The position numbers and the translations under genes were made by a program. Source: Anaeramoeba ignava BMAN (lineage: Eukaryota; Protista; Anaeramoebae). From it: a DNA stretch of 64,000 nucleotides. The stretch's first letter is position 1. Each line of letters opens with the position of its first letter. Where the stretch lies: positions 118,564 through 182,563 of the forward strand of contig JAPDFW010000115.1 in the NCBI GenBank assembly GCA_028826165.1. The letters run 5' to 3'. Of the stretch, positions 1-64,000 are shown piece by piece. The notes below the pieces were generated by a model. That model was not told where the DNA came from, made no database searches, and saw nothing but the letters and a program-made list of their open reading frames with translations.

Positions 1-3000
1 ATTTCTCCATTTTGATCAGTCAAATATAAAGTTGGGAATGAATTGATAATTTCTTTTTCCATTGCATTTTGTAAAGTAATTGGATCTTCCATTATACTTC
101 TAATAATTGATTTTGTCAATTCAAACAATCCATCGAAAAAGTTTTGGTGTTCAATTTCTAAATTAATTATAAGTTCCAAACCACCTAATTTTGTAAAAAG
201 AGAAGCATAATCAAAATGATAAACCATTTTGGATATAAATTGTAAAAGAGCTTGAATTCCAAGAGCATCTGATTTTATTTTCAAAAGATTAATAGAAATA
301 TCAATAAATCTTTGTTTGTAATTTGAATCCAAAATAAATTTCACAGCTTTTTGTTGTTGTTCATCTTCCATTGTTTCAATTTGTTCTGGGATTTTCAAAA
401 TATGAGGAAATAAAACTTCAAGTAATAATAAAGAAGAAGTAACAAAAGGTTCCCAAATTAATGTTTTCTTTTCTGAATCAGTAATTGAAATTGTGGGTTC
501 TGATGTATATGATTGAATAAATTTATCCAGTATTGAACACAATGTTTCAACAATTCCATCTTGTATTGAGATCATGATTAATTGTTCATTCTGTTCTTTT
601 TGTTTCATAATTTCAATATCTTCTTTTGAATCAACTTTGTAATTTGGATAACTATAAGGTGATCTTGGTCTGACTTTTGCTTCTGAAGATTGTTGTTCTT
701 GATAATTTAAAAACAGAAGTAAAAATTGAATGAAATTCTCCATTTTACCAATTTTTGGCCATTGTTCAAGATGTTTTTTAATTCTATTATGTAAATCTGA
801 GATTATTGAAATGTAATAAACATTTGCTTCTTTTTTTCTTAAACTGTGATTTTTGATAATTTTAGAAATTGGTTCTTCTAATTCACCAAAATTTCTAGCT
901 TCAAGAATTTCAAAAAGTTGTGAAACAAGATTATTTTCTATTGAATTAATTTGACTAATTTCATCTTGATCTTGGTCTTGTTTTTGTTGTTCTTGTGTTT
1001 CATCTTCTGCATTTTGTTGAAGAGACATTTTAAGAGCCTTTTCAAGTTCAGATTCTTCAAGAGTTTTTGAAACATCTTCTGTAATAGGATTATTCAAAAT
1101 CCACTCTGTTGCTGCTTCAATATCATCACCACCAACTTGTCTTAATCCCTCTTCTGCTCTTTCTCTTGGAAATCCCATATCAACCATAATTTCAACAAGT
1201 TGTGGATTTACATAACTTCTTTGTCTACTTGGATATAAAAATGAGTTGAATTGATTCACTAGAGTTTTGCTTTCTGTTTTGGTTTTTAATTTCTCAAAAA
1301 CTTCCTCATTAGTTCCTTCAAGTGCTGTATCAAGCATAGATAAAATACTGTTCAAAAATTTATAAGGTGCAACACTTAGCTCTTTTTTCCCCCAAACTAA
1401 TGCTAGGAAATTATTTGTTACTTTGTTTTGAATAATTTTCATGAAGTTCTTCTCATCAAATTTTTGTTTTAAATTTGGAAATTCAAAATTTTTTAATGAG
1501 GATGTTATTGGTGAAGAAACAAATTTTTGAGTTGAGATCATTTGTTGAATTGAATTGATAAATTTTTCTATTGTGTTGTCAAATAGAATTTGATGTTGGC
1601 GAGTAATATTTTCTGTTTTGGGTTTTTCTTGTAAATTTTGATCTGGAATGTTTTCATTATTTGAAATTGTTTCTTTTGGTTCAGAAACGAAAAATGGGGT
1701 TTGTTTAACTAATTCGTTTAGAATTTTGATTAAAAATTCAAAACATCCATTTTGATAAACAAGAACAAGTAATAAAGAATTGAATATTTCAGGAAGATGA
1801 AGAGCGGGAACAGAAGGATTCATAAACGATTTAAAACGATCCAAAAAGGAAAATAGATAATATAATTCAGAATAAGACATTGAAGAAAGTTGAGAATTTC
1901 TGTGTGAATTGAAGAATTGAGTTGAAGTTTCTAAATTTTGTGAAATTTGTTGAGCTAATAAAATAACAGGTTTTGGTGGTGATTTACTTTCTTGAGCAAT
2001 TGCAGGATTAAAAGAAGATATAACAATATGATTTAATCCTGAAAAGAAATCAATTAAAGATGATTTAAGTTGGTTTCTGATCATTATTTGATTTTTATCT
2101 TCTTTAATTTTATCTTTTTCTTCTTTTTCTTCTTTTAATTTTTTTTCCATTCTTTTCTTGTTTTTTTCTTCCTTTTCATTACAATTTATCCATTCAATTT
2201 GATCCAATAAATTTGAAAATGATAAACATAATTCAAGAGCTTTTGGTTTTGTCCATTCTGTTAATAATGTAAGTGGAGAACCATCTCTTATACTGTGATA
2301 AGAAGCTTGTTTAACTAAATCAGAAAGTAATTGAACAAGACTTGTAAATCTCGAAAGTTGATTTTTAGAATCTGTTTTGAGAAGAAATTCAGAATCAATA
2401 TTTAATTTTTTAAGTTGTTCAAGTGTTTGATTAACAAGAACTTGAGAAACTTCTGAAATTTTTTGAGATCCAATATTTTGGAATAAACGATTGAAAAATT
2501 CAGTTCCTGTTGATAAGAAAAAGTTTGTTGGAACTTCATCTGAAAGTAAAATATTCAAGAAGAAAACAAGTCCTCTTTTTTGTATGAACATGTTTGTGTG
2601 ATTGTATGAAACTAGAAATCTTTCAAGGAATTGAGAAATGTTTTCAATATAACCTCCAATATAAGTTTCAACTATTGAATCAACTTCTTCTTTGGGTTTT
2701 TCTTTGTTTTGTTCTCTAATAGTATTTGAATATATTCCTTGGTAAATGTATTTGATCATTTCAATAATCATATTAATCATTGGTTCAAGAATTTCTGGAA
2801 GATATTGAACAACAAATTCAAAATTCAATCCTAATTCTGTTAGTGTTCTTTTTGATAAAATTGGCAAATATTTATAATCAACAAGACAAGATAAAATTGG
2901 TTGGTAAATCTTTGATGCTTTGATGAAAATCTGGCCTTGTTCATGTGAAGTGAGTCTATTGAGAATTCTTGAAAGAGTTATTAAAGAATTTGAAGAGTTT

Positions 3001-4921
3001 GGAACTATTTTATGAATTAATGAAGAAAGATTTTTGAATATTCCTGCAGATATTGTAAGTGGGATATATAAAGGTTGAGCAATAATTTGATAAAGAATTT
3101 CAATAACTGTTGTGAATAAATTAGGGTTTTTTTCACATAATTCATGATTTAATAAAATTTCATTGATTTGTTTTTTCATTGGAGAGTTTGTAATAAATTC
3201 ATCAATTTCTGTATCATTTTGTGGGAGTAAATGAGAGATTAATTTGAAAGACATTTCCAAACATTTGATTCTTTTTTGGCTGATTAATTGTGCTTTTGAA
3301 TCTGAAATTTCCTTTTGTAAATTTACGAAATCTGTTTCAATTCTTTTAAGAACATCTGTATAAAAATTTCTTTGAATAAAATATTGAACAGCATTTGTAT
3401 TTCTATTCAATAAAAAGAACCAAATCTCAATAAAATTTGTGATTATTGGTAAAATTTCTGGATTTTCATCTTTGATTAAATTAATAGTCCCAAGAATCCA
3501 TTGACTTTCATTTGTAAATAATAAAATTGCATTTGGAGTTTTTGTAATCATGAGAATAAATTTGGATAATTTTTTAAGGAATCTAAAATTATATATTGGA
3601 TCTTCTTTTAATTGATCTTCAAGATCTGCCATTAAATATTCCATTAAACCTGGAATTGTTTTTGTATCAATAACCTCTATTCTTGATGTAAATCCTGCTT
3701 TTTCAATAATTTCAGCTTGTAAAAAGGCATGTCTATAAATTGACATGAGTATTTGAATTGATAAAAATCTTAAATCCTAAATTTAATTTAAATAAATTTA
3801 ATTTACAATTAAAAAAACAAATTATTATTTATTATTTTTTTTACATTTTCAATTTTATAATCTGTTAAAGCAAGTGAATAAAGTTCTTGAACTAAATCAG
3901 GATAATTTTTTGAGATTTGTTTAATATAAGGATTATTTTGAGATGAAATTGAGAATAAAGTTTCAAAAGCTATTAATTTTGTTTTGAAATTTTGTTTCAT
4001 TCCATCAACACCTTTTTGGAAGCTTTTGAATCTATTATAATACTGATGAATTATTGGGAAAAAATATTCAGGAAGATTTTGTGTTTCTGATAAATTTTTT
4101 AGTTCATCAATTTCTGAAAACCAATTTGAAAAATTAAGTTGAATTTGTTGTAAAAGTTTTTCTTGATCTTTTTCTTCTTCTTTTTTGATAACAAATGAGA
4201 AATTCATTAAACTAGAATCAGTAATTAACTAATAATTAAAAAAAAAATAAATATTAATAATTGAAAAAAGATGAAATGTTTTTTTTTTTTACTTCTTTTT
4301 GCATTTTTAAATTTTCATCAATTTTTGCAAAATCTAAAAATGTAAATTTATGCACTTCATTTGTAATTAATGATATTTGAGAATATGTAAATAAAGATGA
4401 AAACAATTCATTTTGCCAAATTTTTGTAAATGAAGGATTTTTTGAAAATTGAGCAGAAAAATTAGAATTTGAAGGTGAAATTTTTGAATAAAGAACTTTA
4501 ACTAATTCTAAAACATAATCAGCAAAAGGTTCTCCAATATCAAGTAATCTTTTAATATATTCTTCTGAATTGTATATTCCAATGTGTGTTTTTGATTTTT
4601 TAAGGATTTGTTTTGTAAATTTTAGAACTCCAATTATTAATTCTTTATTAAATTGTTCAATGTTTGTTAAATTTTCAATAAATGATTCTTTAAGTTTTTC
4701 TTTTTCAAAAATTTCATCAAATTTGTTTAAAACTTCTATCCATCCAAAAATATCAATCTATTTTTTTTTTCCAAATAAAAATTAACAAAAATAATAAAAA
4801 TAAAAATAAAATTTTTTTTTACTTCTTTAAATGGGAATTTTTCATTTAAAATTTGAATAAATTCTTGAGAGTTTGAATCTAAACTTAAAATTTTTTTGAT
4901 AAATTCTTGTTCTTCCAATGT
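1..4921 (-). CDS. HUWE1/TOM1/UPL1-like giant E3 ubiquitin ligase, N-terminal part (DUF908/DUF913-like ARM region, UBA, UIM); runs off the window start
   Basis: Spliced exons 4921-4823, 4757-4293, 4228-3845, 3776-<1 with GT-AG introns, all phase 0. N-terminus ...IDIFGWIEVLNKFDEIFE resembles the HUWE1/TOM1 motif 'LYHWVDLLDRFD'. UBA VNPQLVEIMVDMGFPRERAEEGLRQVGGDDIEAATEWILNNP (~1090-1215) is followed by UIM-like LEESELEKALKMSLQ. The long exon is missing from the ORF track because it has no stop in the window. A probable, damaged first exon lies at 7848-7810. The HECT domain is not visible. Confidence 0.8.
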
Positions 4922-4923
4922 CT

Positions 4924-7805
4924 AAGCAAAAAAAGGAATTTTATTTATAATTTTTTTAATATTATTTTAATTTTTTTAATATTATTTTATTTTTTTTAAT
5001 ATTGATTTTAATTTTGATTTTGATTTTGATTTTGATTTTGATTTTGATTTTGATTTTGATTTTGATTTTGATTTTAATTTTAATTTTGATTTTGATTTTG
5101 ATTTTAATTTTGATTTTAATTTTAATTTTGATTTTTATTTTGATTTTTATTTTGATTTTAATTTTAATTTTAATTTTGATTTTTTTAATTTTAATTTTAA
5201 TTTTAATTTTAATTTTTAATTTTTAATTTTATTTATATTTTTATTTATATTTTAATTTATATTTTAATTTTATAATTTAATTTATAATTTTATTTTAATT
5301 TTATAATTTTATTTTATTTAATTTAATTTATAATTTAATTTATAATTTTATTTATAATTTTATTTATAATTTTATTTTAATTTTTTAATTTATAATTTAT
5401 TTATAATTTAATTTATAATTTAATTTATAATTTTATTTATAATTTTATTTATAATTTTATTTATAATTTTATTGAATTTATTTATAATTTAATTTATAAT
5501 TTTATTTATAATTTTTTATAATTTATTTTTAATTTTTATTTATAATTTTATTTATAATTTTATTTATAATTTTATTTATAATTTTATTTTAATTTAATTT
5601 ATAATTTTATTTATAATTTTATTTATAATTTTATTTATAATTTTATTTATAATTTTATTTATAATTTAATTTTATTTTATTTATAATTTCAATTTTTTAA
5701 TTTATAATTTTATTTATAATTTTATTTATTTAATTTATAATTTTATTTATAATTTTTATTTATAATTTTATTTATAATTTTATTTATAATTTTATTTATA
5801 ATTTTAATTTATAATTTTATTTATAATTTTATTTATAATTTTTATTTATAATTTTATTTATAATTTTATTTATAATTTTATTTATAATTTTATTTATTTT
5901 TATTTTTAATTTTTATTTATAATTTTATTTATAATTTTATTTATAATTTTATTTATATTTTATTTATAATTTTATTTATAATTTTATTTATAATTTTATT
6001 TATAATTTAATTTATAATTTTATTTATAATTTTTATTTATAATTTAATTTATAATTTTATTTATAATTTTATTTAATTTTATTTATAATTTTATTTATAA
6101 TTTTATTTTAATTTTTATTTATAATTTTATTTATAATTTTATTTTTTTTATTTTTATAATTTTATTTATTTATTTTATTTTAATTTTTATTTATAATTTT
6201 ATTTATATTTTATTTATAATTTTATTTATAATTTTTAATTTATAATTTTATTTATAATTTTAATTTATTTTAATTTTTATTTTTTTATAATTTTATTTAT
6301 AATTTTATTTATAATTTTATTTATAATTTTATTTATAATTTAATTTATAATTTATAATTTTATTTTATTATTTTTGTAATTTATAATTTAATTTATAATT
6401 TTATTTATAATTTTATTTATAATTTTAATTTTATTTTAATTTTTATTTATAATTTTATTTATAATTTTATTTATAATTTTTATTTATAATTTATTTTATT
6501 TATATTTTTTTAATTTTATTTTAATTTATTTATAATTTTATTTATAATTTTTATTTTTAATTTTATTTTATTTAATTTTTATTTATAATTTTAATTTTTA
6601 TTAATTTTTAATTTTATATAATTTTATTTTAATTTTATTTATAATTTTATTTATAATTTTATTTATAATTTTAATTTATAATTTTTATTTATAATTTTTA
6701 TTTATAATTTTTATTTATAATTTTATTTATAATTTTATTTATAATTTTATTTATATTTTATTTTATAATTTTATTTATTTTTTATTTATAAATTTTTATT
6801 TATAATTTTATTTTATAATTTTATTTATATTTAATTTATATTTATAATTTTATTTATAATTTAATTTATAATTTTATTTTATAATTTTATTTATAATTTA
6901 ATTTATAATTTTAATTTATAATTTTATTTATTTATTTTATTTATTTAATTTAATTTAAATTTATAATTTTAATTTTATTTTTAATTTATAATTTTATTTA
7001 TAATTTAATTTATAATTTTTAATTTATAATTTTATTTATAATTTGATTTTATTTTTATTTATAATTTTATTTATAATTTATTTATATTTTATTTTATTTT
7101 TTTATAATTTTATTTATAATTTTATTTATAATTTTAATTTATAATTTTATTTATAATTTAATTTATAATTTTATTTATAATTTTAATTTATAATTTAATT
7201 TATAATTTTTTTATTTAATTTAATTTATAATTTAATTTTTAATTTTAATTTATATTTTTAATTTATAATTTTTTATAATTTTTATTTATAATTTAATTTT
7301 TATTAATTTTTAATTTTAATTTTATTTATAATTTTATTTTTTAATTTTATTTATAATTTTATTTATAATTTTATTTATAATTTTATTTTTTATTTATATT
7401 TATTTTTAATTTTAATTTTATTTTTTTTTATTTTTATTTTAATTTTATTTTTTATTTTTATTTTTATTTTTTATTTATAATTTAATTTTATAATTTAATT
7501 TATAATTTTTATTTATAATTTTATTTATAGTTTAATTTATAATTTTATTTATATTTTAATTTGTAATTTTATTTATAATTTTATTTATAATTTAATTTAT
7601 AATTTTATTTATAATTTTTATTTATATTTTGGTTTTATTTATAATTTAATTTATAATTTTATTTATAATTTTATTTATAATTTTATTTATAATTTAATTT
7701 ATAATTTAATTTATAATTTTATTTATAATTTTATTTATAATTTAATTTATAATTTTATTTATAATTTAATTTATAATTTTATTTATAATTTAATTTATAA
7801 TTTTA
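4924..7805. repeat. Intronic simple-repeat tract: (ATTTTG/ATTTTA)n then 12-mer (ATAATTTTATTT)n, ~2.9 kb, almost no G/C
   Basis: Directly visible; lies between the acceptor at 4922-4923 and the putative first exon of the E3 ligase. Confidence 0.95.
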
Positions 7806-8239
7806 TAAATGGTTGTGTTTTGTAAGTTGATATTGTAAAATTTCACATTTAAAAATAATAAAAAGTGTATTAAATAAAAAAGAGAGAAAAATATTTTATG
7901 TTTTAAAAATTTTAGAATTTTTTACAATTGTTTTTGTTTGTGAAAGAATTTTAATTTTCATTTTTATAAAGAAAAAAATAAAAAAAATAAAAAAAATAGA
8001 AATGAGAAAAATGAAAAAATTAAATTTAAAAAAATTAAAAAATTAAATAAAGAACTTTTTTCTTTTTTCTTTTTTATTGTTGTTTATTGATGTTTCTTTT
8101 ATTGTTTATTGTGTTTTTTTCTTACTTTCTTTTTTCTAAAAAAAATTTGAAAAAAAAAACATTGAAAATAGGAACATTTTTATTTTAAAAAAAAAAAACT
8201 TTTTATCAATCTAATTAGTTAAGCAAATTCCGAATAAAA

Positions 8240-10722
8240 TTATAAGAAATATTCTGGTGGTTCATCGGAAATTATTGCAGTTGCAGTTTCAGGTGAAGTT
8301 TCAAATTGTAAACTAAATTAAAAAAAATTATCCGAAATTTTTTTGTTAATTAAAAATAATTTAAAAAATAATTTAAAAAATAATTAAATTTTACAATCTT
8401 TTTGTCATTTGATCATCTACTTCCATAATTGCACCTTTATTTCCACATCTCATACAATAATTTGGTGCAGAAAAAAGTGTTACAACTTTTCCATCATGAC
8501 ATAAATTAAAACCCTAAAATTCAATTTAAAATAAAAATTTAAATTTGAATATAAATATAAATATAAATATAATAATAAATGTAAAATAAATGTTTTAAAA
8601 TATAAATATAAATATAAATATAAATATAAAAATAAATAAATATAAAATAAATATAAAATAATAATAATGTTATAAATATAATAATAAATATAAAAATATA
8701 AATGTTATAAATATAAATAATTTTATAAATATAAAAATAAAAATAAAAATAGAAAATATAAATATAAAATGAAAAATATAAATATAAAAATATAAATATA
8801 AATATAAATATAAATATTTTTTTTAAATATAAATATAATGTTTAAATGTTTAATTGTAAAATTTAAATATCTTTTTCTAAAAATTTGAAAAACATGAAAA
8901 TAGGAACAAAATTTTAAAAATTTTTAAAAATATAAATAATAAATATAAAATATAAAAAAATATAAGAAATATAAATGGTTCATCGGAAAATATTAAAAGT
9001 TAAGTTTAAAATATAAAGTTTCAAATTGTAATTTAAATTAAAAATTATCCGAAATTTAAATTAATTAAAAAAAATTTAAAAATAAATTTAAAAATAATTA
9101 AAATTTAAAATATTTGTCATTTGATCATATACTTCCATACATAAATATAAACATAAATATAAATATAATTAAAAATAAAATATAAATCATGACATAAATT
9201 AAAACCATAAAAATTAAACATAAAATATAAATATAAATATAAATATAAATATAAATATAAATATAAATATAAATATAAATATAAATATAAATATAAATAT
9301 AAATATAAAATAATATAAATATAAATATAAAATATAAATATAAAATATAAATATAAATATAATTATAAATATAAATATAAAATATGTAAAATATAAATAT
9401 AAATATAAAATAATAAATATAAATATAAAAATATAAATATAAATATAAAATATAAATATAAATATAAATATAAATATAAATATAAATATATAAATAAAAT
9501 ATAAATATAAATATAAATATAAATATAAATATAAATATAAATATAAATATAAATAAAATATAATAAATATAAATATAAATATAAATATAAATATAAATAT
9601 AAATATAAATATTAATATAAATATAAATATAAATATAAATATAAATATAAATATGAAATAAATATAAATATAAATATAAATATAAATATAAATATAAATA
9701 TAAATATAAAACTTACTTCCATAACTAATTGATGTGCTCTAGCTGTTAAAGTTAAACCATTTGCTTTATGGAAATTATTTGTATTATCTTTTCCAAAAGT
9801 AAAGCCAGCACCACGAGGGGAAATACCCCAACCATTTCTATCATCAGGATCTGACCACATTAAATCACACATTAATCCTTCATTCGGAATTTCTTGAAAT
9901 CTATCTAATTTTTTAAGTTGATCAATAGTTTTAAGAGCTGGTGAAAGACCTCCATGAATACAAAATATCTTTTTAATTTATAATTTTTATTTATAATTTA
10001 ATTTATAATTTTATTTATAATTTTATTTATAATTTAATTTATAATTTAATTTATAATTTTATTTATAATTTAATTTATAATTTTATTTATAATTTAATTT
10101 ATAATTTAATTTATAATTTTATTTATAATTTTATTTATAATTTAATTTATAATTTTATTTATAATTTAATTTATAATTTAATTTATAATTTAATTTATAA
10201 TTTTATTTATAATTTTATTTATAATTTTATTTATAATTTAATTTATAATTTTATTTATAATTTTATTTATAATTTTATTTATAATTTTATTTATAATTTA
10301 ATTTATAATTTTAATTTATAATTTAATTTATAATTTTATTTATAATTTTATTTATAATTTAATTTATAATTTTATTTATAATTTTATTTATAATTTTATT
10401 TATAATTTTATTTATAATTTAATTTATAATTTTATTTATATTTTAATTTATAATTTAATTTATTATTTTATTTATAATTTAATTTATATTTTTATTTATA
10501 ATTTTATTTATAATTTTATTTATAATTTAATTTATAATTTAATTTATAATTTTATTTACTTCTTGATCAATTAAAGCACCAATAGGAAGAAAATCAAATA
10601 ATTCAGTAAAATAATTCCAAACATTTGCACTTCCATATTTTTGAATGCATTCATCATAAAAACCATAAACCTTTAATTTAAAAAAAAAATAAAAATAAAT
10701 GATCAAAAAAAAACAAAATAAA

Positions 10723-10758
<36 letters not shown>

Positions 10759-11231
10759 TACTGTTGTAATTTGTCTGCTTTCATGATTTCCACGAAGAAG
10801 AGTAATACGATTGGGATAACGAGCTAAATTAAAAAAATAAAAAAATTTAAATTAAAAATTAAGTTTAAAAATTTAAATAAAAATTAAGTAAAAAAATTTA
10901 ATTAAAATTTTTTTTTACCTTTTAAAGCAACCATTGTTGTTACTGTTTCTATTGAATATAAACCTCGATCAACATAATCTCCTAAAAAAAGAAAATTTGT
11001 ATCAGGACAAGAACCTGCAATTCGAAAAAGTTCTAAAAGATCAGGAAATTGACCATGAATATCTCCACAAACTGTTACTGGACTTCTTACTGTTACTACA
11101 TTATCTTCTTTTATTAATATCTCTTTTACTTTTTCACATAATGTTTTTATTTCATATTCTGATAGTGCTCGTGAATTTAATAATTGGTCTATTTGTTGAT
11201 CTAATGTTTGTAAATTTATTATTGATTGCAT
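8240..11231 (-). CDS. PPP2C: Ser/Thr protein phosphatase 2A catalytic subunit (PPP family)
   Basis: Exons 11231-10919, 10823-10762, 10670-10560, 9968-9717, 8513-8395, 8312-8240. Motifs GDIHG, GDYVDRG, RGNHE, HGGLSP, WSDP, RAHQ, SAPNYC, and C-terminal PPEYFL*. Confidence 0.96.
8520..9710. repeat. Intronic (AAATAT)n microsatellite containing a degraded copy of ~7855-8515
   Basis: The hexamer run is visible; embedded fragments match the downstream exons and 3' flank (e.g. ggttcatcggaa, tttgtcatttgatcat, catgacataaattaaaacc). Confidence 0.9.
9971..10555. repeat. Intronic 12-mer repeat (ATAATTTTATTT/ATAATTTAATTT)n
   Basis: Directly visible; same unit and orientation as the 5230-7805 tract. Confidence 0.95.
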
Positions 11232-11420
11232 TTTTTGAATTTTTTAAATTTTTAACGGAAAAAAAAAAAGGAAAAAAAATGAAAAAAAAATGAAAAATGA
11301 TTTTTGTTTTTTTGATCTTTTTCTTTTTTGATCAATTTTAATTAAATTTTTTTTTTTTATCCCTTTTCTTTTTTTCCTAATTAAATTTAATTTTAGATTT
11401 TGATTTAGCAAAACAACAAT

Positions 11421-14400
11421 AAATACATTTTGAATTAATTTATAAATAATATTTATTAATTAATATTAAATTAAATATTAAATTAATATTTATTTAAATT
11501 ATTAAATAAAATTAAATAAAAAAAAGTGGAATAAATAAATAAAATACTTTTTGATAATTTTATATAAATAAATAGAATAAATAAATAAATAAATACATTT
11601 TGAATTAAATTATAAATAATATTTATTAATTAATATTAAATTAAATATTAAATTAATATTTATATAAATTATTAAATAAAATTAAATAAAAAGTGGAATA
11701 AATAAATAAAAATATTTTTGATAATTTTATATAAATAAATAGAATAAATAAATAAATAAATACATTTTTGAATTAATTTATAAATAATATTTATTAATTA
11801 ATATTAAATTAAATATTAATTTAATATTTATATAAATTATTAAATAAAAATTAAATAAAAAGTGGAATAAATAAATAAAATATTTTTAATAATTTTATAT
11901 AAATAAATAGAATAAATAAATATATAAATATATTTTGAATTAATTTATAAATAATATTTATTAATTAATATTAAATTAAATATTAAATTAATATTTATTT
12001 AAATTATTAAATAAAATTAAATAAAAAAAGTGGAATAAATAAATAAAAATATTTTTAATAATTTTATATAAATAAATAGAATAAATAAATATATAAATAT
12101 ATTTTTGAATTAATTTATAAATAATATTTATTAATTGATATTAAATTAAGTATTAAATTAATATTAATATAAATTATTAAATAAAATTAAATAAAAAGTG
12201 GAATAAATAAATAAAATATTTTTAATAATTTTATATAAATAAATAGAATAAATAAATAAATAAATATATTTTGAATTAAATTATAAATAATATTTATTAA
12301 TTAATATTAAATTAAATATTAATTTTAATATTTATATAAATTATTAAATAAAATTAAATAAAAAGTGGAATAAATAAATAAAATACTTTTTGATAATTTT
12401 ATATAAATAAATAAAATAAAAATAAACAAATAGATTTTGAATTAATTTATAAATAATATTTATTAATTAATATTAAATTAAATATTAAATTAATATTTAT
12501 TTTAAATTATTAAATAAAATTAAATAAAAAGTGGAATAAATAAATAAAATATTTTTAATAATTTTATATAAATAAATAAAATAAAAATAAATAAATACAT
12601 TTTTGAATTAATTTATAAATAATATTTATTAATTAATATTAAATTAAATATTAAATTAATATTTATATAAATTATTAAAATAAAAATTAAATAAAAAAAA
12701 GTGGAATAAATAAATAAAATATTTTTAATAATTTTATATAAATAAATAGAATAAATAAATATATAAATACATTTTGAATTAAATTATAAATAATATTTAT
12801 TAATTAATATTAAATTAAATATTAATTTAATATTTATATAAATTATTAAATAAAAATTAAATAAAAAAAAAAGTGGAATAAATAAATAAAATACTTTTTG
12901 ATAATTTTATATAAATAAATAAAATAAAAATAAACAAATAGATTTTGAATTAATTTATAAATAATATTTATTAATTAATATTAAATTAAATATTAAATTA
13001 ATATTTATTTAAATTATTAAATAAAAATTAAATAAAAAGTGGAATAAATAAATAAAATATTTTTAATAATTTTATATAAATAAATAAAATAAAAATAAAT
13101 AAATACATTTTGAATTAAATTATAAATAATATTTATTAATTAATATTAAATTAAATATTAAATTAATATTTATATAAATTATTAAATAAAATTAAATAAA
13201 AAGTGGAATAAATAAATAAAATATTTTTAATAATTTTATATAAATAAATAGAATAAAATAAAATATATAAATACATTTTTGAATTAAATTATAAATAATA
13301 TTTTATTAATTAATATTAAATTAAATATTAATTTAATATTTATTTAAATTATTAAATAAAATTAAATAAAAAGTGGAATAAATAAATAAAATATTTTTAA
13401 TAATTTTATATAAATAAATAGAATAAAATAAATATATAAATATATTTTGAATTAATTTATAAATAATATTTATTAATTAATATTAAATTAAATATTAAAT
13501 TAATATTTATTTAAATTATTAAATAAAATTAAATAAAAAGTGGAATAAATAAATAAAATATTTTTAATAATTTTTATATAAATAAATAGAATAAATAAAT
13601 AAATAAATATATTTTTGAATTAATTTATAAATAATATTTATTAATTGATATTAAATTAAGTATTAAATTAATATTAATATAAATTATTAAATAAAATTAA
13701 ATAAAAAGTGGAATAAATAAATAAAATATTTTTAATAATTTTATAAATAAATAAGAATAAATAAATATAAATATATTTTGAATTAAATTATAAATAATAT
13801 TTATTAATTAATATTAAATTAAATATTAAATTAATATTTATATAAATTATTAAATAAAAATTAAATAAAAAGTGGAATAAATAAATAAAATATTTTTAAT
13901 AATTTTATATATAAATAAATAGAATAAATAAATAAATATATTTTTGAATTAATTTTATAAATAATATTTATTAATTAATATTAAATTAAATATTAAATTA
14001 ATATTTATTTAAATTATTAAATAAAATTAAATAAAAAAAAAGTGGAATAAATAAATAAAATATTTTTGATAATTTTTATATAAATAAATAAAATAAAAAT
14101 AAATAAATACATTTTGAATTAAATTATAAATAATATTTATTAATTAATATTAAATTAAATATTAAATTAATATTTATATAAATTATTAAATAAAATTAAA
14201 TAAAAAGTGGAATAAATAAATAAAATATTTTTAATAATTTTATATAAATAAATAGAATAAATAAATATATAAATACATTTTGAATTAAAATTATAAATAA
14301 TATTTATTAATTAATATTAAATTAAATATTAAATTAATATTTATATAAATTATTAAATAAAAAAATTAAATAAAAAGTGGAATAAATAAATAAAATATTT

Positions 14401-16178
14401 TTAATAATTTTATATAAATAAATAGAATAAAAATAAATAAATACATTTTGAATTAATTTATAAATAATATTTATTAATTGATATTAAATTAAATATTAAA
14501 TTAATATTTATTTAAATTATTAAATAAAATTAAATAAAAAGTGGAATAAATAAATAAAATATTTTAATAATTTTATATAAATAAATAGAATAAATAAATA
14601 TATAAATACATTTTTGAATTAAATTATAAATAATATTTATTAATTAATATTAAATTAAATATTAATTTAATATTTATATAAATTATTAAATAAAAATTAA
14701 ATAAAAAGTGGAATAAATAAATAAAATATTTTTGATAATTTTATATAAATAAATAGAATAAATAAATAAATAAATACATTTTGAATTAAATTATAAATAA
14801 TATTTATTAATTAATATTAAATTAAATATTAAATTAATATTTATTTAAATTATTAAATAAAATTAAATAAAAAAAGTGGAATAAATAAATAAAATATTTT
14901 TTAATAATTTTATATATAAATAAATAGAATAAATAAATATATAAATACATTTTGAATTAAATTATAAATAATATTTATTAATTAATATTAAATTAAATAT
15001 TAATTTAATATTTATATAAATTATTAAATAAAATTAAATAAAAAAAAGTGGAATAAATAAATAAAAATATTTTTGATAATTTTATATAAATAAATAGAAT
15101 AAAAATAAACAAATAGATTTTGAATTAATTTATAAATAATATTTATTAATTAATATTAAATTAAATATTAAATTAATATTTATTTAAATTATTAAATAAA
15201 ATTAAATAAAAAGTGGAATAAATAAATAAAATATTTTTAATAATTTTATATAAATAAATAGAATAAATAAATATATAAATACATTTTTGAATTAAATTAT
15301 AAATAATATTTATTAATTAATATTAAATTAAATATTAAATTAATATTTATTTAAATTATTAAATAAAATTAAATAAAAAGTGGAATAAATAAATAAAATA
15401 TTTTTAATAATTTTATATAAATAAATAGAATAAATAAATATATAATATATTTTGAATTAAATTATAAATAATATTTATTAATTAATATTAAATTAAATAT
15501 TAATTTAATATTAATATAAATTATTAAATAAAATTAAATAAAAAGTGGAATAAATAAATAAAATACTTTTTGATAATTTTATATAAATAAATAGAATAAA
15601 TAAATAAATAAATATATTTTGAATTAAATTATAAATAATATTTATTAATTAATATTAAATTAAATATTAAATTAATATTATTTAAATTATTAAATAAAAT
15701 TAAATAAAAAAAAGTGGAATAAATAAATAAAATATTTTTAATAATTTTATATAAATAAATAGAATAAATAAATAAATAAATACATTTTGAATTAATTTAT
15801 AAATAATATTTATTAATTGATATTAAATTAAATATTAAATTAATATTTATTTAAATTATTAAATAAAATTAAATAAAAAAAAGTGGAATAAATAAATAAA
15901 ATATTTTTAATAATTTTATATAAATAAATAAAATAAATAAATATATAAATATATTTTGAATTAATTTATAAATAATATTTATTAATTAATATTAAATTAA
16001 ATATTAAATTAATATTTATTTAAATTATTAAATAAAATTAAATAAAAAAAAGTGGAATAAATAAATAAAATATTTTTGATAATTTTATATAAATAAATAA
16101 AATAAATAAATATATAAATACATTTTGAATTAAATTATAAATAATATTTATTAATTGATATTAAATTAAATATTAATT
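11421..16178. repeat. Tandem satellite, ~168-bp unit, ~28 copies
   Basis: The marker AAAAGTGGAATAAATAAATAAAATA recurs 28 times between ~11525 and ~16052 (mean spacing ~168 bp). Units differ by homopolymer length and a few substitutions. Confidence 0.96.
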
Positions 16179-16314
16179 TCCAATCCAAAAAATTTTTTTT
16201 TTTTCAAATAAATTTTTTTTCATTTTTTTTTTTACTTTTTCTTAATTTCAATTTTTTTTCTTTGCTTTTTTCGTTTATTTCTTCTTCTTCAATTTTATTA
16301 TTTTTTTTATTTGA

Positions 16315-18308
16315 ATGGAATTTAATTCATTTAAAAAAAATTCAAACGAAAATTTACAACTTCTTGAAGAAGAATCTGAAACAATAACAGAAACTGAAGA
16401 AATAGAAGAATCAATTCAAGCACTTCAATATGAAATTTTTAGAAATAAAGGGGTTGTTGTTTTAACAGAAATGGATTTTGTTCAATTAAATCGAGGAGAA
16501 TTTGAACCTCCACCAAATAAACCAAAACAACCATTTCAAAAAGAAAATTTAATTTTAGAAATATTACCTCCTGAGTGTAAAATTCATTTTAAAATTCATT
16601 TCGAAATTAAAATTAAAATTAAAATTAAAATTAAAATTAATATTAAAATTAAAATCAAAATTAAAATTAAAAATAAAATTCATTTATAAAATTAATATTA
16701 AAATTCATTTCGAAATTAAAATTAAAATTAAAATTTATTTCGAAATTAAAATTAAAATTAAAATTCATTTATAAAATTATTAAAATTATAATTTAAAAAA
16801 AAAAAGTAATTTTAACAATCGCAGAATTTCTTCCTCCTGGAGCAATAGTTCGACTTTCATTAACATGCAAAACTCTTCAACAACTTTGTCAGGATCAATA
16901 TTTATGGAGACAAGTATCAATTTTATATGAAAGATATTATGTTTGGGACAAATTAGAAGTGACAGGAAATAATTTATCAATTCCAAATAATATAAAAGTT
17001 GTTGGTTTTCAAGCAGATATCCCAAAAAAAATACAGAAAATCAAACAAAAACTGGAACAAGAAAAAAAAGAAAAAAAAGAAAAAAAAGAAAAACAAAATA
17101 TAAATACAGATCTTTCATTAACAAATCAAAACTTGATCGAAGAACTTGGAGAAAAAGATTTGAAAAAACCCAAAAAAATTGGAAAAATTGGAAAAAAAAT
17201 TGAAAAAAAAATTGGAAAAAAAATCGAAAAAAAAATTGTCAAAAAAAAATTCAAAAAAACAAAAGATTCGGTTTCTAGAAGAATCAAAAGCAAAATTATT
17301 GAGGACGAAAATTCCAATTACGCATTTGATTCTACAACAAAAAGAGGGGTTTATGGAAGTGTTTCACCAACATATATTTCAGTGCGTTCTCAACGGATTG
17401 AGTATATCAAACTTCTGAAGAATCCAAAAAAACATTTGATTTCAAAAAGTCAAAAATTATCGGAATTATTAGAATTGAAAGAGAAAAGAATACAGGAAAC
17501 AATGATTCAAAGAAGCCAAAATATCCAGCAATGGCAGAATAAAAAGAAAATTGAGCGATCCATTTATTGTTCCTTTTCCATTCTTCATTTTGGATTGATC
17601 GCGTTTATTGCGTTATTAAATTTGCAATTGGAACATAAATTGGACACCAAAATAAGTTACACAATGATTCCTTTATTTGTGCCGTTAATTTTCATTGTGG
17701 TTTTTTTTCTGATCATGACACAATTTGAGGGGAATGAATCTTTAGTTCTTGATGGAGGGATCTCTTTTGTAACACTAATTTTTTTCACTGGAGTTTTACT
17801 AATTGGATTGAAATTGGATTCAATGATCCATATTTCTTGGTTCGTTGTGTTTTCGCCGTTCTTTGTCATTTTAACGTTCCCCTTTCTTATCACTTTTGCT
17901 ATTTTTCTGCGCTCTTTTGATATTGTTGTTGGACTTGCTTTGATGATGTTTCTTTTTTTGTTCTCCTTTTTGGTTCTTCTTGCCTTGCAATTGGATCACA
18001 TTATTTCGTGGAATTTTGCTTTCATTTTCGCTCCCATTTTTTTGTTTGATTTGGTTCCTTTACTCGGTTTTGTTCTCGCTCAGTTTTTTGTTTATTATCC
18101 TGAGTTGATTTATCTTTCAGGTGCTGCTTTTATTATTGTTATTCCAACTTCCATTTTTGAAGCTTTGGTTGTTGTTTTTCTTAGTTCTTCATCAATGAAA
18201 AAGATTACTTATGCTTTTTTTCCTCTTTATGTTTGGTTACTTCTTATTTTGATTGTTTCTTGTCCTGGTTTCTTTTATAATTTCTCTCGTTTGCTTTCTG
18301 CTTCTTAA
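16315..18308 (+). CDS. F-box + TMEM185/FAM11A-like multi-pass membrane protein
   Basis: Exons 16315-16576 and 16807-18308 (GT-AG, phase 1, frame checked). Splicing creates the F-box LEILPPELILTIAEFLPPGAIVRLSLTCKTLQQLCQDQYLWR. The C-terminal half has repeated 'L.LKLD..I..SW..VF.P' helical-hairpin units typical of Tmemb_185A. Confidence 0.8.
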
Positions 18309-18394
18309 ATTTTTTTTTTGGATATATGAAATTTCAAACAGAAAAAAAAAATTTTTTTTTTTTTGGAATTATTTTAATAAATCTTTTCCAATTT

Positions 18395-18932
18395 ATTTAA
18401 TTAATTTATCTATTTAGAAAAAAGGAGATTAAAGAAGAAAAATTGATTTATTTTATCTATTTAATCTTAATTTATTTAGAAAAAAGAAGATTAAAGAAGA
18501 AAAATTGATTTATTTAATCTATTTAATCTTTATTTAATCTATTTAATCTATTTAGAAAAAAGAAGATTAAAGAAGAAAAATTGATTTATTTTATTTATTT
18601 TATCTATTTAATTTATTTATTTAATTTATTTAGAAAAAAGAAGATTAAAGAAGAAAAATTGATTTATTTTATCTATTTAATCTTTATTTATCTATTTAGA
18701 AAAAAGAAGATTAAAGAAGAAAAATTGATTTATTTAATCTATTTAATCTTTATTTATCTATTTAGAAAAAAGGAGATTAAAGAAGAAAAATTGATTTATT
18801 TTATCTATTTAATCTTTATTTATCTATTTAGAAAAAAGAAGATTAAAGAAGAAAAATTGATTTATTTTATCTATTTAATCTTTATTTATCTATTTAGAAA
18901 AAAGGAGATTAAAGAAGAAAAATTGATTTATT
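18395..18932. repeat. Intergenic minisatellite, ~66-bp unit, ~8 copies
   Basis: TTAAAGAAGAAAAATTGATTT recurs at ~18429, 18491, 18567, 18645, 18711, 18777, 18843 and 18909. Confidence 0.93.
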
Positions 18933-19128
18933 TCAAATTTTCTTGTTTTTATTTTTTTTTTTAATTATCCAAAAAAATTTTTTTTTCTTAATTCAAATTA
19001 AAAAAAATTAAATCATTTTTTTCTTTTTTTTTTCTTTTTTATTTTCCTTTTTTTTGCTTTCAAATTTTATTATTAAAGAAAAAGAAAAAAAAACAACAAA
19101 AAAATTTTAAAAAAAATAAATTAATAAA

Positions 19129-22100
19129 ATGGGAAATTGTGCAACAAAAAATGATGGTGCATCTTCTAGAACACAAAAAATCGATGAAGAATTGAAACAA
19201 AGTCGAGTTGCTTTAGATAATGAAATTAAAATTCTTCTTCTTGGTAAAAAAAACAATTAAAAAAAATCATTTTTTATTTAAGAAATAATTTAACAAAATT
19301 TCCAAAAATAAAAATCAATTTTCCACATTTTTTAATTTAAATATTAATTTAAATATTAATTTAAATATTAATTTATATATTAATTTAAATATTAATTTAA
19401 ATATTAATTTAAATATTAATTTTAAAATTGATATAAAATTGATTTAAATATTAATTTAAATATTAATTTAAATATTAATTTAAATATTAATTTAAATATT
19501 AATTTAAATATTAATTTATATATTAATTTAAATATTAATTTATATATTAATTTAAATATTAATTTAAATATTAATTTAAAAATATTGATTTAAATATTAA
19601 TTTATATATTAATTTAAAAATTAATTTAAATATTAATTTAAATATTAATTTATATATTAATTTAAATATTAATTTAAATATTAATTTAAATATTGATTTA
19701 AATATTAATTTATATATTAATTTAAATATTAATTTATATATTTATTTAAATATTAATTTAAATATTAATTTAAATACTTAATTTAAAAATTAATTTATAT
19801 ATTAATTTAAATATTAATTTAAATATTAATTTATATATTAATTTGAATATTTATTTATATATTTATTTAAATATTAATTTAAATATTTATTTAAATATTG
19901 ATTTAAATATTTGATTTAAATATTTGATTTAAATAGTAATTTAAATATTAATTTTAAAATTGATTTAAAATTGATTTAAAATTGATTTAAATACTTGATT
20001 TAAATATTTATTTAAATATTAATTTAAATACTTGATTTGAATATTAATTTAAATATAAAAGGTGCTGGTGATAGTGGAAAATCAACTTTATTAAAACAAA
20101 TGAAAATTATTCATGGAAAAGGATTTAATGAAGAAGAAAGAAGAGAATTTACTGAAAGAGTTCAGGAAAATATTATTCAGAATATGAAATCACTTGTTGT
20201 TGCAGCAGAACATTTTAAATTAGATGTTTTAGAAGAAAATGAAGTATTTTTTTTATTCTTTTTTTAAATTGGAATGAAAGAAAAAAAAAGGAAAAGAAAA
20301 TTTTTATTATAAAATTTTTTAAATTCCTTTTTTGTTTTAAAACAAAAAGGAAAAAGCTGAATATTTTCGAGCTCTTTCTCCAAGAGAAAATACATTTTCT
20401 GAAGAAGTTATTGATAATGTTATTGCTCTTTGGAAAGATCCTGCAATTCAACAAACTTTGACACGTTCTTCAGAATTTCAATTGAATAATACTGCTGCAT
20501 AGTATTATCATTCATTTAATAATTGATATAAAATTGATTTGAAATTGAATTTAAAATTGATTTAAAATTGATTTAAAATTGATTTAAAATTGATATAAAA
20601 TTGATTTAAAATTAATTTAAAATTAATTTAAAATTGATTTAAAATTAATATAAAATTGATATAAAATTGATTTAAAATTGATTTAAAATTGATTTAAAAT
20701 TGATTTAAAATTGATATAAAATTGATTTAAAATTGATTTAAAATTGATATAAAATTGATATAAAATTGATATAAAATTGATTTAAAATTGATTTAAAATT
20801 GATATAAAATTGATTTAAAATTGATATAAAATTGATTTAAAATTGATTTAAAATTGATTTAAAATTGATTTAAAATTGATTTAAAATTGATTTAAAATTA
20901 ATATAAAATTGATTTAAAATTGATTTAAAATTGATTTAAAATTGATTTAAAATTAATATAAAATTGATTTAAAATTGATATAAAATTAATATAAAATTGA
21001 TTTAAAATTGATATAAAATTGATTTAAAATTAATTTAAAATTGATTTAAAATTGATTTAAAATTAATTTAAAATTAATATAAAATTGATTTAAAATTGAT
21101 TTAAAATCATTTGATTTAAATTGTTTAAAATTGAATTAAAAGAAATTCGAAAATTAATTATATTCCTTCTATTGATGATGTTTTAAAATTGATTTAAAAC
21201 AACTGGTATTTCAACATCCCCCGTTTTTCAAAATTGATTTAAAATTAATTTTAAAATGATTTGAAATGTTAGAAAGAAAAAATTGATTTATTCATTTATT
21301 CATTTATTCATTTTAACAAATTTTCCTTTTTATTTAAAATTTATTTAAAATTTATTTATTTATTTAAAATTAATTTTAAAATTATTTAAAATCGATTTGA
21401 TTTAAAATTGATTTAAAATTGATATAAAATTGATATAAAATTGATTTAAAATTGATTTAAAATTGATATAAAATTGATATAAAATTGATATAAAATTAAT
21501 TTAAAATTAATATAAAATTGATATAAAATTGATTTAAAATTGATTTAAAATTAATTTAAAATTGATATAAAATTGATTTAAAATTGATTTAAAATTAATA
21601 TAAAATTGATATAAAATTGATTTATAATTGATTTAAAATTGATATAAAATTGATTTATAATTGATTTAAAATTGATTTAAAATTGATATAAAATATTTGA
21701 TTTAAAATTGATTTAAAATATTTGATTTAAATTAATTAGTTTTTTTAATCGAATTGAAGAAATTCGAAAAGAAGATTATATTCCTTCTATTGATGATGTT
21801 TTGAGAGTAAGAGTTAAAACAACTGGTATTTCAACACAAAATTGATTTAAAATGCTTTATGTTGGTGGTCAAAGAAATGAAAGAAAGAAATGGTTTATTC
21901 ATTTATTCATTTATTCATTTTAACAAATTTTCCTTTTATTCATTTATTTATCTATTTATCTATTTATCTATTTATTTATTTTATTATTGCAAAATTATTC
22001 AAATCAAAATTTAGGATTCATTGCTTTCAGGTAAAATAATTGATTTAAAATTGATTTAAAATTGATTTAAAATTGATTTAAAATTGATATAAAATTGATA

Positions 22101-22788
22101 TAAAATTGATATGAAATTGATTTAAAACTAATTTAAAATTGAATTTAATTTTATCAAAATAGAATGTAACTTCAGTAATTTTTTGTGTTGGAGCAAGTGA
22201 ATATGATCAAGGATTATATGAAGATCAATCGGAAAATCGAATGACAGAAGCATTAGTATTATTTACAGAAATATGCAATTCACATTGGTTTCAACACACA
22301 GAAATGATCTTATTTTTTAATAAAGATGACTTATTTAGAGAAAAAATCAATAAAGTCAGTTTGAAAACTTGTTTTCCTGATTATGAAGGTGGTTTAGATT
22401 ACGAAGAAGCAAAAGATTTCTTAACAAAAAAATTTAGAGACGTAAATGAAAATCAAACTAAACAAATTTATGTTCATTTTACAACTGCAACAAATACTGA
22501 AAACATACAATTTGTTTTTTCAGGTAATTTTTTAATTTTGATTTTAATTTTAATTTTAATTTTAATTTTAATTTTAATTTTAATTTTAATTTTAATTTTA
22601 ATTTTAATTTTAATTTTAATTTTAATTTTAATTTTAATTTTAATTTTAATTTTGAATTTTAATTTTAATTTTAATTTTAATTTTGAATTTAAAAATTTTT
22701 TATCCGATTTTTATTTATTTTTTATTTTTAATTTTTTATTATTTTAGATATTAAAGAAATTCTTCTTTCTTCAGTCAAACATTTATAA
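19129..22788 (+). CDS. Heterotrimeric G-protein alpha subunit (exon 4 damaged in this sequence)
   Basis: Exons 19129-19243, 20062-20243, 20350-20501, 21740-21892, 22015-22030, 22163-22523, 22748-22788. MGNC acylation site, KILLLGAGDSGKST, RVKTTGI, VGGQRNERKKWIHCF, FNKDD, TTATNT. In-frame TGA at 21843-21845 and YVGGQ in place of DVGGQ. Confidence 0.95.
19335..20055. repeat. Intronic 12-mer repeat (ATTAATTTAAAT)n
   Basis: Directly visible in G-alpha intron 1. Confidence 0.95.
20520..21730. repeat. Intronic 11-mer repeat (AAAATTGATTT/AAAATTGATAT)n with an embedded ghost copy of exon 4
   Basis: Directly visible; the same unit recurs in the intron at 22031-22162. Confidence 0.95.
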
Positions 22789-23025
22789 TTTGAATTGTTT
22801 CGAAAATTTTAATAATTTTTCTTTTTCTTTTTTCAATCAAAAAATTTTTTTTTTAAATTGCTTTTTTTTTTGTTTATTTTGAATGAAACAAAAATAAAAA
22901 TTTTTTTCAAATTTTTTTCATTTTCATTTTTTCATTTTTTTCATTTTTCAATTTTTCTTTTAAAAAAAAAAAATTTTTTCTCTTTTTTTAAAAAACAATT
23001 TAAAAGAAATTAAAACAAAAAAAAA

Positions 23026-26000
23026 ATGCAAAAAAATAAAAATTGCACATTAATTTATCATTATGAATCAAGTACAACACCATCTTTTACAACAATTCAA
23101 CAACAACTTCAATCAAATGATATAGATTTAAAAATAATTGGGATGAAAGTAAAAGAAAAAAAAACAAAAAAAAATAAAAAAAACTTTTTATAAAAGAAAA
23201 ATTGATTGAGTAAAAAAAAAAAATAAATAAAAATAAAACTTTTTGAATGAATTAAAACAATGAAGGAATTATTAAAATTAACGCTGAATGGAGAAACAAT
23301 TCCAAAAACGATTCCGATGATTGTTATTCAATATATTTCGCCGACAAAAGATCATGAATTAAAAAAATTATTTTTGTTATTTCTTGAAGTTGTTGAAAAA
23401 AAAGGACCAGATAATAAGTTGAAGAACGAGATGATATTAGTTTTGTAAGAAAAAACTAAGGAAAAAAACGAAAGGAAAAAAAACGACTAAAAAGTTTAAT
23501 TGAAAACGATTGAAAATAAATAGCAATTATATAAGAAGTGATTTGAATCATCCGAATGAATTTATTCGAGGAAAAGTTTTGAATTTTCTTTGCAGGATTA
23601 AAGAACATGAAATGCTTGAACCTCTTGTTGAATCTGTTTTGGAAAATCTTACTCATCCAGTTCCTTATACTCGTAAAAATGCTGTTCTTGCTGTTTCTTC
23701 TATTTATAAAGTTGAAAATAATTTTATTCCTGATGCGCCTCTTCTTTTACTTAAATTTTTAAAGAATGTAAATTCAATTCAATTCAATTTAAAATTCAAT
23801 TTAAAATTAAATTTAAATTTAAAATTCATTTATGAAATTAAAATTAAAATTAAATTTAAAATTCATTTATGAAATTCAATTTAAAAATTAAATTTAAAAT
23901 TAAAATTAAAATTAAAATTAAAATTAAATTTAAATTTGAAATTAAAATCAAAATTCAATTCAATTCAATTCAAATTTAAAATTAAAATTAAAATTAAAAT
24001 TAAATTTAAAATTAAAATTAAAATCAAAATTAAAATTAAAATTAAAATTAAATTTAAAATTAAAATTCAAATTCAATTTATGAAATTAAATTTAAAATTC
24101 AATTTAAAATTCAATTCAATTCAATTCAAATTTAAAATTAAAATTCAAATTAAATTTAAAATTAAAATTAAAATTAAATTTAAAATTAAAATTTAAAATT
24201 AAAATTAAATTTAAAATTAAAATTAAAATAAAAATCAAAATTTAAAATTAAAATTAAAAAAATTAAAATTAAAATTCATTTAAAATTAAAAAATTAAAAT
24301 TCATTTATAAATTTAAAATTAAAATTCAAATTAAAATTAAAATTCAATTCAAAATCAAAAATTAAAATCAAAATTAAAATTAAAATTCAATTATGAAATT
24401 AAAATTAAAATTAAAATTAAAATTAAAATTTAAAATTAAAATTAAAATTAAAATTAAAATTCATTTATGAAATTAAAATTAAAATTAAAATTCAATTATG
24501 AAATTAAAATTAAAATTAAAATTCAAATTAAATTTAAAATTCATTTCAAAATAAAATTTAAAATTCATTTATAAAATTAAAATTATATTCAAAAAATAAG
24601 GAAACTGACCCATCTTGCCAAAGAAATGCATTCATTATGCTTTACGAAATCGCACCCGAAAAAGCTTTCCATTATTTATTCTCTGTTTTAGATAGAATCG
24701 AAACTTTTGATGAAAGTATCCAATTAATCGCAATCGAAATCATCAACAAAATATACCTGAAAAAACCATCAGCACGATCCAAATATTTAAAATGCATAAC
24801 AAGTTTATTACAAAGCTCATCAACATCAGTTAAATTCGAAAGCGCAAAAACACTTTCAATGCTTTCAAACTCATCAACAGCAATCAAAGCATCCGCACAA
24901 ACATTTTGCACAGTTCTTCGTTTAGAAACTGATAATAATGTGCGGCTCATTGTTTTAAAGCAACTGGAAAAATTGCGTTTAGCTTATCCTGCTTTAGTTT
25001 CAGATGTTTTACTTGATCTCTTCCAAGTTTTCTCAAATTCTTCACTTGATATTAAAAAACAAATCCTTAATATTTCAGAAGATCTTGTTAGCCTCAAAAA
25101 TGTGGACCAGGTTGTGCTTTTTTTAAAAAAGGAATTTGGCTCCATTTTCGATAAAAAGAATGACGATGGAAATCGTTTGGATTATGTGCGTTTATTGATC
25201 AATTTTGTCCATCAATTAACATTCAAATTCACTCAAATCGCACCTCAAATTATTGAGATGCTTATTGATTTAATTGCCAAAATTCCAAATGATGAGAAAA
25301 ACAATCCCATTGATGAGGCAAGTCTTATTATTCGAGACATCATTCAAGCGCAGGAAGATATTCGCGAAAAGGCTCTTCTTCGTCTTTTCGAGATTTTCCC
25401 GCAAATCCAATCATCATTCACAATAAGAACCATTATTTGGATTTTCGGGGAATTTTGTCAAACAGAACCATCAATTAAAAAAGCATTTTCTTTTATTGAA
25501 AATTCACTTAATGAATTAAAACAAGTTGCATTTAAAACACAAGAAGAAGAGAAAGAAAAAGAAACCGAAAAGGAAACCAACAACACAAACCAAGAAAACA
25601 TTAAGGAAAACACAATACAGACAAAGAAGCAAGACTCAAATATCATCACAAAGTCTTCAAACACAAAAATTTTAGATGATGGAAGTTATGCTGTTATTGT
25701 TGAGTCTTCAAACCAACCTTCAAAAACAACGCTTTCCGCTTTGAAAGCCCAAGATATTCCTCTTTCAAATTTGACAAAACTTATGATCCAAGACGATTCT
25801 CTTTTGGCAACCGTTATTGCGGTTTCTCTATCAAAACTTTCTTTGAGATACTCTTTATTACCTTCCCAAAAAAATCCAAATTCTTTTATTGTCGATTCAA
25901 TTCTACTTTTAATTTCGCTTCTCAAAATTTCGCAATCGGAAAAAGTCATCCCTGTTCTTGACAAGGATGCCGAAGAGAGAATCATCATGTGCATTAAAAT

Positions 26001-27366
26001 TCTTGGACAACCTGATGAATCCATCAAGAAAAACTTCCTGAAAGAATCACCAAATAAAATTTCTGATTCATTATCTTCTGAAAAATTAAATTCCCAAAAA
26101 AATCAACAACTTCACAATCTTTTCCAAGAAAAAAACCAGCCAAAAGAATCAAATCCTGATGATATTGTTCTTTTCCCTCAATTAACTAAATTCAAATCTC
26201 ATTCAAATTTAGTTGCTGATGATACTGAGGAAGATTTAAAGAAAATTATCGATTTTTCTGATGAAAATTCAAATTCTGAAGAAGTTGATTTTTTCTCTTC
26301 TTTAAATCAAAATCGTTCTCAAAAGATATTACAATTAACTGGGCTTTCAGATCCTATTTATGTTGAAGCAATTCTTGATTTGAATCAATATAATATTTCT
26401 TTAAGTAAATTATTTTAAAATCAAATTTATTAATTTTTAAAAAAAAAGCAAATTTATTAATTTTTCTTTTATTTTCTTTTATTTTAGTTTTTTATGTTAA
26501 AAATCAAACTAAAAATACACTTCAAAATTTAACACTTGAACTTTTAGCACTTGGAGGATTAAAACTTATTGAGAAACCTCCTGTAAATTTAATTAAATTT
26601 AAATTTAAAAAATTCAAAATTAAAATTTAAATTTAAAAATTTCAATTTAAAAAATTAAAAAATTCTATATTTAATTTTTTAGGTTTGTGTTCTTGGATCA
26701 TTTGCTGAAAAACAAATTCTTGTTAATCTTAAAGTTTCTTCTTCTGAAAAAGGAATCATTTTTGGAAATATAACTTATGATATAAGTGGAACTTCTACAA
26801 CTCAAAAAACAATGGTTATTCTTAATGAGATTAAAATATCACCTTTAGAATATTTAATTCCTTCATATATTTCTCTTTTTAATTTCAGAAGAATGTGGAG
26901 TGATTTTGAATGGGAAAATAAATTAGTTATTTCAACTCATTTTTCAGATATAGAAACTTATATTAATTCAGTTGCTCAGGTTTAAATTAAAATTAAAATA
27001 AAATTAAAATTAAAATTAAAATTAAAATTAAAATTAAAATTAAAATTTAAATTAAAAAATTTAAATTAAAATTAAAATTAAATTAAAATTAAAATTCAAA
27101 TAAAATTCGAAATTAAAATTATAATTAAAAAATAGAAAACAAATATGAAATGTTTAGCTCCAGTTTCAAAAGAAGATCAAGTTTCTGGTTTTGTTTCTAA
27201 AAATTTTTATGCAAAAACCATTTTTGGAGAAGATGTTGTTGCTAATGTTAGTTTGGAACAAAGTTTAGATAATAAAATTTCAGCTCTTATTAGAATTAGA
27301 ACAAGATCACAAGGTTTAGCTCTTGCTTTAGGTGATTTACTTAATAATCCAAATTTAGATAATTAA
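23026..27366 (+). CDS. COPB1: Coatomer subunit beta (beta-COP)
   Basis: Exons 23026-23148, 23266-23444, 23524-23767, 24601-26404, 26488-26582, 26683-26979, 27136-27366. Motifs EMILV, DLNHPNEFIRG, CQRNAF, QLTGLSDPIYVEA, NQTKNTLQNL, GIIFGNITYD, FRRMWSDFEWENK, YAKTIFGED, RIRTRSQGLALALGD. Confidence 0.97.
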
Positions 27367-27616
27367 TTAATTAAAACAAAAAGAAAAAAAAAATATTTTT
27401 TTTTGATTTGATTTGATCCACTTTTTTTTTGCTTTTTTTTTTTCTTTTTTTTCTTTTTCTTTTTCTTTTCGATTTAATTCAAAAAAAATTAAAATTAAAG
27501 TTAAAAATTCTTTTTGATTTTAATTTTGATTTTAATTTTAATTTTGATTTTAATTTTGATTTTGATTTTAATTTTGATTTTAATTTAAATTTTGATTTTA
27601 AATTTTGATTTTGATT

Positions 27617-30600
27617 TTAATTTTTTTCTTTTTTTTCATTAATAATTAAATCAATAACAACTTGTTCAAGAGAAGAAGGTTCTAAACAACGTTCAACAGC
27701 ACTAGTTAAAACTTCATCAGAAAGTGGATTTAAAATAGAAGAGTCAACAAGATCATCAATACAAGAACGTAAATAAGTTAAATCAACTTGAATTTGTTGA
27801 AAACCGAATTTTCCAAAAGTTTTTTGTCTAACGGTTTCAAAAAAAGTTTTCATAATGTTTTTAACAATAGCTTCAAAAATTGAATCTCTATAATAATCAA
27901 CTTCTCCAAAAAGTTTGATTTTTTTTGAAAAAAGTCTGTCAATATTTGATTCAATTATTTGTAGTTGTCGATTTTCATGTTGTGATATTGAAAATGTTTT
28001 TTCACTTCGAAGCATTGCTGATGTTCTACTACTCCAACTACTTGTATCTGAATTTCTTCTTTCTCTTGTTTTTTGGAATTGTGGGAAAATTTGTGAAATA
28101 TGTGAATTTGCTTGAATAAGTTCTTCTCCAACTAATTGAATAGCCTTTTTAATTAAAAAATTTATAAAAAATTTATAAATAATTTTGAAATAATTTTGAA
28201 ATAAATTTTTGATATAAATTTACTAATCGAATGTTTTTTGGTTCATGAAAATTTAACCAATCTGGTGTCTCAATACTTTTAATTATCATTTGAGATACAT
28301 CTTGACTCAAACGATGAACATATTGATGTGCAAATTGTTTAGCTTTATGTCTCATTTCACTAATTAATCTTGACAAATGAACACTAGGAAGAATTCCATT
28401 TAATAATTTTGTAATTTTTTCTTCATCTTCTTTTGTTTTTGCTTGTTCGGATGAAATATATGATTTAATAGAATATCCTTTCTCATCAATTAAACAAGCA
28501 AAATCACCAACTAATTCTACAAGTTTATCTGAAATCAAAAGACATAACTTGGAAAATACTAAATATAATGAGACACTTGATGGCTTGATAATTTCTTCCA
28601 TTGAATTTGATTTTTTTGGATCAATTAATTTATTTTGTTCATTTTTTTCATTCCCTCCAATTTTTAAATTTTCAAATGATTTTTGTTCTTGATTTGATTG
28701 ATTATTAATTGAAGGTGATTTAACTGGGAAATGCACAATTGGATTGCTTTTATTTTTATTAATTGAAGTTTGAAATAATTCATAAACTAATGTGAAAAAT
28801 GTTCTGATTTGAATTTGAAGAAGTTTTTGTAATTTGGGTAAATGTTCTATTAATAATGAAGGTTGATTTGATTTAACTGATTCATTTTCAAATTCATTTT
28901 CTTGTGTTAACATTTCCATCTCAAAAAAAGGTGAAATACTTTCAGGAATAGTTTTGATTTGTTTGATTAAATATTGATAAAATTCTCGACAAATTTGATC
29001 CACATTTCCTAAATACTGATCTGGATTCTTTTTTTGTAAATTATTGTGTTTATTTAAATCCTTTTCATTTTCATTTTCGTTTTCATTTTCGTTTTCATTT
29101 TCATTTTCATTTTCGTTTTCATTTTCATTTTTAATTTTAATTTGTTTTTCTTTTTGATCATCCTTTGTTTTCATTTTGGAAATGAAATTTTTATTCATTT
29201 CATTTAATTTATGTCTAAAATCTTTTTCTAATAATATAAATTTAAATCCAATATGAAATTTTAAAACTTGTTGAATAAATTTTTTGAAATATCTTGTGAC
29301 AGTATTATCGGATAAAACAGATAACATTTTTGAAAAAGCTGAACAAATATTTTCTAATGCTGTTCTTATTGTAAGTGGATTTACAGCAGGCTTTTTTTTA
29401 GAGTAAATTTATAAATAAATTTATAAATAAATTTTTAAATAAATTTTTAAATAAATTTTTAAATAAATATATAAATAAATATTTAAATAAATATATAAAT
29501 AAATATATAAATAAATAAATAAATATATAAATAAATATATAAATAAATATATAAATAAATATATAAATAAATATATAAATAAATATATAAATAAATATAT
29601 AAATAAATATATAAATAAATTTATAAATAAATATATAAATAAATATATAAATAAATATATAAATAAATATATAAATAAATATATAAATAAATTTTTAAAT
29701 AAATATATAAATAAATTTTTAAATAAATATATAAATAAATATATAAATAAATATATAAATAATTATATAAATAAATATATAAATAAATATATAAATAAAT
29801 ATATAAATAAATATATAAATAAATATATAAATAAATTTTTAAATAATTATATAAATAAATTACATTTAATAATCTTGGTTTAATTAATGCAATGTATTGA
29901 TCAATTAGTTTTAAAATTTGTTCACGAAGTTTTTCTCGACTTTCTTCTGTATTTGTTGATTTAATATAATTTTTAGATTCATCAAGAAATAAATCATGAA
30001 AATCTAAACAAAACATTGTTAAAGGATGAAATAAAGCTTCTCTAAATTTTTCAATAAATGTTAATAATTCATCTTCTTGTTCTTGATCTTTTTCTTGACT
30101 AATTTTAAATTTGAATTTTAATTTTGATTTGAATTTAATTTTAAATTTGAATTTTAATTTAATTTTAATTTTAATTTTAATTTTGATTTTGATTTTTAAT
30201 TTTAATTTTAATTTTAATTTTAATTTTAATTTTAATTTTAAATTTAATTTTAATTTTAATTTTAATTTTGATTTTGATTTTTAATTTTAATTTTAATTTT
30301 AATTTTAATTTTAATTTTAATTTTAATTTTAATTTTAATTTTAATTTTAATTTAAATTTTAATTTAAATTTTGATTTTAATTTTGATTTTAAATTTAATT
30401 TTAATTTTGATTTTAATTTTAAGATTTTAATTTTAATTTTAATTTTAATTTTGATTTTAATTTAAATTTTGATTTTGATTTTGATTTTGATTTTAAATTT
30501 TAATTTTAATTTTAATTTTAATTTTAATTTTAATTTTAATTTTGATTTTAAATACATTTTCTCTTTTTCAAATTGAGTAATTATTGCATGAATTTGTTGA

Positions 30601-32422
30601 GTACGAAAATCAATAAAACTTTTCCGAACAATATTCAAAGGAGATTCCAAAATTAAAAGTAATTCAGCTGATTCTTTATTTTTTCGAGTTGTAATATTTT
30701 TAAATAAAATTTGTTTAAGTTTTGAAATGATTTCATTGCATTCATTATAAATGTTTGCAAAAGAAGGAAGATTTTGATGTTGATTTAAAACTCTTTTTGA
30801 AGCAATATAATAATTGGCAGCTTGTGAATAATCTTCAAATTCTAAACATTTATTTAATCTTGATGGCAATTCAAATAGAAATTGTAATTTATTTAATAAT
30901 CTGTGAATTCCTGTTAATTGTTCAATTTTTTCTCGTTTTGGTTCTAAATTTGTTGATATTTCTGTGCTTATTTTTTCAATTTCATTAATTTTTTCTTGTA
31001 ATTTTTGCATTTCTGATTCCATATTTTCAACATTTGATTTCATCTAAAACAATTATAAATATTAATATAAATATAAATATAAATATCAATATAAATTTAA
31101 ATATAAATTTAAATATAAATTTAAATATAAATATTTAAAATATAAATATTTAAAATATAAATATTTAAAATATAAATATTTAAAATATAAATATTTAAAA
31201 TATAAATATAAATATTAAAAATATAAATATAAATATTTAAAATATAAATATAAATATTTAAAATATAAATATAAATATAAATATTTAAAATATAAATATA
31301 AATATTTAAAATATAAATATAAATATTTAAAATATAAATATAAATATAAATATTTAAAATATAAATATAAATATAAATATAAATATAAATATAAATATAA
31401 ATATTTAAAATATAAATATAAATATAAATATTTAAAATATAAATATAAATATAAATATTTAAAATATAAATATAAATATTTAAAATATAAATTTAAATAT
31501 AATTACTTTTCGAATTGTATCTGTTCCAGAAATAAATTTATTATAATTATCCATTACAAGATTTTGTAAATTTGTATCTAATCCATTTAATTCTAAATTT
31601 TTTTAAAAAAAAATCAAAAGGAAAAATTTTTAATAATTAGAAAATGAAAAACAAATAAAATTAAATACCATTTATAATTTCTTCATCAATGTTAATAAGT
31701 TTAGAAAGAGAATTTTCTTGAAGTAATTTTTGAAAATATCTTTGTTTTTAATTTTGTTTTTAATTTTTAAATTTGAATTTTAATTTTAAATTTTAAATTT
31801 TGTTTTTATTTTTTTTTTAATTTTAATTTTGTTTTTAAATTTGTTTTTAATTTTTAATTTTAATTTGATTTTAATTTTTAAATTTGTTTTTAATTTTAAT
31901 TTGAATTTTAATTTTAAATTTAATTTTGTTTTTAATTTTGTTTTAAATTTTGTTTTTAAATTTGTTTTTAATTTTTAATTTTAATTTGATTTTAATTTTA
32001 ATTTTGATTATAATTTTAATTTTGATTTTAATTTTAAATTTGTTTTAATTTTAATTTTAAATTTGATTTTAATTTTAATTTTAAATTTGTTTTTAAATTT
32101 TAATTTGAATTTTAATTTTGTTTTTAATTTTAATTTTGTTTTTGTTTTTGTTTTTAATTTTAATTTTGAATTTTGTTTTTAAATTTTAATTTTAATTTTA
32201 ATTTTAATTTTAAATTTAATTTTGTTTTTAATTTTAATTTTAATTTTAAATTTGTTTTTAAATTTGTTTTTGTTGATACTTTTCTGAATCAAATAATCCA
32301 CTATTAATATTTAAAATACCAGGTTCTGATTGTTGTAAATTTTCATTATCATCTTTTTGAATTTCTCCATAATAAGATCTTAATAAATTTTTAAGTCTTT
32401 GTTTAGTTTCTTCTTCAACCAT
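27617..32422 (-). CDS. VPS51: GARP/EARP complex subunit VPS51 (Ang2)
   Basis: Exons 32422-32280, 31739-31669, 31592-31507, 31043-30556, 30098-29864, 29390-28224, 28144-27617. Motifs [76 protein letters not shown]. Confidence 0.95.
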
Positions 32423-32598
32423 AATTTTAAAAAAAAAAAGAAAAAGAAAAAAATGAAAAAAACTTTTTTCTCCTTTTAAAATAAAAATTATTTTTCTTCT
32501 TTTTAAATTTTTTTTTATTTTTTCATTTTTTTCATTTTTTTCATTTTTTTCTTTTTCATTTTAACAAACAAAAAAAAAAACATTTAAATTTTTAAATA

Positions 32599-34956
32599 AT
32601 GTCAAATCCTTTTTATACTTTTTCACAAAACTTGGAAACAATGACAATTACATTTCCAGTTCCAACAGGAACAAGAAAACGAGATATTGACATTGACATT
32701 CAAGATGACCACATTTCCGTTGGTTTAAAAAATTCTTCTCCAATTATTTGTGGTGAATTTACTGGACCAATTTTATCATCAGATTTAAATTGGCAAATTG
32801 AAGATTCTCGTCTTATTACAATTTCTCTTGATAAAAGAAAACCAGCTATGTGGCCTATTGTTGTTAATGCTCCTTATAAAGATGTTATTGATCCTCATTC
32901 TTTGTATTTTTGCCTTTTTTTTTTTCTTAAAATTCAAATTCATTTATAAAATTAATATTAAATTAAAATTAAAATTAAAATTAAAATTAAAATTAAAATT
33001 AAAAATAAAATTAAAATTAAAATTAAAATTAAAATTAAAATTAAAATTAAAATTAAAATTAAAATTAAAATTAAAATTAAAATTAAAATTAAAATTAAAA
33101 TTAAAATTAAAATTAAAATTAAAATTAAAATTAAAATTCAAATTAAAATTAAAAATAAAATTAAAATTAAAATTTATAAAATTAAAATTGAAATTAAAAT
33201 TAAAATTAAAATTAAAAATTAAAATTAAAAATTAAAATTCAAAATTAAAATTAAAATTAAAATTCATTTATAAAATTAATATTAAAATTAAAATAAAATT
33301 AAAATTAAAAAATTAAAATTAAAATCAAAATTAAAATTAAAATTAAAATTAAAATTAAAATTAAAATAAAAAATTAAAATTAAAATTAAAATTAAAATTA
33401 AAATTAAAATTAAAATTAAAATTAAAAATTAAAATTAAAAATAAAATTAAAATTAAAATTAAAATTAAATTAAAATTAAAGTCAATATTATGAAGGTGAA
33501 GGCGATTTTAAACAAGCTTATGAATATCTTATTGTTAGTGCAAATCAAGGACATGCAACTGCAATGTATAAAATGGCAGCTTTATTTACTTATGGAAATC
33601 CACATTATCAAATTGAAATTGATAAAGAACAAGCATTTAGTTGGTGGAAAAAATCTGCAAAAACTAATAACCAAACAGCTCAATTTATGGTAAAATCAAA
33701 AATAAAATTAAAATTAAAATTAAAATTATAAAATTTAAAATTAAAATTAAAATTAAAATTAAAATTAAAATTAAAATTAAATTTAAAATTTAAATTATAA
33801 TCAAATTTAAAATTAAAATTATAATCAAATTTAAAATTAAAATTAAAATTAAAATTAAAATTAAAATCAAAATTCAAATTGAAATTAAAATTAAAATCAA
33901 AAACAAAAACAAAATTAAAATCAAAATTAAAATTAAGGTTGGAAATTGTTATCATTTTGGAGAAGGTTGTGAAAAAAATTATAAAAAAGCTGAAAAATAT
34001 TATCAAATTGCAAGAAAAAATGAATCAAACATTGCTTCAATGAATTTAGGATATTTATATTATGAAGGAGGTTTGAAATTAGAATTTGAAATTAAAATTA
34101 AAATTAAAATTAAAATTCAAATTAAAAATCAAAATTAGAAATTAAAATTAAAATTAAATTTAAATTTAAAATTAAAATTAAAATTAAAATTAAAAATTAA
34201 AATCAAAATTAAAATTAAAATTAAAATTAAAATTAAAATTAAAATTAAAATTTAAATTTAAAATTAAAAATTAAAATTTAAATTTAAAATTAAAAATTAA
34301 AAATTAAAATTAAATTTAAAATTAAAATTAAAATTAAAATTAAAATTAAAATTTAAATTAAAAATTAAAAAGATGAATTTATTCCAAAAGATGATGCTTT
34401 AGCAGTTAAATATTGGACAGAAGCAGCAGAACTTTATCAACAAGCAGAAGCAATGAAGAATTTATCAGCAATGTATGGACAAGGTTATGGAGTTGAAAAA
34501 GATATGGAAAAATCTAAAGAATATCTTATTAAAGCAATTAAACTAGATCCAAATTTACAAATCCCAAAAGAACTTTATGATTTAGTTTTTGGAAATTTAG
34601 AACAAACAGAAAATATTAATGAAAATGAAAATGAAAATGAAAATGAAAATGAAAATGAAAATGAAAATGAAAATGAAAATGAAAATGAAAATGAAAATGA
34701 AGAATTAAAAGAAAGAAAAATAATAAATGATGAAAAAGTTAAAGATGTTCAAAATGAAGAAATAAAAATAATAAATGATGAGAAAAGTGAAGATGATGAA
34801 GATGAAGATGATGATGATGATGAAAAAGTAAATGAAAATGTATTTGAAAAAGTAACTCATAAAGTTAAAGAAAAAGCTACAAAATTATTTTCAGATTATT
34901 GGCTTGTTGGTTCAATTGCTTTAGCTGGTGCTTTTTTAGTTCATAAATTCAAATGA
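32599..34956 (+). CDS. CS (p23/Hsp20-like) domain + SEL1/TPR repeats + C-terminal tail anchor
   Basis: Exons 32599-32903, 33482-33689, 33938-34070, 34373-34956. CS domain YTFSQNLETMTITFPVP...WQIED...ITISLDK...WP. SEL1-type repeats (AQFMVGNCYHFGEGCEKNYKKA; AMKNLSAMYGQGYGVEKDMEKS). Acidic linker, then terminal TM plus basic tail DYWLVGSIALAGAFLVHKFK*. Confidence 0.88.
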
Positions 34957-35502
34957 TTTTAAGATTCTTTTTCAATTAAATCAATTTAATTCATTTAATT
35001 TTTTTTTTATTTTTTTTTTTTTTTAGAAATCAAAATTAAAATTAAAATTAAATTTACAATTAAAATCAAAATTAAAATTAAATTTAAAATTAAAATTGAA
35101 ATCAAAATTAAAATCCAAAATTAAATTCAAAATTAAAATTAAAATTAAAATTAAAATTAAAATTAAAATTAAAATTAAAATTAAAATTAAAATTAAAATA
35201 AAAATTAAAATAAAAATTAAAATCAAAATTAAAAAATAAAAATTAAAATTAAAATTAAAATTAAAATTAAAATTAAAATTAAAATTAAAATTAAAATTAA
35301 AATTAAAATTAAAATTAAAATTAAAATTAAAATCAAAATTAAAATTAAAATTAAAATTAAAATTATTAAAAATTAAAATTAAAAAATGAATTTGGAGTTT
35401 ATTAAAAAAAATTATTAAATTTTCCTTTTCCAAAAAAAAAAGTGGAATAAAAAATAAAGATTAATTTTCATTTCATTTAATTTAATTTAATTTAATTTGA
35501 TT

Positions 35503-36837
35503 TCAACGTATAACAACCAAATCAGGATAACGTTCTTTAATTGTTTCAAATAAATTATCATCAGAACAAATTAAAGTACAACCACGAATATCCAAATAAG
35601 TCAAAGATCTTGCATCAGCAAGCAAATGATAAATAGAATCAGGAGAAATATGATGTAATTTAGACATTTCCATCCTTTTCAAATGAGTCAATTTAGGAAT
35701 TCCTTCTCGAGAAAATGATTTATTAGTCAATTTACAACCAGAAATACATAAAGATTCAAGAGAATTATTATTTGAGAACAAAACATGTATTCCTGAGTCA
35801 GTAACACCAAAACAAGAGTGCAATTCAAGATGTTCAATGTTCCAACAATTTATTCCCAAAACTAAAAGTGATGAATCACTTATTGAACAACCTGATAAAG
35901 AAAGACCAATTAATTTTTCCCCAAATTTTTTCCCGATTTTTTTAATCGAAGAATCTGTCACTAACATACACCAAGATATATCAAGGATTTTCAACGAGGA
36001 GCACCTAACAAGTTGAGAAACTCCATAATCAGTGATTTTCATGCACATTGAAAAACGTGCAACTTCTAATCGAGGAAAATTACTTGGAATTTCAACTAGT
36101 AATTTATCTGTTATTTTTGAACATCCAGAAACATTTAAAACATGTAAATTTGAAAATGTGAGTTTTGGATTGATTTCCAAATCTAAATTGATTTCCATTT
36201 CATTTGATTTTTTCTTATTTTTCTCTTCTTGTTTTTTTTCTTTTTCTTTTTCTTTTTCTTTTTCTTTTTCTTTTTGTTTTCTTTTTCGAATTTTTTGATT
36301 TGAATATTTTTCTTCTTGATCATTAGAATCCAAATCCAAATCGATATCATGATTTTGATTGTCAATAATCAAAGAACGTGAGTTATCCATATCAACAATA
36401 ATATTGCTATTATTTTGATTGAAATTTTTGCGATGAAAAAATTCCACTTGTGAATTTATTTGGGGATTTTTATCCTTTTTTGGCATAAAAGAAAAAAAGA
36501 AATTATCAGTAATTCTTTCGCAATTAGAAAGATCTAAAAGACTAATGTTTTGGCATGATGATAAAAAGACTCCTGAATTGTCAGTTATAAAAGGAGAAGA
36601 AATGATTAAACTTTTTGGATCGTAATTTGATAATAAAATTTCTAATTGAGTATCATTGATAACTGTGTTTGTGCTTATTAATATTTGTTCTATGATTCCT
36701 TCTGGAAGTTCTTTTATTAGCTGTGATTTTAGAATTCCCATGTTGTTTTTGATGTGATCTAAGCAAATTTCTTGCAATGTTGGAATTTCTTCCATTTTTA
36801 TATCAATTTCTCTTTCAAGTTCTATTATGCTATCCAT
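35503..36837 (-). CDS. Cys-containing leucine-rich repeat protein (AMN1/FBXL-like)
   Basis: Intronless 444-aa ORF with N-terminal PTLQEICL and repeated L.LSGC..ITD units. Confidence 0.9.
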   Translation of the reverse strand: MDSIIELEREIDIKMEEIPTLQEICLDHIKNNMGILKSQLIKELPEGIIEQILISTNTVINDTQLEILLSNYDPKSLIISSPFITDNSGVFLSSCQNISLLDLSNCERITDNFFFSFMPKKDKNPQINSQVEFFHRKNFNQNNSNIIVDMDNSRSLIIDNQNHDIDLDLDSNDQEEKYSNQKIRKRKQKEKEKEKEKEKEKKQEEKNKKKSNEMEINLDLEINPKLTFSNLHVLNVSGCSKITDKLLVEIPSNFPRLEVARFSMCMKITDYGVSQLVRCSSLKILDISWCMLVTDSSIKKIGKKFGEKLIGLSLSGCSISDSSLLVLGINCWNIEHLELHSCFGVTDSGIHVLFSNNNSLESLCISGCKLTNKSFSREGIPKLTHLKRMEMSKLHHISPDSIYHLLADARSLTYLDIRGCTLICSDDNLFETIKERYPDLVVIR

Positions 36838-37099
36838 TATAAAATGTTTCCAAATTTTGTTTTTATTTAATTTTATTTGATTGTTTTTGTTTGATTAAAA
36901 ATTTAAATGAAAAAAAAATGAAAAAATGAAAAATAAAAAAAAAATAAAAATTTTTCCTCTTTTTATTTTTTTATTTTTTTTTTCTCCATTTTCATTTTTG
37001 ATTTTTGATCAATTTAAAACGAAAAATTTTTTTGTAAATTTTCCATTTTTTTCTTTTTTATTTTTCGATTTCATTTACTTTTTATTTTTATTGTAAATA

Positions 37100-38405
37100 T
37101 TTTAATCAAATAAATCTAATTCAATTCAAATTCAAATTCAAATAAATTCAAATAAATTCAAATAAATTCAAATAAATTCAATTCACCATCAAATCAATTC
37201 AAATCAAATAAAATCAATTTCAAATTCAATTACGTTTCATCAAATTTCATCAAATCAAAATAATATTTCATCAAATCAAAATAAATTAAATTCAAATCAA
37301 AATAAATATTATTTCATGAATTAAATTCAATTAAATCAAATCAAATCAAATCAAATCAATTCACCATCAATCGAATTTAATAAATCAAATCAAATCAATT
37401 TAAATAAATTTAAATCAATTTAAATCAATTCATCACTAATCCAAAAAATTAATTCAAATCACCATCATTCAAATTTAATCAAATCAATTCAAATTCAAAT
37501 TTAATCAAATTTAATCAAATCAAATTAAATCAATCCAAATCAAATTAAATCAATTCAAATCAAATTAAATCAATTCAAATTAAATAAATTCAATCAAATC
37601 AAATTAAATCAATCCAAATCAAATTTAATCAAATTAAATCAATTTAAATCAATTTAAATTAAATTAAATCAAATTAAATAAAATCAATTTCAAATTCAAT
37701 TACGTTTCATCAAATTTCATCAAATCAAAATAATATTTCATCAAATCAAAATAAATTAAATTCAAATCAAAATAAATATTATTTCATGAATTCAATTCAA
37801 TTAAATTCAAATTAAATTCAAATTAAATAAATTCAAATCACATCAATTTAAATAAATTTAAATCAATTCATCACTAATCCAAAAAATTAATTCAAATCAA
37901 TTCACCATCAATCAATTCAAATCAAATTAAATCAATTCAAATTTAAATCAATTCAAATTAAATTAAATCAAATCAATTTAAATCAAATCAAATTAAATCA
38001 ATTTAAATCAATTTAAATTAAATTAAATTCAATCAATCCAAATTAAATCAATTAAATTTAAATCAATTCACCATCATTCAAATTTAAATCAAATCAAATT
38101 AAATTAAATCAAATTTAATCAAATCCAAATTAAATCAATTCACCATCAAATCCAAATCAAATTTCATCAAATTAAATTTAATCAATTCAAATCAATTTAA
38201 ATCAATTCAAATCAATTTAAATCAATTTAAATCAATTCAAATCAAATTCAAATTTAAATTAAATCAATTCAAATTAAATCAATTCAAATCAAATCAAATT
38301 CAAATTTAAATCAAATTTAATCAATTCAAATTAAATCAAATTTAAATCAATCCAAAAAATCAATTTAAATCAAATTCGAATTAAATCAATCCAAAAAATT
38401 AATTT
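37100..38405. repeat. G-free low-complexity intergenic region (AAATC/AATTC units) with an internal duplication at offset 470
   Basis: 37211-37322 is repeated at 37681-37792; only about six G on the + strand in 1.3 kb. Confidence 0.85.
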
Positions 38406-38430
38406 AATCAAAAATATAAAAAAAAATAAG

Positions 38431-39378
38431 ATGTCACACCCAACAACACCAATTCATGTACGACTAATTGAGGCAAAAGGACTAAAATCAGCAGATATCG
38501 GTGGCAAAAGTGATCCATATGTAACACTTTCAATCAATGGAATTAGACCATTTCACAAATCAAAAATCCAAAAGGCAACACTTGATCCAGTTTGGAATGA
38601 AGATTTCCAATTAAATGTTAAAGATCCAGATAAAGATATCGTTTTGATTGGTATTTCTGATTGGGATAGAATTGGAGCTCATGATTTATTAGGTTTTATT
38701 CGTTTGAGAGTTTCTGAATTTTTGAATCGAGAACCACATGATATTTGGAGAGATTGTGAAGGAAGAAAACCAGGAACAAAAGAAAAAGGTGAATAAAAAA
38801 AAATATTTGATATTTTTGAAAGTTACCTTTTTATTTTTTCTTCTTTTTGAATTTTATTTTGATTTTTAATTTGAATTTTATTTTGATTAGGCAAAGTTCA
38901 TATGGTTATTCATTATCTTCCAAAAGGAATCCCTTTTGAAGTAGAAAAAAAACATACTAAAATTGAACAACAACCACAAGTTCAAATTCAACAACAACCA
39001 CAAGTTCAAATTCAACAACAACCTCAATTCCAACCTCAATATCAACAACAACCTCAATTCCAACAACAACAACCTCAATTCCAATATCAACAACAACAAC
39101 AACCTCAATTCCAACCTCAATATCAACAACAACAACAACCTCAAATGGGTTTCGGAATGCAAATGCAACAACCTCAAATGGGATTTGGAATGCAAATGCA
39201 ACAACCTCAAATGGGTTTCGGAATGCAAATGCCTCAGCCTCAAATGGATTTTGGAATGCAAATGCAACAACCTTCAATGTTGAATCCAATGAGTGGTTTT
39301 GGTTTAGCTGTTACTGGTTTTTCTACTCCAGATCAATATAAGAAAAAACACAAAAAGAAAAAATCAAGCAGTTCTTAA
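38431..39378 (+). CDS. C2-domain protein with Q/P/M/G-rich low-complexity tail
   Basis: Exons 38431-38788 and 38891-39378. C2 motifs EAKGLKSADIGGKSDPYV, TLDPVWNE, DWDRIGAHDLLG (Ca-binding Asp residues present). QQQPQF and QQPQMGFGMQM repeats; ends KKKHKKKKSSSS*. Confidence 0.93.
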
Positions 39379-39582
39379 TTTTCTTCTTAATTTTCTTCTT
39401 AATTTTCTTCTTAATTTTCTTTTTCTTTTTCTTCTTTTTTTATATTCCACTTTTTTTTTTGCTTTTCCTATTTCTTTCAAAATTCTCATTCTTCTTTCTA
39501 TTTTTACTTTTTCATTTCCAAATTCAATTGGTTTAAAATAAAAAACAATTCAAAAAAAGATAAATTTTATTAAATTTTTTTA

Positions 39583-41829
39583 TTAAATTTTTGAACGTAA
39601 AAAATATTTTCTTGGTGAATAAACTGAAATTTTCTTTTTCTTTTTCTTCTTTTTAATTGGAATTTCTTTTTCTTTTTCTTTTTCTTTTTCTTTTTCTTTT
39701 GGTTTTTTTTTATTTGCTAGTTCAAATTCAACAACTTTAATTGGTTTTTTTGCATTTTTAATTGGTTTTTTTTTAGGAGATGGATTATTTGTTAGTTTGG
39801 AAGATTTTTTGATTATTTTAGGTTTTTTTTGTGGAGAATTTTGTTTTTTTAAATTTGAATTATTATTTTGATTGGTTTTTGATTTTGATTTTGATTTTGA
39901 TTTTGATTTTGATTTTGGTCTTTTAATTTTGATTTGTTCTTCATTTTGTTCAGAATCTTCACTTGAATCTATTTTTATTCTTTTTTTTGATTTTGAATTT
40001 TTTTGAATTGATTTTGATTTTGATTTTGATTTTGATTTTGATTTCTCATCAAGAATATTCATTTTGTCATTTTGTTTTTTCTTTTTTTTCTCTTTTTCTA
40101 AATTAAAGATATTAGTTAAATTTTTTCTAACTGTTCCAAGATCAAGATTTTGGTTTTGATTATCAAGTTTTTTTAACGATTTTCTATGAGAAATTCTTGC
40201 TTGAGAAAAATTCGACTTTTGAGTTTTTGGAGGTTCTTTTTTAGAAGATAAGACCTGGGCAACTTTTCGAGGCTGAGGAGTTAAAGGATGAAGCATAGAA
40301 ATCCTTTCTTTTTTTTTGTTAATATGTTTGCGCTTTTTTTCTTCACTTTTTTTCTTTTCTTTTTCATGTTCTTTCTTGAGATCTTGTTCTATAGCTGAAA
40401 GAAAATGTTGCTGGCATCCAATCACAGATCCAGGACGACAAAGACGAATGTAGCTGATAGCTTGTTTTGCAGAGAATCCATAGTTTTTAATTAGATGGGC
40501 ACCTATCAAAGTACCTGTTCTACCAAGGCCAGCTTTGCAATGAACAGCAATGATCCTCTTTTTTTGATTTTTTGAATTTTGATTTGAGTTTTCTTTTGGA
40601 TTTTCTTTTGAATTTTGAATTGAATTTTCTTTCTCATTTCTAATTTCATCTTCTTCATATTCCTGTTCGCAAATATGCAAAAAATTATGTATAATATCCC
40701 AATCAGGAAGTCCTCCATCTTGATAATAAAGATCAAAGTGTTGAAAAGATGCATTTATAAATTTTTGTTTATCATAAAGTGGAACATTTAGTCTTACAAC
40801 AGAAGTAACACCTAATTTTTGGAAAAGAGGAATATAACGTTCTGGACTCCATCCAAATTCCATAAGAAGTTTATTATCATTTTGTAAACGCTCCTCTTCA
40901 GTTTGATTTTCATTTGGATTTTGATTTGAATTTTCTTTTAGATTCTGATTTGAATTTTCATTTAAATTTTGATTTGAATTTTCATTTAAATCTTCATTTG
41001 GATTTTGATTTGAATTTTCATTTAAATCTTCATTTGAATTTTCTTTTAAATCTTCTTTTAAATCTTCATTTGAATTTTCATTTGAATTTTCTTTTAAATC
41101 TTCATTTAAATTTTCTTCATCAGTTAAATGATAAAAATCTTTATATACATTATCCATATCAACATCATCATCTCTAGGAGAACAAAATGCTAACAATTTA
41201 TTAGGAATTATCCAATTAAAATCTCCATTTTCAACTTGTTCATAAAATAAATAATCATCAATATTAAAAGTGTCAAAATCGAAAAATTTATTTTTGATCG
41301 CAAGATCAAGTCCTTCAAGAAAATCTAAAACAGTAAGTGGATAATTCGATGGTTCTGGTGATGCATCTCTAAATGGTTTTAAGGGTTCAAGTGGTTTGAG
41401 AGGTTTATAAGCTTCTTGAGGACTTTTATTTTGACAAATTAGCATAAAAGCAGATATAAGAAAACTACAATTTGCTTTTTGTTCTTCAGTATTTTTACAA
41501 TAGAAGATGATCTTCTTTTTCAAGTTTGGATTCTTAAATTCAATTAAAAAAAAAAATTAACGGAAAAGAAAAAAATTAATTTTTTTCACTTTTTGATTTT
41601 TTAATTGAATTTTTTTTTTTACATTTATTTTTTTAAGTGTAATATGACAAAAAACTGCAAGATATCCAAGATGAAATGGTCCAAAATCTTCAAAAAATGA
41701 AAGATATTCGAAAATTGGATCTATTGTAAAATAATGATGTTTCATTTTTTCTGGTTTAATTTTTTTATTTGTTGGACAAAAATAAAGTTTATTTTTAATA
41801 AATTCAACAACTTTTAATCTTGAATTCAT
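39583..41829 (-). CDS. CDC14: CDC14 dual-specificity phosphatase
   Basis: Exons 41829-41623 and 41532-39583. Motifs FFEDFGPFHLG, PFRDAS, YEQVENGDFNWIIPNK, catalytic HCKAGLGRTG, RPGSVIG.QQ; long Lys-rich tail. Confidence 0.96.
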
Positions 41830-42109
41830 TTTTTATTTTTATTTTATTTTTATTTAAAAAAGAAAAAAAGAAAAGTGAAAAAAAAATAATTTTTATATTT
41901 TTTCCAAAAGAATTTTAAATTGATTTTTTTCAAGTGTCCGTTATTTTTTTATTTTTTATTTAAATTTTTCTTCTTTTTTTTTTATTTTTCCTCTTTTTTT
42001 CTTTTTTTATTTTATTAATTTAAGAATTCCACTTTTATTTTTTTCATTTTTTTTTTTCATTTTTCTTCTTTTATTCTTTTATTCTTTTATTCTTTTAAAA
42101 ACAATAAAA

Positions 42110-45100
42110 ATGTCAGATGAATTAAATCCAAAAAAATATTTAAAGAAAATGAATCAAAAACTTCAAGCGGATCTTCAAAAAAAAATTCAAGAAGTTGAAA
42201 GATTACAATCAATTTTGAATACAAAACCTCCAACAAATTTCCAACTTTTTGAAAGACAAACAATAAAATTATTAGAAGGAATAATAACAAAAAAAGACTA
42301 TCATAAAAAACGTAAAAATTTAAATTAAAAAAAAAAGGAAAAAAAGGAAAAAAGCAAAAAATTCTTTTAAAAATTAAAATTAAAATTAAAATTTATATTA
42401 AAATTTGTTTTGTTTTTAGACAATATTACTATTTCTGATATTGCTCAATTTATGTCAAGCTTTCCAAATAATTATTTAATTCAAATCGATTCTTGTTTTG
42501 TTTTACAGAAACTTGCTATTGAATCTGAAAGTAAGTTTCATTTTAAATCTTTTTTTTTATTTTTAATTTAATTTATTTAATTTTTTAATTTATTTAAAAA
42601 AGAGAACCAAAATGAAGTTTTAAATTCTAAAGCTATTGGTTTAATTATTAAAGCAATGAATAATTTTCCTAATAATGAACAAGTTCAATTTATTTGTTGT
42701 GGAGCTTTAAGGAATATTGCAATTAGTTATTGTAAAATTAAAATTAAAATTCATTTATAGAATTAAAATTAAAATTAAAATTAAAATTAAAATTAAAATT
42801 AAAATTAAAATTCATTTATAAAATTAAATTTAAATTTAAAATTAAAAAGCCAATAAGATTGAAATTAGAAATGTAGAAGGAATTCAAGCAATTATGAAAG
42901 CAATGACTAATTTTTCAACAAATGAAATGATACAATCTATGGCATGCTCAGCTTTAATGATGATTTCTTTTGATAATGGTAATTTAATTTAATTTAAATT
43001 AAATTAAATTAAATCAAATGAAAAAAAGGAATTAATTTTTTTTGGAAAATTTGAAATTAGAAAATAAGACTCAAATTCGAGATTTAGAAGCAATTGAATT
43101 AATAATAAGATCAATTCAAAACTTCCCAAAAAGTCAACAAATCCAAAAAAATGCATGTGGTTGTTTAATGAATCTTTCTTTTGAGGCTTGTAAAAATAAA
43201 AATTTGAAAATTAAAAAAAAATTGTTTTGATTTATTGTTAATATTTAATTTAGCTTGTCATCAAATTATTCGAGAATTATCAGGAATTGAATTGGTAATT
43301 CAATCAATGAATAATTTTCCAAATGTTCAATCAATTCAAAATGAAGGATGTAATATTTTATGCAATATGATTTTTAACAATGGTAATTAATACCAAAAAA
43401 TAATATTTAAATAGAAAATCAAAAAATATTATTTAAAAACCAAAAAATATTATTTAAATAGAAAATCAAAAAATATTATTTAAATAGAAAACCAAAAAAT
43501 ATTATTTAAAAATCAAAAAATAATATTTAAAAATCAAAAAATATTATTTAAAAATCAAAAAATAATATTTAAAAATCAAAAAATATTATTTAAAAATCAA
43601 AAAATAATATTTAAAAATCAAAAAATATTATTTAAAAATCAAAAAATAATATTTAAAAATCAAAAAATATTATTTAAAAATCAAAAAATATTATTTAAAA
43701 ATCAAAAAATAATATTTAAAAATCAAAAAATATTATTTAAAAATCAAAAAATAATATTTAAAAATCAAAAAATATTATTTAAAAATCAAAAAATATTATT
43801 TAAAAATCAAAAATATTATTTAAAAATCAAAAATATTATTTAAAAATCAAAAATATTATTTAAAAATCAAAAATATTATTTAAAAATCAAAAATATTATT
43901 TAAAAATCAAAAATATTATTTAAAAATCAAAAATATTATTTAAAAACCAAAAATAATATTTAAAAATCAAAAATAATATTTAAATAGAAAATCAAAAATA
44001 TTATTTAAATAGAAAATCAAAAATATTATTTAAAAATCAAAAATATTATTTAAAAATCAAAAATATTATTTAAATAGAAAATCAAAAATATTATTTAAAT
44101 AGAAAATCAAAAAATATTATTTAAAAACCAAAAATATTATTTAAAAATCAAAAATAATATTTAAAAATCAAAAATATTATTTAAAAAGAAAATCAAAAAT
44201 AATATTTAAAAATCAAAAATAATATTTAAAAATCAAAAATATTATTTAAAAACCAAAAATATTATTTAAAAATCAAAAAATAATATTTAAAAATCAAAAA
44301 ATAATATTTAAAAATCAAAAAATATTATTTAAAAACCAAAAAATAATATTTAAAAATCAAAAAATATTATTTAAAAATCAAAAAATAATATTTAAAAATC
44401 AAAAAATATTATTTAAAAAGAAAATCAAAAAATAATATTTAAAAATCAAAAAATATTATTTAAAAATCAAAAAATATTATTTAAAAATCAAAAAATAATA
44501 TTTAAAAATCAAAAAATATTATTTAAATAGAAAACCAAATGGAGTTTATCCAATCAGGAAGAATGAATCCAATTCTTAATGCAATGAAGAATTTTCCTAA
44601 AAATGAAGATCTTCAATGGAAAGCATGTGGAATTTTATCAATGACTTCTCAAATAAGAGGTAATTAAAAAAGAATAACAAAAAAAAAATAATTACAAGAA
44701 AACATCAATTTTTACAAATATAATCTATTATTAGGAATCCAACAAGAAATTGTTGATGGAAAAGGAATTGAATTAATTATTAATGCAATGAAAAATTTCC
44801 CTAAAAACGAAGATCTTCAATGGAAAGGATTTTCATCTTTTGGGAATTTCCTTTCAAATTCTGGTAAAAAAATATAAAAAATATAAATATAAAAATATAA
44901 TTAAAAATATAAAATATAAAATATATTAGGAAATCAAAACCAAATGGTGCAATTAGGAGCAATTCAAATACTTATTGATACAATGAAAAATTTTCCAACA
45001 AACTTAACTATCAATACACAAGGTTCTGGAACTTTATTTCATTTTGCTATGAAACAAGGTATTTTAAATCAGAATATTTCATTTAAGAATAAAATTTTTT

Positions 45101-45449
45101 TGATTTAATTGAAAATGATTGAATTTAGAAAACCGAAAAATAATTGTTGAATCTGGAGGAATTGAAATGACAATCCAATTATTAATGAATTTCTCAATGG
45201 ATCAAAATATTCAAGTTGCAGGATGCACAATTTTATATAATCTCTCTTGTGTTCCAGGTAAATTTATATTTAACATTTAAAAAATTCAAAAATTCAAAAA
45301 TTCAAAAATTCAAAAATTAAAAATTAGAATACAAAGTAAAAATTCAACAATTAAATGGAATTCAAGTTATTCAAACAGTTATAAACAATTTCTCAAATAA
45401 TCCTTACATTAAATCAACAGCTATGAATACATTAAATAATATTCGTTGA
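42110..45449 (+). CDS. Armadillo-repeat protein (aardvark-like), 11 exons
   Basis: Exons 42110-42311, 42420-42530, 42603-42731, 42850-42978, 43061-43189, 43254-43382, 44531-44659, 44735-44863, 44930-45058, 45129-45257, 45328-45449. Each repeat reads N...I....GI..I..AM.NFP.N..IQ..AC..L.N. Confidence 0.92.
43385..44528. repeat. Intronic ~21-26-bp tandem repeat (AAAATCAAAAAATATTATTTA) related to the intron's own 3' splice site
   Basis: Directly visible; several units contain TTTAAATAGAAAA(C/T)CAAA, the same sequence as the real acceptor junction at 44522-44539. Confidence 0.93.
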
Positions 45450-45734
45450 AGCAATCACTTCCGAAAATTTCCAAATTTCATTTATCATTTCAAATATCGA
45501 AATGATTTTTCTTTTTCTTTTTCTTTTTTTTCTCTTTTTTCATATTCTTTTTCAAAACAACAGCTAATTAAAACAAATCAAAACAAATCAAAATCAAAAT
45601 CAAAATCAAAATCAAAATCAAAACCAAATTTTTTCTTATTTATTTTTGATTGGTTTTGGATTTTAAAATTGAAATTGAAATTGAAATTAAAATTGAAATT
45701 GAATTTAAATTTGAATTTGAAATTGAATTTGAAA

Positions 45735-48700
45735 TTAAATATCTAAATCAAGTTCAAGTTCTTGTGCTTCTTTGATTTTTTTTCTTGGATTTTTGGATTT
45801 GTTTCTTTTTTTCTTCTTATATAGAATAACTCCAATAATAATTGCTGAAATAACAAGAATAGGAATAACTACTCCAAGTGCTATTGCTGTTGTGTTTGTT
45901 GAATTATCACTTGCTTGATTTGGAGATGATATTGTAATTGATGTTGTTGAATTAATTCCTGAATATTCATTAAATGAACAATTTAAATCAGCTGATGAAT
46001 AAATTGAAATTTCATAATATTCTCCTCCTTGTAATCCTGTAACTGAATAATCTGTTGTTAAATTTGTTAAACAAATTGAAGTTGAATTATAATTGAATGA
46101 ATATGCTTTTAATCCACTTGATAAAATTAATGAATTCCAACTACACTCAAATCCATTAATTAATGAATTACAATTTAATGAAGTAATATTTCCTAATTTA
46201 GCTCTTGTTGGATTAATTGAACTAGGTAATCCTAAACATGGTGTTTCACAATTCAAATCTGAACATCCTCGAATTGAAATATTATATTCAATATTTCCTG
46301 ATATTCCACTTATAGTTCCAATAGCTTCATTTCCACTTAAATCAAGAGATGTAAACTTTTGCCAATTTGTTCCATTATCAAGTGAAATTGAATAATTATT
46401 TGCATTTGTTAATTTTGTGAAATTAAATTCAATTTCTTCAATTTTAGAAATTGTTTCATAAATTGTTGGAGCAGGTAAAATATCAGTTGTAATTGATGTT
46501 GTTGAATTAATTCCTGAATATTCATTAAATGAACAATTTAAATCAGCTGATGAATAAATTGAAATTTCATAATATTCTTCTCCTTGTAACCCTGTGACTG
46601 AATAATCTGTTGTTAAATTTGTTAAACAAATTGAAGTTGAATTATAATTGAATGAATATGCTTTTAATCCACTTGATAAAATTAATGAATCCCAACTACA
46701 TTCAAATCCATTAATTAATGAAGAACAATTTAATGAAGTAATATTTCCTAATTTAGCTCTTGCTGGATTAATTGAACTAGGTAATCCTAAACATGGTGTT
46801 TCACAATTTAAATCTGAACATCCTCGAATTGAAATATTATATTCAATATTTCCTGATATCCCACTTATGATTCCAATAACTTCATTTCCACTTAAATCAA
46901 GAGATGTAAACTTTTGCCAATTTGTTCCATTATCAAGTGAAATTGAATAATTATTAGCATTTGTTAATTTTGTGAAATTAAATTCAATTTCTTCAATTTT
47001 AGAAATTGTTTCATAAATTGTTGGAGCTGGTAAAATATCAGTTGTAATTGATGTTGTTGAATTAATTCCTGAATATTCATTAAATGAACAATTTAAATCA
47101 GCTGATGAATAAATTGAAATTTCATAATATTCTTCTCCTTGTAACCCTGTAACTGAATAATCTGTTGTTAAATTTGTTAAACAAATTGAAGTTGAATTAT
47201 AATTGAATGAATATGCTTTTAATCCACTTGATAAAATTAATGAATCCCAACTACATTCAAATCCATTAATTAATGAAGAACAATTTAATGAAGTAATATT
47301 TCCTAATTTAGCTCTTGTTGGATTAATTGAACTAGGTAATCCTAAATATGGTGTTTCACAATTTAAATCAACACATCCTCGAATTGAAATATTATATTCA
47401 ATATTTCCTGATATTCCACTTATGATTCCAATAGCTTCATTTCCACTTAAATCAAGAGATGTAAACTTTTGCCAATTTGTTCCATTATCAAGTGAAATTG
47501 AATAATTATTTGCATTTGTTAATTTTGTGAAATTAAATTCAATTTCTTCAATTTTGGAAATTGTTTCATAAATTGTTGGAGCTGTTAAATTATCAGTTGT
47601 AACTGAAATTGTTGAAATATATCCACATTTATCATTTGAATCACATGCCGATACATTGATTTGATATTCTTGATTTGGGAATTGAGCTGTGAATTGTTGA
47701 TTTGTTGATGTTGGTTGATAATTTCCAGAATCATTTTGAGAAATTGATTGATAAGTAAAATTATAATAAGATGGAATTGAACAATTAATTGGTTGATTCC
47801 AATTACAATTAATATCTATTGTATTTGAAATTGAACATGTTAAACTTGTAACTTCTCCAAATATTAATGAAATTGATGATTCAACAATTTCTCCTTTATC
47901 ATCTCCTTCACATTCATGTGTTCTACATCCACAAATTGAAATATTATAATCATTCCCACATTCTAAATTATTCAAAAGATAATCAAGTGAAGAATTATCA
48001 ACTGAAATGAAAGATATTAAATCAGGTTGAGATTGAGTGAGATAAGAAAGATTATAATGATCAAGATGAGCAATTCCTCCATTGATCTGAACATTTGGAT
48101 AATTCCAAGTAACATTAATTGAATAATTTGAAGGATTTGATAATTGGAAATCATTTACAGAATCAATTTTTGTTGTTAAATTAACAAAAGAAGAAGGTTC
48201 ACCACATATCATTGTTGCATTACCACAAGCTTTGATTTGAATTGGATAATATTCATTTCCTGTAATATTATCATAAGTTGAAGAATTAAATTGTTGATAA
48301 TAAACATTCCCATCTTCAAGAATTGGAGAATCAATATCAATCCAATCATATCCATAATTGATTTGATAAATCAAATTTGGAATTTGAATTTCATCCCAAT
48401 AACAATCAAATGATGAAAACAAAGATGAGCAATTAACAATATTAACTTGAGGAATTAAAAAAGCTTCATAAACAAATGCTTTATTAGTCCACTGCGTTCC
48501 AACAACAGTAAAATTCCCATAAATTGAAACAGAAATTCCAAAATCTGAAGATGATTGAGTTAAATTTTGTTCTTCATTCCAAATTGTTCCATTATATCTG
48601 TAAACAAATGCTTGTTTTGTATCATAAGCACCAACACCAATAACATCTCCATAAACTGAAACACTCCATCCAAAACTTGAAGATGAAGGTCCAGTTAAAA

Positions 48701-49544
48701 TTTGTTCTTCATTCCAATTTGCTTCATTATATCTGTAAATAAATGCTTGTTCTCCAGAATCAGCACCAACAACAAGAACATCTCCATCAACTGAAACGCT
48801 TATTCCAAAATCTGACCATCCAGGTCCACTTAAAACTTGTTCTTGATTCCAAATTGATCCATCGTATCTGTAAATATATGCTTGATCTGAACCAGAAGCT
48901 CCAACAACAGTGACATTATCATAAACCGAAACACTTATTCCAAAACTGAAAACTGAACCTTCGTTGATATTTTGATCAAGATTCCAATCTGTCCCATTAT
49001 ATCTGTAAATGAATACTTGTCTTCCTTCATCAGTCCCAATAGCAGTAACATTCCCATGAATTGAAACACTCCATCCAAAATTTGTAATCACTTCATTGAG
49101 AAATTTTTCTTCGTTCCAATATGTTCCATTATATCTGTAAATAAATACTTGATTTGCATAATACGCTCCAATAACAGTAACATTTTCATAAACTGAAACA
49201 CTTATTCCAAAGCCTGTATCCGTGGGTGTGGAGAAATTTTGTTCAAGATTAAAATTTGTTCCATTATATCTGTAAATAAATGCTTGATTTTCATGATCAT
49301 CTCCTACAACAAGAACATCTTTATAAACTGAAACAGAAGATCCAAAATATGGTGGACCTATGATTGTATCAAATAAACTCCAAAACCAAGCTTCATCTGG
49401 AGTAGAATAATATCTTGTTGTTCCTGTTAATCTTTCTGTTTCTATTGATGAAATTACTGATGAAATTGTTTTTTGATCAGTTTGAATTGATTGAATTAAG
49501 AAAATATTAAGAATTAAGAAAAAAAAGAAAAGAATTGATTTCAT
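45735..49544 (-). CDS. Type I surface receptor, copy A: signal peptide, 7 FG-GAP-like propeller blades, FN3-like stalk with 3 x 185-aa repeats, TM, short basic tail
   Basis: Intronless 1269-aa ORF. Seven FG.SVS....V.V.G...Q.FIYRYNG..W..EQ units; FN3-like motifs (W..P...G..HY.LSY, Y.ISI); 555-nt triple repeat; TM AIALGVVIPILVISAIIIGVILY followed by KKKKR. Confidence 0.9.
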   Translation of the reverse strand: MKSILFFFFLILNIFLIQSIQTDQKTISSVISSIETERLTGTTRYYSTPDEAWFWSLFDTIIGPPYFGSSVSVYKDVLVVGDDHENQAFIYRYNGTNFNLEQNFSTPTDTGFGISVSVYENVTVIGAYYANQVFIYRYNGTYWNEEKFLNEVITNFGWSVSIHGNVTAIGTDEGRQVFIYRYNGTDWNLDQNINEGSVFSFGISVSVYDNVTVVGASGSDQAYIYRYDGSIWNQEQVLSGPGWSDFGISVSVDGDVLVVGADSGEQAFIYRYNEANWNEEQILTGPSSSSFGWSVSVYGDVIGVGAYDTKQAFVYRYNGTIWNEEQNLTQSSSDFGISVSIYGNFTVVGTQWTNKAFVYEAFLIPQVNIVNCSSLFSSFDCYWDEIQIPNLIYQINYGYDWIDIDSPILEDGNVYYQQFNSSTYDNITGNEYYPIQIKACGNATMICGEPSSFVNLTTKIDSVNDFQLSNPSNYSINVTWNYPNVQINGGIAHLDHYNLSYLTQSQPDLISFISVDNSSLDYLLNNLECGNDYNISICGCRTHECEGDDKGEIVESSISLIFGEVTSLTCSISNTIDINCNWNQPINCSIPSYYNFTYQSISQNDSGNYQPTSTNQQFTAQFPNQEYQINVSACDSNDKCGYISTISVTTDNLTAPTIYETISKIEEIEFNFTKLTNANNYSISLDNGTNWQKFTSLDLSGNEAIGIISGISGNIEYNISIRGCVDLNCETPYLGLPSSINPTRAKLGNITSLNCSSLINGFECSWDSLILSSGLKAYSFNYNSTSICLTNLTTDYSVTGLQGEEYYEISIYSSADLNCSFNEYSGINSTTSITTDILPAPTIYETISKIEEIEFNFTKLTNANNYSISLDNGTNWQKFTSLDLSGNEVIGIISGISGNIEYNISIRGCSDLNCETPCLGLPSSINPARAKLGNITSLNCSSLINGFECSWDSLILSSGLKAYSFNYNSTSICLTNLTTDYSVTGLQGEEYYEISIYSSADLNCSFNEYSGINSTTSITTDILPAPTIYETISKIEEIEFNFTKLTNANNYSISLDNGTNWQKFTSLDLSGNEAIGTISGISGNIEYNISIRGCSDLNCETPCLGLPSSINPTRAKLGNITSLNCNSLINGFECSWNSLILSSGLKAYSFNYNSTSICLTNLTTDYSVTGLQGGEYYEISIYSSADLNCSFNEYSGINSTTSITISSPNQASDNSTNTTAIALGVVIPILVISAIIIGVILYKKKKRNKSKNPRKKIKEAQELELDLDI
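45925..47600. repeat. Three tandem 555-bp coding repeats in copy A (mirrored at ~51135-52810 in copy B)
   Basis: The antisense shadow ORFs recur every 555 bp (46093/46648/47203; 51302/51857). Confidence 0.93.
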
Positions 49545-50100
49545 TGTTTTGTTTTTATTGTTTTTTTCCTATTTGTTTTTTTTTTTGATTAAAAAAGGAA
49601 TTAGATTTAATATAATTATTATTGTTTCTTCTTTTTTGAGTTTTTTTTTTTAAAGTAAATTAGATTTTTTTTTCTTACTTTTTTAATTGAAAAAAAAAAC
49701 ACTCGTATTAAATGAAAATAGAAAATGAAAAAGAAAAATGATCGATTCTTTTATTTTTTAATTTAAAAAAAAAATTTTTTTTTTCTTTTTATTCCTTTTT
49801 TTTTTAATTTAAAAATAATAATTAAAATGAAAATAAAAATAAAAATAAAATAGGGGATCTAATTTATTAAAGAAAAAATTAATTATTTCTTTTTTGCTAT
49901 TTTGGAAATAAACAATTTAAATTTAATTTTAAAAACAGATCTTATTTATTAATTAAAATGAAAAGCTTTTTTTTTTGGTTCAAATCTTCAAAAGATCAAA
50001 TTTAAATTTAAATTTAAAAAATAAAATTTCAGTTATTAATTAAATTAAAAACAGATCTTATTTATTAATTAAAAAAAAAATTTTAATTTTGATTTTGATT

Positions 50101-50709
50101 TTAATTATTAAATTTATTAATTAATAAATCAAATAAATTTGGATTTGTTTGATTTAATTGAAAATAATCAATTCCAATTTTAATTTCATCAATAATTTCT
50201 TGTGTAATTTGAATTTCATTTTTAATTTGATTTGAATAAATCCAATATTCAAATATTTGAAATGATTTATTACTTAATTCACTATAATCTGTAACTTTAT
50301 TAGAAGTATCATTTGTTACAGATAAAAACATTCCTCGATATAATTCATTTCTCATTATTAATATTAATTTAGGAAATTTATATTGTTTTTCTTTTCTTTC
50401 AATAATAAAATCTTTTTCATTTTCATTTTCATTTAAATAAATTCTTTTAATTGTTTCTTCAATTTTTTCATTTGAATTTATAATTTCTTTAATTTCAGAA
50501 TATAACTTTAGATTTATTTTGGAATTATTTGAATAAATCATTTCAAATATTTGATTTGATTCTTTAATTGATTTTTTTGAAATAATTTCTTGAAGTTTTT
50601 CAATTTGATTTTGATTTTGATTTAATCTATATTTCAATATTAATTTATGAGTTTCAATTATTTCTCCATTTTCGGTTTTAAATGAAATATTACAAAATTC
50701 TTTTCTTCC
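50101..50709 (-). pseudogene. 5'-truncated duplicate (BTB half only) of the RCC1-BTB gene
   Basis: Near-identical to 55242-55849 but starts abruptly at ...RKEFCNISFK with no upstream ATG or RCC1 region; the frame is still open to the stop. Confidence 0.8.
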
Positions 50710-50943
50710 AAGAAAAAAAAAATGAAAAAGAAAAAATGTTTGAAATTGATTTTTGTTTTTGGAATTTTGAAAAAAAAAAAGGGAAAAAAAAGGAATGAAA
50801 GAAAAAAGAAGGAAATTGAATTTGATTTAGATTTTGAAATTGAAATTGAATTTAAATTTTGAAATTGAAATTAAAATTGGAATTGAAATCAAAATTTAAA
50901 TTTGAATTTAAATTTGAATTTTGAATTTAAATTTGAATTTGAA

Positions 50944-53900
50944 TTAAATATCTAAATCAAGTTCAAGTTCTTGTGCTTCTTTGATTTTTTTTCTTGGATT
51001 TTTGGATTTGTTTCTTTTTTTCTTCTTATATAGAATAACTCCAATAATAATTGCTGAAATAACAAGAATAGGAATAACTACTCCAAGTGCTATTGCTGTT
51101 GTGTTTGTTGAATTATCACTTGCTTGATTTGGAGATGATATTGTAATTGATGTTGTTGAATTAATTCCTGAATATTCATTAAATGAACAATTTAAATCAG
51201 CTGATGAATAAATTGAAATTTCATAATATTCTCCTTCATTTAACCCTGTAACTGAATAATCTGTTGTTAAATTTGTTAAACAAATTGAAGTTGAATTATA
51301 ATTGAATGAATATGCTTTTAATCCACTTGATAAAATTAATGAATCCCAACTACATTCAAATCCATTAATTAATGAATTACAATTTAATGAAGTAATATTT
51401 CCTAATTTGGCTCTTGTTGGATTAATTGAACTAGGTAATCCTAAACATGGTGTTTCACAATTCAAATCTGAACATCCTCGAATTGAAATATTATATTCAA
51501 TATTTCCTGATATTCCACTTATAGTTCCAATAGCTTCATTTCCACTTAAATCAAGAGATGTAAACTTTTGCCAATTTGTTCCATTATCAAGTGAAATTGA
51601 ATAATTATTAGCATTTGTTAATTTTGTGAAATTAAATTCAATTTCTTCAATTTTGGAAATTGTTTCATAAATTGTTGGAGCTGGTAAAATATCAGTTGTA
51701 ACTGAAATTGTTGAATTAATTCCTGAATATTCATTAAATGAACAATTTAAATCAGCTGATGAATAAATTGAAATTTCATAATATTCTTCTCCTTGTAACC
51801 CTGAAACTGAATAAATTGTTGTTAAATTTGTTAAACAAATTGAAGTTGAATTATAATTGAATGAATATGCTTTTAATCCACTTGATAAAATTAATGAATC
51901 CCAACTACATTCAAATCCATTAATTAATGAAGAACAATTTAATGAAGTAATATTTCCTAATTTAGCTCTTGCTGGATTAATTGAACTAGGTAATCCTAAA
52001 CATGGTGTTTCACAATTCAAATCTGAACATCCTCGAATTGAAATATTATATTCAATATTTCCTGATATTCCACTTATGATTCCAATAGCTTCATTTCCAC
52101 TTAAATCAAGAGATGTAAACTTTTGCCAATTTGTTCCATTATCAAGTGAAATTGAATAATTATTAGCATTTGTTAATTTTGTGAAATTAAATTCAATTTC
52201 TTCAATTTTAGAAATTGTTTCATAAATTGTTGGAGCTGGTAAAATATCAGTTGTAATTGATGTTGTTGAATTAATTCCTGAATATTCATTAAATGAACAA
52301 TTTAAATCAGCTGATGAATAAATTGAAATTTCATAATATTCTTCTCCTTGTAACCCTGTAACTGAATAATCTGTTGTTAAATTTGTTAAACAAATTGAAG
52401 TTGAATTATAATTAAATGAATATGCTTTTAATCCACTTGATAAAATTAATGAATCCCAACTACATTCAAATCCATTAATTAATGAATTACAATTTAATGA
52501 AGTAATATTTCCTAATTTAGCTCTTGTTGGATTAATTGAACTAGGTAATCCTAAATATGGAGTTTCACAATTTAAATCAACACATCCTCGAATTGAAATA
52601 TTATATTCAATATTTCCTGATATTCCACTTATGATTCCAATAGCTTCATTTCCACTTAAATCAAGAGATGTAAACTTTTGCCAATTTGTTCCATTATCAA
52701 GTGAAATTGAATAATTATTTGCATTTGTTAATTTTGTGAAATTAAATTCAATTTCTTCAATTTTGGAAATTGTTTCATAAATTGTTGGAGCTGTTAAATT
52801 ATCAGTTGTAACTGAAATTGTTGAAATATATCCACATTTATCATTTGAATCACATGCCGATACATTGATTTGATATTCTTGATTTGGGAATTGAGCTGTA
52901 AATTGTTGATTTGTTGAAGTTGGTTGATAATTTCCAGAATCATTTTGAGAAATTGATTGATAAGTTAAATTATAATAAGATGGAATTGAACAATTAATTG
53001 GTTGATTCCAATTACAATTAATATCTATTGTATTTGAAATTGAACATGTTAAACTTGTAACTTCTCCAAATATTAATGAAATTGATGATTCAACAATTTC
53101 TCCTTTATCATCTCCTTCACATTCATGTGTTCTACATCCACAAATTGAAATATTATAATCATTCCCACATTCTAAATTATTCAAAAGATAATCAAGTGAA
53201 GAATTATCAACTGAAATGAAAGATATTAAATCAGGTTGAGATTGAGTGAGATAAGAAAGATTATAATGATCAAGATGAGCAATTCCTCCATTGATCTGAA
53301 CATTTGGATAATTCCAAGTAACATTAATTGAATAATTTGAAGGATTTGATAATTGGAAATCATTTACAGAATCAATTTTTGTTGTTAAATTAACAAAAGA
53401 AGAAGGTTCACCACATATCATCGTTGCATTACCACAAGCTTTGATTTGAATTGGATAATATTCATTTCCTGTAATATTATCATAAGTTGAAGAATTAAAT
53501 TGTTGATAATAAACATTCCCATCTTCAAGAATTGGAGAATCAATATCAATCCAATCATATCCATAATTGATTTGATAAATCAAAGTTAAAGAAAATTCAA
53601 TTTCATCCCAATAACAATCAAATGATGAAAACAAAGATGAACAATTAACAATATTAACTTGAGGAATTAAAAAAGCTTCATAAACAAATACTTGATTTTG
53701 ATCATACGTTCCAACAACAGTAAAATTCCCATAAATTGAAACATAATTTCCAAATTCTGAAACAGAAGGTTCATTGAAAATTTCTTCTTGATTCCAAATT
53801 GTTCCATTATATCTGTAAACAAATGCTTGTTTTCCAGTAAAAGTTCCAACAATAAGAACATCTCCATAAACCGAATTAGAATAACCAAAATCTGTATCTG

Positions 53901-54750
53901 ATTTACTCAAAATTTGTTCTTGATTCCAAACTGATCCATTATATCTGTAAACAAATGTTTCATTTTGATCATAAGCCCCAACAAGAAGAACATCTTCATC
54001 AATTGAAAGACTTATTCCAAAACTTATAGGTGATTCAGTCAAATTTTGTTCTAGATTCCAATATGTTCCATTGTATCTGTAAATAAATACTTGATTTTGA
54101 CCATAAGTCCCAACAACAGTAACATTCCCAGAAACTGAAACACTTATTCCAAAACCGAAAATTGAACCTTCAATGATATTTTGATCAAGATTCCAATCTG
54201 TCCCATTATATCTGTAAATGGATACTTGATTTGCATTAGGATCTCCAACAACAATAACATTCCCAGAAACTGAAATAGCCGATCCAAAAGTTGGAGTTGC
54301 TTGACTTAAAACTTGTTCTTGATTCCAAATTGATCCATTATATCTGTAAACAAAAACTTGGCTTGTATCAGAATTACCAACAACAGTAACATTCCCAGAA
54401 ACTGAAACAGAAGATCCAAAATTTGAAACTGATTCAGTTAAATTTTGTTCAAGATTAAAATTTGTTCCATTATATCTGTAAATAAATGTTTGATTTGCTT
54501 GACATGCACCAATAACAAGAACATCTCCAGAAATTGAAACAGAAGATCCAAAATTTCCTGAACCTGAAAAATTATCAAATAAATTCCAAAACCAACCTTC
54601 ATCTGGAGTAGAATAATATCTTGTTGTTCCTGTTAATCTTTCTGTTTCTATTGATGAAATTACTGATGAAATTGTTTTTTGATCAGTTTGAATTGATTGA
54701 ATTAAGAAAATATTAAGAATTAAGAAAAAAAAGAAAAGAATTGATTTCAT
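50944..54750 (-). CDS. Type I surface receptor, copy B (paralog of 45735-49544)
   Basis: Intronless 1268-aa ORF with the same architecture. First 51 aa and TM/tail identical, stalk near-identical, propeller divergent. Confidence 0.9.
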   Translation of the reverse strand: MKSILFFFFLILNIFLIQSIQTDQKTISSVISSIETERLTGTTRYYSTPDEGWFWNLFDNFSGSGNFGSSVSISGDVLVIGACQANQTFIYRYNGTNFNLEQNLTESVSNFGSSVSVSGNVTVVGNSDTSQVFVYRYNGSIWNQEQVLSQATPTFGSAISVSGNVIVVGDPNANQVSIYRYNGTDWNLDQNIIEGSIFGFGISVSVSGNVTVVGTYGQNQVFIYRYNGTYWNLEQNLTESPISFGISLSIDEDVLLVGAYDQNETFVYRYNGSVWNQEQILSKSDTDFGYSNSVYGDVLIVGTFTGKQAFVYRYNGTIWNQEEIFNEPSVSEFGNYVSIYGNFTVVGTYDQNQVFVYEAFLIPQVNIVNCSSLFSSFDCYWDEIEFSLTLIYQINYGYDWIDIDSPILEDGNVYYQQFNSSTYDNITGNEYYPIQIKACGNATMICGEPSSFVNLTTKIDSVNDFQLSNPSNYSINVTWNYPNVQINGGIAHLDHYNLSYLTQSQPDLISFISVDNSSLDYLLNNLECGNDYNISICGCRTHECEGDDKGEIVESSISLIFGEVTSLTCSISNTIDINCNWNQPINCSIPSYYNLTYQSISQNDSGNYQPTSTNQQFTAQFPNQEYQINVSACDSNDKCGYISTISVTTDNLTAPTIYETISKIEEIEFNFTKLTNANNYSISLDNGTNWQKFTSLDLSGNEAIGIISGISGNIEYNISIRGCVDLNCETPYLGLPSSINPTRAKLGNITSLNCNSLINGFECSWDSLILSSGLKAYSFNYNSTSICLTNLTTDYSVTGLQGEEYYEISIYSSADLNCSFNEYSGINSTTSITTDILPAPTIYETISKIEEIEFNFTKLTNANNYSISLDNGTNWQKFTSLDLSGNEAIGIISGISGNIEYNISIRGCSDLNCETPCLGLPSSINPARAKLGNITSLNCSSLINGFECSWDSLILSSGLKAYSFNYNSTSICLTNLTTIYSVSGLQGEEYYEISIYSSADLNCSFNEYSGINSTISVTTDILPAPTIYETISKIEEIEFNFTKLTNANNYSISLDNGTNWQKFTSLDLSGNEAIGTISGISGNIEYNISIRGCSDLNCETPCLGLPSSINPTRAKLGNITSLNCNSLINGFECSWDSLILSSGLKAYSFNYNSTSICLTNLTTDYSVTGLNEGEYYEISIYSSADLNCSFNEYSGINSTTSITISSPNQASDNSTNTTAIALGVVIPILVISAIIIGVILYKKKKRNKSKNPRKKIKEAQELELDLDI

Positions 54751-55241
54751 TGTTTTGTTTTTATTGTTTTTTTCCTAATTGTTTTTTTTTTTGATTAAAA
54801 AAGGAATTAGATTTAATATAATTATTATTTCTTCTTTTTTGAGTTTTTTTTTTTAAAGTAAATTAGATTTTTTTTTCTTACTTTTTTAATTGAAAAAAAA
54901 AACACTCGTGTCAAATGAAAATAGAAAAATGAAAAAGAAAAATGATCGATTCTTTTATTTTTAATTTAAAAATTTTTCTTTTTATTCCTTTTTTTTAAAA
55001 ATAAAAATTAAAAGAAAATAAATTAAAAATAAAAAGAATAAATTAAAAGAAAAATTAAATTTCTTTTTGCTATTTTGAAATAAACAATTTAAAAATAAAG
55101 TAGTTAAAAATAAAGTAGAAATTAAAATGAAATTAAGATTAAAAAAGATAAATTAATTAAAAGTAAATTTCAGTTATTAATTAAATTAAAAATAGATCTT
55201 ATTTATTAATTAAAAAAAAAATTTTAATTTTGATTTTGATT

Positions 55242-57002
55242 TTAATTATTAAATTTGTTAATTAATAAATCAAATAAATTTGGATTTGTTTCATTTAATT
55301 GAAAATAATCAATTCCAATTTGAATTTCATCAATAATTTCTTGTGTAATTTGAATTTCATTTTTAATTTGATTTGAATAAATCCAATATTCAAATATTTG
55401 AAATGATTTATTACTTAATTCACTATAATCTGTAACTTTATTAGAAGTATCATTTGTTACAGATAAAAACATTCCTCGATATAATTCACTTCTCATTATT
55501 AATATTAATTTAGGAAATTTATATTGTTTTTCTTTTCTTTCAATAATAAAATCTTTTTCATTTTCATTTTCATTTAAATAAATTCTTTTCATTGTTTCTT
55601 CAATTTTTTCATTTGAATTTATAATTTCTTTAATTTCAGAATATAATTTTGGATTTATTATTCTGTTTGAATAAATCATTTCAAATATTTGATTTGATTC
55701 TTTAATTGATTTTTTTGAAATAATTTCTTGAAGTTTTTCAATTTGATTTTCATCTTGATTTAATCTATATTTCAATATTAATTTATGAGCTTCAATTATT
55801 TCTTCATTTTCGGTTTTAAATGAAATATCACAAAATTCCTTTCTTTCAAATATTTTTATCAAATCTTCTTCAAGATTAGAAAAAGAAGGAGGAGAATAAT
55901 AAAGAAATGATCTGTAATATCCACAAAGAACATGATAATTGGAAATATCTTCATTAAATCTTAATTTAGGAAGTTCAATTTGAATTGGAATTGATTGAAT
56001 ATAGGTATCTCCAGTTCCTAATTGACCAAAATAATTAATTCCAAATCCTATTAATTTTGAATTGTATGTTAAAATCAAAGTATGACCATTTCCAACAGAA
56101 AAATCAAAAATATAATCATTTTCAAATAAAGATGATTTGATTTCAGTAAATTCATTTGTATTTTTATTTTGGCCAAGTCCATTAGAATCATAATGACCAC
56201 ACGAATAAAGTTTTCTTTTTGGATTTTCATCTTCATTTTCAATCAACATTATTAAAAAAGAGTTTCCACATTGAATATCAATTATTTCTCCTTTTGGAAT
56301 ATTTTGGATTTTGGTTAATTTTTGGATTTCTAATTCTTTTCTTGATTCACCTAATCCAAGTTGACCAGAATAATTATAGCCACATCCAAATAATTCTTGA
56401 TTTGAATTTAAAAGAAAAACAAAATGAGAACAATTTCCTGAAAATATTTTAGAAACATTTTTCATCATTAAAATTGGTTTTTCTGTTTCTTCAAGTGTTT
56501 CAGAATCAAAACCAAGTTGACCATATTGATTTGAGCCAATTCCATAAGCATTTTGATTTGAAGTTAATAAATAAATTGAATAAGCACCAGAAACAATATT
56601 TTGAATTATTCTATCATTTGTATCTTCAATTAATGATGAAATATTGATAAATTCTTTTGGATTATTTGTATTAATATCTTTTCCTTTGGCAAATACATTT
56701 CCTTTTATTGTTAAAATAGCTTCATTTTGAACACCAACAGTTACTTTTTGAATATTTTCTTCAATTTGGATTTTTTCAGGATTTTGATTTGAATCTTTTT
56801 CATTTAAATATTCTATTGCTTTTCCATTTTTAAAAAGGAAAATTGTTGAAAATTTGCCTGTTGAAATTTGTTTAATTTGTTTTTCATTTTCATTTTCATT
56901 TTCATTTTCAAATTTAAATTGAATTGGTTTTGTTATTTTATCTGGTTTATTTTTGATAAGAATTGGATATTTATTTCTTCCAAAAAATATAATTTCATTC
57001 AT
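55242..57002 (-). CDS. RCC1-repeat + tandem BTB/POZ protein
   Basis: RCC1 motifs GSNQYGQLG, GYNYSGQLGLG, GNGHTLIL, GINYFGQLGTG. BTB motifs FCDISF..AHKLIL and KDFII...LILIMRSELYRGMF...YWIYS. Confidence 0.92.
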   Translation of the reverse strand: MNEIIFFGRNKYPILIKNKPDKITKPIQFKFENENENENEKQIKQISTGKFSTIFLFKNGKAIEYLNEKDSNQNPEKIQIEENIQKVTVGVQNEAILTIKGNVFAKGKDINTNNPKEFINISSLIEDTNDRIIQNIVSGAYSIYLLTSNQNAYGIGSNQYGQLGFDSETLEETEKPILMMKNVSKIFSGNCSHFVFLLNSNQELFGCGYNYSGQLGLGESRKELEIQKLTKIQNIPKGEIIDIQCGNSFLIMLIENEDENPKRKLYSCGHYDSNGLGQNKNTNEFTEIKSSLFENDYIFDFSVGNGHTLILTYNSKLIGFGINYFGQLGTGDTYIQSIPIQIELPKLRFNEDISNYHVLCGYYRSFLYYSPPSFSNLEEDLIKIFERKEFCDISFKTENEEIIEAHKLILKYRLNQDENQIEKLQEIISKKSIKESNQIFEMIYSNRIINPKLYSEIKEIINSNEKIEETMKRIYLNENENEKDFIIERKEKQYKFPKLILIMRSELYRGMFLSVTNDTSNKVTDYSELSNKSFQIFEYWIYSNQIKNEIQITQEIIDEIQIGIDYFQLNETNPNLFDLLINKFNN

Positions 57003-57048
57003 TTTTAAAAAGAAAAAAAATGAAAAAAATAAATTTTGATTTTAAATT

Positions 57049-59471
57049 TTAAATTTTAAATTGGGAAAATTCCATTTTCTTTTTTTGAAAATCTCTCAAA
57101 TTCTTCATTTTTGGTTTTGAATTATTTTGTAAATGATTTGGTTTAAATTGATTTTTAAATTTAATTTTCTTTTTTTGATTAAAATTTGAATTCATTTCCA
57201 AATCATTTAAGGAAGAAAACCTTTTCCAAAAATTATTTGATTCCAATTCTTTCATTTTCAAAATCAACCAAATTAATTTTTCTTTTTCATTATTTTTCAT
57301 TTTTTGGAGTTTGACAATTTTTCTTTTTTTTCTACAACAACAACGATAAATTCTTTTGCGACAACAACAAAAAACACAACAAAGAATCAAACCAAAAGTA
57401 ATTCCAATTAAAGACCAATTTAAAGATTGAAAAACACTTGGTTTTTGAGTATCCAAATTTGGTATTTGATTTCTACACCATTGGAAAACTCCATTAGAAT
57501 CGAGACCATTAGTGAATCCCTTATCACAAATACAAGAGGTATTATCTTCTGTTAATTTTCCATGTGAACCACAATCAGCATAAGTATTATTTAAGAAATC
57601 AGAGATGTTCCCTGTATAAACATCCTCAGCTTCAAAATCAGACCAAGTTTCTACATATTGTGAGTTATTATTTGTATTCGAATCTAAACACACATTTGAT
57701 ATATAATTAAGGATCTCATTTCCACTGCATTCTTTAAAGGGTTCACATAAACCTGTTTGTGGATTGTAAAAATCCCTTTTATTTTCACTTGTGAAATATT
57801 TACTTGAGCAATTAACAGGAATACAACTTTGAGTTGTTTCATTGAATTCTTGATCTTCAGTGCAAGCTGGTTGGCAATATCTGATTGCTCCTCCAAGTGT
57901 TACTTCACGAGATGGACTTGTGCAAATTGGGTTATTTGAGTTCATCACAAATCCTTTTGAAAAAATATCATTTGGATCATTTGTTCCAAATCCGATTTCA
58001 TGAACTGAATCCAATCTTCCATTTTGTAGGATTGCATATGTGCAATTTCCTTCTTGATCAATAGTTGAATTTGAGTTTAAATTAAATCTAAAATTGATCA
58101 CTTCTTTTGAAGTTATGCTTTTTGATATTGATGATCCAATCTGGATTGCAGAACAATCAACTATAAATTCAGAACCTGTTTCATCTTCTGTTTTTTTCAG
58201 ATTATTCAAACAACAGTTTCTTGGTTGAATTTCAATTGTTCCATTGTAAATTGCTTCATTTTCTACATCAATAAATAAAATTCCTGAAGTTTGATTTATA
58301 AATTGAATTCCACTATCAATTACTTTAATTTGAGGAATTTCTTTTGTAAAACTTAATCCTGTTGAGCCAATTTCCATTGTGATTTGAATGAAATCTGAGC
58401 TTATATTATCACAAATAAAGCTTTCTGAAAATGTTGATGATTTCAAAGGATCTAAACTTGATAAATTTTGATTAAAATAACACCCAATTTGAGAAGAAAT
58501 GAAATTGTTTTGAAATTTGGATAATTGATTATGAATTGAGCCATTCATTACTGAAATGAGATCTTTAGGTGGACAAGTTTGTTTTTCAATATATTTTTCT
58601 TTACTGATTCCAATTTTATTGACAGAGTTGTTGAATTCATTTTTTGGAATCAAAAAAGGTTCATTATCTAAAGATAAATTTTCACTTTGAATTGCTAAAA
58701 AGAAATTTTCAAATTGGGAATAAATTGGATTCAAATTATCTGATTTAATTTGAGCTGAAATTGAATTATTTATATTTTTTTGTTCTCCTCCAATCTCCAA
58801 ATTTAAATCCCATATTTTGTCTTGTTGATTAACATGAATTTTGGTTGTCCAAATTAGAAGAGGAGAAAAAATATCAAACAAATAAAAAATACTATCATTT
58901 TGGGATAAACTAAAACATTGTGACTCACAACAAAAACAATCATTTGGACAATTATCATTTGAAATATTGTTTGATATTTGGAAAGCATTTTGGAAATTTG
59001 TTTTAAAAGAAAGTGGAAAAAAAAGTTGAGATTTTTTTTCAATTTGAATTTTGATTGGATTTTCAATATTCCATTTTCTTCCTATTGAATCAATTAAAAT
59101 ATCTTCTGAATTCAATGTTAAATTATAATTCCAATTATTTGGTTCATTAAAAATTGATAAATTCATTTGCCATTTTGAATCACATCTTTATAAAAAACAA
59201 AATTAAATTAAATTTAAATTAAATTTAAATTAAATTAAATTAAATTAAATTTAAATTAAATTAAATTAAATTAAATTTAAATTAGATTAAATTAGATTAA
59301 ATTAAATTAAGATTAAAATTGATCAATTTGATCTTTTTTTTTTGGAATAAATTTTGTTTTTTTTTTTACAAACATTGTTTCATCAGAACAAAGAATTATT
59401 TCATTTTTGGAAATAAATTCAGATTTTAATTTAATAATTAAAAAGAAGAAAAAGATTAATTTTTTGAACAT
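57049..59471 (-). CDS. Divergent HAP2/GCS1-like class II fusion protein (fusexin) with added Cys-rich/EGF stalk
   Basis: Exons 59471-59374 and 59185-57049 (GT-AG, phase 2; 744 aa). After the signal peptide, colinear HAP2-like motifs: ISKNEIILC...CDSKWQMNLSI; NPIKIQIEKKSQLFFPLSF; FCC; QCFSL...FYLFDI; PFLIPKNEF..NKIGIS....Q.C...S.HNQL. Then an Ig-like domain III, a single TM and a Cys-rich polybasic tail CCCRKRIYRCCCRKKRK. Confidence 0.78.
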
Positions 59472-59539
59472 TTTGAATAAAAATAAAAATAAAAATAAAA
59501 AATAAAAAATTTTGTTTTTTAAAGATTTAAAAAAAGTGG

Positions 59540-60048
59540 AATTTGAAAAAAAAAAAGAATTTGAATTTGATTTTGAATTTGAAAAAAAAAAAGAATTTGA
59601 TTTTGATTTTGATTTTGAATTTGAATTTTGAATTTGAATTTGATTTTGATTTTGAATTTGATTTTGATTTTGATTTTGATTTTGAATTTTGAATTTGATT
59701 TTGATTTTGAATTTGAATTTGATTTTGATTTTGAATTTGAAAAAAAAAAAGAATTTGATTTTGATTTTGAATTTGAATTTGAATTTGATTTTGATTTTGA
59801 ATTTGATTTTGATTTTGATTTTGATTTTGATTTTGATTTTGATTTTGATTTTGATTTTGAATTTGAATTTGATTTTTGATTTTGATTTTGAATTTGAATT
59901 TGAATTTGAATTTGATTTTGAATTTGATTTTGATTTTGATATTGAATTTGAATTTGATTTTTGATTTTGATTTTGATTTTGATTTTGATTTTGATTTTGA
60001 TTTTGATTTTGATTTTGATTTTGATTTTGATTTTGATTTTGATTTTGA
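59540..60048. repeat. Intergenic hexamer microsatellite (ATTTTG/AATTTG)n
   Basis: Directly visible. Confidence 0.95.
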
Positions 60049-60051
60049 AAA

Positions 60052-62970
60052 TTAATTTTTTTGATTTGTTTTGATAAATTTCTCAAAAAATTTCTTTAAT
60101 TCTGTTAATAATTCAATGGCTTGTTTACTCTTTTCTTCTTTTGCTAATTGTAATGCTGTTTTTTTCTTATCAGTTAAACATTCCATATATTTTAATTTAT
60201 TTAAAGCTACTTCTTCACTAATATTTGAACTCAAAATATCATAAAAAATTAAAAATTGGATTGAATCAATTTCATTGTTTGCAGCTGCATAATGAAGAGC
60301 TGTCCAATCTGATGGTCCTTTAATAGAATCAAGTGGAGAATTTGTTTGTGAATAATATTGTAATGAAGAAAGATGTCCAACAGATGATGCAATACAAACT
60401 GATGGATGTTTTGACCATCTTGAGAAATTTGCATATTTGATTTCATCATTTTTTTTCAAAAATGAATAAAGTCGTGCATCAAAAAATTTCTTTAAACGTT
60501 TTGAAAGTTCTTTTTCATCAATTTCTTGTTTTGTGAAAATTTCATCAATTTTTTTAAAACTTTCTTTATCCATTCTATATCTTCCAATTCCTAAACCTTC
60601 TCGTTCTTCTTCTTTCTCTTCTTCTTTCTCTTTCTCTTTCTCTTTTTTTTTTGTTTTTTCTTCTAATTGTTGTCGAGTTGTCTCAAATACTTTGTTTGTA
60701 ACATATCCAATTCCAAATCTTCTTGGATTTGGTGTTCCAGAAAATTCATAATTAGCATATCGGTATTCTTCAACAATATCGCAAAACTTATTCAATAAAT
60801 TATCCTCTTGATTATCCAAATCTTCAATCATTTCAACTCCATAATTCCATATTCTTCTTATATTCTCAGGCGAAATCTCATCAATTGAAACAGAATCAAT
60901 TTCAGGATCAAAAGGAGTAAATCTGAAATATCGATCACCAATCATATTTGTACAAATCCTATTTGTCAGATTAGCAGTAACTTGATTCTCTTGATAAAGG
61001 AAATTTTTGCTTTGTGTTAAGAATCCAATAACTCCAAGATTAGCTCTCCAATTATAAACAGGAGTTAAATTATCAGTGGATGTATTGAGTGATAGTAAAT
61101 AAGTATCATCCAGTGAATAATTACTGATATCTCTGCATGTTACCAATGCGGCTGCTGCTGGATTATTGATAATAAATCCTCCATCAACAAAAGTGATTCT
61201 TTTTCCATCATTTTTCTCCAAAGTAAGAGGCGGAAAAATTGGAGCTGCAGCTGAAGTTGCACCTGCGACATGTGCCATTTTAAAACTGGAATCATCAATC
61301 AAAGTTAATGAATAATCTTCGTTTAATCGAAATAATCCACTTTTATATGGATCTGAAATTGGATAATTTGCAAATACACATGCTCCATAATTTTCTGCTG
61401 ATGTTGTTACCATAATCCCTCTGTTCTTAATTGTATCTGTGATTGTGCATCCTCCAAATATTTTATCTAATTCTCCATCAATTCCTTTTCTTGTATAAGC
61501 TGAATATAATAGAAAATCAGGTCCATTCATAATTGGATCTAAAATTGTTCTTGAATTTGATGACCATCTTTCAAATAGTTTGTATCTTTGCTCTCCAATA
61601 TAGATATCTAATGCTTCTCTTGGTGAAAGACTAATAGGTCCTCTTGTTAATGCAAGTGATATTATCCCACCTGTTGATGTTCCAGCATAAAAATCAAAAA
61701 TATCTTGAATTCTCAAATGAGTTCTTCTTTCAATTTCTGTTAAAAGAATACAAGGAACAATTCCTCTAATTCCTCCTCCATCTATAGAAAGTATAAATTT
61801 TTTTGAAGGATCCTTTGTTTGTTTTGTTTTTGGATTGATTTCTGGTTCTTCAATAAATTTGAATTTCTTTTCTTCTTCCTTTTCTTCTTCTTTCTTTTCT
61901 TCTTCTTTCTTTTCTGGAATTATATATTTCAATACATCTTGAATCATTCCTGCTCTTTCATCTTTTGGATCTAAAAATAATAATGAATTTAATAAATTCA
62001 CAATTGACTCTTCATAATTTCCCAAATCAAATTGAATCAATGATTTCCAAATCCAACTATTTGCTTTCATTTCATTTTTTTCTTCTTCTTTTTGTTTGAC
62101 TTTTTCTTCGTTTTCAATTTCTTCTTTAGCATTCTTAAGTGTTTCTTCAATTATTTTTTTAGTAAATACATCAATATCCTCATCTTTAAATAAATTATCT
62201 AATATCCTATAAGATTGTTGATATCTTTTGTCACCAAGTAATTGTTTAGCTTCAAGTAATAACAAATTTGGGTTTTTCATCATAAACGGTTGAGGATTTC
62301 CAGTAAGTGAATTTACTATTGGAGGAATTAATCGATCTAATGTTTGGCTTTCAAGAATCTTTTTTTTCTCTTTTTTATCTTTTCCCAATATATCAAGAAC
62401 AATTAAATCAACCAATCTTTCATTATCTTTTGATTCTAATATTTCTTTTTCTTGTTTTTCACAATCTTTTCCAAAAAGATCTTCAAGATCTTTAAGTGTA
62501 ATTTTAGCTTCTAATTTATCATCTTCATTTTTCTTCTTTTTTTCAATAATTTTAGGTTTCACAATATTGAAAAATGATTCTGAGTAAATTCACTAACATT
62601 TTTGAAATTTTGTAAAAACATTTTTATTGGCTAAATCTTTTTCTAAAAATGTTTTGGATTCTTCTTTTTGTTTTAATTTAACAATAAAATTTTTTGATTG
62701 TTTTGTAAATTTCAATTTTAATTTGTTTAATTCTTTGTTTTGCCATTCTCCAACTATTTTTCTTTCATTATTTTTAATTGTAAAATTTTGATTTTGATTT
62801 TGATTTTGATTTTCATTTGTTTGATTTTCTTTTTGATTTTCTTTTTGTTTATCAAAAATTTTTTGCATTAATGATTTAAATTGAAGATCTTCTTTAAGTT
62901 TTTCAGTTAATTTCAAAAAAGAATTGTTCTTAATTTCTTCTTTGTTATTATTATTATTTTCTTGTTTCAT
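60052..62970 (-). CDS. Patatin-like phospholipase with N-terminal TPR-like helices and C-terminal ankyrin repeats
   Basis: Patatin motifs LSIDGGGIRG, GTSTG and DGG; ankyrin motifs WTALHYAAANNEIDSIQFLI and TALQLAKE. ORF 62970-62593 is in frame with ORF 62562-60052 but separated by TAG TGA (short intron or indel errors), so the 5' structure is uncertain. Confidence 0.88.
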
Positions 62971-63083
62971 TTCCTTGTTTTTCTTTTTAATAAAATAGTA
63001 TTAAATTTTTATTAAAATTTAAAAGTAAAAATGAAACAAATTTTTTTTTCATTTTTTTTTTTGCTTTTTTTTTTCATAATAAA

Positions 63084-63860
63084 ATGATTCAGTTTTATTC
63101 TCTTTATTTTATTTTATTTTTTTTACTTTTTCTTTTATTAATAAAATCTTCACCAATTAATGAAGATGATTGGGAAATTGAATATACAGGATATGGTTCA
63201 AGTAAAATAATAATTTTTAATTTTAAATTTTAATTTTAATTTTTAATTTTAATTTTAATTTTTAAAAAGTTACTTTTTGATCAAGGAAAAGTAACTTTAA
63301 TTCCCTCAAGCTTCAATATCATCAGGGAGAAACACATGCAGGATTAGTATTATCAAAACAAACATGGGCAGAATTTAAAAAGTAACTGTTATAGCTAAAA
63401 CAAATTCTCAATTAAGAACACCAACTCCAAATTCATGGGAAGTTTTTGGTTATTTTTAATTATAAAGAATTGGAAATGAAAAGAAACAAATTATTTCATT
63501 TTAAAAACAAATGGAATTGAATTAGGAACTGCTTCAGAAACTGTTGCTCAAAATTTTTTGGAAACTGATTCAACTCCAACTATTAATTTAGGTCAAAATT
63601 ATCAATATATTGTTGAAATGAAAAATGGTTTATTAAATATTTGGATTGATTCTAATTTAGTTATTCAAGATTATGATTTTATTCAATCTAATCCTGATAA
63701 AAATCTTTATACTTTTAAAGGAATGATTGGTTTATATACAGAAGATGCTTCAGTTACAATTTCTGATTTTAATATTGAAAGTTATGATACTTCTTCTTCT
63801 TTTATTTTTACTTTTTCTTTTTCATTTTTATTTTTATTATTTTATTATTTTAAAAATTAA
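63084..63860 (+). CDS. Secreted, possibly GPI-anchored ConA-like (DUF1080-like) protein of bacterial appearance; frameshifted in this sequence
   Basis: Exon 1 63084-63201 (signal peptide ...DWEIEYTGYGS), intron 63202-63269. Exon 2 can be reconstructed across ~7 homopolymer indels: TLIPQAS.SSGETHAGLVLS...SQLRTPTPNSWEVFWLFFNY...NYFILKTNGIELG...GMIGLYTEDASV. Hydrophobic C-terminus. Confidence 0.65.
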
Positions 63861-64000
63861 AAACAAATTATTTTTCTTTCTTTTTTTTATTTCAATTTCA
63901 TTATTAAAAGTAAAATTAAAATAAAAAGTAATTAAAAAAAAAATATAAATTGATTTTGGAAATTTTTAAATTAAAATTTCAATTTCAATTTTAAACTCCA

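Follow-up and report, generated by a model that had tools for sequence, protein, structure and literature searches.

Divergent propeller heads on near-identical stalks in a tandem pair of putative receptor genes of Anaeramoeba ignava

Free-living protists must tell food, partners and enemies apart, and to our knowledge very few receptors that serve them in this recognition have been described. Anaeramoeba ignava also keeps sulfate-reducing bacteria (Desulfobacter symbionts) in a surface-connected symbiosome. Large or polymorphic families of type-I surface proteins, in which a variable ectodomain is joined to a conserved membrane-proximal or tail part, include the Giardia VSPs, the Trichomonas BspA-like proteins and TgrB1/TgrC1 of Dictyostelium; their folds (Cys-rich, LRR and IPT/TIG) are unlike the propeller described below. 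In integrin alpha, the loops equivalent to those considered here (4-1 and 2-3) build the ligand-binding upper face of the propeller. In Podospora anserina, the WD40 propellers of the HNWD genes (het-d, het-e and relatives) form a non-self recognition repertoire (PMC1805685, PMC2873952).

The two genes analysed here, A and B, come from a family that is specific to this lineage and counts at least 55 genes in A. ignava, about the number of full-length heads found by whole-genome protein and DNA searches. Their products are type-I membrane proteins with an integrin-alpha-like propeller (the head), an FN3-type stalk, a TM helix and a conserved C-terminal motif. A literature search found no paper treating this family.

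The tandem locus

The window, i.e., the whole stretch of 64,000 nucleotides that was analysed (contig JAPDFW010000115.1, forward-strand positions 118,564 to 182,563), is situated at a contig end, at which no telomere was seen. Its relevant features, in window positions, are as follows.

45663-50711, strand not applicable: tandem duplication unit 1 (3' flank, gene A, intergenic DNA and a truncated BTB piece)
45735-49544, minus strand: gene A, intronless ORF of 1269 aa
45738-45818, minus strand: 27-aa tail of A, from sequence, with the acidic C-terminal family motif at its end
45819-45887, minus strand: TM helix of A (aa 1220-1242), predicted from sequence
45932-47616, minus strand: three tandem stalk repeats of A, 555 nt (185 aa) each, mutual identity 96.5-97.3%
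48465-49391, minus strand: head of A, codons 52-360 (309 codons), seven blades, pLDDT 93-98
49392-49544, minus strand: first 51 codons of gene A, for the signal peptide and the N-terminal linker, with 0 of 153 nt differing from gene B
49545-49886, minus strand: promoter/5'UTR DNA of A (proximal upstream part), with an identity of 94-100% to its counterpart in B
50003-50711, minus strand: truncated BTB-end copy of the upstream gene, with an ORF of 178 aa at 50101-50637, 97% identical to its source
50871-55849, strand not applicable: tandem duplication unit 2 (3' flank, gene B, intergenic DNA and the 3' part of the RCC1-BTB gene)
50944-54750, minus strand: gene B, intronless ORF of 1268 aa, architecture as gene A
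51141-52825, minus strand: three tandem stalk repeats of B, 555 nt each
53674-54597, minus strand: head of B, codons 52-359
55242-57002, minus strand: complete RCC1-repeat and BTB gene of 586 aa, upstream of gene B

Gene A encodes, in this order, a signal peptide, a seven-blade FG-GAP_2 propeller, the FN3-type stalk, the TM helix and a short basic/acidic tail. A sequence-only reading of the window had called the two paralogs identical over their first 51 residues, near-identical from YEAFLIPQV to the C-terminus, and far more divergent in the propeller itself, and alignment bears this out on all three counts. In the protein alignment residues 1-51 are identical, residues 52-360 show 54-66% identity per 50-aa window, and the identity is 96-100% from about residue 400 to the C-terminus; between the end of the propeller and the stop codon the two genes are 98-100% identical. 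Overall, the two heads are 78% identical in nucleotides and 59% in amino acids. The divergent block starts sharply at its 5' edge and fades out at its 3' edge, where identity is about 95% over codons 361-400.

The same picture was obtained from DNA in windows of 100 nt, in which A and B are 73-86% identical in the head and 94-100% identical in the stalk, the 3' end, the signal-peptide region and the proximal upstream DNA, as well as in the truncated BTB copy. Expressed as mismatch fractions, the head stands at 0.217, the stalk at 0.012 (33 of 2730 positions, plus one indel), the BTB fragment at 0.030 and the signal-peptide region at zero. High similarity upstream, which the sequence-only reading had noted for the proximal DNA and the BTB copies, is confined to the proximal part and the BTB piece, since the distal AT-rich intergenic DNA (about 49886-50100) is 73-88% similar and carries indels. 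Silent differences at conserved residues follow the same division: 21 of 115 sites in the head (0.182) and 15 of 576 in the stalk (0.026), i.e., the silent divergence is about sevenfold higher in the head.

The hypervariable face of the propeller is under diversifying selection

Both heads belong to Pfam PF14312 (FG-GAP_2), with whole-protein scores of 83.5 bits for A (E=1.1e-23) and 80.3 bits for B at a gathering cut-off of 23 bits, and the stalk matches PF00041 (fn3, E=8e-14 in A) with a weak Ig_2 match besides. AlphaFold (AF2) modelled the propeller as seven blades of four strands (pLDDT 93-98), and the top 50 Foldseek matches to the model, which spans 525 residues, about 115 of them disordered, were all integrin alpha (E from 1.6e-18 to 1e-14, TM-score about 0.5). 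Conservation extends to the TM helix and to a basic stretch beside the membrane, and the acidic C-terminal motif, D-L-D-I or a near variant, is present in 14 of 18 aligned full-length genes.

When the differences between A and B were placed on the AF2 strand assignment, 86% of the residues in the 2-3 loops and 75% of those in the 4-1 loops were found to differ, compared with 21-37% of those in strands, 1-2 loops and 3-4 loops. In the model, the 2-3 and 4-1 loops together form one face of the propeller, opposite the exit of the stalk. The loop peptides that the sequence-only reading had quoted are present, and the variable sites cluster on this one face rather than being scattered. In every blade the hypervariable positions are the residues flanking FG and the three after GA, about five per blade, with about 35 or more on one face of the confidently modelled propeller. 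N-glycosylation sequons have the opposite distribution: a head carries about 7.8 of them on its 1-2 and 3-4 loops, and the 4-1 loops lack them. The hypervariable face is almost free of sequons, and the opposite face is sequon-rich and conserved.

A fast-evolving head on a constant scaffold is found throughout the family: the heads of other members are 52-61% identical in amino acids to that of A or B, and their stalks are 84-88% identical to that of A. Most members have about 900-970 aa, i.e., about 300-370 aa fewer than A and B, many lie near contig ends, and large tandem arrays occur. The protein-level analyses covered 51 genes, among which each of the 14 top loops occurs as 40-50 distinct peptides, and the entropy is 2.27 bits in the 2-3 loops and 1.62 bits in the 4-1 loops, as compared with 0.6-0.9 bits in the framework and 0.34 bits in the stalk. 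Blade framework, stalk and tail are conserved.

The codon analyses covered 23 of the about 55 or more genes. Maximum-likelihood (ML) estimates of omega for the top loops were 1.75 (GY+F3X4), 3.3 (GY+F1X4) and 3.6 (MG+F3X4), against 0.74-1.3 for the remaining head and 0.23-0.45 for the stalk. A likelihood-ratio test (LRT) of the top loops against omega=1 gave 2dlnL=17.6 (p=2.7e-5) on a long tree of about 19 substitutions per codon, recombination breaking the single-tree assumption of this test; for the framework omega was below 1 (0.74, p=0.002). The variable sites thus do not show a dN/dS far below 1, and diversifying selection in the head loops, one of the two options offered by the sequence-only reading, stands. 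The estimates depend on the codon-frequency model, with 0.96 (GY+F3X4) and about 2.2 (NG86) for the whole head. The NG86 value was distrusted in this genome of about 80% A+T, for which ML with F3X4 gives the lower figure, and the argument was therefore built on structural partitions and the LRT, with the stalk for internal control. Among close pairs of genes, six of which are independent, nonsynonymous and synonymous differences numbered 257:20 in the top loops, 294:49 in the rest of the head and 192:76 in the stalk, with pS similar in all three; the nonsynonymous/synonymous excess of the top loops over the stalks is fivefold (Fisher's test, p=5e-11).

Origin of the A and B heads

Selection alone cannot account for the A/B pair, because the silent sites are also seven times more diverged in the head, and selection as the sole cause of the contrast was ruled out on this ground. 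In the comparison of head and stalk trees, the two proved incongruent, the head data rejecting the stalk tree (AU p=4e-5) and the stalk data rejecting the head tree (p=2e-79); a PHI-type test found recombination within the head (p=0.004). The history is therefore mosaic as well as selected, given the silent divergence and the mutual rejection of the trees, and recombination has decoupled the history of the head from that of the constant part. Recombination probably also homogenises the blade frameworks within a gene in most paralogs: in 16 of 23 genes (p=0.006) the framework identity is higher within the gene than in register between genes, at 0.878 and 0.860 for the family. Such homogenisation was not found in A and B (0.79 and 0.78). 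Between genes, blade identity is slightly higher in register than off register. An exact match of 35 nt connects blade 4 of A with blade 2 of B, out of register; it sits in a conserved strand with biased codons.

Several direct sources for the heads were considered. The protein and DNA searches of the 42.8-Mb assembly yielded no head more than 61% identical in amino acids or 79% in nucleotides to that of A or B, the alignment of sampled heads reaching 80% at most, and in the head tree A and B are sisters (support 94/91 and 94/93), a grouping that could be due to long-branch attraction. A wholesale swap of the head from an extant donor was ruled out on these two results, so that of the proposed head swapping or diversifying selection only the latter was upheld in that form. 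An exchange of blades between A and B is a weak candidate, with an identity of 77.2% in register and 72.9% off register; only blades 1 and 3 are clearly positional in this comparison. DGR-like or template-driven hypermutation found no support either, as no near-identical template copy occurs anywhere in the assembly.

We consider it fairly probable that A and B belong to a diversified family of membrane receptors constituting a germline binding repertoire, and that they carry old heads on a recently homogenised tandem unit. Their heads would be old paralogous heads, with a silent divergence (about 0.18) of whole-family depth, and the remainder of the 5-kb unit would have been homogenised recently, down to a divergence of about 0.01-0.03. 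This probably occurred by gene conversion or unequal crossing-over, either with tracts that ended at the diverged head or with selection against products in which the heads had been homogenised. Each gene would then encode a putative receptor with its own binding specificity, so that the family would amount to a germline repertoire for extracellular ligands, most plausibly bacterial surfaces (prey or Desulfobacter symbionts) or other cells. The role as a receptor is suggested by the architecture and by the evolutionary pattern.

Two courses are conceivable for A and B, a recent homogenisation of their constant parts or a piecemeal overwriting of their heads. The second, a recent duplication of the 5-kb unit (about 3% neutral divergence) followed by patchwork overwriting of one or both heads through ectopic conversion from other family members or blade shuffling, seems unlikely to us; it is the head swapping of the sequence-only reading, but in patches. 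It is the simpler one for the flanks, since at least two conversion events would be required to homogenise both of them as far as the duplication boundary; the high-identity blocks stop exactly at the boundaries of the units, and the truncated, presumably non-functional BTB piece, which serves as a near-neutral age marker for the last duplication or homogenisation, is only 3% diverged. Head replacement would also agree with the incongruent trees found family-wide, with the recombination detected inside the heads and with the out-of-register match. At synonymous sites the head of B is nearer to other paralogs in the main family (0.11-0.15) than to the head of A (0.175), the nearest paralog changes from window to window, some other paralog being closer than the partner in most 50-codon head windows, and one pair (L043/L045) has a head younger than its stalk, with 11 head changes clustered as in micro-conversion. 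However, over stretches of at least 100 nt within the head the identity of A and B never exceeds 86%, which leaves no remnant of a recent common head, the assembly holds no donor above 79-80% nucleotide identity for either head, the nearest-paralog windows never exceed an identity of 0.89, and A and B still stand together in the head tree.

That the contrast arose in the assembly, with divergent alleles or haplotypes laid in tandem or with short-read polishing erasing the differences in stalk and flank, is very improbable. The assembly was indeed built from Nanopore reads with Illumina polishing (PMC11550330), the boundaries of the units lie in AT-rich low-complexity DNA and the window is at a contig end, but the copies are not collapsed, given the 33 stalk differences, the indel and the completeness of each ORF, and the junction of the units contains a specific truncated BTB piece and a 159-nt spacer. 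Tandem pairs with divergent heads and near-identical stalks recur on other contigs (e.g., L037/L026 and L048/L027), and polishing might reduce a divergence of 3% to 1% but could not produce the contrast with a head that is 22% diverged. Less improbable, if still doubtful, is a variable coat, in which the heads would diversify to evade attachment by a virus, a predatory or parasitic microbe or a toxin, and copy-number redundancy, not a set of ligand specificities, would be favoured. It predicts the same signature of omega above 1 on the exposed face, conserved TM helix and tail, tandem arrays and members near contig ends, and the conserved tail recalls families of variant surface proteins; the sequence does not discriminate such escape from recognition, and a conserved, sequon-rich framework with a variable canonical binding face fits binding and escape equally, but a free-living bacterivore faces no adaptive immune host. 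Neutral divergence of decaying or unimportant heads, to which the whole-head omega of 0.96 under GY+F3X4 might point, can hardly be credited, as the pattern of sites already speaks against it: every head sampled for the trees has an open frame and seven intact blades, framework omega is below 1 (0.74) while loop omega exceeds 1, the variation is limited to defined positions in each blade, sequons and core motifs are conserved, and the confidence of the AF2 model is very high.

The preferred reading, that of old heads on a homogenised unit, could be carried further, to a germline innate recognition repertoire of more than 55 integrin-like propeller receptors that was probably seeded by a bacterial FG-GAP_2 gene and whose distal faces, diversified through positive selection and the shuffling of blades and loops, tell bacterial partners apart; Desulfobacter symbionts, for example, would thereby be admitted to the symbiosome and other bacteria ingested as prey. 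This extension is speculative and, taken as a whole, unlikely. The family nevertheless presents a defined candidate recognition set, with at least 55 genes, a single conserved scaffold and one hypervariable face. The A/B pair is a clean natural experiment suited to binding and swap assays, as the two genes share promoter-proximal DNA, signal peptide, stalk and tail and differ in their heads.

Comparison with known systems

In the searches made, the heads' nearest relatives by sequence outside A. ignava are all bacterial FG-GAP_2 proteins (Planctomycetota, Bacteroidota and others; 27-38% identity, E down to 5e-100), and the nearest clusters in the ESM Atlas are bacterial FG-GAP_2 proteins as well. 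Unlike the A. ignava proteins, these have other domain contexts, without the eukaryotic scaffold of signal peptide, FN3, TM helix and tail. A transfer of an FG-GAP_2 gene from bacteria is plausible, and the genome paper lists an FG-GAP repeat among its candidates for lateral gene transfer, in A. ignava only.

Integrin alpha is matched in fold, with an N-terminal seven-blade propeller of FG-GAP type, beta-sandwich domains, a TM helix, a short tail and type-I topology, but the defining integrin features that were tested are absent. The sequence identity of the Foldseek matches is only 11-17%, and the repeats match PF14312, a mostly bacterial family, and not an integrin family. Ca2+-binding hairpins of the DxDxDG type are absent, as every 1-2 loop has two residues (KD, EN, GN and the like) in model and alignment, thigh/calf (Integrin_alpha2) is not among the Pfam matches of the A and B stalks, and the tail, which starts Y-K-K-K-K-R, has no GFFKR motif. 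Nor is integrin alpha a family of at least 55 genes with hypervariable heads. With the Giardia VSP type the A. ignava family has in common a variable ectodomain with a conserved TM helix and C-terminal tail.

The closest mechanistic parallel, by analogy, would be the HNWD repertoire of Podospora. In both cases a multigene family encodes beta-propellers with unusually similar repeats, in which each repeat has a few hypervariable, positively selected positions on the interaction face; repeats are exchanged within and between the HNWD genes, and may be so in A. ignava. HNWD proteins, however, are cytoplasmic and NLR-like, with WD40 repeats in variable number and RIP mutagenesis, whereas the A. 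ignava proteins are extracellular FG-GAP_2 propellers on a conserved stalk, without NLR/STAND architecture, and have seven blades in every gene whose blades were examined, some other ORFs containing partial or multiple propellers; A and B also differ from HNWD in their lack of blade homogenisation. If so, the A. ignava family would be a second, independent instance of a beta-propeller that serves as a diversifiable platform for binding, the first being the fungal HNWD WD40 genes, and here the setting is extracellular and the fold of integrin type.

The tandem pair and its surroundings

The two surface-receptor-like genes, A and B, each lie within one unit of a tandem duplication. Besides the receptor gene, the unit comprises intergenic DNA and a truncated BTB-end copy derived from the RCC1-BTB gene upstream:

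45735-49544, minus strand: gene A, intronless ORF of 1269 aa
50944-54750, minus strand: gene B, intronless ORF of 1268 aa
45663-50711 and 50871-55849: tandemly duplicated units with A and with B, respectively
50101-50637: truncated BTB end of the RCC1-BTB gene, upstream of A
55242-57002: RCC1-repeat and BTB gene, upstream of B

A database model of 1424 aa from elsewhere in the genome (P0038) unites FG-GAP_2, fn3, RCC1 and BTB domains, i.e., receptor-type and RCC1-BTB-type genes adjoin, or were fused by annotation, at a second locus too. The 705-aa ORF at 57049-59166 had no Pfam match with E <= 0.001.

The window corresponds to G000:C116:118564-182563 and reaches the end of its contig (182,563 nt), one of 147 in a 42.8-Mb assembly. 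The A/B pair is located 10-18 kb from this end, and no telomere-like repeat was seen at the end of the window. The window is strongly A+T-rich (GC 2-28% in 2-kb windows); the A. ignava BMAN genome, sequenced by Nanopore and Illumina, is 80.65% A+T (PMC11550330). Two huge tandem arrays of nearly pure A+T (GC 2-4%) occupy 4937-7810 and 11418-16179, the latter with copies ~168 nt apart and ~94% identical, the former being ~74% identical to its reverse complement. A dense short-period tandem repeat at 43389-44539 has copies that are 85-92% identical at many offsets.

Alignment of the A and B proteins showed that residues 1-51 are identical, that residues 52-360, the propeller head, are 54-66% identical, and that the part from ~400 to the end is 96-100% identical. 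At the DNA level, 100-nt windows outside the head were 94-100% identical, except for an AT-rich, indel-prone stretch at ~49886-50100, and those within the head 73-86%. The mismatch fraction was 0.217 in the head, 0.012 from the stalk to the stop, 0.030 in the BTB piece and 0/153 in the signal-peptide region. The sequence-only reading, which had described two paralogs sharing the N-terminus and the C-terminal part around a divergent propeller, was thus confirmed as written.

A family with a constant stalk and a variable head

Six-frame searches of the genome with the A or B head found ~55 loci spanning the whole head. Most are in open frames 850-970 aa long, and tandem arrays account for many of them (contigs C75, C68, C77, C49, C141, C38, C87 and C121). 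Many family loci are found no more than a few tens of kb from the end of a contig, as at C35:591, C38:1263, C87:895, C100:2230, C77:356-413 kb of 416 kb and C55:660 kb of 670 kb. The heads of all ~55 loci are 52-61% identical to that of A or B in amino acids and at most 79% in nucleotides in these searches, the B head being no nearer to the A head than other family heads are; among the sampled paralogs, the highest head identity in nucleotides was 80% over aligned columns (L044). The stalks are 84-88% identical in amino acids across the family, and the combination of a constant stalk with a variable head is therefore a family trait that is not confined to the A/B pair. A 1637-aa open frame at G000:C71:665346-670575, with a database counterpart of 1638 aa (P0002), contains several separate propeller matches and possibly encodes two or more heads. 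In a word-based protein search, the ~70 eukaryotic relatives were all from Anaeramoeba ignava (M0811_ tags), and no description of the family was found among the papers searched.

Pfam matches were to FG-GAP_2 (PF14312, E=1e-23) and fn3. AlphaFold modelling of residues 21-545, based on 51 family members, gave a propeller of seven blades with four strands each (pLDDT 93-98), in which blade 7 is closed by the N-terminal strand (aa 52-62) and the chain exits to the stalk after strand 3 of that blade. From this up-down topology, both termini of the propeller are predicted to lie on the face of the 1-2 and 3-4 loops, with the 2-3 and 4-1 loops on the opposite, distal face. The stalk contains FN3-type domains, among them three repeats of 555 nt with 96.5-97.3% mutual identity, and is followed by a predicted TM helix and a 27-aa tail (45738-45818 in A). 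Most family members share an acidic motif at the end of the cytoplasmic tail, E-L-Q-D-D-L-D-I or near variants, which may serve as a sorting or adaptor-binding signal; among the paralogs L031-L049, two (L033, L041) have the alternative ending G-G-I-E-M-I.

Changes between A and B had been noted to concentrate in the loop before each FG and the loop after each VVG. Mapped on the model, the changes are concentrated in the 2-3 and 4-1 loops of a single face:

Variation by structural class: A-B residues differing; entropy over 23 genes
2-3 loops: 86%; 2.27 bits
4-1 loops: 75%; 1.62 bits
Strands and 1-2/3-4 loops: 21-37%; 0.6-0.9 bits
Stalk: about 1-2%; 0.34 bits

The 14 distal loops each carry 40-50 different peptides among the 51 genes compared. 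The average over blades shows hypervariability (2.7-3.3 bits) directly before and directly after FG and at the three residues that follow GA. N-glycosylation sequons occur on the proximal face, with 5.5 per gene in the 3-4 loops and 2.3 in the 1-2 loops, and none were present in the 4-1 loops of the family genes scanned.

Histories of the head and the constant parts

The divergence of the A and B heads is also silent: at residues identical in both, it was 0.182 in the head (21/115 sites) and 0.026 in the stalk (15/576), which rules out selection alone as the cause of the contrast. The synonymous distance of the B head is 0.11-0.15 to other paralogs and 0.175 to the A head, and for most head windows of 50 codons the nearest sequence is some other paralog and not the A/B partner. 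The A-B stalk dS is 0.027; to the other paralogs it is mostly 0.08-0.11 and reaches 0.20 for the most divergent. Head and stalk trees were mutually rejected (AU p=4e-5 and 2e-79), and a PHI-type permutation test was significant within heads (p=0.004) and not in stalks. Besides selection, a mosaic history is thus indicated. A simple swap of the whole head, one form of the head swapping suggested by the sequence-only reading, is counter-indicated for A and B, as searches of the 42.8-Mb assembly with both heads found no donor, and as A and B are sisters in the head tree (support 94/91, and 94/93 for the central blades).

Taken together, the silent divergence, the sister heads and the missing donor favor the explanation that the heads of A and B would be old and their constant parts recently homogenised. 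The tips leading to A and B measure 0.25 and 0.19 in the head tree but 0.009 and 0.005 in that of the stalk. The main rival is a recent duplication of the unit followed by piecemeal replacement of the head, and its strongest argument is the truncated BTB piece, which is just 3% diverged.

Exchange at the level of blades was indicated across the family, where framework identity among the blades of one gene was 0.878, exceeding the 0.860 of blades in equivalent positions of different genes (16/23 genes, p=0.006) and pointing to homogenisation and exchange of blades. A and B are exceptions to this trend (0.79 and 0.78 within the gene), and their heads are among the most diverged of the family. 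Between them, blades were 77.2% identical in register and 72.9% off register, a slight difference, and a single 35-nt exact match was found two blades out of register.

Selection on the head and comparison with known systems

Median NG86 dN/dS was 2.2 for the head and 0.7 for the stalk; since these ratios are inflated in A+T-rich composition, maximum-likelihood codon models were used instead, with partitions set by structure and not by variability (23 genes; distal loops, 72 codons):

Omega by partition and codon model
Whole head: GY+F3X4 0.96; MG+F3X4 1.61
Stalk: GY+F3X4 0.23; MG+F3X4 0.45
Distal loops: GY+F3X4 1.75; GY+F1X4 3.3; MG+F3X4 3.6
Rest of head: GY+F3X4 0.74; GY+F1X4 1.29; MG+F3X4 1.30

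Fixing omega at 1 in the distal loops gave 2dlnL=17.6 (p=2.7e-5), and omega was below 1 in the rest of the head (p=0.002), values to be read with the small number of genes, the presence of recombination and the long distal-loop tree in mind. A comparison free of site counting was made in six phylogenetically independent close pairs, A-B being left out. Nonsynonymous to synonymous changes were 257:20 in the distal loops (pS 0.072), 294:49 in the rest of the head (pS 0.056) and 192:76 in the stalk (pS 0.048), with p=5e-11 for loops versus stalk (Fisher's test). In the near-identical genes L043 (G000:C75:409211-414143) and L045 (G000:C23:9805-14737), on different contigs, all 11 changes between the heads are nonsynonymous, none synonymous, and several of them fall in neighbouring codons, while the stalks carry 5 synonymous changes; the head changes resemble micro-conversion or positive selection acting very recently. 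The earlier proposal of diversifying selection is therefore supported for the distal loops, with omega above 1 and an excess of nonsynonymous changes in close pairs, although the silent divergence of the A and B heads goes beyond what selection alone would leave.

The likeness to integrin alpha lies in the propeller fold: the best 50 Foldseek matches in the PDB were all integrin alpha subunits (E down to 1.6e-18, 11-17% identity). Of the defining integrin features, those examined (Ca-binding hairpins, Integrin_alpha2 legs and the GFFKR motif) are absent, and the A and B proteins are therefore not integrin alpha. In both searches, the nearest relatives of the heads from organisms other than A. 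ignava were bacterial FG-GAP_2 proteins, and the FG-GAP repeat has been listed among lateral-transfer candidates that A. ignava has and A. flamelloides lacks (PMC11550330). The A. ignava family would plausibly function in recognition. In mechanism, its closest described counterpart is the HNWD family of Podospora, whose WD40 repeats are exchanged both inside a gene and among genes and have four positively selected positions each, on the interaction face (PMC1805685).

Follow-up and report, generated by a model that had tools for sequence, protein, structure and literature searches.

The gene on the minus strand at positions 57049-59471 of the window (the whole stretch of 64,000 nucleotides of Anaeramoeba ignava BMAN DNA that was analysed) belongs to a conserved, uncharacterised family of HAP2/GCS1 fusexin paralogues, of which it is the orthologue in A. 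ignava. Its product, called the short-tip paralogue in the following, is predicted to be a glycosylated type I protein which combines three class II domains with a drastically shortened tip, a rigid disulphide-rich stalk and a HAP2-like tail.

Gene structure and domain order

The gene and the domains of its predicted product were mapped as follows. Searches were run separately with exon 2 (57424-59184 or 57052-59184, minus strand) and exon 1 (59376-59471, minus strand), and the residue numbers of the domain map are exon 2 residues.

57049-59471, minus strand: gene with two exons for a type I membrane protein of 744 amino acids by codon count
59374-59471, minus strand: exon 1 with the ATG (59469-59471), a signal-peptide-like hydrophobic stretch, the first conserved Cys and a 2-nt split-codon end
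59186-59373, minus strand: intron of 188 nt with an AT microsatellite, donor GTTTGT and acceptor AAAG
57049-59185, minus strand: exon 2, consisting of 1 nt of the split codon, 711 codons and the stop codon (57049-57051)
58333-59184, minus strand: class II domains I and II (residues 1-284; pLDDT mostly >90; VIA and hhalign to HAP2)
58891-58980, minus strand: minimal domain II tip (residues 69-98; alignments and AF2 model)
58513-58623, minus strand: equivalent of the HAP2-GCS1 motif, NKIG ... C ... HNQL (residues 188-224)
57979-58332, minus strand: Ig-like domain III (residues 285-402; VIA to 7lr4)
57688-57924, minus strand: Cys-rich stalk modules (residues 421-499, 8 Cys)
57475-57573, minus strand: membrane-proximal EGF-like module (residues 538-570, CG.HG...C.C..G)
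57361-57417, minus strand: transmembrane helix (residues 590-608; top Kyte-Doolittle 19-residue window, 2.3)
57052-57360, minus strand: cytoplasmic tail with a juxtamembrane Cys cluster and a polybasic run, followed by a low-complexity K/N-rich part

A spliced type I protein of 744 residues had been proposed for this locus by the first-pass annotation, and both the coordinates and the codon count (32 codons, one split codon and 711 codons, counted over the predicted junction) agree with it. Within exon 2, a 705-codon open reading frame runs without interruption from 57049 to 59166, and the frame stays open to 59185. Only with the donor GTTTGT at 59373 and the acceptor AG at 59186/7 is the frame preserved. 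The GC content of the intron is 7.4 % compared to 26 % in exon 2, and the exon 1 peptide maps to positions 1-29, the N-terminus, of the short-tip family profile (hhalign, E 5e-4). The database protein P0001 (705 aa) is identical to exon 2 from its Met onward and lacks exon 1. Judged by its letters, the donor GTTTGT of the predicted junction is atypical; annotated introns of the genome's HAP2 gene begin with GTATTT, GTAAAT and GTAAGT. An alternative donor, GTAAAA, located 4 nt downstream and leading into ATG TGA, was rejected because every acceptor reachable from it gives a stop. The neighbouring genes (an FG-GAP/fn3/LRR pair, RCC1-BTB and patatin-ankyrin) provided no functional context.

When the family profile was aligned to the canonical HAP2 encoded by this genome, the succession of HAP2 motifs that had been read from the spliced protein was recovered. 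The order is the N-terminal C...C.xK, P.I...KS...PL, the CC pair, NKIG...C...HNQL, the Ig-like domain III, the transmembrane helix and the Cys/polybasic tail. The equivalent of the HAP2-GCS1 motif was aligned to the motif in the HAP2 proteins of T. cruzi, A. thaliana and A. ignava. NKIG, the next Cys and HNQL fall into register, while the Cys preceding (L)HNQL is replaced, the short-tip paralogue reading Ser-Ile-His-Asn-Gln-Leu. A CCCRKR-type motif after the transmembrane helix is common to the short-tip paralogue and canonical A. ignava HAP2.

Kinship with HAP2 and distribution of the family

As judged from profiles and models, the short-tip paralogue is a genuine but very divergent relative of HAP2. 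The profile comparison with PF10699 and HAP2 that had been suggested gave a divided answer, the protein alone remaining without a Pfam match and the profile of its family matching HAP2. With the single protein, no HAP2-GCS1 match was obtained in Pfam at E<=10, BLASTP against the genome's canonical HAP2 was not significant, the FF family (EFF-1/AFF-1) of Pfam was not matched either, and a PF10699 scan of the whole genome did not pick up the 57049-59471 locus. Among 29 members of the short-tip family, PF10699 scored one above the cut-off (43.8 bits) and two below it; the sole passing member matches through domain III. By contrast, an hmmsearch of all PDB sequences with the family profile returned T. 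cruzi HAP2 first (E 8e-5) and A. thaliana HAP2 second (E 0.013), and hhalign aligned this profile to canonical A. ignava HAP2 over 394 collinear columns (probability 97.2 %, E 3e-11).

The class II fusion fold, which the first-pass annotation had presumed, was found by Foldseek and VIA on the AF2 model of the predicted monomer (pLDDT 84), according to which the short-tip paralogue has a class II (fusexin) fold most similar to HAP2. In Foldseek, the top 50 matches were class II proteins throughout. HAP2 structures (E 4e-18 to 4e-14) ranked ahead of all others, followed by Fsx1 (~1e-12; 4e-13 for 7p4l), viral class II proteins (~1e-10) and EFF-1 (5e-10). VIA aligned C. merolae HAP2 (7s0k) with Z 14.7 over 349 residues, spread across model residues 1-400, and domain 3 of P. 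berghei HAP2 (7lr4) with domain III at Z 11.6 (rmsd 2.1 Å, 97 residues); for Fsx1 (7p4l), Z was 11.0. The top cluster in the ESM Atlas was HAP2 as well, and a search of the Atlas by features yielded no usable match. A homotrimer model of domains I-II (3 x 286 residues), calculated with ESMFold2 without a family alignment, gave an uncertain fold.

The family comprises 61 homologues of the short-tip paralogue, with full-length matches down to E 2e-59. It occurs in amoebae and flagellates of the Metamonada, Discoba and Amoebozoa, and its members include proteins of Anaeramoeba flamelloides, Balamuthia, Willaertia, Naegleria (FDP41_011345), Pharyngomonas, Andalucia and two Dictyostelium species. 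Thus, what had been suspected to be a distinct fusexin subtype turned out to be a whole family across three eukaryotic supergroups. The short-tip paralogue pairs with the A. flamelloides protein (SH-aLRT 98); the two are 31 % identical, which fits the mean protein identity of 37 % reported between the two Anaeramoeba species and argues for orthology. For the member of D. discoideum, DDB_G0290351, searches of literature and supplements found nothing.

The failure of the single protein to match Pfam or, by BLASTP, canonical HAP2 would be in line with there being no real fusexin gene at all, merely chance motifs in an AT-rich open reading frame, a pseudogene or a locus that lost its loop through an assembly artefact. 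The probability of this is negligible in view of a frame of 711 codons that is open despite the 80 % A+T content of the genome, the conserved Cys positions of the homologues and the HAP2-specific profile and fold matches. Moreover, every family member has a short tip (13-22 residues). A loss of the loop by assembly deletion, which had been named as an outcome that would overturn the first-pass reading, is contradicted by this family-wide feature, since it argues against any local deletion.

Shortened tip and conserved stalk

Compared to canonical A. ignava HAP2, the tip of domain II is strongly reduced. The start of strand d follows the Glu position after 28 residues (79 in A. ignava HAP2) and the CC pair after 11 residues (38), the bc segment comprises 16 residues (39), and the bc and cd connections together are ~50 residues shorter than those of HAP2. 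Between the CC pair and the next Cys, where an interval of about three residues had been noticed before, exactly three (E-S-Q) were counted; the Cys residues of the tip are at positions 79, 83, 85, 86 and 90. In the AF2 model, in which the tip has a pLDDT of 92-96, strands c and d are linked by a turn of only two residues, Glu-Ser, and the bc connection is rich in Asn, Asp and Ser. HAP2 proteins possess insertion hotspots and a Glu-Arg salt bridge that anchors the fusion loops (E126-R185 in CrHAP2; PMC6089408). This salt bridge, invariant in canonical HAP2, is absent from the short-tip paralogue according to the alignment, in which the Glu position is taken by Gln (NAFQ; NAYE in the family, SEE/YEE in HAP2) and the Arg-bearing segment has no equivalent. 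The first-pass annotation was right about the cd connection, which in HAP2 bears the fusion loops and the conserved Arg. The short-tip paralogue lacks it; the aligned segment is gone and the Glu-Ser turn joins strands c and d.

It is improbable, though conceivable, that the short-tip paralogue fuses membranes unilaterally in the conventional way, with a minimal tip that is stapled by disulphides and still inserts a few side chains into the membrane of the target. Such side chains could belong to the Phe residues flanking the CC pair (Phe84 and Phe91) and hydrophobic residues of the ij loop. T. cruzi HAP2 offers a parallel, as it inserts through three short non-polar loops (PMC6089408). The cd fusion loop of Fsx1 comprises six residues and is required for fusion; a short cd loop consequently does not exclude fusion. 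In addition, aromatic residues follow the CC pair within 5-10 residues in most family members and most members have kept the Glu (NAYE), so that the family may possess a small insertion patch. On the other hand, the Glu-Ser composition of the c-d turn and the Asn/Asp/Ser-rich bc connection of the short-tip paralogue do not suit an insertion into membranes, and the salt bridge which presents the loops in every HAP2 is lacking.

The second peculiarity of the protein is its stalk. From the end of domain III (~402) to the transmembrane helix (~590), ~185 residues with 12 Cys were measured, close to the ~180 extra Cys-rich/EGF residues estimated from the sequence, and this segment is conserved in the family, whereas the stem of canonical HAP2 has a length of ~50 residues. 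The stalk modules at residues 421-499 are the most conserved part of the family; their Cys, Tyr and Asp columns are invariant or nearly so. Over the Cys-rich modules, the model has a pLDDT of 90-97; a comparison of these modules with solved folds gave no significant match. The EGF-like module resembles EGF domains in VIA (Z 2.0-3.4, rmsd 2.1-3.4 Å, 35-48 residues), and the stalk model as such matches only small EGF-like and TNFR-like modules (Z<=3.4). Teneurin-like EGF (PF23106) was weakly matched by 14 of 29 family members, in all cases below the cut-off, and was not matched by the A. ignava protein. From the sequences of its members, short tip and stalk together are traits of the whole family.

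These two traits would also suit a HAP2-derived protein that has ceased to fuse membranes. It might mediate adhesion or recognition, or it might regulate canonical HAP2 or act as its partner, located either on the same cell as HAP2 or on the one opposite, and the class II scaffold and the Cys-rich/EGF stalk would then be used for protein-protein binding. This is a serious possibility, if a tentative one. Both elements that define the insertion surface of HAP2 are lost, the stalk rather than the tip is best conserved, EGF-like modules are typical interaction domains, and the genome already contains a canonical HAP2 with normal loops. There is also a precedent in Dictyostelium, where HgrB, a second divergent relative of HAP2 whose role is unresolved, is needed for fusion besides HgrA. 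However, domains I, II and III, the transmembrane helix and the HAP2-like juxtamembrane tail have been kept over three supergroups, which is beyond the needs of a mere adhesin, and no binding partner is known.

Possible role beside canonical HAP2

Of the known systems, canonical HAP2/GCS1 (PF10699; 5ow3, 5ow4, 5mf1, 6e18, 7s0k) has the same three-domain class II fold, block order and type I topology as the short-tip paralogue, and the Cys-rich polybasic juxtamembrane tail is common to both. EFF-1 and AFF-1 resemble the short-tip paralogue in combining a class II fold with a short, non-hydrophobic cd loop; the tip of EFF-1 is not hydrophobic, and the protein is required bilaterally. However, EFF-1 lacks a Cys-rich/EGF stalk and its stem is flexible, the two proteins are unrelated in sequence, and in every search the short-tip paralogue was much closer to HAP2 than to EFF-1. 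Fsx1, which acts bilaterally in BHK cells, likewise has a cd loop of very few residues, and its domain III is followed by an additional domain that is required for full activity. The additional parts of Fsx1 are a chitin-binding-like domain IV and a six-helix bundle in domain II, whereas in the short-tip paralogue small disulphide modules are strung together, the last of them EGF-like, and domain II is beta-rich in the model. The extra parts of the two proteins are thus analogous, not homologous.

Divergent second genes beside canonical HAP2 are likewise represented by HgrB, Leishmania HAP2-1/HAP2-2 and the second HAP2 of Plasmodium. Those of them that were tested proved necessary for mating, in some cases in both partners. 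They differ from the short-tip family, which is another gene family and, not being lineage-specific, spans Metamonada, Discoba and Amoebozoa. An identity of the Dictyostelium member with HgrB was rejected because the gene ids differ (DDB_G0290351 and hgrB DDB_G0281923) and because the long HgrB-like paralogue of A. ignava (C98) has no significant similarity to the short-tip family profile. An identity with MatD/MatT was discarded as well, since these are presumably lacking in AX4, the type I strain that carries DDB_G0290351 in its genome.

Among the explanations considered, a bilateral fusogen is favoured, with a non-fusogenic partner of HAP2 as a close second. The short-tip paralogue has kept the full arrangement of domains I, II and III and the transmembrane helix without a HAP2-type insertion surface, for which reason it most likely, though by no means securely, takes part in the fusion of cells, be they gametes or amoebae, and does so from both membranes. 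Fusion would then proceed through trans-oligomerisation or trans-cooperation in the manner of EFF-1/AFF-1 and Fsx1, and not by a unilateral, virus-style insertion of loops. The conserved stalk could serve as a spacer and recognition module, and the protein would work alongside the canonical HAP2 of the same genome, not as its replacement. Points against the bilateral fusogen are the possible insertion patch in the family, the dependence of Fsx1 on its six-residue loop, and the rigid Cys-rich stalk, which might hinder the fold-back needed in class II fusion.

The genome of A. ignava contains a canonical HAP2 (P0070, annotated as 'protein hapless 2') with normal loops and also a third HAP2-like gene. 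That canonical HAP2 occurs together with a short-tip member in A. ignava and also, as HgrA, in D. discoideum speaks for a non-redundant role of the short-tip family. The search for a canonical HAP2 and meiosis genes, proposed along with the idea of cryptic sex or cell fusion in this protist, was successful inasmuch as HOP2 and MND1 were detected in addition to HAP2. A weak match to SPO11 (TP6A_N) was a false lead that sits in a DNA polymerase B gene. A search for KAR5/Tht1 was silent, and so were its controls. The sexual cycle of Anaeramoeba is unknown, and its meiotic toolkit has been reported to be unusual. The three fusexin-like genes together with HOP2 and MND1 argue for cell fusion and sex in the biology of this genus, the hint at cryptic sex resting more directly on canonical HAP2, HOP2 and MND1 than on the short-tip paralogue.

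To our knowledge, HAP2 is the only broadly conserved gamete fusogen of eukaryotes. Its mode of action, unilateral or bilateral, and the nature of its counterpart on the partner cell are open questions in the field. It is a speculative and rather doubtful, but attractive, thought that the short-tip family is a second, very old (possibly LECA-age) fusexin lineage, which has given up insertion loops and fuses cells bilaterally by trans interactions, in protists thus using a mechanism like that of EFF-1, or else the missing partner-cell counterpart of HAP2. The family is directly open to testing, as D. discoideum has the orthologue DDB_G0290351 beside HgrA and HgrB and is an organism in which matings, knock-outs and assays of cell fusion are routinely carried out. 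Having kept the scaffold, dropped the insertion surface and added a conserved extracellular stalk, a second family derived from HAP2 would serve as an experiment of nature on what a class II fusogen needs for cell-cell fusion.

Gene structure and genomic surroundings

The A. ignava assembly comprises 42.8 Mb in 147 contigs, the window being the final 64 kb of contig C116. Its GC content of ~20 %, which drops to 2-10 % outside genes, agrees with the A+T values published for the A. ignava BMAN genome (80.65 % overall, 91.9 % in introns). At 6001-8000 and 12001-16000, G+C amounts to just 1.6-3.7 % with a strong GC skew; these segments are AT microsatellite deserts, extreme even within this genome. 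For the fusexin gene, the following elements were identified (window positions):

59166 to 57049, minus strand: 705-codon ORF of the ORF list, frame open as far as 59185
ATG at 59471, 98 nt, minus strand: predicted exon 1 with a signal-peptide-like stretch and a Cys
donor GTTTGT at 59373, acceptor AG at 59187-59186, minus strand: 188-nt intron, the sole frame-keeping donor/acceptor pair
2137 nt, minus strand: exon 2, continuing the frame of the 705-codon ORF

This predicted structure gives 744 codons, the number stated in the first-pass annotation. The intron has a GC content of 7.4 % vs 26 % in exon 2, and the exon-1 peptide aligned to positions 1-29 of the profile of the homologue family, Cys on Cys (hhalign, E 5e-4). 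The GTTTGT donor is atypical, since the three annotated introns of the canonical A. ignava HAP2 gene begin with GTATTT, GTAAAT and GTAAGT. An alternative GTAAAA donor 4 nt downstream was rejected because it runs into ATG TGA. The public protein of this locus (P0001, 705 aa) begins at an internal Met and is therefore devoid of the signal peptide. All similarity searches were run on exon 2 or exon 1 separately, never on the spliced protein.

Introns or spacers made up of (GATTTT)n or (AATTT)n, at window 59313-60086 and near the canonical HAP2 gene (L007:4905-6122), read as long pseudo-ORFs showing LILILI, NQNQ and KFKI. They swell mechanical ORF lists and could misguide gene callers. The genes flanking the fusexin gene are unrelated to it. 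A tandem pair on the minus strand (45735-49544 and 50944-54750; 1269 and 1268 aa) encodes proteins which both carry FG-GAP repeats, an fn3 domain and LRRs and look like surface- or adhesion-type proteins arisen by recent duplication.

Homologues and kinship with HAP2

On its own, the window protein matched no Pfam family at E<=10, and thus not PF10699, and no PDB sequence; BLASTP against the canonical HAP2 of its own genome was not significant. An exhaustive phmmer search of 1.84 billion representatives, however, retrieved 61 proteins (27 at E<=1e-10), many of them 650-800 aa long and matching end to end. The top homologue belongs to Anaeramoeba flamelloides (31 % identity); further named members come from Balamuthia mandrillaris, Willaertia magna, Naegleria fowleri, Pharyngomonas kirbyi, Andalucia godoyi, Dictyostelium discoideum (DDB_G0290351) and Dictyostelium purpureum. 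In a quick ML tree with unresolved deep nodes, the window protein paired with A. flamelloides (support 98), Naegleria with Willaertia and D. discoideum with D. purpureum, which fits vertical descent inside lineages. No paralogue was found in the A. ignava genome. Lineage-specific HAP2 paralogues are known from Dictyostelium (HgrB), Leishmania (HAP2-1 and HAP2-2) and Plasmodium; for Naegleria, HAP2 paralogues have been mentioned without being specified. Our literature search found no paper naming DDB_G0290351 or describing this family, to which the sole database pointer is the automatic UniRef name 'Generative cell specific-1/HAP2 domain-containing protein' of one A. flamelloides cluster member.

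A profile of 29 members, compared to all PDB sequences, ranked HAP2 of T. cruzi (5ow4, E 8e-5) first and of A. thaliana (5ow3, E 0.013) second, both in collinear alignments. By hhalign, the family matched canonical A. ignava HAP2 with 97.2 % probability (E 3e-11, 394 columns, domains I-III), and one member passed the PF10699 gathering score via domain III. The exon-2 ectodomain, modelled with AlphaFold2 from a 55-sequence alignment, reached a mean pLDDT of 84 and a pTM of 0.61. The best PDB matches of this predicted model in Foldseek were HAP2 of Arabidopsis, Chlamydomonas and Cyanidioschyzon (E 4e-18 to 4e-14), followed by archaeal Fsx1 (~1e-12), alphavirus E1 and hantavirus Gc (~1e-10) and EFF-1 (5e-10). 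VIA-align gave Z 14.7 over 349 residues with monomeric C. merolae HAP2 and, for domain III, Z 11.6 (rmsd 2.1 A) with Plasmodium HAP2 domain 3. In the ESM Atlas, 'Protein HAPLESS 2' is the closest cluster. Since sequence profiles and structure prediction are independent and agree, a class II fold with specific HAP2 kinship is supported, as the first-pass annotation had claimed.

In both the window protein and canonical A. ignava HAP2, the membrane is directly followed on its inner side by a Cys-cluster/polybasic motif. This CCCRKR-type motif (window 57340-57370; canonical HAP2 tail, L007) is nearly identical in the two proteins, with no other pairwise similarity, and suggests common palmitoylation or sorting.

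The domain II tip and the stalk

Tip lengths were counted on the hhalign alignment and the canonical HAP2 sequence (P0070). The bc segment (strand-b Glu position up to the CC pair) has 16 residues vs 39 in canonical HAP2, the cd segment (CC up to where strand d starts) 11 vs 38, and the whole tip 28 vs 79. In the model, strands c and d are linked by a two-residue Glu-Ser turn (pLDDT 92-96). The bc and cd connections are the 'insertion hotspots' of HAP2, and the cd connection holds the invariant Arg of its Glu-Arg salt bridge (PMC6089408). By alignment, the Arg-bearing segment is missing from the window protein, as the first-pass annotation had noticed, and Gln occupies the Glu position; most family members keep this Glu in an NAYE motif. 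The segment from CC to NxT spans 13-22 residues in all members, the window protein being the minimum, and the short tip is thus a family trait. Because every member shares it, neither a deletion in the assembly at this site nor an overlooked exon can be its cause. The tip moreover lies inside an uninterrupted ORF of coding-like composition. An artefact can be excluded for practical purposes. Cys 83 and Cys 90 (exon-2 numbering), flanking the CC pair, are unique to the window protein within the family and suggest an additional disulphide staple.

Between the end of domain III (~residue 402) and the start of the TM (~residue 590) lies a stalk of ~185 residues with 12 Cys, close to the ~180 extra residues predicted earlier, while canonical A. 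ignava HAP2 has only ~50 residues there. The stalk is more strongly conserved than any other region of the family and contains Cys, Tyr and Asp columns that are invariant or nearly so. Modelled separately (pLDDT 82), it forms small beta-hairpin modules, for which Foldseek found nothing significant among solved structures (best E 0.015). The proposed EGF-like label for the final module is reasonable but soft, since the VIA resemblance is weak (Z 2.0-3.4, rmsd 2.1-3.4 A, 35-48 residues) and the Teneurin-type EGF matches in 14 of the 29 members are sub-threshold.

Other fusexin and meiosis genes, and possible function

A canonical HAP2, sought elsewhere in the genome, was found on contig C137 (PF10699 E 5e-52; P0070, 'protein hapless 2 [Anaeramoeba ignava]'). 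A third HAP2-like gene was detected:

G000:C98:47884-51444 (L008:2884-6444), plus strand: HAP2-like gene matching PF10699

Its ORF, at least 1186 aa long (PF10699 E 2e-19), is similar to canonical HAP2 in the NKIG motif and in domain III (BLASTP E 2e-11) but shows no significant resemblance to the window-protein family. It recalls Dictyostelium HgrB. The product has an apparent second Ig-like domain, a TM, a long cytoplasmic tail, a CC motif of the form C-x-x-C and a tip that also looks short. Of the meiosis genes, MND1 (E 8e-19, G000:C98:157337-157516) and HOP2 (TBPIP; E 6e-15, G000:C13:289140-289322) are present. The sole TP6A_N (SPO11) candidate (G000:C104:472886-473035) lies within a DNA polymerase B gene and is spurious. 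An uninformative search for KAR5/Tht1 in this genome gave no match. DMC1 has been reported missing from A. ignava, whose sexual cycle has been called unknown.

With fold, homology, pared-down tip, stalk and topology in hand, we infer the function. Family members from three supergroups retain D1-D2-D3-TM and the HAP2-like tail, which suggests that the fold-back machinery has kept its importance. The missing HAP2 insertion surface speaks against unilateral insertion of the viral kind; unilateral fusion by way of a minimal tip is rather improbable, but conceivable since Fsx1 requires its 6-residue loop for fusion. We tentatively favour a bilateral or trans-acting fusexin by analogy with EFF-1, which has a polar tip and acts bilaterally, and with Fsx1, which is bilateral and combines a short loop with an extra domain as the window protein combines a short tip with a stalk. 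Nearly as likely, the protein may be a non-fusogenic HAP2 partner or adhesin: conservation resides in the stalk, not in the tip, and Dictyostelium offers the precedent of another HAP2 relative that is essential though not understood. The family represents a conserved short-tipped, stalked fusexin subfamily.
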